DNA of 25,077 nucleotides from IMG/VR virus record IMGVR_UViG_3300048861_000143, positions 1 through 25,077 of that record; one strand, written 5' to 3'. Numbering within the stretch: position 1 is the stretch's first letter; the number at the start of each line of letters is the position of its first letter. Position numbers and translations under genes: made by a program. The stretch is from a virus. Under the pieces are notes generated by a model. The model was not told the DNA's origin. It made no database searches and was given only the letters and a program-made list of their open reading frames with translations. Below are positions 1 to 25,077 of the stretch, piece by piece.

Positions 1-215
1 TTGAATCGAGCGGAGTCCGGGTCCTTCAATCCGGCGGTCACAGCTTCCTGTCCTTGAGTGCGCCAGTCGCCCTCAACTACGCCTTCTCGCGCCGCGTCCA
101 TGAATTGCCAGTAGATCCGCTCAGACTCTTCGGGGTAGGCCGAAGCGGAGGACGCCATCGAAACTAAAACTAGCGCCGCTGCCAGGCCGATCCTGGCCGT
201 CTTGTCGTCAGGCAT
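1..215 (-). CDS. Partial (runs off left edge) exported hypothetical protein with LKDPDSARF motif
   Basis: Manual translation from ATG 215: MPDDKTARIGLAAALVLVSMASSASAYPEE...LKDPDSARF. GGAGG RBS upstream; signal-peptide-like hydrophobic stretch ending ASA. Not in ORF track. Confidence 0.75.
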   Translation of the reverse strand, partial: MPDDKTARIGLAAALVLVSMASSASAYPEESERIYWQFMDAAREGVVEGDWRTQGQEAVTAGLKDPDSARF

Positions 216-330
216 CGTTGATTACCTCCCCGTATGCGATCAGCCGCAACTCGGCATTCTCGAGCTTCCAGCGGTCGGCAAATCCGAGCAGTGGGTTGCG
301 CGTTGGCGCGGCCGTTTCAGGGTTGCTCAT
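208..330 (-). CDS. 40-aa hypothetical protein
   Basis: MSNPETAAPTRNPLLGFADRWKLENAELRLIAYGEVINDA*. Fills the gap exactly, overlaps both neighbours and carries the in-frame array motif. Confidence 0.6.
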   Translation of the reverse strand: MSNPETAAPTRNPLLGFADRWKLENAELRLIAYGEVINDA

Positions 331-511
331 CGTTGGTTTCCCCTATGCTTACGAAGCGGCCGCGCTCATCTCGCGCGACGACGATACCGGAGGCTCCACA
401 CGCCAGACATTCCTTTGGGGAGCCGTCGTCGGAGTAGTGGCCGAGTAGACCCGTCCCGCCACAGCTAGGGCACGGCACCAGGTTCCGGGCCGTTTTGTCC
501 CGGTCAGTCAT
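317..511 (-). CDS. Small zinc-finger protein (DnaJ-type CxxCxGxG pairs)
   Basis: CPSCGGTG and CLACGASG motifs; start/stop coupling with neighbours. Confidence 0.75.
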   Translation of the reverse strand: MTDRDKTARNLVPCPSCGGTGLLGHYSDDGSPKECLACGASGIVVARDERGRFVSIGETNDEQP

Positions 512-758
512 TGATTGCTCTCCGAATCGCTGCGGCGATGTTCTGCGCTGCGTGGGCCATGCTTGCGTGCGTGTGGCCCTTAGTCTGAAGACGTTCAGAC
601 ACCGCCATAGCTTCCCTTGACCCGTCGCGATTGCGTAAAACAGGGTCTGTTAGGATCGTGTCCTGCGCCAACAGGAAATTCTCGGTCGCGAACATATCCG
701 CGATGCAAGCGGCTTCCTCCAAGGCAGCGGCACGGGCCGTCTTGGATGTGTCAGTCAT
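504..758 (-). CDS. Hypothetical phage protein (84 aa)
   Basis: Start reassigned to ATG 758 (MTDTSKTAR; GGGAG RBS, ATGA overlap). AALEEAA...IAAAIR pattern is common in small phage proteins. Confidence 0.7.
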   Translation of the reverse strand: MTDTSKTARAAALEEAACIADMFATENFLLAQDTILTDPVLRNRDGSREAMAVSERLQTKGHTHASMAHAAQNIAAAIRRAIND

Positions 759-889
759 CGCTGACTCCCGTTCCGACACGCTGCGCACCAAATGCCGTGG
801 TGGTTCTGTATCGCCGGCTTCCCGCACCAAGGACAGGTGCAAGGAACACTAGTGAGGGCCGTTTTGTCCTGGCTGTCACTGCCTGACAT
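755..889 (-). CDS. 44-aa zinc-ribbon protein
   Basis: MSGSDSQDKTALTSVPCTCPWCGKPAIQNHHGIWCAACRNGSQR*. Two CxxC motifs; GAGGGAG RBS. Confidence 0.65.
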   Translation of the reverse strand: MSGSDSQDKTALTSVPCTCPWCGKPAIQNHHGIWCAACRNGSQR

Positions 890-1076
890 GCACGTCTCCC
901 TCATCATCCACCACGATCGGCGGGAGACCCTTCGAAGCCCGGATCTCGTTGCCCCGCTCCAGCGCGTGGTCATAGCAACGCTGTTCCCCGTCGATGCGAA
1001 TGCACATCTCCTCCTGGCATCCCGTGACATCGCAGCGCAGCTTGGCTGGGATCGCCGTTTGATCTTCAGCGGGCAT
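876..1076 (-). CDS. Small Cys/His protein (66 aa)
   Basis: Start reassigned to ATG 1076 (MPAEDQTAIP); CDVTGC...CYDH is a possible metal site. Confidence 0.65.
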   Translation of the reverse strand: MPAEDQTAIPAKLRCDVTGCQEEMCIRIDGEQRCYDHALERGNEIRASKGLPPIVVDDEGDVHVRQ

Positions 1077-1320
1077 CGCTTGCACCTTCCTGGTAAGCCG
1101 CATCCATCGCCTTCTCGATCTCGGCAGCAATAGGAGCGACTGACCCGAGACGGTAAGAGTCGAAGTATTCCAGGATGGAGAAAGCCACCTTCCATGATGC
1201 TTGGAAGTGACGCGGCTCGGCCGTTTCAGGATTGCCGCACAGGATGTCTTCGGCTGCCTCGACGCGGCGCCTCACGCTTTCCGGCACGGGCCGGGCCGTT
1301 TCGGATTTGCGTTCGCTCAT
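1066..1320 (-). CDS. Hypothetical protein (84 aa) containing two array motifs
   Basis: ORF track; GGAGG RBS; ETA motif near the N-terminus and again 25 codons later. Confidence 0.65.
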   Translation of the reverse strand: MSERKSETARPVPESVRRRVEAAEDILCGNPETAEPRHFQASWKVAFSILEYFDSYRLGSVAPIAAEIEKAMDAAYQEGASDAR

Positions 1321-1511
1321 TGCACCCTCCCGATACGCTTTGCTTCATCAAGCCATTCTTTGGCGGCTTTTCGGCAGTCAGCTTCGGCTGCTTCCTTGGT
1401 GTCGCCGTCCCCCATGCAGCCAGGAAGGTCAGGGGCGTAGGCTATGAAGCCATCCTCGTAGTTCAGGATGACGATCTGCGGCTCGGCCGTCTGGTTTTGG
1501 CTAACCGTCAT
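1317..1511 (-). CDS. hicB: HicB-like antitoxin domain protein (orphan)
   Basis: EDGFIAYAPDLPGCMGDGDTKEAAEADCRKAAKEWL matches the HicB N-terminal signature PDLPGCxxxGxTxEEA. No DNA-binding tail. Start 1511 (or 1517). Confidence 0.8.
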   Translation of the reverse strand: MTVSQNQTAEPQIVILNYEDGFIAYAPDLPGCMGDGDTKEAAEADCRKAAKEWLDEAKRIGRVQ

Positions 1512-1659
1512 TTTCATCCATCCCGTGCTCAAGCCGCCATGCGCGATCGTCCCACTCACAGGCTTCGGCTTCGCTGCCGACCGGAGACCTTCTGCTTTCC
1601 TCCGCCATGCGGCGGCAATAAGCGATACGTCTCTCGGTGGCCGTTTCAGGATTGGGCAT
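1501..1659 (-). CDS. 52-aa hypothetical protein
   Basis: Start reassigned to ATG 1659 (MPNPETATE) with GAAGGGA RBS. Confidence 0.6.
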   Translation of the reverse strand: MPNPETATERRIAYCRRMAEESRRSPVGSEAEACEWDDRAWRLEHGMDENDG

Positions 1660-1879
1660 TGTCGGTTCCCTTCTTCGGCTCACGCCAGAACACGGTGTAA
1701 TCGCGCCGCCCCAAGATCAGCGTTATGCAGGTCGGATAGAAGATCAGCGCGACATTCACTCGGATGCCAGAGACATCCCACCCAGCGTCGAGCGCGTCTG
1801 TCCGGCCGAACGTCAGCTTCCGCCATCGTCTCACCCATATAGCGCGCTTGGTTGGGGCCGTTTTGTCGTCAGCGGGCAT
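1646..1879 (-). CDS. 77-aa hypothetical protein
   Basis: Start reassigned to ATG 1879 (MPADDKTAP) with GGAGG RBS. Confidence 0.65.
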   Translation of the reverse strand: MPADDKTAPTKRAIWVRRWRKLTFGRTDALDAGWDVSGIRVNVALIFYPTCITLILGRRDYTVFWREPKKGTDNAQS

Positions 1880-2057
1880 TGATTGCCTCCAACCTTCCGA
1901 TTTCTGCCGCAGCTTCGGTGAAGAGCCTGTAGTGACACAGCAGATCGTGGAAGCTGATGTCGGGTGTCTTGGTAGAGCATGTGCAGCCCGCAATGCAGGC
2001 TCTGAACAGGCGCTCTTTCAGGGGCGGCACCGCCGCCGTTTCATTCTGCGCCATCAT
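1869..2057 (-). CDS. 62-aa Cys/His protein
   Basis: CxC...H...C pattern; GAGG RBS; coupled overlaps. Confidence 0.65.
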   Translation of the reverse strand: MMAQNETAAVPPLKERLFRACIAGCTCSTKTPDISFHDLLCHYRLFTEAAAEIGRLEAINAR

Positions 2058-2238
2058 TGGTTGCCTCGCTGTGCTTTGCGGCGTTGATGAGCCCTATCAA
2101 CTCGTTCGCCTCACTGATCGGCATGCAGTATTCCGTGCTGCCGATGGATATTCCGATCTCACCTGCCCGGATCACTCGGACGCGCTTGGTGTGCCTCCCT
2201 GCGTGGATTAGGCGGCCGGCCGTTTGATCAGCGGGCAT
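2041..2238 (-). CDS. 65-aa hypothetical protein
   Basis: ORF track; GGAGG RBS; QTA motif. Confidence 0.65.
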   Translation of the reverse strand: MPADQTAGRLIHAGRHTKRVRVIRAGEIGISIGSTEYCMPISEANELIGLINAAKHSEATNDGAE

Positions 2239-2437
2239 GGCTGCTTACAACCTCCAAAATAGACCTGCGCCAGACCGCCCTAGCACGTGTGGTCATATGC
2301 TGCCCCGACAGCGGGCGGACAGTTAGTTTCCCCCAACTGTCGCATTCGATGACAGCTTTGTAGTTCGGTCGGCCCTTCACCAACACGACATCTCCCTCGG
2401 TTGCCTTGTCCGTCGTCTGGTTCGTGTCAGAAGCCAT
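2228..2437 (-). CDS. 69-aa hypothetical protein, possible SH3/KOW-like barrel
   Basis: GDVVLVKG...AVI...LTVR pattern; GGAGG RBS; variant motif (QTT). Confidence 0.6.
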   Translation of the reverse strand: MASDTNQTTDKATEGDVVLVKGRPNYKAVIECDSWGKLTVRPLSGQHMTTRARAVWRRSILEVVSSHAR

Positions 2438-2597
2438 GTGCTTCCCTCCACTCGTCTACTAGCGCCAACGCAGCTTCAAAGGTGATCCGCCGTTGGGCGG
2501 CTAAGGTCTCGGCGGCAGCGCGCCTGTGCCCTACGCGAATGAGAGCGCAGATATCCCATGCTAAGCGTGGGGGTGCGGGTGCGTCAGGATTCGGCAT
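2427..2597 (-). CDS. 56-aa hypothetical protein
   Basis: MPNPDAPAPPRLAWDICALIRVGHRRAAAETLAAQRRITFEAALALVDEWREAHGF*. AGGAG RBS; overlaps the stop of 2584-3285. Not in ORF track. Confidence 0.6.
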   Translation of the reverse strand: MPNPDAPAPPRLAWDICALIRVGHRRAAAETLAAQRRITFEAALALVDEWREAHGF

Positions 2598-3285
2598 CGT
2601 TCTTTCTCCTTGCTCTGTTCCGCTCTGCCGTAGCTACGGCCAGGTCATGTTTCCTCTGCGCCTCGGGACGATGCCCCAGGTAGTTCTTGGCGGTGGCGTA
2701 GGCCATCGGGATCGTGACGGTGCTCCGTCCGATCTTCCGCTGCCTGCCAGCCCGCATCAGTAGCTCGGGGGTTGGCACGTCGCGTCGGACCCAATCAGCC
2801 CGGATCGACTCTGCGCGGCGTTGCGCATCCTCCATCCGGGCGCGCTTCGACGCCTCTGCTCCGACGCGCCTCCCACCGCCCGCCTCCGCGCTGCGCTTCT
2901 TGGCCAGGAATAGCTTAACGGCCTCGTCCAGCACGTCCGCTCCTGCGTCTGGCGGGATGCGCAACCCGGCATCCACGGCAATCACCGTAGCGGCTCGCGC
3001 ACGTGCCGCAGCCAGGCACGCGGTCAGGTCGGAAACATCCCAAGCCAGCACCGGAAGCGACGCCACGTAGATCGTCTCCCCGATCGGCTTGCGCCTGGTC
3101 TCCCTGAGCATAGAGGCCCTGGCCTCCATCGCCTCTCTAGACTGGCCGCGCCGCTTCGCTGGCACCAGCACGTCCCGGTAGATAGAAGCGTCAGGCCAGT
3201 CCGGAACAACCCCGGAAAGAAGGGCCTCCTGAGCCGGGACCGGCCACGTTTTGGCGATGTTCGAGATGTAAGCCCTGTTTCGCAT
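2584..3285 (-). CDS. Serine recombinase/resolvase-fold protein with degenerate catalytic motifs
   Basis: Motif order matches a resolvase N-domain: RAYIS (cf. GYARVS), AQEALL, IYRD, R..ML...R..GETIYVASLPVLAWD..DL (cf. GDxLVVxxLDRLxR..DL). Basic helical C-terminus. Confidence 0.6.
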   Translation of the reverse strand: MRNRAYISNIAKTWPVPAQEALLSGVVPDWPDASIYRDVLVPAKRRGQSREAMEARASMLRETRRKPIGETIYVASLPVLAWDVSDLTACLAAARARAATVIAVDAGLRIPPDAGADVLDEAVKLFLAKKRSAEAGGGRRVGAEASKRARMEDAQRRAESIRADWVRRDVPTPELLMRAGRQRKIGRSTVTIPMAYATAKNYLGHRPEAQRKHDLAVATAERNRARRKNDAES

Positions 3286-3309
3286 GGCATCCGTGCTTTT
3301 GTTGTTTAC

Positions 3310-3338
3310 AAGCTATCCTCCGTTGATGCAAAATGCAA
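3310..3338 (-). promoter_or_regulatory. Candidate sigma70 promoter for the leftward operon
   Basis: Minus strand TTGCAT (3338-3333), 17-nt spacer, TAGCTT (3315-3310), in the AT-richer divergent gap 3286-3376. Confidence 0.5.
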
Positions 3339-3376
3339 GGGACAAAAGAGAGCAGCCAAACGGACGGAGCGGACAG

Positions 3377-3553
3377 ATGGCACAGACCGACAAGCCGAAG
3401 CGCAGAGAGTTCCCTATGCTGTCTGAGAAAACGCTAAAGGACGGCAAGGTCGAGTGGCGTTTCATGATGGGCAATCGGGTCGTCAGTCGGCACGAGACGC
3501 GCGAGGCGGCGGATGCGGCATTCCGCGCCGCAAAGCCTCAGTATTTTCGCTGA
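3377..3553 (+). CDS. 58-aa basic hypothetical protein
   Basis: Start reassigned to ATG 3377 (MAQTDKPKRR) after the leader repeat; HETREAA motif. Confidence 0.7.
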   Translation: MAQTDKPKRREFPMLSEKTLKDGKVEWRFMMGNRVVSRHETREAADAAFRAAKPQYFR

Positions 3554-3571
3554 TCTGATACGGAGGTCGGA

Positions 3572-3742
3572 ATGGCGTTCCCTAATCGCGTATGGCCCTG
3601 GCGCCGCGAAGATGAGTTAGACGTGGAGGCTTTGCAGGAGCGCGTCCGCAGGTTGCGTGACTTGCTAGCAGAGGCAGCTGCAGCAACAACGTGGATGCCG
3701 GATGATTGGAAGCGCCGCGCCCGCGAGGCGCAGACCGAGTAG
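3572..3742 (+). CDS. 56-aa hypothetical (coiled-coil) protein
   Basis: GGAGG RBS; MAFPNRVWPWRREDELDVEALQERVRRLRDLLAEAAAATTWMPDDWKRRAREAQTE*. Not in ORF track. Confidence 0.7.
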   Translation: MAFPNRVWPWRREDELDVEALQERVRRLRDLLAEAAAATTWMPDDWKRRAREAQTE

Positions 3743-3803
3743 CACCAACAGACCAACCTTTCCCAGTTTGGAAAGGGTTCACCAAACGGACGGAGCGGAC
3801 AGG

Positions 3804-4061
3804 ATGGCGGAGCGAGTAACTGAGGACGACCTGAGGCTCGCGGCCGAGTGGTGCGACAATTACGAGGAGGGCGCGGACGGTGCCGACGAGATGATTCGTC
3901 TGCGGCGCGTCGCAAACTGGCTTCGTAAGATGGCTGACGATCGCCAGCGCGAAAGTCAGGTCCGCGCCGGAATGAAGCAGACTGGCGCTCCTAGAAAGGT
4001 TGTTGTTCGCGCTCTTGCAACGCTTGAAGCGAAGCGGCGAATGGAAGCGGAACGGGTTTGA
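3804..4061 (+). CDS. 85-aa hypothetical protein
   Basis: Start reassigned to ATG 3804 (MAERVTEDDL) after the leader repeat. Confidence 0.75.
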   Translation: MAERVTEDDLRLAAEWCDNYEEGADGADEMIRLRRVANWLRKMADDRQRESQVRAGMKQTGAPRKVVVRALATLEAKRRMEAERV

Positions 4062-4083
4062 GCGACCAAGCGGAGGAGAGAAG

Positions 4084-4530
4084 GTGGCCCTGCCATATGA
4101 GAATGCGACGTCAGGAAAGGCGGCTGTCGAGGACATGCAGAAAATCCTGCGCGCGTTCGGGGCCGCGTCCTTCGGTGTCATGGAGGACTTCCAGGCCGGC
4201 GAGGTGATCGTGCAGTTCCAGTGGCGCGAGCGGCGAGTGACCATCAAAGCAAGCGCGAAGGGCTACGCTGCGGCATGGCTACGCCATCACCCATGGTCCA
4301 GCCGCATGCGCAGCAGCAAGGTTGACCACGAACGCAAGGCACTGAAGCAGGCGCAGGTGTCCGTCTATTCGATCCTGAGAGACTGGATCAAAGGCCAGAT
4401 CACGGCGGTTGAGGTGGGCATGCTGTCGTTCGAGGGAGCGTTTCTCGGGCAGATCCTACTGCCGAGCGGGCAGACCGTGTTGGAGCGCGTCGAGTCAAGC
4501 GACATGCTTGCGCTGGCCGCTCCGGAATAG
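4084..4530 (+). CDS. Conserved hypothetical phage protein (148 aa)
   Basis: GTG 4084 after GGAGGAG. LPYENATSG...ILRDWIKGQITAVE.G..SFE.AFL is a recognisable phage family of unknown function. Confidence 0.8.
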   Translation: MALPYENATSGKAAVEDMQKILRAFGAASFGVMEDFQAGEVIVQFQWRERRVTIKASAKGYAAAWLRHHPWSSRMRSSKVDHERKALKQAQVSVYSILRDWIKGQITAVEVGMLSFEGAFLGQILLPSGQTVLERVESSDMLALAAPE

Positions 4531-4550
4531 CCGACAAAACGGAGGATAAA

Positions 4551-4700
4551 CTTTGGATGGCCCCGCGCCTGAAGTTGAGTAGGGCGTTGCCGTAAGGGCG
4601 GGGCGGCTGAATTTTCGGAGCATAGGGGATTCGTCCCGCTACGCCCCTTCTTAGGGGACGCCGCCGAGAAGAACGCAGCATGTGTGCTGAACATCCAAGG
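4551..4700 (+). ncRNA. Candidate structured RNA (multi-branched; strand assumed from operon)
   Basis: Six nested helices found by eye, including a closing 9-bp stem and a UUCG hairpin; only 9-12-codon ORFs follow the upstream RBS. Confidence 0.5.
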
Positions 4701-4718
4701 CAGACCCAATCGGAAGCA

Positions 4719-4939
4719 ATGATGAAGTTCGTTTTCAAGGCTGGCGAGCGGTGTAAGTTCGATCCGTCGTTGCGATACTTGATCGATGCGAACCCGACGG
4801 AAATGGGCTCGTTACCGCGACATGCCGAGTTGAGGATGGCTTGACCGTTCCTGCTGAGCACGCGGAGCGAGTAGCCGAAGCGCTAAACGCTGTGCTCGGC
4901 CACATCGATGTTCCGGTCAGCATGATATCGCGTCGCTGA
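4719..4939 (+). pseudogene. Possibly frameshifted small gene, or two tiny ORFs (4719-4844 and 4841-4939)
   Basis: ATG 4719 frame stops at 4844. A shifted frame reads VRSVVAILDRCEPDGNGLVTATCRVEDGLTVPAEHAERVAEALNAVLG to TGA 4939 but is preceded by TAA. Confidence 0.35.
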
Positions 4940-5118
4940 TGCAAACCGGAGGCACAGAATTGGGAGTCCGCCCTGACATACAGTTTGAAATCGATCAGGC
5001 GGCCGCAAAGGCAACCGCAATCCAGTCGATCCTCGATAACCCGATCCATCCGCCAGCCAAGGCGGGAAGCGCCCGAACCGGCATATGCGGCAGCCAATCC
5101 GGCGGACAGAGCAGACAG

Positions 5119-5289
5119 ATGGTAGCGGACACCCTGGCGGATCGCGTCAAGCGGGCGACCGTTGAGCTCAATGGCGCGATCGAGGCCGCGGTGCGGGCTG
5201 GCCTTATGGTCAAGCTCGAGGTTCTGACCGCGCAGTCGATGACTGGCGAAATGCCCGTGCTTACCGTCCGGGTATTTGAGCCGGCATAG
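5119..5289 (+). CDS. 56-aa hypothetical protein (frame also open from TTG 4960)
   Basis: ATG 5119 follows the diverged leader repeat; ELNGAIEAAVRAGLMVKLEV. An alternative start TTG 4960 has a GGAGG RBS. Confidence 0.65.
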   Translation: MVADTLADRVKRATVELNGAIEAAVRAGLMVKLEVLTAQSMTGEMPVLTVRVFEPA

Positions 5290-5300
5290 CGCCGAACAAC

Positions 5301-5333
5301 AAAAAAGCCGCCGAGGGTTTCCCCCCGGCGGCC
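5301..5333 (-). terminator. Intrinsic terminator of the late operon (possibly bidirectional)
   Basis: GCCGCCG(5307-5313)/CGGCGGC(5326-5332) stem; A6 at 5301-5306 gives a U-tract on the minus strand; lies between convergent genes. Confidence 0.85.
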
Positions 5334-5340
5334 ATGAAGA

Positions 5341-8300
5341 TCAGTTGAAGTGGATCGCAGCGGTAGGAACCGCGGCAAGGCTCTTTAGGTCGACCGTGCC
5401 GGCTCCAGCGAACGCCAGGGTGGTCCCGCCATGGCCGTCAGACCCGACCTGCATCGAAGCCCTCAGGCTCTTGTCGATGGTCAGGGAGTCGCCCTTTCCA
5501 GTGGAGAAGTCGTCCACCGTGAGCGCCCCTGCCCCGGCATGCACGACGTACGCCGCGGAGCCCGCGCCGCCCGTGACCTCCATCGGGCCAGTCCCAGCAG
5601 TGAACGTGTTCACGCCAGTATCGGCAGTGACGTTGGAAGCGCCGCTCCCTCCCGTGAGGGTGACGCTGGCCATTCCGACGAAGTGCAAGCTCTGCACCTG
5701 GCTCCCGAGAGTGATCGCAGCGGACCCTGCCCCGGTGAGGGCAAAGACGTCGCCGTTGGCGTGGACCACCCCGGCCGTGGCCCCGGAGATGCTCAAGGAC
5801 GTGGACGAGCTCACCATGTCGATCTCGGCCTGCCCAGGGGCTGGGACGGGCGTCGGCGCCGGGGTGGGTGCCGGAGTCGGAGCGGGGGTTGGAGCCGGCG
5901 TGGTGCTCGGCAGCGGGCTCACGGACGAGCCGTTGCCGCCTGCCCAGCCGTCGCCACCCCACTGCCACCACAGGTCCGACGAGTTCTCCTGCCAGACGTT
6001 TCCGTCCACGTAGGCGATCTCGGTCACGCCCGCGCTGTAGCCGGCTGCCGAGCCGTTCTGCTGGACAACGCCATTGGTGATCGTCCAGGCGTTCCCCGAG
6101 GCGTCCACGATCGAGGCAGAGGATCCGGCCAGGACGACGGTGTCGTTGGCCGACGCTTGCACTGGAACAGGCGAGGGTGTCGGAGCAGGGGTTGGCGCAG
6201 GCGTCGGGTTCGGGACCGGGCTTCCGGTAGCCGATGGGTCGGAGGACGGCGCTGCGTTCAGGGGCACGACCGGCGTGCCGCCGCCGTTGACGCTGTTCGG
6301 ACCCTGGTTGGTGAGGATCTGGACGGAGGCCATGATCTGAGCCCCGAACTGCTCCATACCCTGGATCAGCGGGTTGTCCTGCTCGACGAGCTGGTCGGTC
6401 TGGAAGATGACCCGCCCAGCACCGGCATCGCCGGAATCGCGGATCATCGCCCCGTGGTTCTGCAGCTCATGCCAAAGCATGTTCGCCCCGGCATTGGCTT
6501 TCACCGCGTCCGGCTCGACTGCACCCTGGGCGATACCCACCGTGACACCGTAGGGGATAGTCCCGGAATAGGTCCCGGGCCCGTATCCGTCCTCCTGGGT
6601 CTGCGGCCAGGCGTAGGGAGCCATGTCGTCGAAGTTGTCGCCCCACGACGCCAGCATCGAGAACGGCATCTCCATGCGCAGCATGTGGTCGATGTGCCCG
6701 GCCGCGAGATCCGACGCTCGCAGTGTGCCGACGCCCTGGTCCCAGTTGGACCCGTCAACCTGGATCCCGGAGCCGTAGTCGGACTCGCCGGACCCCTGGC
6801 TGACCGTGGCCGTGTTACTCCCGGTCCAAGAGAATCCGCCCATGCCGTACCAGGTGTGCGTGGTGGTGTCGTCCACCGAGAACGTCATGTCCTGGCCGCC
6901 AGCCGGGGCCGCGCCGACCGGGATGTGCACGTAGTAGACACCCGGCGTGCTACCTGAGGCCCCCGTGTTGGTCACGGTCACCAGAGGATCGCTGGCCGTG
7001 CCCGTCCAGATGTTCTCGTTGTAGTTGCCGTTCGTGTTGATCCAGACCGAGGCGTGCGCGAGCTGGCTGTTGTACGCCCACTGTGCGCCAGTCCCGAGCG
7101 GCAGGTTGAACACCGACGTCGAGGCGAACGGGATCTGAGATGGATCGCGGAGGCCGCCGGTCCCGGTGCCGCCGGTTGGAGCGGGCGTCGGCGTCGGGAC
7201 GGGCCCGCCGGAGGCCGGCAATGGGCTGGTCGAGGTGCCGTCGCCGGTTCCCCATCCAGTCCCGCCATCCGACTTCCACCACAGGCCGCTAGCGTTCTCC
7301 TGCCAAACCGCCCCCTTGACGTAGGCGATCTCGGCGACGTTGGCCGTGTACCCAGCCGCCGAGCCGTCCCGAAGCACGGTGCCGCCGCCGCTGATCGACC
7401 AGGTGTGGCCGCTCGCATCGACAATCGTGGCGCTCGTTCCGGCCATGACGACCGTGCCATCGCTCGAGGCCGAAGCCGGCGCGGGGGAAGGAGTCGGTGT
7501 GGGAGTCGGGCTGCCAGTGGCTCCGCCGGTGCTCTGGCTGTAGAGCCAGCTGAGCGGAGAGTCAGGGCCGGTCTTCGTGTAGTAGGTGTCCCACACGTCG
7601 TGGCCGAGACTCGCGTCCTCAGTGTAGCGCATGTCGCCGCCAATCGCCTGCGACTGCGCGTAGACCGTGCGGTCGGTGGCAAGCGGGACCTGCGTGTCCT
7701 GGCCGCCGTGGATCGCCCAGTAGGGGACGTTCTTCAGCAGCGCCGCCATCTGCGTGGGGTCCTGACCGTAGTCAGCACCCGCGAGCGCGAGCCCGGCCGC
7801 GAAGATGTGCCCCTCGGTCCCGGTCAGGGCGTTGTACTTGATCAGCATGTCTTCGGTGCCGATCCCGCCCATGCTGTTGCCGGTCACGTAGACCCGGCTG
7901 GGATCGACCGAGTACTGCGCCATGACCTGCTTGAGCGCCGCGATCGCGTTCGTCTCGCCCGCGGTGTCAGCAGTGGACACGCCGCCCCAATTGATCGTGT
8001 TTCCGCCCGGGTCAGACGTCTGGTCCAGGAGCGGAGCTACGATGATCGAGGGGTGGTCTGTCCGGAAGGTCGGGGTGTTGAACCACGCGTCGATCTGCTG
8101 CTGTAGCGCTTCAGGCCCGTAGGACCCGTTGTCCAGCTGGTGCAGATACAGCGTGGTCGCATACGCCGTGTGCGCGTCGTAGCCGGCCGGCAGCAGGACC
8201 ATGTACTGCATGCCGTTGACCGAGGCGATCTGCCACTGTCCGGGCGAAGCGTCGTCTCCGGTTGTCACCGGGGGCGGTGTCGGCGTGGGGGTTGAGCCGC

Positions 8301-9744
8301 CAGATAGCGGGCTCACGGACGAGCCGTTGCCGCCGGCCCATCCGCCGCCGCTCCACTGCCACCACAGGCCGCTGGCGTTCTCCTGCCACACGGCGCCGCC
8401 GACGTAGGCGAGTTGCGTGACGTTGGCGCTGTAGCCGGCCGGCGCCCCATTCTCGAGCACGGCGCCATTGGCGATGGTCCAGGCGTTCCCGGATCCGTCG
8501 ATGATCGCGCCGGACGCGCCGGCCGCGAGCACGGTGTTATCCGGAGATGCGGGCGATCCGGGGGTGGGAGCCGGGGTAGGCGTGGGAGTGCCGCCGCTCG
8601 TCGCGCCGCGGAACAGCATCTGATCCCACATTGCATGCTGGCCGCTGCGCAGCGACCCGTCGTCGTTCAGGGTGCCGTCCGGGTACTGCCCGTCGAGGTT
8701 TCCCCAGGCCCACCAGTCACCCGACATCGGCTGCTGGTTGCCCGAGAACGTCGGGCCGCCGGCGGACCCATCCTTGCCGTTCATGTAATCGAGCAGGGAT
8801 TGGGCCCAGGCCTGCTCGCCCCCGAGATTGCCTCCGGCGCTGTCCGCCGTGCCATCCAGAGATCCGCCCATCTCGCCAATCCACACCGGCGCGATGTTCT
8901 GGGCCTCGAGGTAGCCGAAGGCCTTGTTCATGTCGGCCACGTTCTCGGCACCCGCGTCGGGGGTGAACCCCGCGATGGATGCCGGGTAGTCGTGCACCGA
9001 ATAGACGACCTTGTTGGCGACCGGCAGGCTCACCGGATCCTTGCCGGCGAGGCTGAGATCGCCCCACGGCGCGGGGCTGCCGCCGCCGCCCGCTGCGGCG
9101 TTCCCGCCGTAGTTCTGCGGGCCCTCGGCGATGATCAGCGGCCCAGGGTTCACGGCCTGGATGGCCGCCCCGACCTTGCTGTAGATCATCTGGAGGTCGG
9201 TATTAGGGTCTCCGGTCCCCCAGGTGGATGATCCGGAATACTCGAGAGGCTCATTGTCGAGGTCGAACCCGACAACGGTGCTGTTCCCGGCATAGTGCTG
9301 GGCGACGGTCACCCAGTTCTGCTGGAACTGCTGAAGGCTGACAGTGCCTCGGACACCGGCGCCATTGGTGCCGTCCGAAGCGCCGCCCACGTCATATGGC
9401 AGGCCGTTGCGCTGCTGGGAGCCGTAGCCGTCGGCGGGAGTTCCGACCTCGTTCGTGTGGTGGTCGAGAATGACCTTGATGCCGGCCGCCGAAGCTGCAG
9501 ACACGATCTGGTCGATGCGCTGGAGATCGTTGCCCATGGAGGCATCGACCCAGGACACGCGCACCGTGTTGAACCCGGCCGCCTTGATGGCATTGATGGT
9601 GCTGGGGATATCGCCGAAATCTTGGTTCCACCCGACCGAGGCGATGCGGACCGGGTTGCCGTTACTGTCGACGATCTGTGCGCCGGAGGTACTCAGATAG
9701 CCTGCAGGCAGCAGTTGAGGGCTGCCCGAGCTGGAACTGGACAT
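5341..9744 (-). CDS. Modular GH5 (cellulase-family) glycoside hydrolase with alpha/beta-hydrolase domain, three Trp-rich repeats, an unknown domain and an RTX/T1SS-like C-terminus
   Basis: GH5: NTVRV, VILDHH, FDLDNEP, SVHDYP, WIGEMG, WWAW. Esterase: TGNSMGG, HGGQD, HDVW. Pro/Thr linkers. C-terminal LTVDDF..G.GDSL...IHFN; no signal peptide. Confidence 0.9.
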   Translation of the reverse strand: MSSSSSGSPQLLPAGYLSTSGAQIVDSNGNPVRIASVGWNQDFGDIPSTINAIKAAGFNTVRVSWVDASMGNDLQRIDQIVSAASAAGIKVILDHHTNEVGTPADGYGSQQRNGLPYDVGGASDGTNGAGVRGTVSLQQFQQNWVTVAQHYAGNSTVVGFDLDNEPLEYSGSSTWGTGDPNTDLQMIYSKVGAAIQAVNPGPLIIAEGPQNYGGNAAAGGGGSPAPWGDLSLAGKDPVSLPVANKVVYSVHDYPASIAGFTPDAGAENVADMNKAFGYLEAQNIAPVWIGEMGGSLDGTADSAGGNLGGEQAWAQSLLDYMNGKDGSAGGPTFSGNQQPMSGDWWAWGNLDGQYPDGTLNDDGSLRSGQHAMWDQMLFRGATSGGTPTPTPAPTPGSPASPDNTVLAAGASGAIIDGSGNAWTIANGAVLENGAPAGYSANVTQLAYVGGAVWQENASGLWWQWSGGGWAGGNGSSVSPLSGGSTPTPTPPPVTTGDDASPGQWQIASVNGMQYMVLLPAGYDAHTAYATTLYLHQLDNGSYGPEALQQQIDAWFNTPTFRTDHPSIIVAPLLDQTSDPGGNTINWGGVSTADTAGETNAIAALKQVMAQYSVDPSRVYVTGNSMGGIGTEDMLIKYNALTGTEGHIFAAGLALAGADYGQDPTQMAALLKNVPYWAIHGGQDTQVPLATDRTVYAQSQAIGGDMRYTEDASLGHDVWDTYYTKTGPDSPLSWLYSQSTGGATGSPTPTPTPSPAPASASSDGTVVMAGTSATIVDASGHTWSISGGGTVLRDGSAAGYTANVAEIAYVKGAVWQENASGLWWKSDGGTGWGTGDGTSTSPLPASGGPVPTPTPAPTGGTGTGGLRDPSQIPFASTSVFNLPLGTGAQWAYNSQLAHASVWINTNGNYNENIWTGTASDPLVTVTNTGASGSTPGVYYVHIPVGAAPAGGQDMTFSVDDTTTHTWYGMGGFSWTGSNTATVSQGSGESDYGSGIQVDGSNWDQGVGTLRASDLAAGHIDHMLRMEMPFSMLASWGDNFDDMAPYAWPQTQEDGYGPGTYSGTIPYGVTVGIAQGAVEPDAVKANAGANMLWHELQNHGAMIRDSGDAGAGRVIFQTDQLVEQDNPLIQGMEQFGAQIMASVQILTNQGPNSVNGGGTPVVPLNAAPSSDPSATGSPVPNPTPAPTPAPTPSPVPVQASANDTVVLAGSSASIVDASGNAWTITNGVVQQNGSAAGYSAGVTEIAYVDGNVWQENSSDLWWQWGGDGWAGGNGSSVSPLPSTTPAPTPAPTPAPTPAPTPVPAPGQAEIDMVSSSTSLSISGATAGVVHANGDVFALTGAGSAAITLGSQVQSLHFVGMASVTLTGGSGASNVTADTGVNTFTAGTGPMEVTGGAGSAAYVVHAGAGALTVDDFSTGKGDSLTIDKSLRASMQVGSDGHGGTTLAFAGAGTVDLKSLAAVPTAAIHFN
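5836..5898 (-). repeat. Pro/Ala/Thr linker tandem repeat (PAPT)n
   Basis: Degenerate 12-nt period; similar PT linkers near 22095-22160, 23272-23363 and 24150-24195. Confidence 0.8.
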
Positions 9745-9820
9745 TCAATTTCCTGATTTGGGGGCCGCCGTGACGCGGCCCACAGTTCGTGGATCGCTGC
9801 GACCAGTCCCCCGCGCGCCG

Positions 9821-10279
9821 TTACGGCGCGGAAGGAGGTGGCTGCGCCGCCTGGAGCAGCGCTGGGAGGGCGGCCGAGAGAATGCTCAGGGCAGTCACGC
9901 TAGCCTCTGCGGCAGGCGGCAGTGCGCCTGGCGGCAGGGCTGCCATGATGATCTGAACGTCCCGAAGCACGTCTGCGGCGACCTGCGGTAGGTCGGTCGG
10001 GGCCTTGGTCGGGATTGCTGCTACCAAAGCTTCGGCGGCGTCCTCCGTGGCGCTGATGCTGGCCGCAACGTCGGGCGGCACTGGATTGGTCGCCATGTAG
10101 GCGATGGTCGCACCCTCAATTACGGCGAGTGCCGCGGCGGCTTGGATATGGACCTGCACCGGAGAAATCCGGATCGGGACCAATACCGGGAGAGGGGCTA
10201 CCGTCGGTGCCGGGTTTGTGTCGGCGCACGACGACAGGCCGAGCAGCGCGCACGCTGCTGCGGCAATGGTGAGGCGCAT
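9821..10279 (-). CDS. Lipoprotein, spanin candidate
   Basis: Signal peptide with lipobox LSSC; Pro-rich linker; hydrophobic C-terminal segment; last gene of the lysis cluster; AAGGA RBS. Confidence 0.6.
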   Translation of the reverse strand: MRLTIAAAACALLGLSSCADTNPAPTVAPLPVLVPIRISPVQVHIQAAAALAVIEGATIAYMATNPVPPDVAASISATEDAAEALVAAIPTKAPTDLPQVAADVLRDVQIIMAALPPGALPPAAEASVTALSILSAALPALLQAAQPPPSAP

Positions 10280-10289
10280 GAGTTCGTCC

Positions 10290-10610
10290 TTAGACGGCGC
10301 TGGGGGGAGTTGTGGGCGCGGGAGCCGCAGCGGCAGTCGGAGCCGTCGGCGCTGGCGGAGGCACCACGGCAGCGAGCGCGACGATCACCCTCTGTAGCCA
10401 GGTCACGAGGGACGGCTGAAGGATGTTCTGCGCGTTCGCCACGTTGCCCGCGGCGACGCTGACTAGCTTCCGCAGAGGAAGCCAGTGCGATCCGGGAGCA
10501 GGCTGCGGCAGGAGGGCGTCAATCGCGCTGGCAAGCATGTGCAGCGCGAGCAACAGCGGAAGCCACCTGTCCAGGCCGAGAGCCTGCAGGAAGCTTTGGA
10601 TCGGATCCAT
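10290..10610 (-). CDS. Small membrane protein, holin candidate
   Basis: Start ATG 10610 (MDPIQ) with GAAAGG RBS; TM segment WLPLLLALHMLASAIDALL; lysis context. Confidence 0.55.
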   Translation of the reverse strand: MDPIQSFLQALGLDRWLPLLLALHMLASAIDALLPQPAPGSHWLPLRKLVSVAAGNVANAQNILQPSLVTWLQRVIVALAAVVPPPAPTAPTAAAAPAPTTPPSAV

Positions 10611-10620
10611 GATAGGCCTT

Positions 10621-11253
10621 TCAGGGAGGGGGGGAGGCAAGCTCCGCAAGCAACCGGCCGTAGCCGGTGCAGGAGTGGCACTCGAGGGGATCGAACAGGT
10701 CGGGGTGTCCGACTTCGATCAGCGGCAGCCGGACGTGCTCGTAGAGGAGCGGCACGTCGGGCACCGGGTCGTTCCCGTTCCGGTATTGCCGGATCGGAAT
10801 AGGCGCCAGGAGTTGGCGAAGTGCTGACCCGCCAACGCGGGGCGCGCCGAAGGTCACCAGGGCTTCGGGAGGATTGCCGGCCAAAGTCATGAGGCCGGCC
10901 GTGATGATCGCCAGCGCTCCGCCGAGGGAGTGCCCGGTAAGGATCACTCGTCGGCCAGCGATGAGCGGCTGGAGAGCGGGCCAGAGGTCCATGCCGCCAT
11001 CGAGGAATCCCCGATGGCACCACCCCATTCCCTCATGCCTGACGGGCCACGCTTCGAAGTCGCGAAGCCAGTCGGCCCATGAGCTCGGGACCGTGCCGCG
11101 GAACGCCACCACGGCAACGCCTGGAGCCTGGGTGATCACGGCGTGCACGTCGCCTGCGACGACGGTGGCCTGGGCGCCGTAGGAGCCAGCGGCGAACACC
11201 GCTAGCTCTGCGTCAATCGGCGGCCAAGCGGGCCACGGGGGCGGCGGGCTCAC
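10621..11253 (-). CDS. Class 3 lipase family protein
   Basis: VAFRGT, HRGF, LTGHSLGGALA, TFGAPRVG, NDPVPDVP, HS...Y. GTG 11253 overlaps the endolysin stop (GTGA). Confidence 0.9.
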   Translation of the reverse strand: MSPPPPWPAWPPIDAELAVFAAGSYGAQATVVAGDVHAVITQAPGVAVVAFRGTVPSSWADWLRDFEAWPVRHEGMGWCHRGFLDGGMDLWPALQPLIAGRRVILTGHSLGGALAIITAGLMTLAGNPPEALVTFGAPRVGGSALRQLLAPIPIRQYRNGNDPVPDVPLLYEHVRLPLIEVGHPDLFDPLECHSCTGYGRLLAELASPPP

Positions 11254-11783
11254 GCCCGTGCCGCAGCAGCCATGGCATGCGCCGCTGCCGCCCGCCGCTC
11301 CACTCGAGCAAGCCAGCCGTTCCCGAACAGAGGGAACCCGGAGCATTGTCGGTAGAATGAGGTCTGCACCAGCCTGAGGTTGCTGATCAGAACGCCAGGG
11401 GCCATCGACTTAACCGCCGCGATGGTGATCGGGCCGATCTGCCCATCATCCTTTACGAGCAGTGCCCTCTGCAGCTCCTTGGCGGCAACGGTCTCGCCGG
11501 CAGTCACGCCGAAATCGAACACCATCAGGTCAACGCCAGCGGGAAGGCTGTCACCAGCGACTGTGTCGTAGTACCAGGCTCGATAGATGGCCTTCGCCTC
11601 TTCTATCGACATGGCCTTCATCTCGTCATCGGTGACCGGGCAACGACGCCACCGGGCCAAGGTGGCATGGGTGATGCCGTACGCGGTGGCACCTCCTGCG
11701 TCACCTGGCGTCTTGTGGAATGGCTGACCGTCTTGAAGAGGACTCAATGTGAAGTTAACGCAGGCATCGAAATTGCCGAGCAT
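11250..11783 (-). CDS. Endolysin, GH108 family with C-terminal peptidoglycan-binding domain
   Basis: D.GGAT.YGIT, EAKAIYR.WY, LPAGVDLMVFDFGV, LQRAL..DGQIGPIT, FG.GWLARV. Confidence 0.9.
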   Translation of the reverse strand: MLGNFDACVNFTLSPLQDGQPFHKTPGDAGGATAYGITHATLARWRRCPVTDDEMKAMSIEEAKAIYRAWYYDTVAGDSLPAGVDLMVFDFGVTAGETVAAKELQRALLVKDDGQIGPITIAAVKSMAPGVLISNLRLVQTSFYRQCSGFPLFGNGWLARVERRAAAAHAMAAAARA

Positions 11784-11801
11784 TTGGATGGTCTCCGGGG
11801 T

Positions 11802-12155
11802 TCACCGGATCCGCTTGATGGTGACACGCGTGACGCCACGCTGCTCGAACTTGAGCGCCCGCGCTGCGGCTAGGCTCAGGTCGATCGTGCGATGGGTCCA
11901 AAACGCGGGGCCGCGGTCGGTGATTGTGACGGTGATGCTGCGACCATTGGAGGCGTTCGTTACCCTGACGGCGGAGCCCAGGGGATAGCGCCAACTTGCA
12001 GCGGTGTAGGTGCGTGGGTTGAACTTGCGGCCGTTCGCCATGAGGCGCCCGGCCAGTTCGTAGCCATACCAGCTGGCTACGTCTTTTGATTCTGCGGCGG
12101 AAGCGAGTGCCATAGAAGCGGCTGCGATCAACATGATCGCACGGCGATGAAGCAT
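11802..12155 (-). CDS. rlpA: RlpA-like double-psi beta-barrel lytic transglycosylase with signal peptide
   Basis: ASWYG, ANG..F, TAA, PLGS.VRVTN..NGRS, DRGP, IDLS.AAA. Start ATG 12155 with GGAG RBS. Confidence 0.88.
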   Translation of the reverse strand: MLHRRAIMLIAAASMALASAAESKDVASWYGYELAGRLMANGRKFNPRTYTAASWRYPLGSAVRVTNASNGRSITVTITDRGPAFWTHRTIDLSLAAARALKFEQRGVTRVTIKRIR

Positions 12156-12160
12156 CTCCA

Positions 12161-12195
12161 CTCCAATAAGAAAGGCGCCTCTCGGCGCCCTGTGT
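12161..12195 (-). promoter_or_regulatory. Hairpin plus U-rich tract plus RBS element (terminator-like)
   Basis: Minus strand ACACAGGGCGCC-GAGA-GGCGCCTTTCTTATTGGAG upstream of the rlpA-like gene. Confidence 0.55.
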
Positions 12196-12249
12196 GAGGG
12201 TTGATGCTGCTTCAACCAAATCCGCAACATTCAGTTGCGGAGGATACTG

Positions 12250-13308
12250 TCAGTCCACGCGAATGTCGTCCTCATTCCTGATCACATGCAGACGACGAAG
12301 ACCGTCGCGCAGCAAACGATTGTCTCCAGCAAGGCTCGGAATGCCTTGCCAGTCATAGGTAAGATCCCTGTCTGGATCGAACTGCGATTCGGTCAGAATG
12401 TCCTTGCGCGACAAGTAGACCCTGTTCCTCTTCGCCCCATGGAAGCCATGGATCAGTGTGCCATGCACAACACCGACGTCCTGCCGGATGTGCTCGTCGC
12501 AGCGCAGCGCATACTCCCTAAGTCTGCGCGTTGCGCCTTCCGAAATGTATGCCTCGCTCGTCGACAGCTTGCCCGCAAATGCAAGGGCGCTGTGGAAGTC
12601 GGCGCTGCCCGTGACCAGCCAATCCGGCAAGCCGCCGATGCCGTCCCAAGCCTCGCGCCTCATTGCCCAGGCGTAGCCATAGTGTTGCCTGTAATCCTTC
12701 TTCTCCCTGGTCTGAAGAAGAGCCCGTGAGTAGGCTGCTTTGGCCATCCCATAGCCATCCACAGGCACCTCAACGTCGCCAGCCACCCAGGCGGCGCAGA
12801 ATGAGCGGTCGGCATCATTGCCCCACTCGTTGCGCATGACCTCGCCATTCGGCCCAAGGTCGATCGAGTGCGACCATGGCTGCCCGACCCGATAGTGCTG
12901 CAGCATGTGGATCGTCTCGGTCGCCCAGTCCTTGCGGACAAAGGAAACGTCAGCGTCAATCCAGGCGAGGTATTTCCAGTCCTGAGGAAGGGTGCGGACA
13001 CCGATCTTTATCAGCGCCTCCTTGATCCACAGCTCCTGATTGGCCCCTCCCCTCACCATCACATGGTTAACGTGCGGCCCGAAGTGCTCCTGACTGAAGT
13101 CGTGGGGCCGGTCGCCGAATGCGTGCTGAACGAAGGTGAGACGGACGCCGCTGTCCAGCATGTGCTGAACGAACTCGGACGCGAGGCGGCGGCGGGACTG
13201 GAAGCGACGTGGGTTGTTGTAGACGGCAACGACGTGGAGGAGATCGGCGCGCACAGACTGTGCTCCTGGTGGGGCGTGGCGATAAAAGGGGGTGTGTGGC
13301 GGAAGCAA
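12250..13308 (-). CDS. GT-A fold glycosyltransferase-like protein
   Basis: W.KE.LI..G, YLAWIDADV (DxD), GYAWAMRREAW..IGGL, GSAD, HGFHG. Start uncertain (TTG, no clear RBS). Confidence 0.75.
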   Translation of the reverse strand: MLPPHTPFYRHAPPGAQSVRADLLHVVAVYNNPRRFQSRRRLASEFVQHMLDSGVRLTFVQHAFGDRPHDFSQEHFGPHVNHVMVRGGANQELWIKEALIKIGVRTLPQDWKYLAWIDADVSFVRKDWATETIHMLQHYRVGQPWSHSIDLGPNGEVMRNEWGNDADRSFCAAWVAGDVEVPVDGYGMAKAAYSRALLQTREKKDYRQHYGYAWAMRREAWDGIGGLPDWLVTGSADFHSALAFAGKLSTSEAYISEGATRRLREYALRCDEHIRQDVGVVHGTLIHGFHGAKRNRVYLSRKDILTESQFDPDRDLTYDWQGIPSLAGDNRLLRDGLRRLHVIRNEDDIRVD

Positions 13309-13332
13309 TCATAGTGATCGCCGCGCGATCGG

Positions 13333-13704
13333 TCAGTGACCGAGAAGCCGCGGGGCTAGCGAGCCGATCAGAGCGTCATACAACGGGTTCACAAGCACCC
13401 AGACGCAGCCGCCGATCAGTGATGCGGCGCCCCAGGCCCAAGCTAAAATCCGGCCGAGGTCGCGCCACCGATCATACAAAGCGTCAAGTCGCTTGGTGTT
13501 CTCGGTATGGCGCTTCTCGAAGTCGACCCTCATAACTTCGATCCGATCGGCCAAAGCCTTCTGCGCGACCCGCAGCTCCTCGTTCTCCCGACGCCGTTCG
13601 GCTGCGGAATCTCGCTGGGCCTGACGCACTTCGGCGAGGTCTTCGGACTGGCTGCGATTGGTGGCGATGATCTCGCCTAGCATACGCTGAATAGAGTCGG
13701 GCAT
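13333..13704 (-). CDS. Coiled-coil protein with C-terminal TM helix (holin/XhlA-like topology)
   Basis: ATG 13704 with GAGGAGG RBS (13776 possible); heptad region followed by ILAWAWGAASLIGGCVWVLV. Confidence 0.65.
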   Translation of the reverse strand: MPDSIQRMLGEIIATNRSQSEDLAEVRQAQRDSAAERRRENEELRVAQKALADRIEVMRVDFEKRHTENTKRLDALYDRWRDLGRILAWAWGAASLIGGCVWVLVNPLYDALIGSLAPRLLGH

Positions 13705-13785
13705 GGTCTCCACCTCCTCTGAACATGGTTGCGGAGAGCGTGGGCCGCGCAGGGCATCCACAATGCGCGAAAGCATGCCGGCGGC

Positions 13786-14298
13786 TCAGGCGATGCTCAG
13801 GCTGGCGCTGGGCACCGGCGTTGCAGTGCCCGCGAGCCGGTCGGCGATTGCCTGCTGGTAGGCCCAGACAAAGCCTTCGATAGCGGAGGCAAAATTCAGG
13901 AAGTTGGCGCCGTCGAAGTTGTGCGAGCTGCCGATCGGATAGGGGAACTTTGCGCCGCCGCCAGGCAGCGGCTTGCCGGCGGCGATCCCGGTCGAGATAG
14001 CTGAGATGTTCTGAAGCGATTGCGGGTCGATCGAGTAGATCCCGCTCAGTGAGGCGTCGGACACGCAATTCACGCTCACTCCGGCAGAGGCCGCCGCGGC
14101 GAAGCATTGCTGGACCAGGACTGAGAAGAGCTCATCGGTAGAGCCGATGCGGGTGGCAACCTTACCGGGTTGCTGCCAGGCCTGATAATCCGGATCCGAG
14201 GCCGGCACGAACATCATGCGAGCAGAGGACCAAACGCGCGAGGCGTCGCCGCTGACAATCCAGTACCAGTCCGAGAAGTTGTAGAATGTGACGATCAT
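13786..14298 (-). CDS. Tail-fibre-associated (chaperone-like) protein
   Basis: Directly follows the tail fibre; DWYW.V.GD..RVWSSA...VP.SDP.Y.AW and YSIDP.S..NI motifs (DUF4376-like). Confidence 0.6.
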   Translation of the reverse strand: MIVTFYNFSDWYWIVSGDASRVWSSARMMFVPASDPDYQAWQQPGKVATRIGSTDELFSVLVQQCFAAAASAGVSVNCVSDASLSGIYSIDPQSLQNISAISTGIAAGKPLPGGGAKFPYPIGSSHNFDGANFLNFASAIEGFVWAYQQAIADRLAGTATPVPSASLSIA

Positions 14299-14311
14299 TG
14301 TAGTTTCCCAA

Positions 14312-15829
14312 TTAGAGGTACTGACCGCCGTTTGTTGTCGTGCCGGCAGCGTTACCTGGGAGGTAGCTGATTCCTGCGCCGCCCGTGGTGAGCACGCCGT
14401 TGGCCTGGACGCTATAGCGCGACCCGGTCGCGGCCCCGGTGAAGACTGTTGATCCGAATGAGGCTACGCCGGTGAGCTGCACGACGGCAAAGGCCGAGGT
14501 GTAGGTCGGGGACGTCATGTTTAGCGTCGCGCCGCTGGCCTGGATCGAGGCTCCGGACGCCGAGAACGCGGCGGGCGAAGTCCCCGTGAACGTGAGCGGC
14601 CCGGTGAGGACGACTCCGCCCCCGCCGACAGCGCCAACCTGAGCGGCTCCGCATGACCCGAAGATGACGTTCCCCACATTGATCCATGAACTGGTGCCAG
14701 CGAGCACGCCATAGCCACTGGTCGCCCCTTGCGACCCAGTCGCGGTGATCTGGAAACCGTTCACTGAAATAGTGGCCCCGGAACCCGCCGAAATCCCATT
14801 GCTGTTGGAAGCGGTGATTTGGCAAGACGACGGTGAGGCGGCGTTGCCAATCAAGTTGATCGGCTTGCTGTGCCCTGGGGGCATCCCCGCGAATGCGGCC
14901 CCCACAGTGTAGGAGCCATTCGCGACCGAGATGGTCGCCTGATAGCCGGACCAGTCGTAGTTCATGTAGACGATGTTGATAGCCGCCTGCAGCGTCTTGA
15001 GCGCAGCGCCGGAAGTCAGGCCGCTGTTCCGGTCGTTGCCGAGGTTGGCATCCACATAGATCGTCAGGTCTGACGTCCGGGGCACACGGACTGGGGCCAT
15101 GTTGGCGTAGGGCAGCGTGCCCTGCACTTCGCTCTCGAGGTGGACCTTAGGAGCGTTGCCTGGTGTGCCGTAATGGTGGCTGCTCGTCAGGTTCGAAAGG
15201 AAGGGTGCGCCGGAATATTGGGCGATGGAAGCTGCGCTGATTGCGGACTGACCGGTCTGCAGCGTGACGACCCACAGGCCGAACCATCCCGTGTCGACCG
15301 CCGGCACCTGCTGAGAGCCGGTGGTGGCTGCGGCGCCAACCTTGACCTGCAGCGAGACCCTCTGGACCCGAGTCGTGTTCTGCGGTGTCCCGGAGTTCCC
15401 GGGCCCCGAGTAGGGCTGCGACGGATTCGCGCTGTTGTAGTAGTTCAGGACGTTCGGGTTTGCATCCGTCTCGGAAAACGACGCCTGAATCAGGAAGCTC
15501 TGACTCTGGCCGGCCGCGGTCGGGGCTGTGAACCCGAACGAAGTGGAAGATGTGTTGATGCCCATCTTGACCAGCAGATCGGTCGTGTCAGACGCGATGC
15601 TGCCGAATGCCGTGGGGTCAAGAGCCTGCAGGCTGATCATCGATCCGGGCTGGATCTGCACCTGCATCGACGCCGGCGCGGTGGGGACGCAGCCGAGGCC
15701 GCGGAAGACGGTCGTCGAGCCGACCAGGGCTTCCATCAGGTAGCCCAACGCGACCATGGTGTTCTGCTGAGGCTTCAGAATATCGGTATCGAGGGGGATG
15801 GCCCCTGCGAAAACGAGTTGGCGGTCCAT
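14312..15829 (-). CDS. Phage tail fibre/spike protein
   Basis: Conserved anchor MDRQ.V..GAIPL.TD.L...YYN..NP.QP.SGP.NSG. Distal IYVD...GND.NSGL....KTLQAAI followed by a Gly/Ser/Thr-rich beta-helix-like region. Confidence 0.75.
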   Translation of the reverse strand: MDRQLVFAGAIPLDTDILKPQQNTMVALGYLMEALVGSTTVFRGLGCVPTAPASMQVQIQPGSMISLQALDPTAFGSIASDTTDLLVKMGINTSSTSFGFTAPTAAGQSQSFLIQASFSETDANPNVLNYYNSANPSQPYSGPGNSGTPQNTTRVQRVSLQVKVGAAATTGSQQVPAVDTGWFGLWVVTLQTGQSAISAASIAQYSGAPFLSNLTSSHHYGTPGNAPKVHLESEVQGTLPYANMAPVRVPRTSDLTIYVDANLGNDRNSGLTSGAALKTLQAAINIVYMNYDWSGYQATISVANGSYTVGAAFAGMPPGHSKPINLIGNAASPSSCQITASNSNGISAGSGATISVNGFQITATGSQGATSGYGVLAGTSSWINVGNVIFGSCGAAQVGAVGGGGVVLTGPLTFTGTSPAAFSASGASIQASGATLNMTSPTYTSAFAVVQLTGVASFGSTVFTGAATGSRYSVQANGVLTTGGAGISYLPGNAAGTTTNGGQYL

Positions 15830-15844
15830 CCGCGCGGCTCCAAG

Positions 15845-15869
15845 AAAAAAGGGCGCCGTGTGGCGCCCT
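15845..15869 (-). terminator. Intrinsic terminator-like hairpin within the late operon
   Basis: AGGGCGCC-4nt-GGCGCCCT stem followed by a U-tract on the minus strand, just before the tail-fibre RBS. Confidence 0.7.
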
Positions 15870-15903
15870 GTGTAAGAACGAGATTGATCAGGCGTCGCCG
15901 TCG

Positions 15904-18900
15904 CTACTTGACGATCTTCACCAGGATCGGGTGCGCAGGCAGGCTGATGTTCACCGACGTGGTGCCGCTGGCGGACTGAACGGCGCTCTGGCCGACGAGC
16001 GGGTCATAGACGGTGATCGAGGTTGGAGCGACGGGGAAGCTCAACCCGACCGTCACGGGAGCTACCGTGATGTCTGCGCCGGTGCTCGTGTTATTGAGCT
16101 GCTGCTCGTTCCAGATGCACAGCCAGAAGCTGCCATCGGACGATTTCTGAAGCAGGGTATGTCCACCGCCCAGGTTGTTGCTGACCGCAGGCATATTGCT
16201 GAGCGTGTAGTTCAGCAAGCCGGGGGAGAAGCTGTTCGCGTTCGAACTGCTGTCGCCGAGGAGCGCGAACAAGTTCTTGATCGCCGTCGCTACTGGGCGC
16301 GGAACGCCGGCGTCGGTGAACAGCCCGTAGATGGAACTCTCGAGCGCATTGTCGTCGATCAGCTCGTAGTAGATGTAGTACGGGCACCCGGCGTTGAATG
16401 CGTCGAAGATTGTCTGGACGGTGTATGCCGCTGCCGTGGCCTGGCTAACGTCATTGTATCCAGAGCCGTTGATCTGGTGCCACCCGAACTCGGTGATCGC
16501 GACCGGCTTGCCTGGGGTCGGCATTTTGGCAAGGTTCATCATCCCACTCAGCGTCGCTGCAGGGGACGCGGCCGGATAGAAGTGCAGGTTGCCGTAAGTC
16601 GCGTAGGCCGCGAGATTTCCGACCGTAGGATAGTTGCCCTGCGTCGGATTGGTGTCCCATCCCTGACCGATAGACAGCTGGATAACTGGAATGCCGTACT
16701 GCTGTCCCCCGTCCCAGATCGTCGGCTGGTAGTTCACCGCGTCCTGGAGCGTCTCGGCGTAACCGAACATCTGGCCGCTGTCGGCTTCCTGGCATCCCTC
16801 AAACGCCACGAGGTATTGGCCCGGCACGGCCCCGGTGCAGTTGAACAATGTGTCAAAATCTGCTGCCGCCGCATTGGGAATGTAGGCGATGAACTGCACG
16901 TTGCACGCCTGGGCCACCTGTGACCAGTACGTCCCAATGTTCGGGCCGGTCGGGCAGTCACGTAAAAGCTTGATGCCGCCGAGATAGTTGATGCAGTTCT
17001 CGATCAAGGCGAGGCCAGCGCCCTGATAGCCTGCATTGTCGATGTGCGTGTTGACCCCGAAGCCATTCAGCATGTCCTGAGAGCGCTTGGCGCGCTCGCC
17101 AGTGGCATCGGTCGGGATTGTGCCGCCGGGACTGCCGCCGCCGGAAGATGCTGCGGTGACCGAGACCGAGATTGAGATTTGGTGAGACGACCCAGTTTGG
17201 TCCGTGAACTTGACGACGATGTTGTCGGACGTAGGAGAGGCCGGCGCCGTGTAAACCAGGTCGGCCGCAGCCGTCTGGCAGGGCCCTAGGGCGTTCGTGT
17301 AGGTGATGCTCTTGGTGTTGCTGCCCGCTACCTGAGCCGATCCAACGGTCGAGGACAGCGTGCCGAAGGAGCATGTCATCACCAGCGTGCACGATCCCGC
17401 GGCTGCGGCAGCCGCCGGATCGGTGATCGTGACGCCGGAGATCGGCAAAATTGTCGAGACAGTAGCCGCTCCGCTAGTCGGTCCCTGCACGACGGGATAG
17501 CTGGCTCCGCTCGTCTGGCTGCCAGCCACAGATCCGGTGCTGGCCACAGGATTCGCGGTCGTAACCCCCGTGACCGTGCTGGATGCCGTGGAGCCGGCGT
17601 TGTTCGTCGCGACGACCTGGAAGTCGTAACTCGTTGCTGCAGTCAGGCCAACGACGGTCTCGGACGAACTTGTCGTCGGCTGGCCGAACGTGATCCAGGT
17701 GCTCTGGCCAGTGACCCGGTATTGCACCACGTACGTCGGACTGCCGCTCGTGGACAGCGTCCATGCAACAACGATCGAGCTGCTGGTCGGCGATGTCGCC
17801 GAGACGCCGGTCGGAGCAGACGGGGCGCTTCCTGCCGATGCCGCGGTGGTAGCCGAGACTGTGGAGGATGCCGTTGATCCGGCCGTGTTCTGTGCCACGA
17901 CCTGCACGTCGTACTGCGTCGCTGGAGACAGCCCGGAGATCGTCAGTGTCGTATTCGCCGTGGGCTGACCTGCGCTGATCCAAGCGCTCTGGCCAGTGGC
18001 CCGGTAATTGACCTGATACGAGATCGGCGTCGTGCCGCTGCTTGACGCGGTCCAGTTTGCGGTCAGCGTCGTGGAAGTCGCCGACCCAACGGTAAGCCCT
18101 GTTGGCGCGGATGGCGTCGCGGCTGGAATGTTCACCGATGTGATTGCCGAAGTCGAACTCCCGGCGCCGTTGCTGGTCACGACCTGAAAGTCGTAGCGCG
18201 TGCCCGGCGTGAGCCCGGTCACGGTGGTGCTTGTCGTCTGGGTGGTCCCGCCCCAGTTCGTCCAGCCGTTCGTCCCGGTGACGCGGTACTGGACCTGGTA
18301 GTTGAGCGGGGGAGAGCCGGTGGCCGGCGCGGTCCAACTCAGCGCGACCGCACCGCCGGCTGGCGTCCCTGCGATGAGGCTCGTAGCTGGGGTCGGAGCG
18401 ATGCCGCCGGTCGAGGAGGTCGTCACCAGGCTCGCCCACGCACCCGCTGACGGCACGTAGACCTCGTAAGTGCCCAGGTCGCTGTTGCCGCGAAGATGGC
18501 CCAGAGCAGGCGCTGAGGGCCGCTGCTGGCTGGGGCCGGTCGGCAGCTGCGCAGCCGAACCCTTCAGGATGACAGGCGCTCCGCTAGCGGCGGTGAGCAC
18601 CAGGGCACCCCCAGCTGATGGGTCGGCCGCTACTCGCGAGGTGCCAGCCGTGTTCAGGGCGATGTCGCCGCCATCGGCCAGCCATACCGTGTGCGCCTCG
18701 GGGACGATCGTGTTGCCGTAGGTGGCATCCGCGACCGTGACGGCCGAGGCGAATGTCAGGACACCGCTGGTCAGGCCGGGGGTGACCGTGACAGCGGTCA
18801 CGCGATAGGCGTTCCCGTTGATCGTCACGTTCTTGGGGTTCGACGCGTTGGTAGCGGCGCCATTCACGCCCGCGCCAGCGAACGGGAGTGCATTGTCCAC

Positions 18901-21024
18901 CGACAGCGTCGTGACAGGGCTGGATGGAGTGCTTGAGGTGATCTTTGCGGTGGACGAGCTGGCCGTCCGAAAATCAAGCACTGAAGTCGAGTACTTGCCG
19001 CCGATCGACACAACCGAATGGGCGAACGCTGTCGGCGTGCTCGGCGCCAGGCAGAGAATGGAGGAGAAATCCGCTGGCTCTCCTCCGCTCCCGAGCGCGA
19101 TGTCCTCGCCGTAGATGATCTTGAGCCCGTAGCGGATCCCAGCGTCGTCCAGGCCGTTTGCAGTGACCGTGGCATGCGCGCCGGTCATTCGGCCGGACTG
19201 AGAGGACGGCAGGCCAGTGTGGTCGGCTGCGGACACTAGCGCGCCATGGATCTCCCCGAGCTGCGCTCCTGCCGGCACGCCACCGCTCGGAGTCGAGCGA
19301 TCAGCCCGCCCTCGGAGGGCAGTGTGTCGCGAGTTCCCGTCCGCGCCGGAGCGAGCCGCCGAAACGCTGACCGCACCATGGAGGCCCGCGAAAGAGCCGG
19401 CGGGGCCGTACCCGGTCCCATCGCCGGGAATGGTGACGGCCATGGCGAGGGCCGAATAGGCCGCTGTCGGACCGTCCCGGTAGATTGCCGTGTAGGAACC
19501 CGACACCATGTCGGAATCAGACGATCCGCCATTGCTGCGGGTGATTGCCAAGGCCGACGTGAGAGGGGCGCCGGCACCGGCCTGGGCGATCGTGATTGGA
19601 CCAACCGCGCCACCCGACTTGTCGAGCTTGGAGTCGAATTCGGCGTCAAGCTCCTCTGCTGTCAGAACGGAGTTGGGGCGAAAGGATGCTGAGGGGGACA
19701 CGGCGGCTCCCGTGGTTGGCGCGAGAATGGTGAGGGTGTTGGAAGCGACCGATCCGGCTGAGTTCGCGGCCAGGACCTGGAATTCGTAGTCTGTGCCTGG
19801 GGTCAGGCCGGTGACCGTTGCTGCGGTCATTGCCGACGGCATTCCATAGCTCTGCCATGTCGCGGTGCCAGCCACGCGGAACTGTGGCTGATAGGCGATC
19901 GGCATGGTGCCGCTGGCGGATGCCGACCACGACAGGCTCACGCTGGTCGGCGTGATGATCCAGGCGACCGGCGCGCCTGGCGCGGACGGCCTAACTACCT
20001 GGCTGAGAGTGGCGGCCGTTTGAGTGGCAGACGGAGTCGATCCGACACCATTTCGGGCTACCACCTGGAAGTCGTACGTCCGGCCGGAGACAAGGCTGGT
20101 GATGGTGACGGACAGGGCCGAGATTGGTTGCCCAAAATCCGACCACGCCGTTGTTCCGCTCGGCCGATACTGCGGCTGATAGAGGATCGGCGTCGTTCCA
20201 GACGAGGCCGACCAGGAGAGAGTCGCGGATGTCGAGGTGATGCCTACGACAGCGAACCCGCCAGGGACGCTCGGCGGCACCGTGATTGCAGGCGTGCTGG
20301 CCGTAAACGTGGTCGATGCGACCGTGCCGCCCGGGCCGGATGCGATGACCTGGAAGTCATAGGTCTGGCCTGGCGTTAGGCCGCTTGCTGTCCCGGATAG
20401 CGCGGAGCTAGCCGGACCGACGTTCGCCCATGCTGCTCCTTGTCCGGAAACCCGGTACTGGAGCTGATAGGTGATTGGCTGGGAGCCGGTAGCGGAGGCA
20501 TTCCAGCCGATCGTCAGGCTCGTCGTTGATGCCGAGAGTACCTGCAGCCCGGTGGGCAAACTCGGTGGCACAGAGAGCGACAAAGTGGTCGCCTGCGCGA
20601 TGCTCGAGATGACGCTCCCAGCCGGATTGATGGCCAGGACCGAGAAATTGCAGGGCGTCCCAGGCTGCAGGCCGGAAATCGTCGCCGAAACAGAGGCCGA
20701 TGGTGACCCCACCGGGGTCCAAGACGTCTGCCCCTGAACCTGATACTGCGCCTGATAGGTGATCGGGCTGGAGCCCGTCGTGGAGGCGGCCCAACTCAGG
20801 ACGGCGGAGGTTGAAGTGACACTGCTGACTGTTACGTTGGTCGGCGCGCTCGGGAGCGTGTAGTTGCCGGTCGTAACAGTGAGGATGTTTGAGGTCGCGG
20901 AACCCGCGCTGTTCGAGGCGACCACATCGAAATCGTAACCCGTCCCGGGCGTCAGCCCAGAGACGGGGAACGACGTCGACGTAGAGGCCGCGCCGACGTT
21001 CTGAAACGTCGTCGTTGCCGCCAT
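15904..21024 (-). CDS. Giant FN3-repeat virion-type protein with C-terminal clan GH-A hydrolase domain
   Basis: One half plus seven full FN3 repeats (W...Y.VQYR...GL.PGT.YDFQV.A.N). Phage fibre motifs VLTA.EL...F..KLDKSGG and LP.G...QRP..P..G.LR.N. Ig/cadherin-like domain. FGVNTH, FEGCQE, NLHFYP, ITEFGW, YEL.DD, YGLF. Confidence 0.85.
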   Translation of the reverse strand: MAATTTFQNVGAASTSTSFPVSGLTPGTGYDFDVVASNSAGSATSNILTVTTGNYTLPSAPTNVTVSSVTSTSAVLSWAASTTGSSPITYQAQYQVQGQTSWTPVGSPSASVSATISGLQPGTPCNFSVLAINPAGSVISSIAQATTLSLSVPPSLPTGLQVLSASTTSLTIGWNASATGSQPITYQLQYRVSGQGAAWANVGPASSALSGTASGLTPGQTYDFQVIASGPGGTVASTTFTASTPAITVPPSVPGGFAVVGITSTSATLSWSASSGTTPILYQPQYRPSGTTAWSDFGQPISALSVTITSLVSGRTYDFQVVARNGVGSTPSATQTAATLSQVVRPSAPGAPVAWIITPTSVSLSWSASASGTMPIAYQPQFRVAGTATWQSYGMPSAMTAATVTGLTPGTDYEFQVLAANSAGSVASNTLTILAPTTGAAVSPSASFRPNSVLTAEELDAEFDSKLDKSGGAVGPITIAQAGAGAPLTSALAITRSNGGSSDSDMVSGSYTAIYRDGPTAAYSALAMAVTIPGDGTGYGPAGSFAGLHGAVSVSAARSGADGNSRHTALRGRADRSTPSGGVPAGAQLGEIHGALVSAADHTGLPSSQSGRMTGAHATVTANGLDDAGIRYGLKIIYGEDIALGSGGEPADFSSILCLAPSTPTAFAHSVVSIGGKYSTSVLDFRTASSSTAKITSSTPSSPVTTLSVDNALPFAGAGVNGAATNASNPKNVTINGNAYRVTAVTVTPGLTSGVLTFASAVTVADATYGNTIVPEAHTVWLADGGDIALNTAGTSRVAADPSAGGALVLTAASGAPVILKGSAAQLPTGPSQQRPSAPALGHLRGNSDLGTYEVYVPSAGAWASLVTTSSTGGIAPTPATSLIAGTPAGGAVALSWTAPATGSPPLNYQVQYRVTGTNGWTNWGGTTQTTSTTVTGLTPGTRYDFQVVTSNGAGSSTSAITSVNIPAATPSAPTGLTVGSATSTTLTANWTASSSGTTPISYQVNYRATGQSAWISAGQPTANTTLTISGLSPATQYDVQVVAQNTAGSTASSTVSATTAASAGSAPSAPTGVSATSPTSSSIVVAWTLSTSGSPTYVVQYRVTGQSTWITFGQPTTSSSETVVGLTAATSYDFQVVATNNAGSTASSTVTGVTTANPVASTGSVAGSQTSGASYPVVQGPTSGAATVSTILPISGVTITDPAAAAAAGSCTLVMTCSFGTLSSTVGSAQVAGSNTKSITYTNALGPCQTAAADLVYTAPASPTSDNIVVKFTDQTGSSHQISISVSVTAASSGGGSPGGTIPTDATGERAKRSQDMLNGFGVNTHIDNAGYQGAGLALIENCINYLGGIKLLRDCPTGPNIGTYWSQVAQACNVQFIAYIPNAAAADFDTLFNCTGAVPGQYLVAFEGCQEADSGQMFGYAETLQDAVNYQPTIWDGGQQYGIPVIQLSIGQGWDTNPTQGNYPTVGNLAAYATYGNLHFYPAASPAATLSGMMNLAKMPTPGKPVAITEFGWHQINGSGYNDVSQATAAAYTVQTIFDAFNAGCPYYIYYELIDDNALESSIYGLFTDAGVPRPVATAIKNLFALLGDSSSNANSFSPGLLNYTLSNMPAVSNNLGGGHTLLQKSSDGSFWLCIWNEQQLNNTSTGADITVAPVTVGLSFPVAPTSITVYDPLVGQSAVQSASGTTSVNISLPAHPILVKIVK

Positions 21025-21047
21025 ATTTTCAGTCCTGGATTGGAGGA

Positions 21048-24000
21048 TTACAGCGTTTGGCTAAACAGCCACTGCCACACAGTTGAGTCGAGGTAGTACG
21101 TGTCCCAGACGTCATGGGACATATCCGACCGCTCAAGGTACTTCATCTTGCCACCGGCATTCGGGTTGAGTGCCGTGTAGCAGGCGCGATCCCAGTCGAG
21201 CGGAACGTTGGTATCCTGCGCGCCGTGGATCGCGTAGATCGGCACCGTCTTCAGAGCGCTGATCACCGAGGCATCGGGAGGCATGCCGTGGTCATAGGTG
21301 GCGCCTGCCATAATCAGAGCCGCGGAGAACAAGCGATCCTGCGTCCCGGCCGGACGGTTGAACTTGATGATGCAGTCCCACGAGCCGATGCCGCCCATGC
21401 TGTTGCCGGTCACGTAGACCTTGCTCACGTAGATCGGATAGGTCGCAATCATCTGCTTGACGAGAGCGATTGCGGCATCCTGTGCGGGCTGATCGCCAGG
21501 GTCTACACCTCCCCAGTTCTGGGAGGCGTCCCCGCCATCTGATCCCTGGTAGCACATCGGAGCGACGACGAAGCACGGGTTTGTCTTGCGCCAGGCTGCG
21601 GTGTTGAACCAGGGGTCGAGCTGCCCTTCCAGGGTATCCCACCCCATCGAGCCCCAGGAGAACTGGTGCATGTAGAGGATGAGCGGATAGCTCTTCGTTG
21701 GGTCGTAGTTGGCCGGAGGCAGCATGCCGTAGGTCACGCCCTGGATGGTCGAGACCTGCCATGTGCCGGGCGTCACGGTTCCGGAGAGAGGCGCCGAGAT
21801 GAGCGGTCCTCCGGTGTTCCCGGTTCCCCCCGAGGAGGTTGTGAGCGGGCTTGTGGTTGTGCCCAGCTGCGGCTGCCATGAGGCAGACGGGCTGGTTTTG
21901 CCATACCAGTAGCCGCTCGAGTTCTCCTGCCACACCGTCCCGCTGACGTAGGCTAGCTCCACCACGTTGGAGGTAGACGTGTCGGCCACGCCATTGACCG
22001 CCACCTGCCCGCCGCTCGTGATCGACCAAACGTTCCCGCTCGCATCCTGGATGACAGATCCCGACCCAGCCATCACCACAGTCCTGTCCGGAGACGGTGT
22101 GGGTGATGGCGAGGGGGTTGGGCTCGGGGTCGGGGACGGAGTGGGTGTTGGGGTCGTTGTGCCGCCGGACACCGGCGCGTTTGTCGGCGTCACATTGTAT
22201 CCGCTTGGATACCAAGCGCCGAAGCTCGACGGCGAAATGTTCACGCCGCCAGTTGGCGAAAGATCCAGGGGCGGCGGCTCGGGGAAGGCCGGATTGCTCG
22301 GCTGGCCGGGCAGCTTGCCCTTCAGCGTATCCAGCGAGTACTGCGCCCCCGGATTGCCCGGCTGGTAGTCGAGATAGCCGATATAGGCAATCGCGGCGCT
22401 GAGCTCGCCCGCAAGCTGTTGGGCGAACGCCAAGGTAGCCTGGGTAAGCGGGTAAGCTTCGAACGATATGCAACCGCTTCCGGCCTGGTTGTAGTAGCAA
22501 CCTCCGAAGCGCTGTAAGACATCCCACCAGAACTTGAACGCCCGATTGCCGACCTTCGAACTCGGGTAGACCGCATTCTGGGGAATGGCGACTGTCAGCC
22601 CCTGGATGATGCTCCCGGAGTTCGGGAACGACGTGTCAATGAGCTGCAGCGGCCATACCGGCTTACCGTTCGGCATCTGGAGGTTGTTCATAGTCCGGTA
22701 GTCGAGCGAGTAGGCGAGCATGTGCTCGCAGACCCAGTTCGGATCAGCCAGCGCCTGCTGGAGCTCCCACTCCTGGATCAGGGCATAAGCATTGCCTGTC
22801 CCAGGCTGGCCTGTGACCTGATCCTCGAAAAGCGGCCCCGAGCCGTCCGAGATATCGAGCAAGTTGCCCTGGATTCTCCAGCCTGGAGCGGAGATGGTGC
22901 TGATCGAGTTGCCGTTCGCATCGGTCATCGACGTGACGCCGATATTCCACATCCGGTATGGATGGGTCAGGTCGTAGCCACCAATTCCAAAGTCGCCGGG
23001 TTGCTCCATTGTGGCCCCGACCGGCAGCGGGACCGAAATCGTTTTATTGCCGTCCGTTACCGTCCCAACAGGGTCGCCCTGCTTTCCCACCCACATGGGC
23101 TGCGCCCAGTTCGGCGCGATGTTCAGGACGCCGCTCGGTGAGCCATTCAGGCCGTTCCGGAGAGCTGTGGCCATCGAGCCCGTCGTTATGATCGAGGCAG
23201 TTTTCTCGATCGGTTTGACCAAAAACGAGCCGTTCTGACTAGGATTCCGATACCAAATTCTGGTCGCCCCCGTGGGTGACGGTGTTGGTGTTGGCGTCGG
23301 CGCTGGGGTCGGGCTCGGAGTGGGGCTCGGCGTCGGCGACGGAGTGGGGGTCGGGGTCGTCGTGCCACCGGGGCGCGTATCGTACGTGTTGATGTAGTTG
23401 ATCCGCGCGTAACCAGGGAGTTGCGCTGGATTTGGATCACCTCCGATGTTTACGTAATCCGACCCGGTCAGCAGATACAGAAACGCCTTGGTGCCATAAT
23501 TCCCGTTGGGGGGCAGCGGCGTGACGCGATAGACCTGTGATCCGTCGATGTAGAACGTGATCCCACTCGACTGCCAGTCAATCCCATATACGTGGGTCTG
23601 CCGGGCGTCAAAGCCCTGAGCTGAGGATGTCGTCCAGATGAAATTGTTTGTGTTGGACGTGTCCCTCGCAACCTGGAACAGGACGGTCTGGACGCCAGTA
23701 TTGTCCGTGGAGATCCTGAGGTCGATTTCTGGGGGCCACGTTTGGATCAGCGGATATGACTCCAGGTCCATCTGGAAGGCGAACCCGTTGATCCGGTCGA
23801 CGGCGACGCTGATTTCGTAATACCCGTAGGTATTGAAATCGGTGTTGCCAGTGTTCAGCAGCGCTCCAGTAAATGGCATATGCGCGCCGGCCTGGCCGTC
23901 GATGTAGCTTTGGTAGTCTGCGGGCGTCGGGATCAGACCCAGCAACAGCTGGTTGCTCTGGATCTGGTAGACGCCACTGATCGGCGTGGAGGGGTTGTAC

Positions 24001-25077
24001 GGATTGACCCACCACTGAGACCCAGCTTCGCCGTAATTCGGGCCGCCTCGACCGTCGGTCGAATCGTTCGCGCAGAGCGCAAACGGATCACCTGAAGCCC
24101 ACGTGCGGTGTATCGAGAGGCCTTGGCTTCCGGAGTACGAGAAGCGCGGGGTCGCGGTCGGAGTGGGCGCCGGTGTGGGTGTCGGAGTGGTCGTGTGCAG
24201 CCGATACTGCGGCTGGTAGGTGATCGGCAGAGTTCCCGTTGCCGACGGCTGAAAGGTGAGCGTGAGGCTGGTTCCGGTGACGTTCGTTGCAGCCAGCCCA
24301 GTAGGAGCGCTCGGAGCAACGGAGCTTGGAGCCGAAGTGACAGCCGACTGAACGGTAGAGACGGAAGATCCTGCCGTGCTTGAGGCCGTCACCCGGAAGT
24401 CGTACGTGGTCGAGGGAGAAAGCCCGGTGATCGTTGCCGAGTAGCCGTTCGTGCCGGACCAGTTGCTCCAGCTCGAGCTGGAGCGCGGCTTGTACTGCGG
24501 GACGTAGGAGATCGTCCCGGATCCGACCGAGGCCGTCCAACTCAGAGCGACGGAAGAACTCGTGACCGCACCAAGGGTGACCGTCGGCGCACTCGGCGGA
24601 CTCGTCGAAGGCTGCTGCGAAGCCAGCCAGGTCTTGGCGTTGGCGATTTCGGTCGCCAGCGTGCGGCCCTCATCGTCGAGGTTCCCATTGCCGTCAGTGA
24701 GGTTGTCCGAGAAAGACTGGCCGATATACCAGTTCCATTCAGCAAACCCGCAGGTAAGACCCTGGGTCATTGCCCAACTGGTTACGGCTGTCCGCACCTG
24801 CGCTGCGTTCGCGTCGTCATGAACGCCATCGGTAGAAACGCCGAATTCCCAGATTCCGACCGGCATCGGGCCGGACGCTGTGGTTATCGCCTGGACGGAC
24901 AAAATACCCGTCCCGGAGGTGTCACCCTTCAGCGTCGCGTTGACATTATTCTGGTTGGTGGTGTCGACATTCCCTAGGTAGGCGCTGACCGCCCAGCCAT
25001 AGAAGTGCATGTCCATGGCCACGTTGGTCATGGATCGGTATTGCGAGGCGTCTACTGCGCCGACGCCCGTGTTCCGT
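21048..25077 (-). CDS. Partial (5' end outside window) modular protein: GH5 C-part, FN3, half FN3, GH16-like, unknown domain, Trp-rich repeat, esterase
   Basis: Frame is open from 25031 to the window edge. MHFY/WEFG/WNW (GH5 tail); YGYYE...WPPEID...HVYGIDW....FYIDG (GH16); TGNSMGG/HGAQD/HDVW (esterase). Confidence 0.85.
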   Translation of the reverse strand, partial: RNTGVGAVDASQYRSMTNVAMDMHFYGWAVSAYLGNVDTTNQNNVNATLKGDTSGTGILSVQAITTASGPMPVGIWEFGVSTDGVHDDANAAQVRTAVTSWAMTQGLTCGFAEWNWYIGQSFSDNLTDGNGNLDDEGRTLATEIANAKTWLASQQPSTSPPSAPTVTLGAVTSSSVALSWTASVGSGTISYVPQYKPRSSSSWSNWSGTNGYSATITGLSPSTTYDFRVTASSTAGSSVSTVQSAVTSAPSSVAPSAPTGLAATNVTGTSLTLTFQPSATGTLPITYQPQYRLHTTTPTPTPAPTPTATPRFSYSGSQGLSIHRTWASGDPFALCANDSTDGRGGPNYGEAGSQWWVNPYNPSTPISGVYQIQSNQLLLGLIPTPADYQSYIDGQAGAHMPFTGALLNTGNTDFNTYGYYEISVAVDRINGFAFQMDLESYPLIQTWPPEIDLRISTDNTGVQTVLFQVARDTSNTNNFIWTTSSAQGFDARQTHVYGIDWQSSGITFYIDGSQVYRVTPLPPNGNYGTKAFLYLLTGSDYVNIGGDPNPAQLPGYARINYINTYDTRPGGTTTPTPTPSPTPSPTPSPTPAPTPTPTPSPTGATRIWYRNPSQNGSFLVKPIEKTASIITTGSMATALRNGLNGSPSGVLNIAPNWAQPMWVGKQGDPVGTVTDGNKTISVPLPVGATMEQPGDFGIGGYDLTHPYRMWNIGVTSMTDANGNSISTISAPGWRIQGNLLDISDGSGPLFEDQVTGQPGTGNAYALIQEWELQQALADPNWVCEHMLAYSLDYRTMNNLQMPNGKPVWPLQLIDTSFPNSGSIIQGLTVAIPQNAVYPSSKVGNRAFKFWWDVLQRFGGCYYNQAGSGCISFEAYPLTQATLAFAQQLAGELSAAIAYIGYLDYQPGNPGAQYSLDTLKGKLPGQPSNPAFPEPPPLDLSPTGGVNISPSSFGAWYPSGYNVTPTNAPVSGGTTTPTPTPSPTPSPTPSPSPTPSPDRTVVMAGSGSVIQDASGNVWSITSGGQVAVNGVADTSTSNVVELAYVSGTVWQENSSGYWYGKTSPSASWQPQLGTTTSPLTTSSGGTGNTGGPLISAPLSGTVTPGTWQVSTIQGVTYGMLPPANYDPTKSYPLILYMHQFSWGSMGWDTLEGQLDPWFNTAAWRKTNPCFVVAPMCYQGSDGGDASQNWGGVDPGDQPAQDAAIALVKQMIATYPIYVSKVYVTGNSMGGIGSWDCIIKFNRPAGTQDRLFSAALIMAGATYDHGMPPDASVISALKTVPIYAIHGAQDTNVPLDWDRACYTALNPNAGGKMKYLERSDMSHDVWDTYYLDSTVWQWLFSQTL

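Follow-up and report, generated by a model that had tools for sequence, protein, structure and literature searches.

PeSL (promoter-early stem-loop) modules populate the hyperplastic regions of T4-type phages, where they have been proposed to mediate modular shuffling through recombination between copies (PMC2839356, PMC4122927). The locus described here, a gene array in an uncultured soil phage, resembles these regions in that short repeated modules lie between small orphan genes of a variable early region, and in that relatives differ in their genes but retain the modules. However, a PeSL is an intergenic promoter plus terminator outside coding sequence, whereas the array has no intergenic space and its module is translated in two frames, supplying a Shine-Dalgarno (SD) sequence, an ATG, the stop of the upstream gene and an in-frame leader. 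The array genes overlap and no minus-strand promoter-like site was found inside the array, which sets it apart from the PeSL class; circles and strain differences have been demonstrated for PeSLs. The SAS/ESAS of Cluster K mycobacteriophages is a 13-bp element that includes the SD sequence and lies 3-7 bp upstream of the start codon (PMC3203893). In common with SAS, the repeats described here are asymmetric, share one orientation, occur in 11-19 copies, and are restricted to non-structural genes, of different families, at whose start codons (mostly ATG) they are found, the upstream stop codon sometimes lying within the repeat. By contrast, the best-conserved word here belongs to the ORF itself, 15-27 nt past the ATG, where it is locked in frame and specifies Thr-Ala or Thr-Thr. 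With an SD-spacer region that is only semi-conserved and a conservation peak downstream of the ATG, the repeat does not belong to the SAS class.

The polymorphic IP locus of T4 reportedly encodes internal proteins with capsid-targeting-sequence leaders; these leaders are defined peptide signals, present on a few packaged proteins and cut by the prohead protease. Both are hypervariable phage loci in which unrelated small ORFs carry a leader of ~10 residues that is conserved at the DNA level too, but here 15-17 consecutive genes have the leader, one of them ahead of a secretion signal, and no protease site or link to packaging is evident. The stoperators of Cluster A mycobacteriophages are sites of 13-14 bp that are distributed genome-wide, are mostly intergenic and not frame-locked, and have a known cognate repressor. 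They share with the array many short asymmetric sites in one orientation relative to transcription, a location at gene boundaries and a phage-specific consensus; unlike stoperators, the word is frame-locked inside the ORFs of one operon. As in integrons, one-directional, promoterless and mostly orphan genes sit beside a recombinase-like gene that is divergent from a second block of genes, and a short conserved word is present at each unit boundary. Unlike in integrons, the protein at the head of the array is predicted to adopt a serine-resolvase fold rather than the tyrosine-recombinase fold of IntI, the overlapping genes contain no attC hairpins and leave no room for them, and the boundary is inside the ORF and frame-locked. 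No IntI-type tyrosine recombinase is encoded next to the array, the only PF00589 match in the genome being located at 84.8-85.4 kb, ~80 kb away, which places the array outside the integrons, as the original prediction had anticipated in describing it as lacking attC hairpins and IntI.

We analyzed a window of 25,077 nt (positions 1 to 25,077 of the record IMGVR_UViG_3300048861_000143), at the start of which a minus-strand operon of 17 small overlapping genes follows a 233-aa head gene. The ends of the contig overlap by 157 bp with 1 mismatch. Because the contig closes on itself, the array runs past base 1 and continues at contig 149,393-148,723, where three further genes with the word are found. 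The features within the window are as follows.

3286..3376: intergenic region between the head gene and a divergent rightward array, presumed from the ORF layout to be a promoter region
2584..3285, minus strand: head gene, 233 aa, resolvase fold predicted by AlphaFold/Foldseek, no Pfam match
2427..2597, minus strand: gene 1, 56 aa, sole junction without the word; its leader overlaps the head-gene stop by 14 nt
2228..2437, minus strand: gene 2, 69 aa, Thr-Thr variant of the word at 2411-2419
2041..2238, minus strand: gene 3, 65 aa, word at 2218-2226
1869..2057, minus strand: gene 4, 62 aa, word at 2034-2042
1646..1879, minus strand: gene 5, 77 aa, word at 1856-1864; junction matches contig 149,203 at 33/35 positions
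1501..1659, minus strand: gene 6, 52 aa, word at 1639-1647; junction has a paralogue at contig 143,080, on the other strand
1317..1511, minus strand: gene 7, 64 aa, word at 1485-1493; HicB-like/UPF0150 fold behind an 11-residue leader
1066..1320, minus strand: gene 8, 84 aa, word at 1294-1302, with a second, internal word at 1219-1227
876..1076, minus strand: gene 9, 66 aa, word at 1053-1061
755..889, minus strand: gene 10, 44 aa, zinc-ribbon-like, word at 857-865
504..758, minus strand: gene 11, 84 aa, word at 735-743
317..511, minus strand: gene 12, 64 aa, CxxC zinc ribbon, word at 488-496
208..330, minus strand: gene 13, 40 aa, word at 310-318
1..215, continuing across the join to contig 149,412, minus strand: gene 14, 148 aa, word at 195-203

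The operon is read as one of small accessory genes, probably expressed early. One weak σ70-like match was detected in the intergenic region, at 3305-3334 on the plus strand; the terminator-like matches in the array were few and mostly on the antisense strand.

The word is present in frame, at codons 6-10 and as xAN-ACG-GCS, in 15 of the 17 array genes, the other two being gene 2, which has the Thr-Thr variant (QTT), and gene 1, which has no word. The original prediction described 12 consecutive small genes that open with the in-frame word, at a spacing of 75-247 bp, together with the QTT variant and one internal copy; all of these were recovered, and the array proved larger. In its strict form, VARACGGCS, the word occurs 13 times on the minus strand between positions 195 and 2226 and three times in the other 23 kb of the window. 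The expectation for the whole window and both strands was 4.4 +/- 2.3, and none of 100 shuffles reached the observed total of 16, consistent with the predicted excess over chance. All 13 copies are in frame; 12 belong to consecutive genes that have an SD sequence and an ATG start, and lie at codons 6-10 of these, and the 13th is the one internal to gene 8. In one gene beyond the join AAT precedes ACG, which falls outside the strict VAR definition. Across the 150-kb genome, the combination of word, ATG and SD was found nowhere else. Codon choice within the word was strikingly uniform: the Thr codon was ACG in 16 of 16 copies, against a genome usage of 38% (P about 2e-7), the Ala codon was GCC in 13 of 16, and an A-ending Lys, Glu or Gln codon preceded Thr in 12 of 15, such codons making up 15-25% of usage.

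Alignment of the junctions revealed that the repeated unit is the entire ~35-nt junction, which consists of the SD sequence, a spacer, the ATG, the leader with the embedded upstream TGA and then the word. An SD sequence is located 5-12 nt ahead of each ATG, and neighboring genes overlap by 4-17 nt at 16 of the 17 junctions, the remaining one being an 18-nt gap. These stop-start overlaps fit an ordinary translationally coupled operon, but the conserved in-frame word and the paralogy of the modules exceed it. In agreement with the prediction that the upstream stop lies shortly before the word, it was found within the next leader at 16 of 17 junctions (15 TGA, 1 TAG), 1-17 nt before ACG. The best pairwise alignments extended from the SD sequence (-11 to -17) to +21 to +25, the last base of the word. 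Nine junction pairs scored above every shuffle, and two non-adjacent junctions preceding unrelated genes (those of gene 5 and of contig 149,203) were identical at 33 of 35 positions. Column conservation fell to background immediately after ACGGCC, and the same edge was seen in the related elements L061 and L065, supporting the view that the word is the 3′ edge of a unit common to unrelated ORFs. A cassette that had recently moved by crossover at a single core would be expected to extend the similarity into the upstream gene body; the repeat is instead bounded on both sides, from SD to word, which counts against the proposed crossover core. The module is read in two frames, as the tail of the upstream gene and as the downstream leader, and the SD-spacer string recurs in L061 in a different upstream frame, indicating conservation at the DNA level. 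The word lies at no constant distance from the ATG (codons 6-10) or from the stop (1-17 nt), and it is therefore unlikely that the word itself acts in initiation or coupling in a way that depends on spacing.

Junctions were also found outside the regular series. Inside gene 8 lies a relic junction in which 16 nt, the embedded TGA among them, are the same as in the gene 6 junction. On the opposite strand, at contig 143,080, a satellite mini-array has a junction that is identical to that of gene 6 at 32 of 37 positions and ends at the word; it holds a 16-codon near-empty unit, has no head gene at that location, and uses ACC with GCA or GCC while keeping Thr-Ala. The relic junction, the mini-array and the near-empty unit are traces of module turnover.

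The junction appears to serve as a standard adaptor by which accessory genes are exchanged and expressed. The explanation that we favor, and to which we give about an even chance, is that such portable junction adaptors spread by homology-driven recombination in a hypervariable small-gene operon. Each gene is joined to the next by a paralogous ~35-nt module with a polar leader of 5-9 codons, which carries the upstream TGA in the +1 frame and ends in Thr-Ala (Thr-Thr in relatives). Any ORF placed behind the module would be provided with a ribosome site, with a start that is tightly coupled to the stop before it, and with a short N-terminal leader that is disordered. Modules may be copied among unrelated genes and between related phages, with recombination resolving inside the module; the copying would be driven by homology or microhomology and could be performed, for example, by the phage's own ERF-type annealing protein (encoded at 102.6-103.7 kb) or by host RecA. 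Such recombination would homogenize codons within an array and permit in-frame swaps of gene bodies. Against this explanation, the word is conserved about as well as the ATG and better than the rest of the module, whose spacer positions drift, and plain linker homology does not predict this; in addition, exact identity between junctions extends over no more than 12-17 nt, a short stretch for homologous recombination.

Relatives were collected through the head gene, whose protein family comprises 312 clusters. Seven related elements carry arrays of the same layout behind a homologous head gene, the head proteins being 42-67% identical across arrays, and no near-identical relative was found in the search. 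In the closest relative, L063, homology stops at the TGA of the head gene, and the position at which gene 1 lacks the word reads Asp-Thr-Thr. Related arrays keep the junction layout but differ completely in gene content. The gene bodies of this array are not related to one another, and different arrays share only one 84-aa family; gene 11 is the only array gene with homologues found in other elements. As predicted, homologues of this 84-aa gene have different leaders, identity beginning right after the word, and they also have different neighbors, contrary to the constancy of leader and neighbors that the original prediction had named as evidence against itself. The 12-nt word plus Ile codon of gene 9 was also found on an unrelated gene in L054.

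The dipeptide T[TA] was present in the first 22 residues of 28 of 32 array genes behind homologous head genes and of 14 of 93 other genes at the same loci (P = 1.6e-13), the corresponding counts in this genome being 16/17 for the array and 18/156 for other genes. T[TA] leaders are present too in some other small-gene operons of the relatives. In the related arrays the word encodes Thr-Thr, with ACG, ACC, ACA or ACT as the Thr codon. Codon choice is uniform inside any one array but not from one array to another, ACG being used in 16/16 cases here and 8/10 in L061, and ACC in 8/11 in L065 and 4/4 in L064, every array lying above local usage. Variation between arrays falls on third codon positions and Thr is kept, which indicates that Thr-[Thr/Ala] is conserved at the amino-acid or codon level and that the DNA is homogenized locally. 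The original prediction had read the invariant ACG as a DNA-level constraint and had named synonymous variation as the sign of a peptide signal instead: uniformity holds in this array, but ACC, ACA and ACT occur elsewhere, and the satellite copy also departs from ACG, so that the prediction is refuted in part by its own criterion. Under the adaptor explanation, the terminal Thr-[Thr/Ala] would be selected family-wide at the amino-acid or codon level and would therefore have a putative function in its own right, either in the product or in the course of translation.

That the junctions have no function, being decaying relics of the serial duplication of a founder start or a by-product of stop/start overlap in a GC-rich genome, was already disfavored, and we regard it as highly improbable. 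The embedded TGA does force part of the leader (xxT-GAx yields Asp or Glu), and A-rich early codons are common in GC-rich genomes. However, the layout persists at 42-67% head-protein identity with otherwise unrelated cassettes, the spacer drifts but the word is conserved to the same degree as the ATG, and T[TA] is much rarer in control genes of the same loci (14/93 versus 28/32).

The uniformity of synonymous codons (ACG 16/16, GCC 13/16, A-ending preceding codon 12/15) could also be accounted for if the word were a cis-acting DNA or mRNA site through which one regulator switches the whole operon, the frame being merely inherited with the duplicated leader. In the DNA form, the head protein, bearing an HTH, would be the regulator and the sites would be stoperator-like; in the mRNA form, a translational repressor or nuclease would act as in SAS or RegA/RegB. 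The single orientation, the presence of one site per gene in one operon only, the phage-specific variant of the word and, in the structural model of the head protein, a predicted C-terminal helical domain behind a long E-like helix are in line with such a site. By contrast, all copies occupy a single reading frame in every array examined, differences between arrays concentrate at wobble positions with Thr kept, and the satellite copies of this genome, written with ACC plus GCA/GCC, still encode Thr-Ala. The spacing between the word and the SD sequence, ATG or stop is not fixed, no Rfam match was found, and no conserved pairing partner was seen. A cis-acting site is thus distinctly unlikely in our estimation.

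The head gene was found at the front of the array in all seven relatives with readable DNA, an association that is partly by construction, since the relatives were collected through it. The head protein had no Pfam match, including none to Resolvase PF00239 at E <= 0.1; PF00239 was not matched in a six-frame search of the whole genome, and a profile search of PDB sequences with the head protein found no recombinase. Its AlphaFold model (pLDDT 82) combines a beta-alpha core with a helix of 45 residues and a small domain at the C-terminus, and the top 10 Foldseek PDB matches were Tn3 and gamma-delta resolvase (E 3e-4 to 8e-3, prob 1.0, TM 0.34-0.65). The model thus predicts a resolvase-like catalytic-domain fold with the E-helix and C-terminal DNA-binding-domain arrangement. 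In an alignment of eight members, the Ser at the end of strand 1 (Y-x-S-N-I) was invariant (8/8), but Tyr rather than Arg occupied position -2 of this Ser, and the position of the DRLxR motif read L-A-W-D, with no Arg. The idea of an array without a recombinase is mistaken in spirit: the head gene has a predicted resolvase fold, whereas canonical catalytic Arg motifs and a Resolvase profile match are absent.

These features bear on the possibility that the array is a site-specific, frame-preserving cassette system, in which the resolvase-fold head protein would recombine at the word and excise or insert units in frame, each unit consisting of a headless ORF, stop, SD, ATG and leader, and the word co-evolving with the recombinase. 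A resolvase-fold gene with an invariant strand-1 Ser at the head of the array in all seven readable relatives would be expected of such a system, as would a word that is uniform per array and differs where head proteins are 42-67% identical, similarity that ends exactly at the word, complete turnover of gene content, and the near-empty unit and relic junction. We nevertheless consider it quite improbable. Besides the missing Pfam Resolvase match, the lack of Arg at -2 and of DRLxR in all eight aligned members, the lack of sequence-level matches to solved recombinases and the partly constructed head-gene association, the word is 6-8 bp, asymmetric and without a flanking dyad, whereas the sites of known serine recombinases are dyads of about 28-40 bp to which a dimer binds. 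Paralogous junctions stop upstream at the SD sequence, without the upstream body, changes between arrays fall at third codon positions with Thr retained, modules are also present in the satellite mini-array, which has no head gene, and relatives have T[TA] leaders in some of their other small-gene operons.

Retention of Thr-[Thr/Ala] across ACG, ACC, ACA and ACT arrays, together with the three-base periodicity of the variation, is what would be expected if the leader were mainly an N-terminal peptide tag ending in Thr-[Thr/Ala] and read on all products by a common partner, such as a protease or unfoldase that times turnover, an enzyme of processing, or a route for packaging or export, with the uniformity of the DNA resulting from recent copying. 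Pro-Glu-Thr-Thr/Ala, Ser-Glu-Thr-Thr/Ala and Asp-Lys/Gln-Thr-Ala also recur in different phages. Two residues, however, hold very little information, the residue before Thr varies (K, E, Q, N, S, P, D or G), peptide selection leaves the codon uniformity within arrays unexplained, and no candidate reader protein was identified. Moreover, in gene 14, for which no homologues were found, the leader precedes a predicted Sec-type signal peptide and would be lost from the product upon cleavage, which argues for a generic adaptor and not for a tag on the mature protein. We therefore judge a peptide tag unlikely. Four leaders read Thr-Ala-Arg, which we take to resemble the ClpX N-terminal motif of lambda O and Dps, a lead only.

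The window covers the first 25 kb of a virus record of 149.8 kb, which is rated 97% complete. Contig positions 149,644–149,800 repeat window positions 1–157 with one mismatch (157 bp), leaving 149,643 unique bp; the record, though classed as linear, is therefore circular or terminally redundant, and the array and its gene 14 cross the join. Elsewhere in the record, PHROGs matches identified a major head protein, a portal, a large terminase and a DnaB helicase. The array consists of 17 small genes (40–148 aa) on the minus strand, extending from 2597 across base 1 as far as contig 148,723, behind a 233-aa gene at 2584–3285, which we call the head gene. All 17 start with ATG preceded by a Shine–Dalgarno sequence (SD), and at 16 of the 17 junctions the neighbours overlap by 4–17 nt, the upstream stop (15 TGA, 1 TAG) lying within the first codons of the next gene. 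Because no promoter-like site was found on the coding strand within the array, we infer that it is transcribed as a single operon from the divergent region 3286–3376. Its products are mostly orphans; two or three are zinc ribbons, a single one matches HicB-like/UPF0150 weakly, and another has a Sec-type signal peptide. The signal peptide, a hydrophobic core followed by Ala-x-Ala, comes directly after a 7-residue leader in the gene 14 product (148 aa; window 1–215 (−) plus 14412–14798 (−) of L007, another stretch of the same record), for which no homologue was found among 5.8 billion clustered proteins. Just past the distal end of the array lies one further gene, whose position there means that the array may be truncated:

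L007:11518–13044 (contig 146,518–148,044), plus strand, IS-type transposase gene (PHROG 506)

A frame-locked word at the start of consecutive genes had been predicted from the window alone, and the array proved larger than was then stated, continuing across the contig join. The word xAN-ACG-GCS, encoding Thr-Ala at the end of a short leader, was in frame at codons 6–10 of 15 of the 17 genes, three genes across the join included; of the other two, one reads Gln-Thr-Thr and one lacks the word. VARACGGCS occurred in 13 minus-strand copies within 195–2226 versus 3 across the other 23 kb; by chance, 4.4 would be expected for the whole window and both strands. A sixteenth copy of the word sits inside gene 1066–1320, and outside the array no site in the 150 kb combined the word with an in-frame ATG and an SD. 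Codon choice was strongly skewed: Thr was ACG in 16/16 copies, compared with 38% of Thr codons genome-wide (P about 2e-7), Ala was GCC in 13/16, and an A-ending Lys, Glu or Gln codon preceded Thr in 12/15, as against 15–25% of usage for such codons.

We then read seven related contigs carrying a head-gene homologue (L059 and L061–L066), with gene starts as called by the source and two corrected by eye. Head protein homologues are 42–67% identical, and their profile family comprises 312 protein clusters, all uncultured. Where same-strand genes lay behind the head gene in these relatives, they formed overlapping small-gene arrays like the one here, with leaders ending in Thr-Thr or occasionally Thr-Ala.

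Words in the arrays of related elements
L061, 11 genes, word mostly xxR-ACG-ACM
L065, 11 genes, word mostly ACC-ACC
L064, Thr codon ACC
L066, word ACA-ACC
L062, L059 and L063, word ACG-ACC or ACG-ACA

Thr-[Thr/Ala] was present within 22 residues in 28/32 array genes versus 14/93 other genes of the same loci (P = 1.6e-13), and a few further operons of small genes in the relatives also had such leaders. The layout thus recurs behind at least eight head-gene homologues, an association that is biased because the relatives were found through the head gene. Within arrays, uniformity of the Thr codon was significant (P = 0.002 for L061, 0.017 for L065 and 0.02 for L064), and the codon differed between arrays. 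A DNA or RNA binding site would account for uniformity within an array but leaves unexplained both the strict frame and the retention of Thr-[Thr/Ala]; we consider this reading quite unlikely. A peptide tag explains frame and retention, and is nevertheless unlikely in our view, as it does not explain the uniform DNA within arrays and fits badly with a leader placed ahead of a cleavable signal peptide and with conservation of just two residues.

Several more specific roles for the word were rejected. The genome has no tRNA genes, which excludes an operon dependent on a phage tRNA-Thr reading ACG, and a restriction or methylation site (GGCC in the word) is incompatible with the ACGACA or ACCACC of relatives, which lack GGCC. 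An antisense terminator, in which the complement of the word and the A-rich leader would look like the end of a stem with a T-tract after it, was dropped because a hairpin was present at only 4/16 junctions and ACC-type arrays cannot form one. Pairing with the SD or anti-SD, +1 frameshifting or hopping between neighbouring frames, and a match to an integron core site were considered by eye and dropped; complementarity is not conserved, and the sense codons that immediately precede the stop vary between junctions. Rfam matched no known RNA. The four hairpins with T-tracts, which might stop antisense transcription at these places though not generally, are as follows:

window 1291–1304, plus strand, antisense terminator-like hairpin and T-tract
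window 1478–1490, plus strand, the same
window 2023–2037, plus strand, the same
L007:14169–14182, plus strand, the same

To delimit the repeated unit, we anchored junction columns on the word. Conservation peaked at A-[AG]-ACGGCC and fell to background level from the very next base; upstream of the word, conserved columns marked the SD, some spacer positions, the ATG and the TGA embedded in the leader. In local alignments of all junction pairs, similar blocks started at the SD (−11 to −17) and ended with the final base of the word, at +21 to +25. Nine pairs scored above every shuffled control, the best being the junctions at 1879 and contig 149,203, which are identical at 33/35 positions while the genes before and behind them are both unrelated. 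All-against-all BLASTP detected no paralogy among the gene bodies. The leaders fall into families (Pro-Ala-Asp-Asp-Lys-Thr-Ala, Asn-Pro-Glu-Thr-Ala and Thr-Asp-x-x-Lys-Thr-Ala), and rare synonymous codons common to their members argue for descent from common copies rather than convergence. Since similarity ends at the SD, this module of about 35 nt is not just the end piece of some larger mobile unit. Junction similarity in L061 and L065 likewise stops at the word, a stretch of SD and spacer matches L061 at 17/19 positions with a different upstream frame there, and an identical 12-nt word plus Ile codon is found on unrelated genes in this genome and in another element, L054. The internal copy of the word at 1219–1227 (relic region 1219–1290 (−)) has 16 bases, TGA included, identical to the junction of gene 1501–1659; it would be a former junction at which two small ORFs were fused by a frame change. 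Modules also occur away from the main array, from which the following locus is separated by two transposase-like genes:

L007:7718–8292 (contig 142,718–143,292), plus strand (opposite to the array), satellite mini-array of two genes with leaders of main-array families

One satellite junction matches that of gene 1501–1659 at 32/37 positions, again ending at the word, and between the two genes lies a 16-codon ORF made up of hardly more than one start module leading into the next. The satellite words are ACC-GCA and ACC-GCC, so that Thr-Ala is retained and the DNA is changed. The original prediction had read the invariant ACG as a DNA-level constraint; uniformity holds in this array, but the Thr codon varies among the arrays of relatives and is ACC in the satellites.

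Gene bodies were unrelated between arrays except for one 84-aa family, that of gene 504–758, with seven homologues. Their protein and DNA identity starts just after the word and ends at the C-terminal tail, whereas leader, upstream gene and downstream gene were all different in 4/4 contexts read. Differing leaders with identity from the motif onward had been anticipated and were seen here; the pattern is also expected from any shuffling of overlapping genes, and at about 70% identity the homologues cannot tell whether the leader travels with the preceding or the following body. Genome and viral scans with this family each returned one distant prophage-like locus in which the motif was absent. 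No match was obtained by phage-record BLAST with the array region and head protein, by scanning IMG/VR for the head protein, for its alignment and for the exact leader pattern, or by a JGI metagenome scan for relatives; capsid relatives were at most 51% identical and lay on contigs of 5–54 kb. In L062, the first gene behind the head gene (1534–2010 (+)) encodes a T5orf172/MUG113 (GIY-YIG-like) protein, starts with GTG and lacks a leader; perhaps it inserted into the first junction as a homing-endonuclease-type gene.

The strictly conserved Thr-[Thr/Ala] signal adjoins an unannotated family with a predicted resolvase fold. The head protein matched no Pfam family, neither it nor the genome matched a Resolvase profile, and a sequence-level PDB search with it returned nothing. 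In a model built from eight sequences (pLDDT 82), a beta-alpha core is accompanied by a helix of 45 residues and a small C-terminal domain; the PDB entries matching it best were Tn3 and gamma-delta resolvase (E 3e-4, prob 1.0). Strand 1 ends in an invariant Ser, but the Arg normally two residues before it and the Asp-Arg-x-x-Arg cluster are missing; like the lack of profile and PDB sequence matches, this speaks against an active recombinase. The family may act as a regulator or may be a recombinase of a new kind. The genome's only PF00589 tyrosine recombinase (71 bits) is encoded 80 kb from the array, at contig 84,426–85,433 (+), in the stretch L067, and an ERF-type annealing protein is also encoded.

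Three facts require a joint explanation: DNA uniformity within arrays, a fixed frame with Thr-[Thr/Ala] kept despite codon changes between arrays and in satellites, and modules bounded at the SD and the word. That the word has no function is very improbable. The word had been proposed as the crossover core of an integron-like system; in our amended form of this idea, the head protein would be an unconventional recombinase that moves headless ORF units in frame at Thr-Ala or Thr-Thr. A single-core crossover agrees with the uniformity and with the 3′ edge, but explains neither the 5′ edge nor the wobble-position pattern, and its candidate enzyme lacks canonical catalytic residues; we regard such a system as more doubtful than either a tag or a binding site. 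If true, it would be a protein-coding, frame-preserving counterpart of integrons, carried by soil phages and phage-plasmids of one family, in which the site of recombination would also supply two codons of each product. All three facts are covered by a portable junction adaptor, a reading of the sequence to which we give about an even chance. The adaptor would be copied and homogenised through recombination inside the module, as paralogy of the junctions suggests, and its terminal Thr-[Thr/Ala] would be separately selected at the codon or peptide level.

In Botstein-type modular theory, phages were expected to have linker sequences through which genes can be exchanged; to our knowledge, clear cases are rare, and PeSLs are the best one. 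The common capsid-targeting leader of T4 internal proteins and stoperators are also among the nearest described systems, together with the PeSL modules of T4-type phages (PMC2839356, PMC4122927) and the start-associated sequences of Cluster K mycobacteriophages (PMC3203893). The array showed none of the defining features compared for these systems and for integrons: unlike all five, its repeat is translated in a locked frame and unites stop, SD, start and leader. A limited literature search found no description of this layout. The linker here lies inside genes, not between them, one unit of about 35 nt ending one ORF, starting the next and donating its first residues, so that any ORF lying downstream of it would be expressed and coupled. 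It would be a natural counterpart to the standardised bicistronic junctions of synthetic biology and offers a testable route for the in-frame gain of orphan accessory genes, probably for host takeover or anti-defence.

The divergent array at 3356–5289 (+) has its own standard junction, a stop followed by a C-rich/AAAC word and then the SD, and relatives have a similar string, TGA-ACCCCAA-n-C-n-GGAG, ahead of starts among the leftward genes of L059, L061 and L062; standardised junctions therefore seem general to early operons of this group. Beyond it, three giant ORFs of 1,467, 1,706 and about 1,600 aa occupy 5341–25031 (−), with GH5 cellulase, multiple FN3, GH16 and esterase-like domains, and a class-3 lipase gene lies at 10621–11346; these are probably virion-borne glycan or lipid depolymerases.

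What the first reader, a model, noticed from the sequence alone, without database searches (positions are those of the whole stretch)
2584..3285. Degenerate serine-resolvase-fold protein at the hinge of the two arrays
Seen: resolvase-like motif order, but the canonical YxRxS reads YISNI and DRLxR reads PVLAW. Known: serine recombinases need that Ser and those Arg residues. The gene heads the left array and diverges from the right array, as intI sits beside attI. Inference: it is a recombinase with altered chemistry, a site-binding/synapsis factor for a catalytic partner encoded elsewhere, or a repressor binding the repeated words (compare mycobacteriophage L5 stoperators, which are also transcription-oriented and at gene junctions).
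Basis: partly seen in the sequence, partly recalled or inferred. Interest (0 to 1): 0.85.

Follow-up and report, generated by a model that had tools for sequence, protein, structure and literature searches.

The report
Dead resolvase heading phage early genes
This soil-phage gene encodes a protein built like a DNA-cutting resolvase that has lost four of its six key catalytic residues but kept its DNA-binding parts; its relatives always sit at the same promoter junction in front of tiny early genes, so it is most likely a recombinase turned gene regulator.

Summary
Observation confirmed. ORF 2584-3285 (-) encodes a 233-aa protein with no Pfam hit, but its model matches gamma-delta, Tn3 and Sin resolvases (Z 12.3). 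A 94-sequence family profile matches Tn3 resolvase through the C-terminal HTH (E 6e-6).

Of the six residues crucial in Tn3 resolvase, Y6 and D36 are kept. The equivalents of R8, S10, R68 and R71 are S, I/L, V/C and W/F across about 200 uncharacterised metagenomic clusters.

The gene heads its operon at a short divergent junction in all 11 gene tables that show the upstream side. Genes downstream of it carry an in-frame N-terminal [KEQ]-T-[TA] word far more often than other genes (16/31 versus 1/55).

In five related loci a T5orf172 (GIY-YIG) nuclease gene follows or overlaps it, and in four clusters the two are fused. This genome has no T5orf172 gene and no true serine recombinase.

Best reading (about 0.45): a dimeric, catalytically dead resolvase derivative that binds the two overlapping divergent promoters at the hinge and regulates them, as TnpR does at res.

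Direct binding to the repeated words, a targeting role for a nuclease, or odd chemistry are not excluded. This is a new variant of a known kind. The scan had noted the word array in this window and a dead resolvase in an E. coli prophage.

The parts
2584..3285 (-). Gene for the 233-aa degenerate small serine-recombinase homologue (P0001)
   Evidence: ORF and translation. Resolvase fold at Z 12.3. Family profile matches Tn3 resolvase at E 6e-6. No Pfam hit for this member.
2950..3285 (-). Residues 1-112: resolvase-like alpha/beta domain with a degenerate active site. Y6-I-S8-N-I10 replaces Y-x-R-x-S, D38 corresponds to D36, and P78-V-L-A-W82 replaces D-R-L-G-R.
   Evidence: Secondary structure, structural alignment, profile alignment, family conservation.
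2806..2940 (-). Residues 116-160: long helix corresponding to resolvase helix E. Its N-terminal part, together with helix 84-96, forms the predicted homodimer interface.
   Evidence: Homodimer model ipSAE 0.58 against best control 0.10; interface residues 84-96 and 112-127.
2677..2772 (-). Residues 172-203: helix-turn-helix aligned to the resolvase HTH. T198 is nearly invariant. This subfamily carries a basic 12-residue beta-hairpin insertion (181-192) in the turn.
   Evidence: The profile alignment runs through the Tn3 resolvase HTH. Five members give weak HTH_7 hits. The 2gm4_B alignment spans model residues 2-205. The insertion shows as gaps in most relatives.
2590..2667 (-). Residues 207-232: extra basic C-terminal helix following the conserved L-G-x-R-P-x-A-Q. 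Canonical resolvases lack it.
   Evidence: R206 in 120 of 127, Q210 in 87 of 127.
3286..3376 (.). The 91-bp hinge with two overlapping divergent promoter-like sites. The leftward site has -35 TTGCAT at 3338-3333 and -10 TAGCTT at 3315-3310. The rightward site has -35 TTTACA at 3305-3310 and -10 CAAAAT at 3329-3334. Each -10 lies on or next to the other's -35. Both leaders carry ACAAAAG (inverted repeat 3296-3302 / 3342-3348). This is the candidate operator region.
   Evidence: Sequence; rightward site from the scan; leftward site read from the eight-locus alignment, where TTGAC.., TAG.TT and GTAAACAACAAA are conserved; inverted repeats here and in L012 and L008.
1..2597 (-). Co-directional downstream array of tiny genes. 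Thirteen of them carry the in-frame word VAR-ACG-GCS (residues [KEQ]-T-A), or the QTT variant at the gene starting 2437, 3-8 codons after the start codon. The array continues across the record junction to genes starting at 149203 and 148905.
   Evidence: (12 matches against 1.25 expected).

Best explanation
The gene encodes a catalytically dead descendant of a small serine recombinase (resolvase/invertase type). It has kept the parts that bind DNA and pair two subunits: helix E, the arm with its conserved Gly, and the C-terminal helix-turn-helix.

Shown here:
- the resolvase fold and profile-level homology;
- loss of the equivalents of R8, S10, R68 and R71 throughout the family;
- the gene's fixed place as first gene of an operon at a short divergent junction in every related phage locus examined;
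- an unusually conserved promoter and leader in that junction.

Inferred:
- The protein binds as a dimer to the partly palindromic region where the two divergent promoters overlap.
- Binding sets the balance between the two operons or shuts them off. This includes negative control of its own operon of tiny early or accessory genes.
- This is what Tn3/gamma-delta TnpR does at res as a side job, and what Cro, Ner or Cox do from the same gene position.

In some relatives the same DNA-binding module is coupled or fused to a T5orf172 nuclease domain. The module is therefore best seen as a portable DNA-targeting unit. In this phage it works without that nuclease.
For: Fold and homology:
- VIA-align Z 12.3 to gamma-delta resolvase; the 24 best entries are all serine recombinases.
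- Foldseek top hits are Tn3 and gamma-delta resolvase.
- Family profile against PDB: Tn3 resolvase E 6.3e-6, aligned through the HTH.
- 25 of 94 members give weak PF00239 hits, and P0063, P0071, P0113 and P0123 pass its cut-off.
- The ESM Atlas structure neighbours are resolvases.

Dead active site:
-, set against the six crucial residues of Tn3 resolvase (PMC2794168).
- That paper also reports that none of its active-site mutations strongly inhibited binding to site I.

Dimer:
- Homodimer model ipSAE 0.58 against best control 0.10. The three runs share at least 91% of contacts and partner pLDDT is at least 83.
- That mark was reached by 20 of 30 proteins solved as pairs and 1 of 23 solved as single chains.
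- The interface is helix 84-96 plus the start of helix E. Because resolvase dimers are solved, this pass may be memory of them.

Position:
- A divergent neighbour lies 50-100 nt upstream in 11 of 11 gene tables that show the upstream side.

Promoter:
- TTGAC.-N17/18-TAG.TT-GTAAACAACAAA is conserved between loci whose proteins are only 40-50% identical.
- It overlaps a rightward sigma-70-like site.
- It is flanked by inverted repeats: 14-nt arms in L012, 10- and 12-nt arms in L008, 7-nt arms here.

No catalytic partner in this genome:
- No PF00239 match and no T5orf172 match.
Against: - No binding site has been demonstrated. The inverted repeats largely coincide with the two -35 hexamers and the two similar leaders, so they need not be operators.
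- A main cro/repressor switch was noted elsewhere in this genome by another reader (e1-5694897, unchecked), so this would be a second, local control.
- Y6, S8, N9, W14, Q19, D38 and R56 are more conserved than a dead pocket needs. That may mean a function at the old active site that I cannot name.
- The tight link with word-headed genes and with T5orf172 nucleases suggests a role beyond plain promoter control.
Confidence: 0.45

Rival explanations
1. DNA-targeting subunit for a separate catalytic protein. The dead resolvase recognises a site and recruits or positions a nuclease. In relatives the nuclease is the T5orf172 (GIY-YIG-type) protein encoded immediately downstream or fused. This would be like modular phage homing endonucleases, or like Odn, which joins a borrowed DNA-binding domain to a T5orf172 nuclease domain.
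For: - A T5orf172/MUG113 gene directly follows the homologue in L005/L006, L008, L012, L015 and L017-L019. In four of these five loci it overlaps by 4-20 nt.
- Four cluster representatives (P0028, P0088, P0127, P0155) are single proteins with the resolvase-like part followed by T5orf172.
- T5orf172 is described as a GIY-YIG subfamily nuclease of phage homing endonucleases with exchangeable DNA-binding domains. A domesticated relative, CapR, acts as a repressor (bioRxiv 10.1101/2023.03.23.533998).
Against: - This genome has no T5orf172 match at all.
- About two thirds of the loci examined lack the nuclease. The next gene here is an unrelated 56-aa ORF.
- The fusions could be sequencing frameshifts of overlapping genes, although four separate clusters show them.
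Confidence: 0.17
2. Binder of the repeated words. The protein recognises the oriented word (AAACGGCC here, ACGACC-type in relatives) at the 5' end of each downstream gene. It either blocks transcription along its own operon, like L5 stoperators, or marks the words as sites where cassettes are exchanged in frame.
For: - AAACGGMC occurs 12 times against 1.25 expected, strand-locked to the arrays.
- 15 word-headed genes lie in one array directly downstream of this gene. The 9 other matching starts in the 150-kb genome are scattered.
- In ten other loci, genes downstream of the homologue carry the word in 16 of 31 cases against 1 of 55 for other genes. Fisher p is 4e-8, or 4e-12 with a looser pattern.
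- Within this genome the codons are fixed: ACG in 15 of 15.
- A minor-variant contig of the source sample (depth 4.4 against 21.9) follows the reference for 95 nt and departs from it exactly at the 3' edge of the word at 1639.
Against: - The words are always in one reading frame. A DNA-binding protein has no need for that.
- Across loci the residues T-[TA] are kept while the codons vary (ACG, ACC, ACT; ACC, ACA, GCC). This points to a peptide- or translation-level meaning.
- Word-headed genes also occur away from the homologue, in the RecT operon of L003.
- Recognition-helix residue 197 is Ala in both T-A loci, but also in L015 and L016, which have T-T words.
- A single 8-bp oriented site does not fit a symmetric dimer.
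- The variant contig is a single case and may be a diverged allele.
Confidence: 0.12
3. An active recombinase or nuclease with non-canonical chemistry. It would use the conserved Y6, S8, N9, D38 and R56 cluster in place of the Ser10, Arg8, Arg68 and Arg71 set.
For: - Y6, S8 and N9 are very strongly conserved.
- One member, P0063, even reads Y-I-R-A-S-T.
- The gene is always next to arrays of direct repeats.
Against: - The equivalents of R68 and R71 are never basic in 127 relatives, and D67 is A or P.
- Mutation of any of Y6, R8, S10, D36, R68 or R71 greatly reduces cleavage and recombination by Tn3 resolvase (PMC2794168).
- S8 replaces an Arg, not the nucleophile.
- The residue at the helix-A cap (position 15) varies among P, T and S.
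Confidence: 0.04
4. A decoy or dominant-negative partner. It would pair through the helix-E interface with serine recombinases of the host, of rival phages or of satellites, and block them.
For: - The predicted dimer interface is the resolvase one.
- The neighbouring arrays in relatives hold anti-defence-type genes: an Acb2/Tad1 hairpin protein in L015 and Lar on the P0014 contig.
Against: - Nothing points to a specific target.
- The conserved arm, HTH and extra basic helix would not be needed for a pure protein decoy.
Confidence: 0.04

Closest known systems
Tn3 / gamma-delta resolvase TnpR (small serine recombinases, Pfam PF00239 + HTH_7)
   Same: - The same catalytic-domain fold, long helix E, Gly-containing arm and C-terminal HTH in the same order.
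- Y6 and D36 are kept.
- A resolvase-type dimer is predicted.
- The gene sits at a short divergent control region. By general knowledge, TnpR represses the divergent tnpA and tnpR promoters from res.
   Different: - The equivalents of R8, S10, D67, R68 and R71 are replaced in the whole family.
- There is a longer loop after strand 1, a basic hairpin inside the HTH turn and an extra basic C-terminal helix.
- No three-subsite res was found.
- The setting is phage early operons, not transposons.
Modular T5orf172 (GIY-YIG subfamily) phage nucleases and their domesticated relatives (ICP1 homing endonucleases, Odn, PLE CapR; I-TevI as nuclease plus autorepressor)
   Same: In relatives the resolvase-like module is translationally coupled or fused to a T5orf172 domain. 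It thus takes the place that CapR-type zinc fingers or RepA_N domains take in those nucleases. Stand-alone DNA-binding descendants of such nucleases act as repressors.
   Different: - A resolvase-derived DNA-binding module was not among the ones described in that paper.
- This phage has the module alone, with no T5orf172 gene anywhere.
Mycobacteriophage L5 gp71 repressor and stoperators
   Same: Many short asymmetric sites, oriented with transcription and spread along early genes, in a phage that also encodes a DNA-binding protein near by.
   Different: - The words here lie inside coding sequence, locked to one frame 3-8 codons after the start. Stoperators, by general knowledge, lie in short intergenic gaps.
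- No binding is shown.
- The protein fold is unrelated to gp71.
Degenerate resolvase-like proteins of cryptic prophages
   Same: A resolvase-like protein without catalytic residues, encoded in a prophage context.
   Different: I did not compare the sequences. No link to word-headed gene arrays or T5orf172 is reported for that case.

Membership tests
Small serine recombinases (resolvase/invertase, PF00239 + HTH_7) | Resolvase catalytic-domain fold followed by helix E | tested here: met
   VIA-align Z 12.3, rmsd 3.7 A, 115 of 116 residues of 2gm5_C aligned. The 24 best entries are all serine recombinases. Foldseek agrees.
Small serine recombinases (resolvase/invertase, PF00239 + HTH_7) | Sequence match to the family model | tested here: inconclusive
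   P0001 itself gives no Pfam hit at E up to 10. The 94-row family profile matches Tn3 resolvase at E 6.3e-6. 25 of 94 relatives hit PF00239 weakly, and four pass its 23.3-bit cut-off.
Small serine recombinases (resolvase/invertase, PF00239 + HTH_7) | Nucleophilic Ser10 in the Y-x-R-x-S-T motif | tested here: not met
   Position 10 is I or L in 90 of 127 relatives and G in 9. Only P0063 reads Y-I-R-A-S-T. The alternative register (position 15, at the cap of helix A) varies among P, T and S.
Small serine recombinases (resolvase/invertase, PF00239 + HTH_7) | Catalytic arginines R8, R68 and R71 | tested here: not met
   Position 8 is S in 96 and R in 11. Position 79 is V, C, I or L. Position 82 is W, F, L or V. 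The mapping of 78-82 on D67-R71 comes from the profile alignment. The essential role of these residues is from PMC2794168.
Small serine recombinases (resolvase/invertase, PF00239 + HTH_7) | Y6 and D36 | tested here: met
   Y6 is invariant in the 94-row alignment. D38, which takes the place of D36, is in 122 of 127. The D36 mapping rests on the structural alignment and the order of elements, not on a residue-level sequence alignment (one search aligned only from residue 58 on).
Small serine recombinases (resolvase/invertase, PF00239 + HTH_7) | C-terminal helix-turn-helix DNA-binding domain | tested here: met
   The profile alignment runs through the Tn3 HTH. 2gm4_B aligns to model residues 2-205. 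Five relatives give sub-threshold HTH_7 hits.
Small serine recombinases (resolvase/invertase, PF00239 + HTH_7) | Cognate recombination sites (paired inverted half-sites such as res, hix or gix) next to the gene | tested here: inconclusive
   The hinge holds only short inverted repeats, which coincide with promoter elements. The repeated words are single, direct and non-palindromic.
T5orf172-type modular phage nucleases | A T5orf172/GIY-YIG domain in the protein or in a coupled neighbour | tested here: not met
   No PF10544 match anywhere in this 149.8-kb genome. The feature is met in relatives: five loci with an adjacent gene and four fused cluster representatives.
L5-type stoperator repression | Asymmetric repeated sites in intergenic gaps, bound by the phage repressor | tested here: inconclusive
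   The sites are oriented and repeated but lie in frame inside genes. Binding cannot be tested with these tools. The residue-197 covariation test failed.
Integron (IntI, attI, attC cassettes) | A tyrosine recombinase divergent from a cassette array punctuated by folded attC sites | tested here: not met
   The protein has a serine-recombinase fold. It is co-directional with the word array. The words are 8-nt in-frame coding words, not imperfect palindromes between genes.

The most novel reading that the evidence does not exclude
The dead resolvase and the frame-locked words together form a new kind of phage gene-cassette system. The protein, alone or with a nuclease partner such as T5orf172, would recognise the in-frame word at the 5' end of each tiny gene. 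It would promote exchange, loss or capture of gene bodies there. Every new junction would then inherit a ready-made ribosome-binding site, start codon and N-terminal stub, and would stay in frame.
Probability: 0.08. Interest if true: 0.9.

Novelty: new variant of a known kind. Interest (0 to 1): 0.6.

Why it matters
Serine recombinases are studied as enzymes and as genome-engineering tools. A large, conserved family that has kept the scaffold, dimer helix and DNA-binding domain but lost the chemistry would be a natural case of a recombinase turned into a pure DNA-binding factor.

Three further points add to the interest:
- The family is absent from Pfam and from the GenBank phage and PLSDB plasmid collections searched here.
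- Its fixed place at a compact pair of overlapping divergent promoters, in front of arrays that in relatives hold anti-defence-type genes, makes it a candidate master control of phage accessory genes.
- Its repeated coupling to T5orf172 nuclease domains adds a new DNA-targeting module to the set used by phage homing-type nucleases.

Its statistical link with genes that all begin with the same in-frame word also gives a concrete way to test what that unexplained word is for.

Tried and rejected
- Pfam and PHROGs on P0001: nothing usable.
- The 8-row profile against PDB: nothing. Only the 94-row profile reached resolvases.
- An N-terminal-only profile (A6) aligned to resolvase only from residue 58 on. 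The N-terminal residue mapping therefore rests on structure.
- tblastn of P0001 and P0016 against GenBank phages, and of P0001 against PLSDB plasmids: no match.
- Collection scans gave few loci: one viral, two metagenomic, none and then three short MAG contigs in genome contigs.
- Relatives cannot be drawn for a virus record.
- Covariation of HTH residue 197 (Ala) with the T-A word looked promising in two loci. L015 and L016 refuted it: both have Ala but T-T words.
- All-against-all BLAST of array ORFs found only one cross-locus pair (window 1066-1320 with L003 10105-10326). No test of cassette shuffling was possible.
- No paralogue of P0001 in the genome.
- Sequencing runs: one DNA holder, probably the source sample, kept as contigs; no RNA holder listed.
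- Laying the run's contigs on the window showed no word-to-word joint. The single 'goes back' joint is the paralogous 35-nt start module at 149.2 kb.
- Literature searches for inactive or degenerate resolvases found no description of such a family.
Full report
SETTING

The window is the first 25 kb of a 149.8-kb IMG/VR virus record, estimated 97% complete. The last 60 bases of the record recur at window position 98, so the record closes on itself or is terminally redundant. The rest of the window encodes giant FN3-repeat proteins, a GH5-domain protein and a lysis-type cluster with GH108, a lytic transglycosylase domain and a lipase. The one sequencing run that holds the stretch is labelled a soil metagenome.

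THE OBSERVATION

ORF 2584-3285 on the minus strand encodes 233 residues. Pfam gives no hit at E up to 10. PHROGs gives only a non-significant hit to a family of unknown function.

An AlphaFold2 model built on eight homologues has mean pLDDT 82. It shows alternating strands and helices in the resolvase order, then a 45-residue helix (116-160), then a helical C-terminal domain.

- Foldseek ranks Tn3 and gamma-delta resolvase first, best E 3.4e-4.
- By VIA-align, the 24 best PDB entries are all serine recombinases. The best is the gamma-delta resolvase catalytic domain 2gm5_C: Z 12.3, rmsd 3.7 A, 115 of 116 residues.
- Z then falls to 6.9 and 6.7 for an M. jannaschii putative DNA-binding protein and a putative C. 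difficile recombinase, and to 5.7 for unrelated folds.

The fold claim is therefore confirmed.

HOMOLOGY, NOT ONLY FOLD

A full HMMER search of 1.84 billion cluster representatives finds 203 relatives at E up to 1e-3, and 123 at 1e-10.

- A profile of 94 of them matches Tn3 resolvase at E 6.3e-6 and gamma-delta resolvase at 5.8e-5. The match covers resolvase residues 50-190, so it includes helix E, the arm and the helix-turn-helix.
- 25 of the 94 give weak PF00239 hits, and five give weak HTH_7 hits.
- Four distant members (P0063, P0071, P0113, P0123) pass the PF00239 gathering score.
- The ESM Atlas neighbours by structure are one cluster of mostly viral hypothetical proteins, followed by resolvases.

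The family is a divergent, unnamed branch of the small serine recombinases.

THE ACTIVE SITE

Olorunniji and Stark found that mutating Y6, R8, S10, D36, R68 or R71 of Tn3 resolvase greatly reduces cleavage and recombination. No active-site mutation strongly inhibited binding to site I (PMC2794168). The 127 full-length relatives compare as follows.

- Y6 is invariant in the 94-row alignment.
- D38, which takes the place of D36, is in 122.
- Position 8 is Ser in 96 and Arg in 11.
- Position 10 is Ile or Leu in 90 and Gly in 9.
- The profile alignment places A/P-V/C-L-A-W/F on D67-R68-L69-G70-R71. Neither arginine position is ever basic.
- One member, P0063, still reads Y-I-R-A-S-T but also lacks the two arginines.

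The N-terminal 58 residues did not align to resolvase by sequence, so the mapping of residues 6-10 rests on the structural alignment of strand 1. If helix A is used as the register instead, the nucleophile position would be residue 15, which varies among Pro, Thr and Ser. Either way there is no conserved nucleophile.

Four of the six crucial residues are gone in the whole family. Canonical recombinase chemistry is very unlikely.

Several polar residues near the old pocket remain strongly conserved: Y6, S8, N9, W14, Q19, D38 and R56. I could not explain this.

WHAT IS KEPT

- Helix E is kept.
- A conserved glycine, G142, is present in 111 of 127. It aligns with the Gly of the N-E-G-R arm segment of Tn3 resolvase, just before the HTH.
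- The HTH is kept, with T198 in 116 and R206 in 120 of 127.

This subfamily adds a basic 12-residue hairpin in the HTH turn and an extra basic C-terminal helix.

A two-copy model passes its controls. The ipSAE is 0.58 against 0.10 for the best control. The three runs share at least 91% of contacts, and pLDDT is at least 83. That mark was reached by 20 of 30 proteins solved as pairs and by 1 of 23 solved as single chains. The interface is helix 84-96 plus the start of helix E. Resolvase dimers are solved, so this may be recall and shows likeness only.

CONTEXT IS CONSERVED

I fetched loci for relatives that are 27-67% identical to P0001. In all 11 gene tables where the upstream side is visible, the gene is the first of its strand run. 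A divergent gene starts 50-100 nt away.

The neighbourhoods are phage-like. They include tyrosine integrases, AlpA, RecT, DUF5131, an Acb2/Tad1-type protein and Lar.

The spacer itself is strikingly conserved for non-coding DNA: TTGAC., then 17-18 nt, then TAG.TT, then GTAAACAACAAA.

In the window this leftward promoter-like site interlocks with a rightward sigma-70-like site.
- Leftward site: -35 at 3338-3333 and -10 at 3315-3310.
- Rightward site: -35 at 3305-3310 and -10 at 3329-3334.
- Each -10 lies against the other's -35, so one polymerase probably excludes the other.
- Both leaders carry ACAAAAG as an inverted pair.
- L012 and L008 have longer inverted arms of 14 nt and of 10 and 12 nt around the same core.

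THE ARRAYS

Other first-stage notes (e1-5694883, e1-5694885) cover the arrays. I checked what bears on this protein.

- AAACGGMC occurs 12 times against 1.25 expected, strand-locked.
- On the left array it always reads xAA/xAG-ACG-GCC, 3-8 codons after an ATG that has a Shine-Dalgarno sequence.
- A genome-wide scan of 674 starts with a Shine-Dalgarno sequence finds 15 distinct word-headed genes in one run. The run goes from 2437 down to 215 and on across the record junction to 149203 and 148905. The 9 other matches are scattered.
- The same feature recurs beside the homologues, as [KEQ]-T-T or T-A. In ten other loci, 16 of 31 genes co-directionally downstream carry it, against 1 of 55 other called genes. 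Fisher p is 4e-8, or 4e-12 with a looser pattern. The loci are related, so these are not fully independent counts.

The nature of the word is still open.
- In this genome the codons are fixed, which suggests a nucleotide-level constraint.
- Across loci the residues are kept while the codons vary, and the frame never changes. That points to the peptide, to translation or to in-frame exchange. Simple protein binding to DNA explains none of these.
- Word-headed genes also occur in the RecT operon of L003, away from the homologue.
- The one covariation lead, Ala197 with T-A words, was refuted by L015 and L016.

A SECOND, UNEXPECTED LINK

In five independent loci the next gene encodes a T5orf172/MUG113 domain. 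In four of these five loci it overlaps the homologue by 4-20 nt. Four longer cluster representatives are fusions of the resolvase-like part with a C-terminal T5orf172 domain.

The literature describes T5orf172 as follows (10.1101/2023.03.23.533998).
- It is a GIY-YIG subfamily nuclease domain of phage homing endonucleases.
- It is combined with interchangeable DNA-binding domains.
- The paper links these endonucleases to PLE CapR. A related preprint title (10.1101/2020.11.28.402263, listed, not read here) describes a domesticated endonuclease that tunes phage gene expression.
- The GIY-YIG endonuclease I-TevI doubles as a repressor.

In part of the family, therefore, the dead resolvase serves as the DNA-targeting module of a nuclease. 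This genome has no T5orf172 gene, no PF00239 gene and one tyrosine recombinase 80 kb away. Here the protein acts alone or with an unrecognised partner.

MECHANISM

Shown:
- the fold and the homology;
- the loss of catalytic residues;
- the retained DNA-binding parts;
- the fixed hinge position and the conserved promoter;
- the association with word-headed genes and with T5orf172.

Inferred: the protein binds as a dimer at the overlapping promoter pair and controls both operons, including its own. This would be the TnpR-at-res habit with the chemistry removed, from the gene position that Cro, Ner or Cox hold in other phages. I put this at about 0.45.

The rivals are:
- a targeting subunit for a nuclease (0.17);
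- a binder of the words, as stoperator-like blocks or as exchange sites (0.12);
- non-canonical chemistry (0.04);
- a decoy for other recombinases (0.04).

The remainder is something not thought of.

A HINT FOR THE BOLD READING

The source run holds a minor-variant contig at depth 4.4 against 21.9. It matches the window for 95 nt, with three differences, up to the last base of the word at 1639. It then continues with 255 nt found nowhere else in this genome. This is a single case and may be a diverged allele. It is nevertheless the kind of breakpoint that a word-based exchange would leave.

NOVELTY

Degenerate resolvase-like proteins are not unheard of. The scan itself noted one in an E. coli prophage (e1-451525, not checked here). 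I found no description of this family, of its hinge position, or of its coupling to T5orf172 and to word-headed gene arrays. It has no match in the GenBank phage or PLSDB plasmid collections. I class it as a new variant of a known kind, of moderate to high interest.

Noticed in passing
window 1-157 and G000 149644-149800: The last 60 bases of the 149.8-kb record recur at window position 98, so the ends overlap by about 157 nt. The genome is circular or terminally redundant, although it is classed as linear. No exact end-to-end repeat was found, so the overlap has at least one mismatch. The word-headed gene array runs across this junction.
   Followed up: partly
L005 1989-2333; L008 824-1273; L012 1534-2010; L015 3644-4201; L017 804-1328; proteins P0028, P0088, P0127, P0155: A T5orf172/MUG113 (GIY-YIG-type nuclease) gene follows or overlaps the dead-resolvase gene in five loci, and is fused to it in four cluster representatives. 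This would be a domain combination not seen in the T5orf172 paper I read.
   Followed up: partly
window 1639-1733: In the probable source run, a 381-nt minor-variant contig (depth 4.4 against 21.9) matches this stretch with three differences. It then diverges exactly at the 3' edge of the word at 1639 into sequence absent from the genome. The main assembly is also broken at 1704-1733.
   Followed up: partly
window 1066-1320 (-) and L003 10105-10326: This 84-aa array gene carries two in-frame words, SETA at codons 6-9 and PETA at codons 31-34. Its only cross-locus homologue starts at a word (MGDESQTA) that aligns with the second one. The window gene therefore looks like two start modules joined in frame.
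   Followed up: partly
window 195-229, 1856-1890 and other copies (repeat finder family D1): The repeated unit is longer than the 8-nt word. About 35 nt are alike between genes (63-80%): Shine-Dalgarno sequence, AATCAA spacer, ATG, three to five codons and the word. The likeness stops at the word's 3' edge.
   Followed up: partly
window 3296-3348: The two divergent promoter-like sites interlock, with each -10 against the other's -35. Both predicted leaders contain ACAAAAG. This is a very compact two-way switch layout, conserved in relatives.
   Followed up: partly
G000 84837-85379 (locus L020): The one tyrosine recombinase (PF00589, 71 bits) in the genome lies about 80 kb from the array.
   Followed up: no
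L017, L018, L019: Contigs carrying the same element (same ORFs, each 41% identical to the query) sit in MAGs labelled Verrucomicrobia, beta proteobacterium and Acetobacteraceae. This is probably one phage binned into unrelated genomes, so these labels say nothing about the host.
   Followed up: no
L015 64-318; contig of P0014 (2367-2558); L002 981-1784 and 6269-7996: The regions around homologues hold anti-defence-type or odd genes: an Acb2/Tad1 hairpin protein, Lar restriction alleviation, a Thg1-like protein and a methyltransferase-Mrr fusion.
   Followed up: no

Follow-up and report, generated by a model that had tools for sequence, protein, structure and literature searches.

Integron gene cassettes end in attC sites, imperfect inverted repeats of about 57-141 bp, and are served by the tyrosine recombinase IntI and the promoter Pc. 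Start-associated sequences (SAS), with the consensus GGGATAGGAGCCC (Pope et al. 2011, PMC3203893), have been known in Cluster K mycobacteriophages since 2011 (survey: PMC12699233), but what they do, and whether they are tied to gene flux, has not been shown. In T4-type phages, the promoter-early stem-loop (PeSL) is a module of ~100 bp that joins a sigma-70 early promoter to a terminator stem-loop (Arbiol et al. 2010, PMC2839356). De Paepe et al. (2014, PMC3945230) trace phage mosaicism to relaxed homologous recombination by Rad52-like/ERF annealases of phages.

The locus compared here with these systems lies in a 25,077-nt stretch of DNA (the window; positions 1 to 25,077 of IMG/VR record IMGVR_UViG_3300048861_000143) from a soil phage-plasmid with a 150-kb genome, where the right array, in which small and rapidly changing early genes follow one another, forms a single operon running from promoter to closing hairpin, divergent from a conserved hinge gene (Table 1). 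A preliminary description had located a related word before the ribosome-binding site at eight positions (3356, 3557, 3782, 4066, 4535, 4706, 4942 and 5094), and all eight are found there on the + strand; its account of the array as a cassette-like series of unrelated small genes, each with its own Shine–Dalgarno sequence (SD) and start and with a related word ahead in the direction of transcription, is likewise borne out. On the transcribed strand the words lie 2-12 nt ahead of start codons, GGAG or GGAGG being 2-10 nt upstream of ATG, GTG or TTG at all eight sites; all close matches to the word within the array are also on the + strand, in a single orientation, and the junction words occupy roughly 6% of the array length. 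The same description set every word between a stop and the next start, which does not hold at three sites: the word at 3356 sits within the operon 5′UTR, that at 5094 falls within a frame open from 4960, and that at 4535 has nothing longer than an ORF of 12 codons behind it, the slot being non-coding.

Table 1. Features of the hinge gene and right-array operon, in order of position in the window
Feature	Position	Strand	Observation
Hinge gene, 233 aa	2584-3285	-	Conserved anchor used to find relatives
Sigma-70-like promoter, TTTACA / 18 nt / CAAAAT	3305-3334	+	Sole promoter-like site in 2400-5500
Word 1, 5′UTR leader, 21 nt up to R1 ATG	3356-3376	+	Exact 21-nt repeat with 3782-3802
R1, 58-aa orphan	3377-3553	+	Coding score 0.17 per codon; no Pfam/PHROG match
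Word 2, ACGGAGG part only, without CAA prefix	3557-3566	+	3 nt past R1 stop, 5 nt before ATG 3572
R2, 56-aa ORF, weak coding signal	3572-3742	+	0.02 per codon, yet best of three frames
Word 3, second exact 21-nt leader copy, within operon	3782-3803	+	Repeat search
R3, 85-aa cassette common to relatives	3804-4061	+	68% identity to L063 right-array gene 8
Word 4 (CCAAGCGGAGG)	4066-4076	+	4 nt past R3 stop, 7 nt before GTG 4084; 1 mismatch to relatives' word
R4, 148 aa, phrog_17260 (unknown function)	4084-4530	+	Widely travelled phage gene
Word 5, heads slot without protein gene	4533-4545	+	Followed by 12-codon ORF 4556-4594
Word 6 (ACCCAATCGGAAG), nearest copy to relatives' AACCCC form	4704-4716	+	2-5 nt before ATG 4719 or 4722
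R5, small ORF, weak coding	4719-4844	+	0.01 per codon
R6, small ORF, weak coding	4841-4939	+	0.07 per codon
Word 7	4942-4952	+	3 nt past TGA stop, 7 nt before TTG 4960
R7a, weakly coding	4960-5118	+	0.07 per codon; in frame with R7b, no stop between
Word 8, third, diverged long-leader copy, up to ATG 5119	5094-5118	+	90% identity to 3361-3380 reference copy
R7b, 56-aa cassette	5119-5289	+	Best coding signal of array, 0.27 per codon
GC-rich hairpin closing operon	5306-5333		Faces convergent 1467-aa hydrolase gene

The resemblance to SAS is one of design: in both, a short asymmetric conserved word containing the SD core stands in one orientation a few nucleotides upstream of starts, is present many times in the non-structural or early genome region but rarely outside it, and precedes genes of unrelated families while being conserved among related phages. 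The differences lie in the word itself (AACCCC or CCAAAC with CGGAGG here, as against the SAS consensus), in the lineage (soil proteobacterial elements rather than actinobacteriophages), in a conserved part that is here mainly 5′ of the SD, in the lack of ESAS-type inverted repeats, in words that fill almost the whole spacer of one tightly packed operon and, in relatives, in cassette replacement and duplication breakpoints that map onto the words. Because word and lineage differ, and only the dialect of the related element L063 shares a 9-mer, GATAGGAGC, with the SAS consensus, the words seem to work like SAS without being of the SAS sequence family.

The right-array words exceed chance or plain Shine–Dalgarno resemblance. 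CGGA lies upstream of 8/8 right-array starts compared with 46/204 other starts of the genome (p 1.2e-5, Bonferroni 1e-3), and CCAA upstream of 5/8 compared with 21/204 (p 8e-4, Bonferroni 0.08). A test word, CCAAACGGAGG, defined from the relatives L058 and L059 only and not from the window, is found with ≤2 mismatches in the 30 nt upstream of six of the eight array starts and of 3/204 others in the same genome (p 2e-8); with ≤1 mismatch it has nine matches in the 150-kb genome, both strands counted, four of which fall within the array, in 1.2 kb (Poisson 4.5e-8). By the counts of CCAA, CGGA and CCAAACGGAGG in this genome, the CAAN prefix of the preliminary description is not equally common before other ribosome-binding sites. 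A reading without any discrete signal, in which the pattern comes from the SD, from the base composition of the region and from one leader duplicated to three copies, the other five sites being chance, can point to the SD making up half of each word, to CAA standing before 74/204 other starts and to CCAA alone being marginal after correction; moreover, three of the eight sites (3356-3376, 3782-3802 and 5094-5118) belong to one repeat family, as copies of a longer leader of 21-25 nt, the remaining five have only ~11 nt in common, and R2, R5, R6 and R7a are weak ORFs, so that some of the ‘starts’ may not be real. This reading is nevertheless improbable, and largely refuted already, given the strong enrichment in the window's array of a word defined from relatives, the C that precedes GGAG at 5/6 array sites where other genes have mixed bases (A 31, C 19, G 18, T 16), and nine related elements in which a homologous pre-SD word stands ahead of unrelated genes.

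These nine elements (L055/56, L057, L058, L059, L061, L063/66, L060, L068/69 and L070/71) were found via the hinge gene, R3 and a hinge profile, the profile search reaching 321 representative clusters. In each of them small genes, set apart by spacers, form a divergent array, and the pre-SD word of the family is AACCCC followed by 3-6 nt and the SD: AACCCC is present in 18/36 of the relatives' junctions against 1/69 other genes at the same loci (p 1.7e-9), and the A+C fraction at positions -26 to -13 is 0.66 in those junctions against 0.51 in other genes (p 5e-7). CCAAAC, as found in the window, is a local and degenerate version of the AACCCC word, and each element has a word dialect of its own. 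Hinge homologues are 42-67% identical (43% between the window and L063), yet the array proteins are almost wholly unrelated between elements; gene order is accordingly not fixed, as the preliminary description had anticipated, gene content being almost entirely different. The exception is R3, which is gene 3 here, gene 8 in L063 and, as a short R3-like ORF, the first gene in L060; its homology is confined to the coding sequence, from ATG through stop, and the flanking junctions follow the dialect of each element. Homologues of R4 occur at 47 loci in viral contigs, none of them (0/47) with the word upstream, which indicates that the word was not inherited together with R4; for R7b, a homologue search found none. 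The promoter region is conserved in L059, L058, L061 and L057, and the orthologous leaders in L058 and L061 precede unrelated first genes. Other routes to relatives were less productive: searches for close relatives by DNA or peptide pattern in phages and plasmids, and with the single hinge protein in viral, metagenome and genome contigs, gave nothing useful, the exact 21-mer leader was absent from viral contigs, and the promoter pattern had no match in metagenome contigs. Relatives sought through the portal were set aside, since the identity to Rhizobium phages was only ~40% and of no use for synteny.

The left array of the window is built differently. The preliminary description had contrasted the two architectures and noted a shared sequence, and both observations hold: in the right array, spacers of 18-61 nt separate the genes and each has an SD to itself, whereas left-array genes overlap stop to start and carry their word within the coding sequence, and GACAAAACGG occurs four times in the window, at 490-499, 859-868 and 1858-1867 on the - strand and at 4533-4542 on the + strand (shuffles, 0.05). 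A core common to both arrays, which had been proposed from this overlap, is not supported, since the left and right words of the relatives differ and have no core in common: the former encodes an in-frame N-terminal xTT peptide motif (ACG/ACC ACC), and the latter is AACCCC followed by the SD. Elsewhere in the genome the left-type peptide motif uses other Thr/Ala codons, so the AAACGG overlap of left and right words looks coincidental. No ORF was found that sits in the left array of one element and the right array of another, a switch that the earlier account had envisaged; the two cassettes common with L063 keep their side.

Gene exchange can be traced most closely between the haplotypes L063 and L066, whose sequences match at 100% identity from L063 position 6955, a junction word, onward. 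They also have a 44-nt island in common, consisting of the 5′UTR leader and 7 nt at the start of the gene; between the identical blocks lie four cassettes in L063 and one different cassette in L066. L063 additionally holds an exact 234-nt cassette duplication, whose right end is just past the AACCCCG of the next junction and whose left end is 7 nt before the junction word. Both the four-for-one replacement and the duplication end in words, as seen in the relatives L063/L066 only. Within the window, the 21-nt leader is 100% identical at two sites with unrelated flanks, and the orthologous leaders of L058 and L061 differ at several positions, which together fits a recent copying of the leader within the window. 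In the sole sequencing run containing the window DNA (as contigs, and probably its source), no joints were seen, and no RNA run is listed. The same run contains one 151-nt minor-variant R1 contig with a slightly different leader.

As in PeSL-bearing phages, the orphan genes of a hyperplastic region lie between repeated regulatory modules and each gene keeps its expression signal, and recombination between copies, which deletes, inserts and replaces flanked genes in those phages, has its likeness here in the relatives L063/L066 only; unlike PeSL, there is one promoter per array, stable hairpins are lacking, and the module, 11-25 nt long, would work through translation initiation. An annealase of the ERF family is encoded in the genome (102619-103683), and L068 has ERF too; RecT is absent from the 150-kb genome and encoded in L055. 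The annealase route (PMC3945230) could let short imperfect homologies such as the junction words mediate exchange, although it is a general mechanism rather than a junction signal, and its role here is inferred.

Cassette-like arrays with sharp breakpoints at words, together with an intact-looking PF00239 resolvase (E 4e-42) at the hinge position of L066, might instead suggest that a site-specific recombinase (the hinge protein, or a resolvase/invertase like that of L066) crosses over at the words, in an integron- or shufflon-like array. The likeness to integrons extends to unrelated promoterless small genes read from one upstream promoter, to content that varies between relatives and to an array adjoining a conserved recombinase-like gene. 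Yet the words are asymmetric and start-codon anchored at SD spacing, only 11-25 nt long, without inverted half-sites and, unlike res, hix and gix sites, not palindromic; a whole junction measures 18-34 nt, far below attC size, a repeat search found no attC-type inverted repeats at the junctions, and the sense strand of each junction carries an RBS module, at which exchange looks homology-driven. There is no tyrosine integrase, and the window's hinge protein has no match in Pfam (PF00239 included) or PHROG, nor, by profile, to the PDB sequence of any solved structure. Only L066 carries a true resolvase, with a different promoter, beside the same leader and junction words as L063, and since these words are unchanged next to another neighbour gene, the hinge protein is not needed for them. 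We therefore regard crossover sites as very improbable, and nothing found ties the words to site-specific recombination. CsrA-type GGA sites, integron core sites and gix-like half-sites were considered and dropped, with no second half-site and no factor found.

At the RNA level, the junctions have no special structure (fold z -0.9 to +2.1, the upper value belonging to the word 8 stretch, where shuffles fold better than the RNA itself), the small hairpin ahead of word 3, at 3757-3776, is no more stable than shuffles (z -0.11), and the slot at 4531-4722, of which 4556-4718 is non-coding by codon score, was searched for structured RNA with no Rfam match and a fold z of -0.6. Predicted SD accessibility, from pairing probabilities, is no better in the array than at other genes (p 0.04-0.7), which, with the absence of junction structure, leaves the simple ‘unstructured standby site’ version of the start module without computational support. 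Against the general 16S 3′ end, which we take as a stand-in and which may not be the host's, CCAAAC would add at most two non-contiguous pairs to extended anti-SD pairing.

T4 RegA and RegB act on early mRNA initiation regions, and by analogy the pre-SD word could be recognised by a trans-acting factor of its own (an RNA-binding protein, a nuclease or a small RNA, from phage or host) that switches translation or stability of the whole array on or off, recombination being a by-product. A purely passive role is unsupported, there being no predicted gain in accessibility, and the exact AACCCC hexamer is kept, at a fairly fixed SD distance, across elements whose hinge proteins are only 27-43% identical; such conservation is more specific than a compositional enhancer needs and favours a sequence-specific reader, as the element-specific dialects may also do. 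The authors of the SAS study likewise left a host- or phage-encoded reader open (PMC3203893). On the other side, neither a candidate factor nor a complementary RNA nor any conserved structure came to light, the window's words have mostly lost the AACCCC core, and L066, with its other neighbour gene beside the L063 leader and junctions, makes the hinge protein dispensable for the words, so that we consider a trans-acting reader unlikely. An extended form, likewise considered unlikely, would make the pre-SD word an address label through which inserted genes join one post-transcriptional regulon, with two junction grammars sorting cassettes by side; the constant side of both cassettes shared with L063 fits such sorting.

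The reading preferred here, to which we give a probability of roughly 0.6, is that the words are a start-associated translation-initiation module that also serves as a seam for cassette exchange. Their position, strand bias and enrichment are established, as are the conservation of the word among relatives with unrelated array genes and the breakpoints within words in relatives, and since those relatives keep the signal yet swap the genes, a start adaptor combined with a recombination seam is most likely. The standardised module, of which the words form the 5′ part, would consist, in order, of a C/A-rich pre-SD element (of the AACCCC family, locally CCAAAC), the CGGAG(G) SD, a short spacer and the start codon; one such module would head each cassette of the single early operon and let every unrelated, independently acquired small ORF begin translation by itself, with the pre-SD element perhaps improving or regulating initiation. 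With the same 11-25 nt present at each cassette boundary, the words could also provide short homology for cassette duplication, replacement and exchange among related elements, probably by phage annealing recombinases such as the genome's ERF-family protein, and exchange of this kind may take place in the window's own element as well.

In the window by itself the signal has a degenerate local form. A signal comparable to SAS is now found in a large uncultured family (the 321 hinge clusters), in which two near-identical haplotypes differ by cassette swaps that end in the words. The family thereby offers a system for asking whether words of this kind adapt translation, bind a regulator, act as recombination seams or do all of these, and how phages keep hypervariable accessory-gene arrays expressed; in annotation, they flag cassette edges and the genuine starts of tiny ORFs.

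Eight short pre-start words occur on the + strand of the right array, at 3356, 3557, 3782, 4066, 4535, 4706, 4942 and 5094, exactly as the preliminary description had placed them; their supposed position between each stop codon and the next start holds at five sites, the exceptions being word 1 in the 5'UTR, word 5 ahead of a gene-free slot and word 8 inside a frame open from 4960. Each right-array start has a GGAG-type Shine-Dalgarno (SD) sequence 2–10 nt upstream with the word prefix directly 5' of it, and the words at 3356, 3782 and 5094 are copies of one longer leader of 21–25 nt ending at the ATG, two of the three being identical over 21 nt. The array forms a single transcription unit divergent from the 233-aa hinge gene, on whose far side is the left array, made up of tiny genes that overlap; the sole sigma-70-like promoter found within 2400–5500 lies in this unit, which is ended by a GC-rich hairpin facing a convergent 1467-aa hydrolase gene. 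The slot headed by word 5 has no coding signal, tRNA or Rfam match and folds no better than its shuffles (z −0.6), which gives no support to a structured ncRNA at this place; it may be a decayed cassette.

Features of the right array and its surroundings in the window
Feature	Coordinates	Strand	Coding score
Hinge gene	2584-3285	-	
Right-array transcription unit	3286-5340	+	
Sigma-70-like promoter	3305-3334		
R1	3377-3553	+	normal
R2	3572-3742	+	weak
R3	3804-4061	+	normal
R4	4084-4530	+	normal
Slot headed by word 5	4546-4718		
Stretch within this slot	4556-4718		non-coding
R5	4719-4844	+	weak
R6	4841-4939	+	weak
R7a	4960-5118	+	weak
R7b	5119-5289	+	normal
Terminal hairpin	5306-5333		

The record containing the window (149.8 kb, G+C 63%, the window being its first 25 kb) encodes a terminase, portal, protease, major head protein and GH108 lysin, and the element is therefore a phage; its ends (window 1–157 and 149644–149800 of the whole record, G000:C1) repeat each other with 156/157 nt identical, which indicates a circular or terminally redundant record, and the left array runs on across the end junction (148889–149744). 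A third small-gene array at G000:C1 69600–78500 (+ strand) has, ~20–26 nt before each start, a GC hairpin whose loop is of AATCGG type; every early operon of the phage uses its own junction grammar.

Against the other starts of the genome, CGGA precedes 8/8 array starts versus 46/204 (p 1.2e-5, Bonferroni 1e-3) and CCAA 5/8 versus 21/204 (p 8e-4, Bonferroni 0.08), while the looser CAA is frequent before other starts (74/204). The base preceding GGAG is C at 5/6 array sites, compared with A 31, C 19, G 18 and T 16 in other genes. With a test word, CCAAACGGAGG, defined from the relatives L058 and L059 to avoid post-hoc definition, nine matches with ≤1 mismatch were found in the 150-kb genome, both strands counted, and four of these fall within 1.2 kb of the array, against an expectation of 0.03 (Poisson 4.5e-8). 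When ≤2 mismatches are allowed, 6/8 array genes carry the word in the 30 nt upstream of the start, versus 3/204 others (p 2e-8). Rather than the CAAN prefix being equally frequent before ribosome-binding sites genome-wide, the word is enriched at array starts, and the right-array pattern is real and non-random.

Pattern searches with single proteins yielded no relatives, which were instead obtained through homology searches that used the hinge protein and R3 as queries, a hinge profile (321 representative clusters) and contig look-ups, giving nine independent elements with DNA: L055/56, L057, L058, L059, L061, L063 (haplotype variant L066), L060, L068/69 and L070/71. All nine share a layout in which the hinge gene is followed on one side by overlapping tiny genes and on the other by a divergent promoter that heads a series of small genes ~18–35 nt apart. 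Promoter and 5'UTR leader align among the window, L059, L058 and L061, the similarity dropping to background at the start codon of unrelated first genes. AACCCC precedes the SD at 18/36 divergent-array junctions versus 1/69 of the remaining genes at these loci (p 1.7e-9, Bonferroni 1e-6), and CCCC at 22/36 versus 2/69; the word is found also in L068, L070 and L060, the last with a hinge-like protein of only 27% identity. The fuller junction dialect is specific to each element, for example an 18–20-nt unit in eight copies directly against the ATG in L063, or a TGA stop fused to the AACCCC word in L055 and L057. Given the intermediate forms that join AACCCC to CCAAAC in the closest relatives of the window (hinge 53–67% identical), the window's 'CAAN prefix' is a degenerate local version of a family-wide pre-SD element. 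In two contigs the divergent array opens with a tRNA-Gly(TCC) gene (L070:3854–3927, L071:180–253), placed immediately after the conserved promoter and ahead of an AACCCC word, which shows that a cassette slot can also be taken by an RNA gene. The viral contig L060 carries, downstream of its array genes, ~800 nt of degenerate GGCA/GGCG-rich short tandem repeats (430–1260, minus strand).

Gene order is not fixed among relatives, since no array protein is common to the window, L055, L057, L058 and L059 at E<1e-3 despite 42–67% identity of the hinge gene. Two cassettes are common to the window and L063: R3, 68% identical to its partner, is gene 3 in the window and gene 8 in L063, and the left-array gene 2228–2437 is 55% identical to its own; both keep their side, and no cassette was seen to move between left and right arrays. 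DNA homology of R3 starts at the ATG and stops at the stop codon, the flanking junctions being in each element's own dialect. In L060 the leader is followed first by a short R3-like ORF (3003–3107, minus strand), as would fit if the internal copy of the leader ahead of the window R3 were the mark of a former promoter-proximal cassette. This ORF has an in-frame TGA at codon 3, close behind the ATG of the leader, which could reflect gene disruption, read-through or an error in sequencing. The right array is supported as a row of cassettes equipped with start modules of their own, which partially supports the preliminary interpretation as a whole.

The sharpest evidence on cassette breakpoints is the L063/L066 pair. 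Everything from L063 6955, at a junction word, onward is shared at 100% identity, as is a 44-nt island comprising the 5'UTR leader and 7 nt of the first gene; the interval between these stretches contains four cassettes in L063 and a single, different one in L066. To the left of the island (L066:1–612 compared with L063:5081–5961), L066 has another promoter and a true resolvase (PF00239, E 4e-42) replacing the hinge protein. This serine resolvase is intact-looking, and its N-terminus resembles the left-array leader peptide. L063 also contains an exact 234-nt cassette duplication, whose right end follows directly upon the AACCCCG of the next junction and whose left end precedes the word by 7 nt. 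All four breakpoints of the replacement and the duplication lie in leader/junction sequence, which makes up only ~6% of the array.

The architectural contrast drawn between the arrays is real, whereas the proposed common core is not supported: the left word of relatives codes for a peptide, and their right word is without AAACGG. In the window, GACAAAACGG of the right array recurs at three left-array sites; in L058, AAACGG is inside the right word and absent from the left words, and the hexamer common to both window arrays is best read as coincidence. The left word of relatives encodes an N-terminal peptide ending Thr-Thr, with ACC and ACG codons both used, and a Thr-Ala version recurs in other codons at G000:C1 93078–94518 (minus strand) and 142718–143292 (plus strand). 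Small genes at both sites begin with the left-array type motif x-D/E-x-T-A, and its retention with differing Thr and Ala codons suggests constraint at the peptide level.

The best explanation, at a probability of roughly 0.6, is that the words are a start-associated junction module doubling as a recombination seam. Anchored to start codons, SD-containing, strand-specific and placed before unrelated genes, the words define a start-associated initiation module heading each cassette. CA-rich leaders are known translation enhancers. A+C at −26..−13 is enriched, at 0.66 versus 0.51 in relatives (p 5e-7) and 0.63 versus 0.53 in the window's genome (p 0.017). Predicted SD accessibility at array junctions is no better than at other genes, and the junction RNAs have no notable structure or Rfam match. 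The exact hexamer has been retained over deep divergence, and a sequence-specific reader of it is conceivable. Uniformity of whole junctions within an element, including the spacer after the SD, and the identity of two window leaders, from which their L058 and L061 orthologues deviate at several positions, point to copying or gene conversion within the element. ERF/RecT-type annealases have been linked to recombination on short, diverged homology (PMC3945230), and such enzymes would act on the junction words; the phage encodes an ERF-family single-strand annealing protein (PF04404, E 9.5e-12; G000:C1 102619–103683) and no RecT, L068 an ERF-family protein and L055 a RecT.

Integron attC sites and resolvase sites do not match the right-array words in symmetry, length or enzyme. 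The promoter-early stem-loop (PeSL) cassettes of T4-type phages share a role in modular shuffling (PMC2839356) but are promoter–terminator units, which the words are not. The nearest published analogue is the start-associated sequences (SAS) of Cluster K mycobacteriophages, 13 bp in 11–19 copies of one orientation, 3–7 bp before starts, which lie in the non-structural genome half before different gene families, with function unexplained (PMC3203893) and still without test as of 2025 (PMC12699233). The L063 dialect (6634–6653, 6952–6971, 7197–7216, 10265–10284) contains GATAGGAGC, the central 9-mer of the SAS consensus GGGATAGGAGCCC, which may be convergence on an extended SD. The right-array words share every positional feature of SAS, although sequence and lineage differ, and belong to an already known, functionally unexplained class of start-associated signals.

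What the first reader, a model, noticed from the sequence alone, without database searches (positions are those of the whole stretch)
20869..24317. An FN3 domain split between two adjacent giant proteins
Seen: the upstream protein has only the N-half of an FN3 (24317-24195: APSAPTGLAATNVTGTSLTLTFQPSATGTLPITYQPQYRLH, then TTT and a PT linker). The downstream protein starts with only the C-half (21024-20869: MAATTTFQNVGAASTSTSFPVSGLTPGTGYDFDVVASNSAGSATSNILTVTT). Joined as YRLH-ATTT-FQNVG they match intact repeats (YQVQ-GQTS-WTPVG). About 3.2 kb of GH16/unknown/esterase coding sequence lies between. Inference: either an enzyme block was inserted into one ancestral gene, or the halves re-associate by strand complementation to dock the two proteins into a branched enzyme-bearing appendage.
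Basis: partly seen in the sequence, partly recalled or inferred. Interest (0 to 1): 0.8.

Follow-up and report, generated by a model that had tools for sequence, protein, structure and literature searches.

The report
Split FN3 joint linking tail proteins
Two neighbouring giant tail proteins of an uncultured phage each carry one half of a single small fibronectin-type (FN3) domain; related phages have kept this cut while swapping the enzymes attached to it, so the halves most likely snap together to hang a bundle of sugar-degrading enzymes on the tail fibre.

Summary
The upstream 1598-aa protein has FN3 strands A-B-C only (24195-24317, -), followed by a Pro/Thr linker and 3.1 kb of GH16 / unknown / esterase sequence. 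The downstream 1706-aa fibre starts with strands C'-E-F-G only (20869-21024, -). It is not a recent scar. Four divergent phage lineages (about 50% identity) show both halves cut at the same C-C' loop, each with different cargo after the N-half. At least six further fibre orthologues start with the same C-half. Each half is more conserved than the intact FN3 domains beside it, and each fibre gene has its own ribosome-binding site. One relative (P0265) carries the uncut form, N-half, GH16 cargo and C-half in a single chain. Other relatives cut FN3 at the B-C, C'-E and F-G loops at other gene borders, and two enzymes share one "plug". Best reading, at 0.75: an ancient nested insertion followed by gene fission, now a trans-complementing FN3 joint that docks an enzyme carrier onto the tail fibre. 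Binding is inferred; the complex prediction gave only weak support. A solved precedent exists (Tuc2009 BppU-BppA), and this scan has noted split FN3 joints in other phages, so I rate it a new variant of a known kind.

The parts
21048..25077 (-). Upstream giant protein P1, the enzyme carrier. It is 1598 aa in the genome (21048-25844); the window cuts off its first 256 residues. Order of parts: small Trp-rich domain, GH5, FN3, N-half FN3, then the cargo.
24318..24599 (-). Intact FN3 domain of P1, directly before the half domain.
   Evidence: Family FN3 profile positions 2-97, E 1e-19; Pfam fn3
24195..24317 (-). N-half of the split FN3 (strands A, B, C), ending ...YQPQYRLH: the 'socket'.
   Evidence: Profile positions 1-45 only, E 4e-11; alignment A2; 50-65% identical among four lineages, against 35-55% for the neighbouring intact FN3
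24147..24194 (-). TTT plus Pro/Thr linker that leaves the FN3 at the C-C' loop and leads to the cargo.
   Evidence: the same YR[LV]H + PT linker occurs in L005, L009 and L027
23370..24146 (-). Cargo 1: GH16-type glycoside hydrolase domain.
   Evidence: Pfam PF00722, E 2e-7
22167..23267 (-). Cargo 2: domain of unknown fold (about 370 aa), flanked by PT linkers at 23268-23369 and 22089-22166.
   Evidence: No Pfam or PDB sequence match. Homologous modules occur in P0010, at the C-terminus of P0265 and at the N-terminus of the L025 1879-aa protein
21834..22088 (-). Cargo 3: small Trp-rich beta domain (DASGNVW...VWQENSSGYWYGK). P1 also starts with a copy of it.
   Evidence: Internal repeat
21051..21833 (-). 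Cargo 4: alpha/beta-hydrolase esterase with a GNSMGG nucleophile elbow; ends ...WLFSQTL, then stop.
   Evidence: PDB 3DOH esterase, E 1e-18. The same esterase end lies before the fibre gene in L004, L005 and L007
21025..21050 (-). P1 stop codon TAA (21048-21050) and the 23-nt spacer, with an AGGA Shine-Dalgarno 8 nt before the fibre ATG. The two genes are in different frames.
20869..21024 (-). C-half of the split FN3 (strands C', E, F, G) at the very N-terminus of the fibre: the 'plug'.
   Evidence: Profile positions 42-93 only, E 3.7e-13; alignment A3; mean identity 0.58 among 7 orthologues, the highest of the five N-terminal FN3 units
15904..21024 (-). Downstream giant protein P2, the fibre (1706 aa). 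Order of parts: C-half FN3, 4 FN3 (19696-20868), fibre-type central domain (18403-19695), 3 FN3 (17536-18402), then a C-terminal region resembling the glycosidase-type end of related proteins.
   Evidence: The central domain sits at the N-terminus of ordinary fibre proteins of about 500 aa

Best explanation
P1 and P2 are two separately translated tail proteins. They lie directly after the baseplate J-like and I-like genes of a 150-kb contractile-tailed phage. They are most likely held together by one FN3 domain rebuilt from both chains. P1 supplies strands A-B-C and the first 52 residues of P2 supply strands C'-E-F-G, so each chain contributes to both sheets of the sandwich. The result would be a continuous rod: GH5, FN3, split FN3, 4 FN3, fibre core, 3 FN3, C-terminal glycosidase-like domain. 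About 1050 residues of cargo (GH16, unknown domain, small binding domain, esterase) would hang from the C-C' loop of the joint on a flexible Pro/Thr linker. That makes a branched, multi-enzyme appendage for cutting the host's surface polysaccharide. Origin: enzyme domains were nested into the C-C' loop of an FN3 in a single chain, and the gene was later broken at the end of the cargo. Shown here: the halves, their conservation, separate translation signals, variable cargo, and an uncut relative. Inferred: that the two halves bind each other, the stoichiometry, and the substrate.
For: 1. The cut is conserved. Both halves, cut at the same C-C' loop (N-half ending YR[LV]H followed by a PT linker; next fibre starting M-x(3-5)-[WF]-x-N/P-x-G), are seen in G000, L005/L006, L009 and L027. 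Fibre identity among these is only about 46-57%. The C-half at the N-terminus is also seen in P0004, P0006, P0007, P0177, P0192 and P0190, where the contigs end before the upstream half could be seen.
2. The cargo differs. Window: GH16 + unknown + small domain + esterase. L005: GH26 + small domain + esterase. L009: GH26 only. L027: GH26 ... GH16 + GSDH-like domain, 1845 aa, with one extra gene in between.
3. There is purifying selection. The C-half has mean identity 0.58 and pN/pS 0.41, against 0.45-0.57 and 0.47-0.59 for the four intact FN3s that follow it. Synonymous sites are saturated, pS about 0.7. The N-half is 0.50-0.65 identical, against 0.35-0.55 for the intact FN3 before it.
4. The genes are translated separately. 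Every fibre gene has its own SD 7-12 nt before the ATG. The two genes are out of frame in G000 and L004, and in frame but separated by one or two stops in L005, L007 and L009.
5. A cis form exists. P0265 has N-half (629-671), 345 aa of cargo and C-half (1018-1076) in one chain. Intact FN3s align across the insertion.
6. The theme is family-wide. FN3s are cut at the B-C loop between a gp25-like sheath initiator and an FN3-array protein (L011, L028; out of frame in L028). They are cut at the F-G loop along a chain running gpI-like protein, small adaptor, long protein (L025, L026). They are cut at the C'-E loop, where a GH5 and a GH26 gene start with a near-identical E-F-G plug.
7. Complex prediction of the two halves (alignments A2 and A3) gave weak support. 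The score was 0.47 and the best of 3 controls 0.00. The mark was reached by 58 of 80 solved complexes and 2 of 110 mismatched pairs, but at 0.60 or under by only 7 of those 80 and by both mismatches that passed. The runs agree in at least 93% of contacts and the partner's pLDDT is at least 73. This may simply reflect the model's memory of the FN3 fold.
8. A precedent has been solved. In Tuc2009 a C-terminal hairpin of BppU completes a sheet of BppA domain 2, giving a titin-like composite domain (PMC4742702).
Against: There is no experimental or structural proof of binding, and the only modelling result is weak and possibly memory-driven. How the P1-P2 assembly is fixed to the baseplate in this phage is unknown: unlike L025/L026, its gpI-like protein carries no FN3. 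No covariation between the halves could be shown; for example, strand B is F in G000 but W in L027, while both have F in C'. In L025 the tally is 3 sockets and 4 plugs, so pairing is not strictly one to one. There are few lineages, about 10, and all are metagenomic.
Confidence: 0.75

Rival explanations
1. The halves are an inert scar. An enzyme cassette with its own stop and start landed in, or recombined into, an FN3 of one ancestral gene. The two halves are leftovers that no longer fold or interact, and P1 and P2 act independently.
For: Modules in this locus are clearly shuffled. GH5, esterase, the small domain and the unknown domain recur in different orders in P1, in the 1467-aa protein at 5341-9744 and in relatives. 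'TTT' occurs on both sides of the break in the window.
Against: The same cut is kept in lineages only about 50% identical, with synonymous sites saturated. Both halves are more conserved than the flanking intact FN3s. All core residues are retained. The TTT duplication is absent in relatives. The cargo varies while the halves stay.
Confidence: 0.08
2. The product is one polypeptide after all. Stop-codon readthrough, a -1 frameshift or ribosomal bypass joins P1 to P2, so the FN3 folds in cis around a nested cargo, as in P0265.
For: In L005, L007 and L009 the two ORFs share a frame. A cis form exists naturally.
Against: In G000 and L004 the genes are in different frames, and L007 has two in-frame stops. 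Three of five lineages in frame is close to chance. Every fibre gene has a well-placed SD and ATG exactly at the C-C' loop. In the window there is no slippery heptamer between the P2-frame stop (21061-21063) and the P1 stop. The only matching CTG landing codon would continue out of the P2 frame (read directly). In L028 the B-C-loop split is out of frame as well.
Confidence: 0.05
3. The halves are functional but are not each other's partner. Each could pair with a copy of itself in an oligomer, or with some other virion or host protein.
For: In L025, sockets and plugs do not tally one to one, and two enzymes share one plug. So partner choice can be flexible in this family.
Against: In G000 these are the only two complementary FN3 pieces in the whole genome. 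They cover the profile end to end (1-45 and 42-93). They always occur together wherever both genes can be seen. Two A-B-C pieces or two C'-E-F-G pieces cannot rebuild an FN3 sandwich.
Confidence: 0.1

Closest known systems
Lactococcus phage Tuc2009 baseplate tripod: BppU C-terminal beta-hairpin with BppA domain 2 (PDB 5E7T; PMC4742702, read)
   Same: Two separately made phage baseplate or tail proteins are joined because one supplies missing strands to an Ig/FN3-like (titin-like) sandwich of the other. The docked protein carries a carbohydrate-binding module.
   Different: In Tuc2009 a terminal 25-residue, two-strand hairpin is added to a five-strand domain. Here the cut is 3 + 4 strands at the C-C' loop, so both sheets are mixed. 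The N-half is internal and is followed by more than 1000 residues of enzymes. No sequence relationship was tested.
Donor-strand complementation and exchange in chaperone-usher pili (Fim/Pap); from established knowledge
   Same: An incomplete Ig-like fold in one subunit is completed by strands from the next subunit, which gives very stable non-covalent chains. The F-G-loop splits in relatives L025/L026 have the same logic: the G strand is missing and the next protein's N-terminus supplies it.
   Different: There is no periplasmic chaperone or usher. The setting is a phage tail, not a pilus. In the window the donated piece is four strands, not one. The topology rebuilt is the canonical FN3.
Engineered FN3 fragment complementation (Dutta, Batori, Koide & Koide, Protein Sci 2005; title seen in the reference list of PMC11666773; paper itself not held)
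   Same: It shows that an FN3 cut into two fragments can reassemble with high affinity. From memory, the cut was between strands C and D, the same loop as here.
   Different: That was a laboratory construct of human 10Fn3. This is a natural, conserved split with cargo. The detail of the cut site rests on my memory, not on a text read here.
Branched tail fibres and multi-depolymerase phages (e.g. DT57C LtfA/LtfB, PMC10713586; CBA120- and G7C-type adaptor systems, from knowledge)
   Same: One virion attachment point carries a second receptor-binding or enzyme-bearing protein docked onto the first.
   Different: Those systems use N-terminal adaptor domains of whole folded modules. No split domain is described for them, and no such adaptor domain was detected by Pfam or PHROGs here.
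Cellulosome cohesin-dockerin scaffolds
   Same: Several glycoside hydrolases and esterases are gathered on a repetitive, linker-rich scaffold.
   Different: There are no cohesin or dockerin domains. Docking would be by fold completion, not by two folded modules.

Membership tests
Fibronectin type III domain (PF00041) | Seven-strand sandwich A-B-C-C'-E-F-G with a conserved strand-B Trp, strand-C Tyr and strand-F Tyr-x-Phe/Val. | tested here: met
   The feature is met only by the two pieces taken together: profile positions 1-45 in P1 and 42-93 in P2. Core residues are kept. Neither piece alone is a complete domain.
Trans-complementing split domain (two-chain composite sandwich, Tuc2009 BppU-BppA type) | The pieces lie on separately translated proteins. 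| tested here: met
   Stop codon, 23-nt spacer, AGGA SD, ATG, different frames. The same holds in relatives.
Trans-complementing split domain (two-chain composite sandwich, Tuc2009 BppU-BppA type) | The pieces physically rebuild one domain. | tested here: inconclusive
   The complex prediction gave weak support: score 0.47 against a best control of 0.00. That mark was reached by 58 of 80 solved complexes and 2 of 110 mismatched pairs, but a pass at 0.60 or under is rated weak. The result may come from fold memory. No experiment has been done.
Trans-complementing split domain (two-chain composite sandwich, Tuc2009 BppU-BppA type) | The split is maintained by selection across relatives. | tested here: met
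   Four lineages show both halves and at least six more show the C-half. The halves are more conserved than intact neighbours.
Donor-strand complementation pili (chaperone-usher) | A single missing G strand donated by an N-terminal extension, with a dedicated chaperone and usher. | tested here: not met
   The window's cut is at the C-C' loop (3 + 4 strands). No chaperone or usher genes are present and the context is a phage tail module. It works like donor-strand complementation but is not a member.
Programmed recoding fusion (readthrough, frameshift or bypass) | A conserved frame relation and a recoding signal at the junction. | tested here: not met
   Frames differ among relatives, own RBS are present, and there is no slippery site or in-frame landing codon.
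Nested domain insertion in a single chain | A host domain interrupted by a guest domain within one polypeptide. | tested here: not met
   Not met in the window, which has two genes. Met in relative P0265 and in the L025 1879-aa protein. This is the inferred ancestral state.
Cellulosome (cohesin-dockerin) | Cohesin and dockerin modules. | tested here: not met
   Pfam finds none in P1, P2 or their relatives.

The most novel reading that the evidence does not exclude
Split FN3 domains are a general plug-and-socket assembly code in this phage lineage. FN3s are cut at four different loops (B-C, C-C', C'-E, F-G). These cuts chain baseplate proteins (gp25-like sheath initiator, gpI-like wedge), small adaptors, the fibre and free-standing enzymes into a branched, cellulosome-like tail appendage. 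Enzymes can be exchanged, or can compete for a socket, simply by carrying the right plug; in L025 a GH5 and a GH26 share one plug.
Probability: 0.5. Interest if true: 0.85.

Novelty: new variant of a known kind. Interest (0 to 1): 0.68.

Why it matters
If the halves do bind, phages can build very large, branched, multi-enzyme tail appendages from separate genes by completing one small fold between chains. This makes no use of dedicated adaptor domains. It would explain how depolymerase cargo can be swapped while virion attachment is preserved. It would give annotators a rule: a half FN3 at a gene end predicts the partner. It would also offer a natural, evolution-tested 3 + 4-strand split-FN3 pair as a protein-ligation tool, comparable to engineered split-domain tags. 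The cis relative, the trans forms and the different cut sites together give an unusually complete series for studying gene fission inside a domain.

Tried and rejected
- A direct search of viral contigs with P2 residues 1-460 found no close relative.
- A scan of 185,579 prokaryote genomes found no prophage relative.
- A search for 'longer' fused homologues (over 2986 aa) found none; this is weak evidence.
- A profile search of 1.84 billion representatives found only one cluster that combines this fibre core with FN3 arrays (P0019). The core domain otherwise sits at the N-terminus of ordinary fibres.
- A single-sequence AlphaFold2 fold of the cis form P0265:615-1090 failed, with mean pLDDT 32.
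- The only usable alignment (A5) aligns intact FN3s across the insertion, which would make the outcome circular.
- The TTT on both sides of the break is not a target-site duplication: it is not present in relatives.
- Readthrough, frameshift and bypass were rejected.
- Covariation between the halves could not be assessed because there are too few lineages.
- Literature searches for a natural split FN3 in phages found nothing under those words. The Tuc2009 precedent came from earlier notes of this scan, and I checked it in the paper.
Full report
CONTEXT. The window is the first 25 kb of a 149.8-kb IMG/VR virus record, estimated 97% complete. On the minus strand the genes run in this order: tape measure, tail proteins, baseplate J-like wedge (phrog_6), a gpI-like protein (phrog_26379), P1, P2, a 505-aa protein, and further on a 1467-aa GH5 + esterase protein. 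P1 and P2 therefore sit where a contractile-tailed phage keeps its fibre genes. P1 continues beyond the window and is 1598 aa in the genome (21048-25844).

OBSERVATION. I built an FN3 profile from 30 intact repeats of this protein family and scanned all six frames of the phage genome. P1 has one intact FN3 (24318-24599) followed by a piece that matches profile positions 1-45 only (24195-24317, E 4e-11). P2 begins with a piece that matches positions 42-93 only (20869-21024, E 3.7e-13), followed by seven intact FN3s. There is no other clear half-domain in the genome. Both pieces align without gaps to the corresponding halves of intact repeats and keep the core residues. The cut lies in the C-C' loop: P1 keeps strands A-B-C and P2 keeps C'-E-F-G. 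After the N-half come a Pro/Thr linker, GH16, a second linker, an unknown domain of about 370 aa, a third linker, a small Trp-rich domain and an esterase related to PDB 3DOH. Then come TAA, 23 nt containing AGGA 8 nt before the ATG, and the start of P2 in another frame. No alternative start exists upstream in the P2 frame.

RELATIVES WITH THE SAME SPLIT.
- Searching with the FN3-free core of P2 found four orthologues, 46-50% identical. All of them start with the C-half alone: MADPTTWTNIG, MSGSNTWTPVG, MSGSFQNGG, MSGSWTNAG.
- Further searches added P0019/L009, P0171/L027, P0177, P0192 and P0190.
- Wherever the contig reaches far enough upstream, the preceding giant protein contains GH5, an intact FN3 and an N-half ending YR[LV]H, immediately followed by a PT linker. 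This holds for L005 (P0008), L009 (P0013) and L027.
- The cargo after the linker differs. L005 has GH26 + small domain + esterase. L009 has GH26 only. L027 has 1845 aa including GH26, GH16 and a GSDH-like domain, with one extra 498-aa gene before the fibre.
- In L004, L005 and L007, as in the window, the upstream protein ends with the same esterase (...W[LM]FSQ) just before the fibre start.
- Every fibre gene has its own SD 7-12 nt before the ATG.

SELECTION. Among seven fibre orthologues, synonymous sites are saturated (pS about 0.7). Even so, the C-half is the most conserved of the five N-terminal FN3 units, with mean identity 0.58 and pN/pS 0.41. The intact units have 0.45-0.57 and 0.47-0.59. 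The N-half is 50-65% identical among four lineages, against 35-55% for the intact FN3 before it. A non-functional remnant would not behave like this.

THE UNCUT FORM. P0265 (1538 aa, locus L026) has an N-half (residues 629-671, ending YTVQYRPH), then 345 aa of cargo (small domain + GH16), then a C-half (1018-1076, starting GQWITFG), all in one chain. MAFFT aligns intact FN3s straight across the insertion. Its cargo is homologous (phmmer E 6.7e-79) to the C-terminal cargo of P0015 in L011. In L011 the gene ends after the GH16. The next protein, P0016, carries GH39-like and Ig-like domains before the matching C-half. Cis and trans versions of one arrangement therefore exist among homologues. This points to nested insertion followed by gene fission.

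A FAMILY-WIDE THEME. Related phages cut FN3 at other loops, exactly at gene borders.
- B-C loop. A gp25-like sheath initiator ends with strands A-B (...VNVTWSG* in L011...IRVSWSTYAIP* in L028). The next gene starts at strand C (MSGTTTYQVRYRV, MSQSASSYIVRYRP). In L028 the genes are out of frame.
- F-G loop. In L025 and L026 the gpI-like baseplate protein and a small adaptor each end right after strand F (...YDFEVVTTNI*...YEFEVMAHNQ*). The next long protein begins with a G strand (GTSISQIITVTT).
- C'-E loop. The L025 1879-aa protein ends ...TWTNFTPTVVA*. The next two genes, a GH5 and a GH26, both start MASSYSQTVTGLTAGTSYNFRV, which is one plug on two enzymes.
- Nested in cis. The small Trp-rich domain sits inside the B-C loop of an FN3 in P0008 and in the L026 adaptor.

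MODELLING. Complex prediction with the two halves, given as alignments A2 and A3, returned weak support. The score was 0.47 (runs 0.48, 0.47, 0.47) and the best of three controls was 0.00. The mark was reached by 58 of 80 solved complexes and 2 of 110 mismatched pairs. At 0.60 or under, however, it was reached by only 7 of those 80 and by both mismatches that passed. The runs agree in at least 93% of contacts and the partner's pLDDT is at least 73. Because FN3 is a textbook fold, this may show likeness and not binding.

RIVALS.
- An inert scar is contradicted by the conservation and by the variable cargo.
- A recoded single chain is contradicted by the inconsistent frames, the two stops in L007, the dedicated RBS and the lack of a slippery or landing site.
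- Pairing with other partners is unlikely, because these are the only complementary pieces in the genome.

COMPARISON WITH WHAT IS KNOWN. The Tuc2009 tripod structure shows a BppU hairpin completing a sheet of BppA domain 2, which gives a titin-like composite domain (PMC4742702). So joining phage tail proteins by fold completion has a solved precedent. Donor-strand complementation in pili is the classical analogue. An engineered FN3 fragment complementation is on record (title seen; paper not held). Searches for a natural split FN3 in phages found no paper under those words. Earlier notes of this scan report split FN3 or LamG joints in other phages and giant viruses. These are unchecked AI notes and I do not count them as evidence, but the phenomenon has been seen by the scan on other DNA. 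What is new here is the 3 + 4-strand cut at the C-C' loop, an internal socket followed by more than 1000 residues of exchangeable enzymes, and a set of relatives that shows the cis state, the trans state and three other cut sites.

VERDICT. I rate it a new variant of a known kind, with confidence 0.75 in the docking reading and interest 0.68.

Noticed in passing
L025:12272-14605 (Logan SRR29078249 contig): A 1879-aa protein ends with FN3 strands A-C'. The next two genes (GH5 at 12453-13523, GH26 at 13535-14605) both start with a near-identical E-F-G piece, MASSYSQTVTGLTAGTSYNFRV. That is two different enzymes with one plug for one socket. The locus has 3 N-type and 4 C-type FN3 pieces.
   Followed up: partly
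L011:9608-10060 and L028:4633-5104: A gp25-like sheath initiator (phrog_120 / PF10934) carries FN3 strands A-B as a C-terminal tail, and the next gene starts at strand C. The two are in frame across a TAA in L011 and out of frame (TGA-g-ATG) in L028.
   Followed up: partly
L025:2390-3945 and L026:6182-8045: A gpI-like baseplate protein (PF27728) and a small adaptor gene each end right after FN3 strand F. The following protein begins with a G-strand-like peptide. This gives a chain of pilus-style single-strand donations.
   Followed up: partly
window 21834-22088 and genome 25590-25844; L005 P0008 residues ~1215-1300; L026:7526-8011: A Trp-rich domain of about 85 aa (DASGNVW...VWQENSSGYWYGK) with no Pfam match starts P1 and precedes its esterase. 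In relatives it is nested inside the B-C loop of an FN3. It is probably a carbohydrate-binding module.
   Followed up: no
window 22167-23267: A domain of about 370 aa has no Pfam or PDB sequence match. It recurs in the 1467-aa protein (about 26% identity to 5977-7041), in P0010, at the C-terminus of P0265 and at the N-terminus of the L025 1879-aa protein. It is a candidate new enzyme or binding module of phage appendages.
   Followed up: no
L027:15055-16359 and L004:19005-20174: IS605-family OrfB/TnpB genes sit on the opposite strand next to the fibre cluster in two relatives. In L027 the gene overlaps the last ~100 nt of the fibre gene.
   Followed up: no
window 18403-19695 (P2 residues 444-874): The last ~90 residues of the fibre core (RLPTG..QRP..G.LR.N...YE.Y....W) form a unit repeated up to 12 times in unrelated metagenomic proteins. 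It gives a weak hit to a designed protein, SAKe6BR (7Q58).
   Followed up: no
L004:57-4047: The upstream enzyme carrier of this relative is called as two overlapping ORFs (608 and 731 aa, overlap 1852-1883). This could be a frameshift, a sequencing error or a further fission.
   Followed up: no
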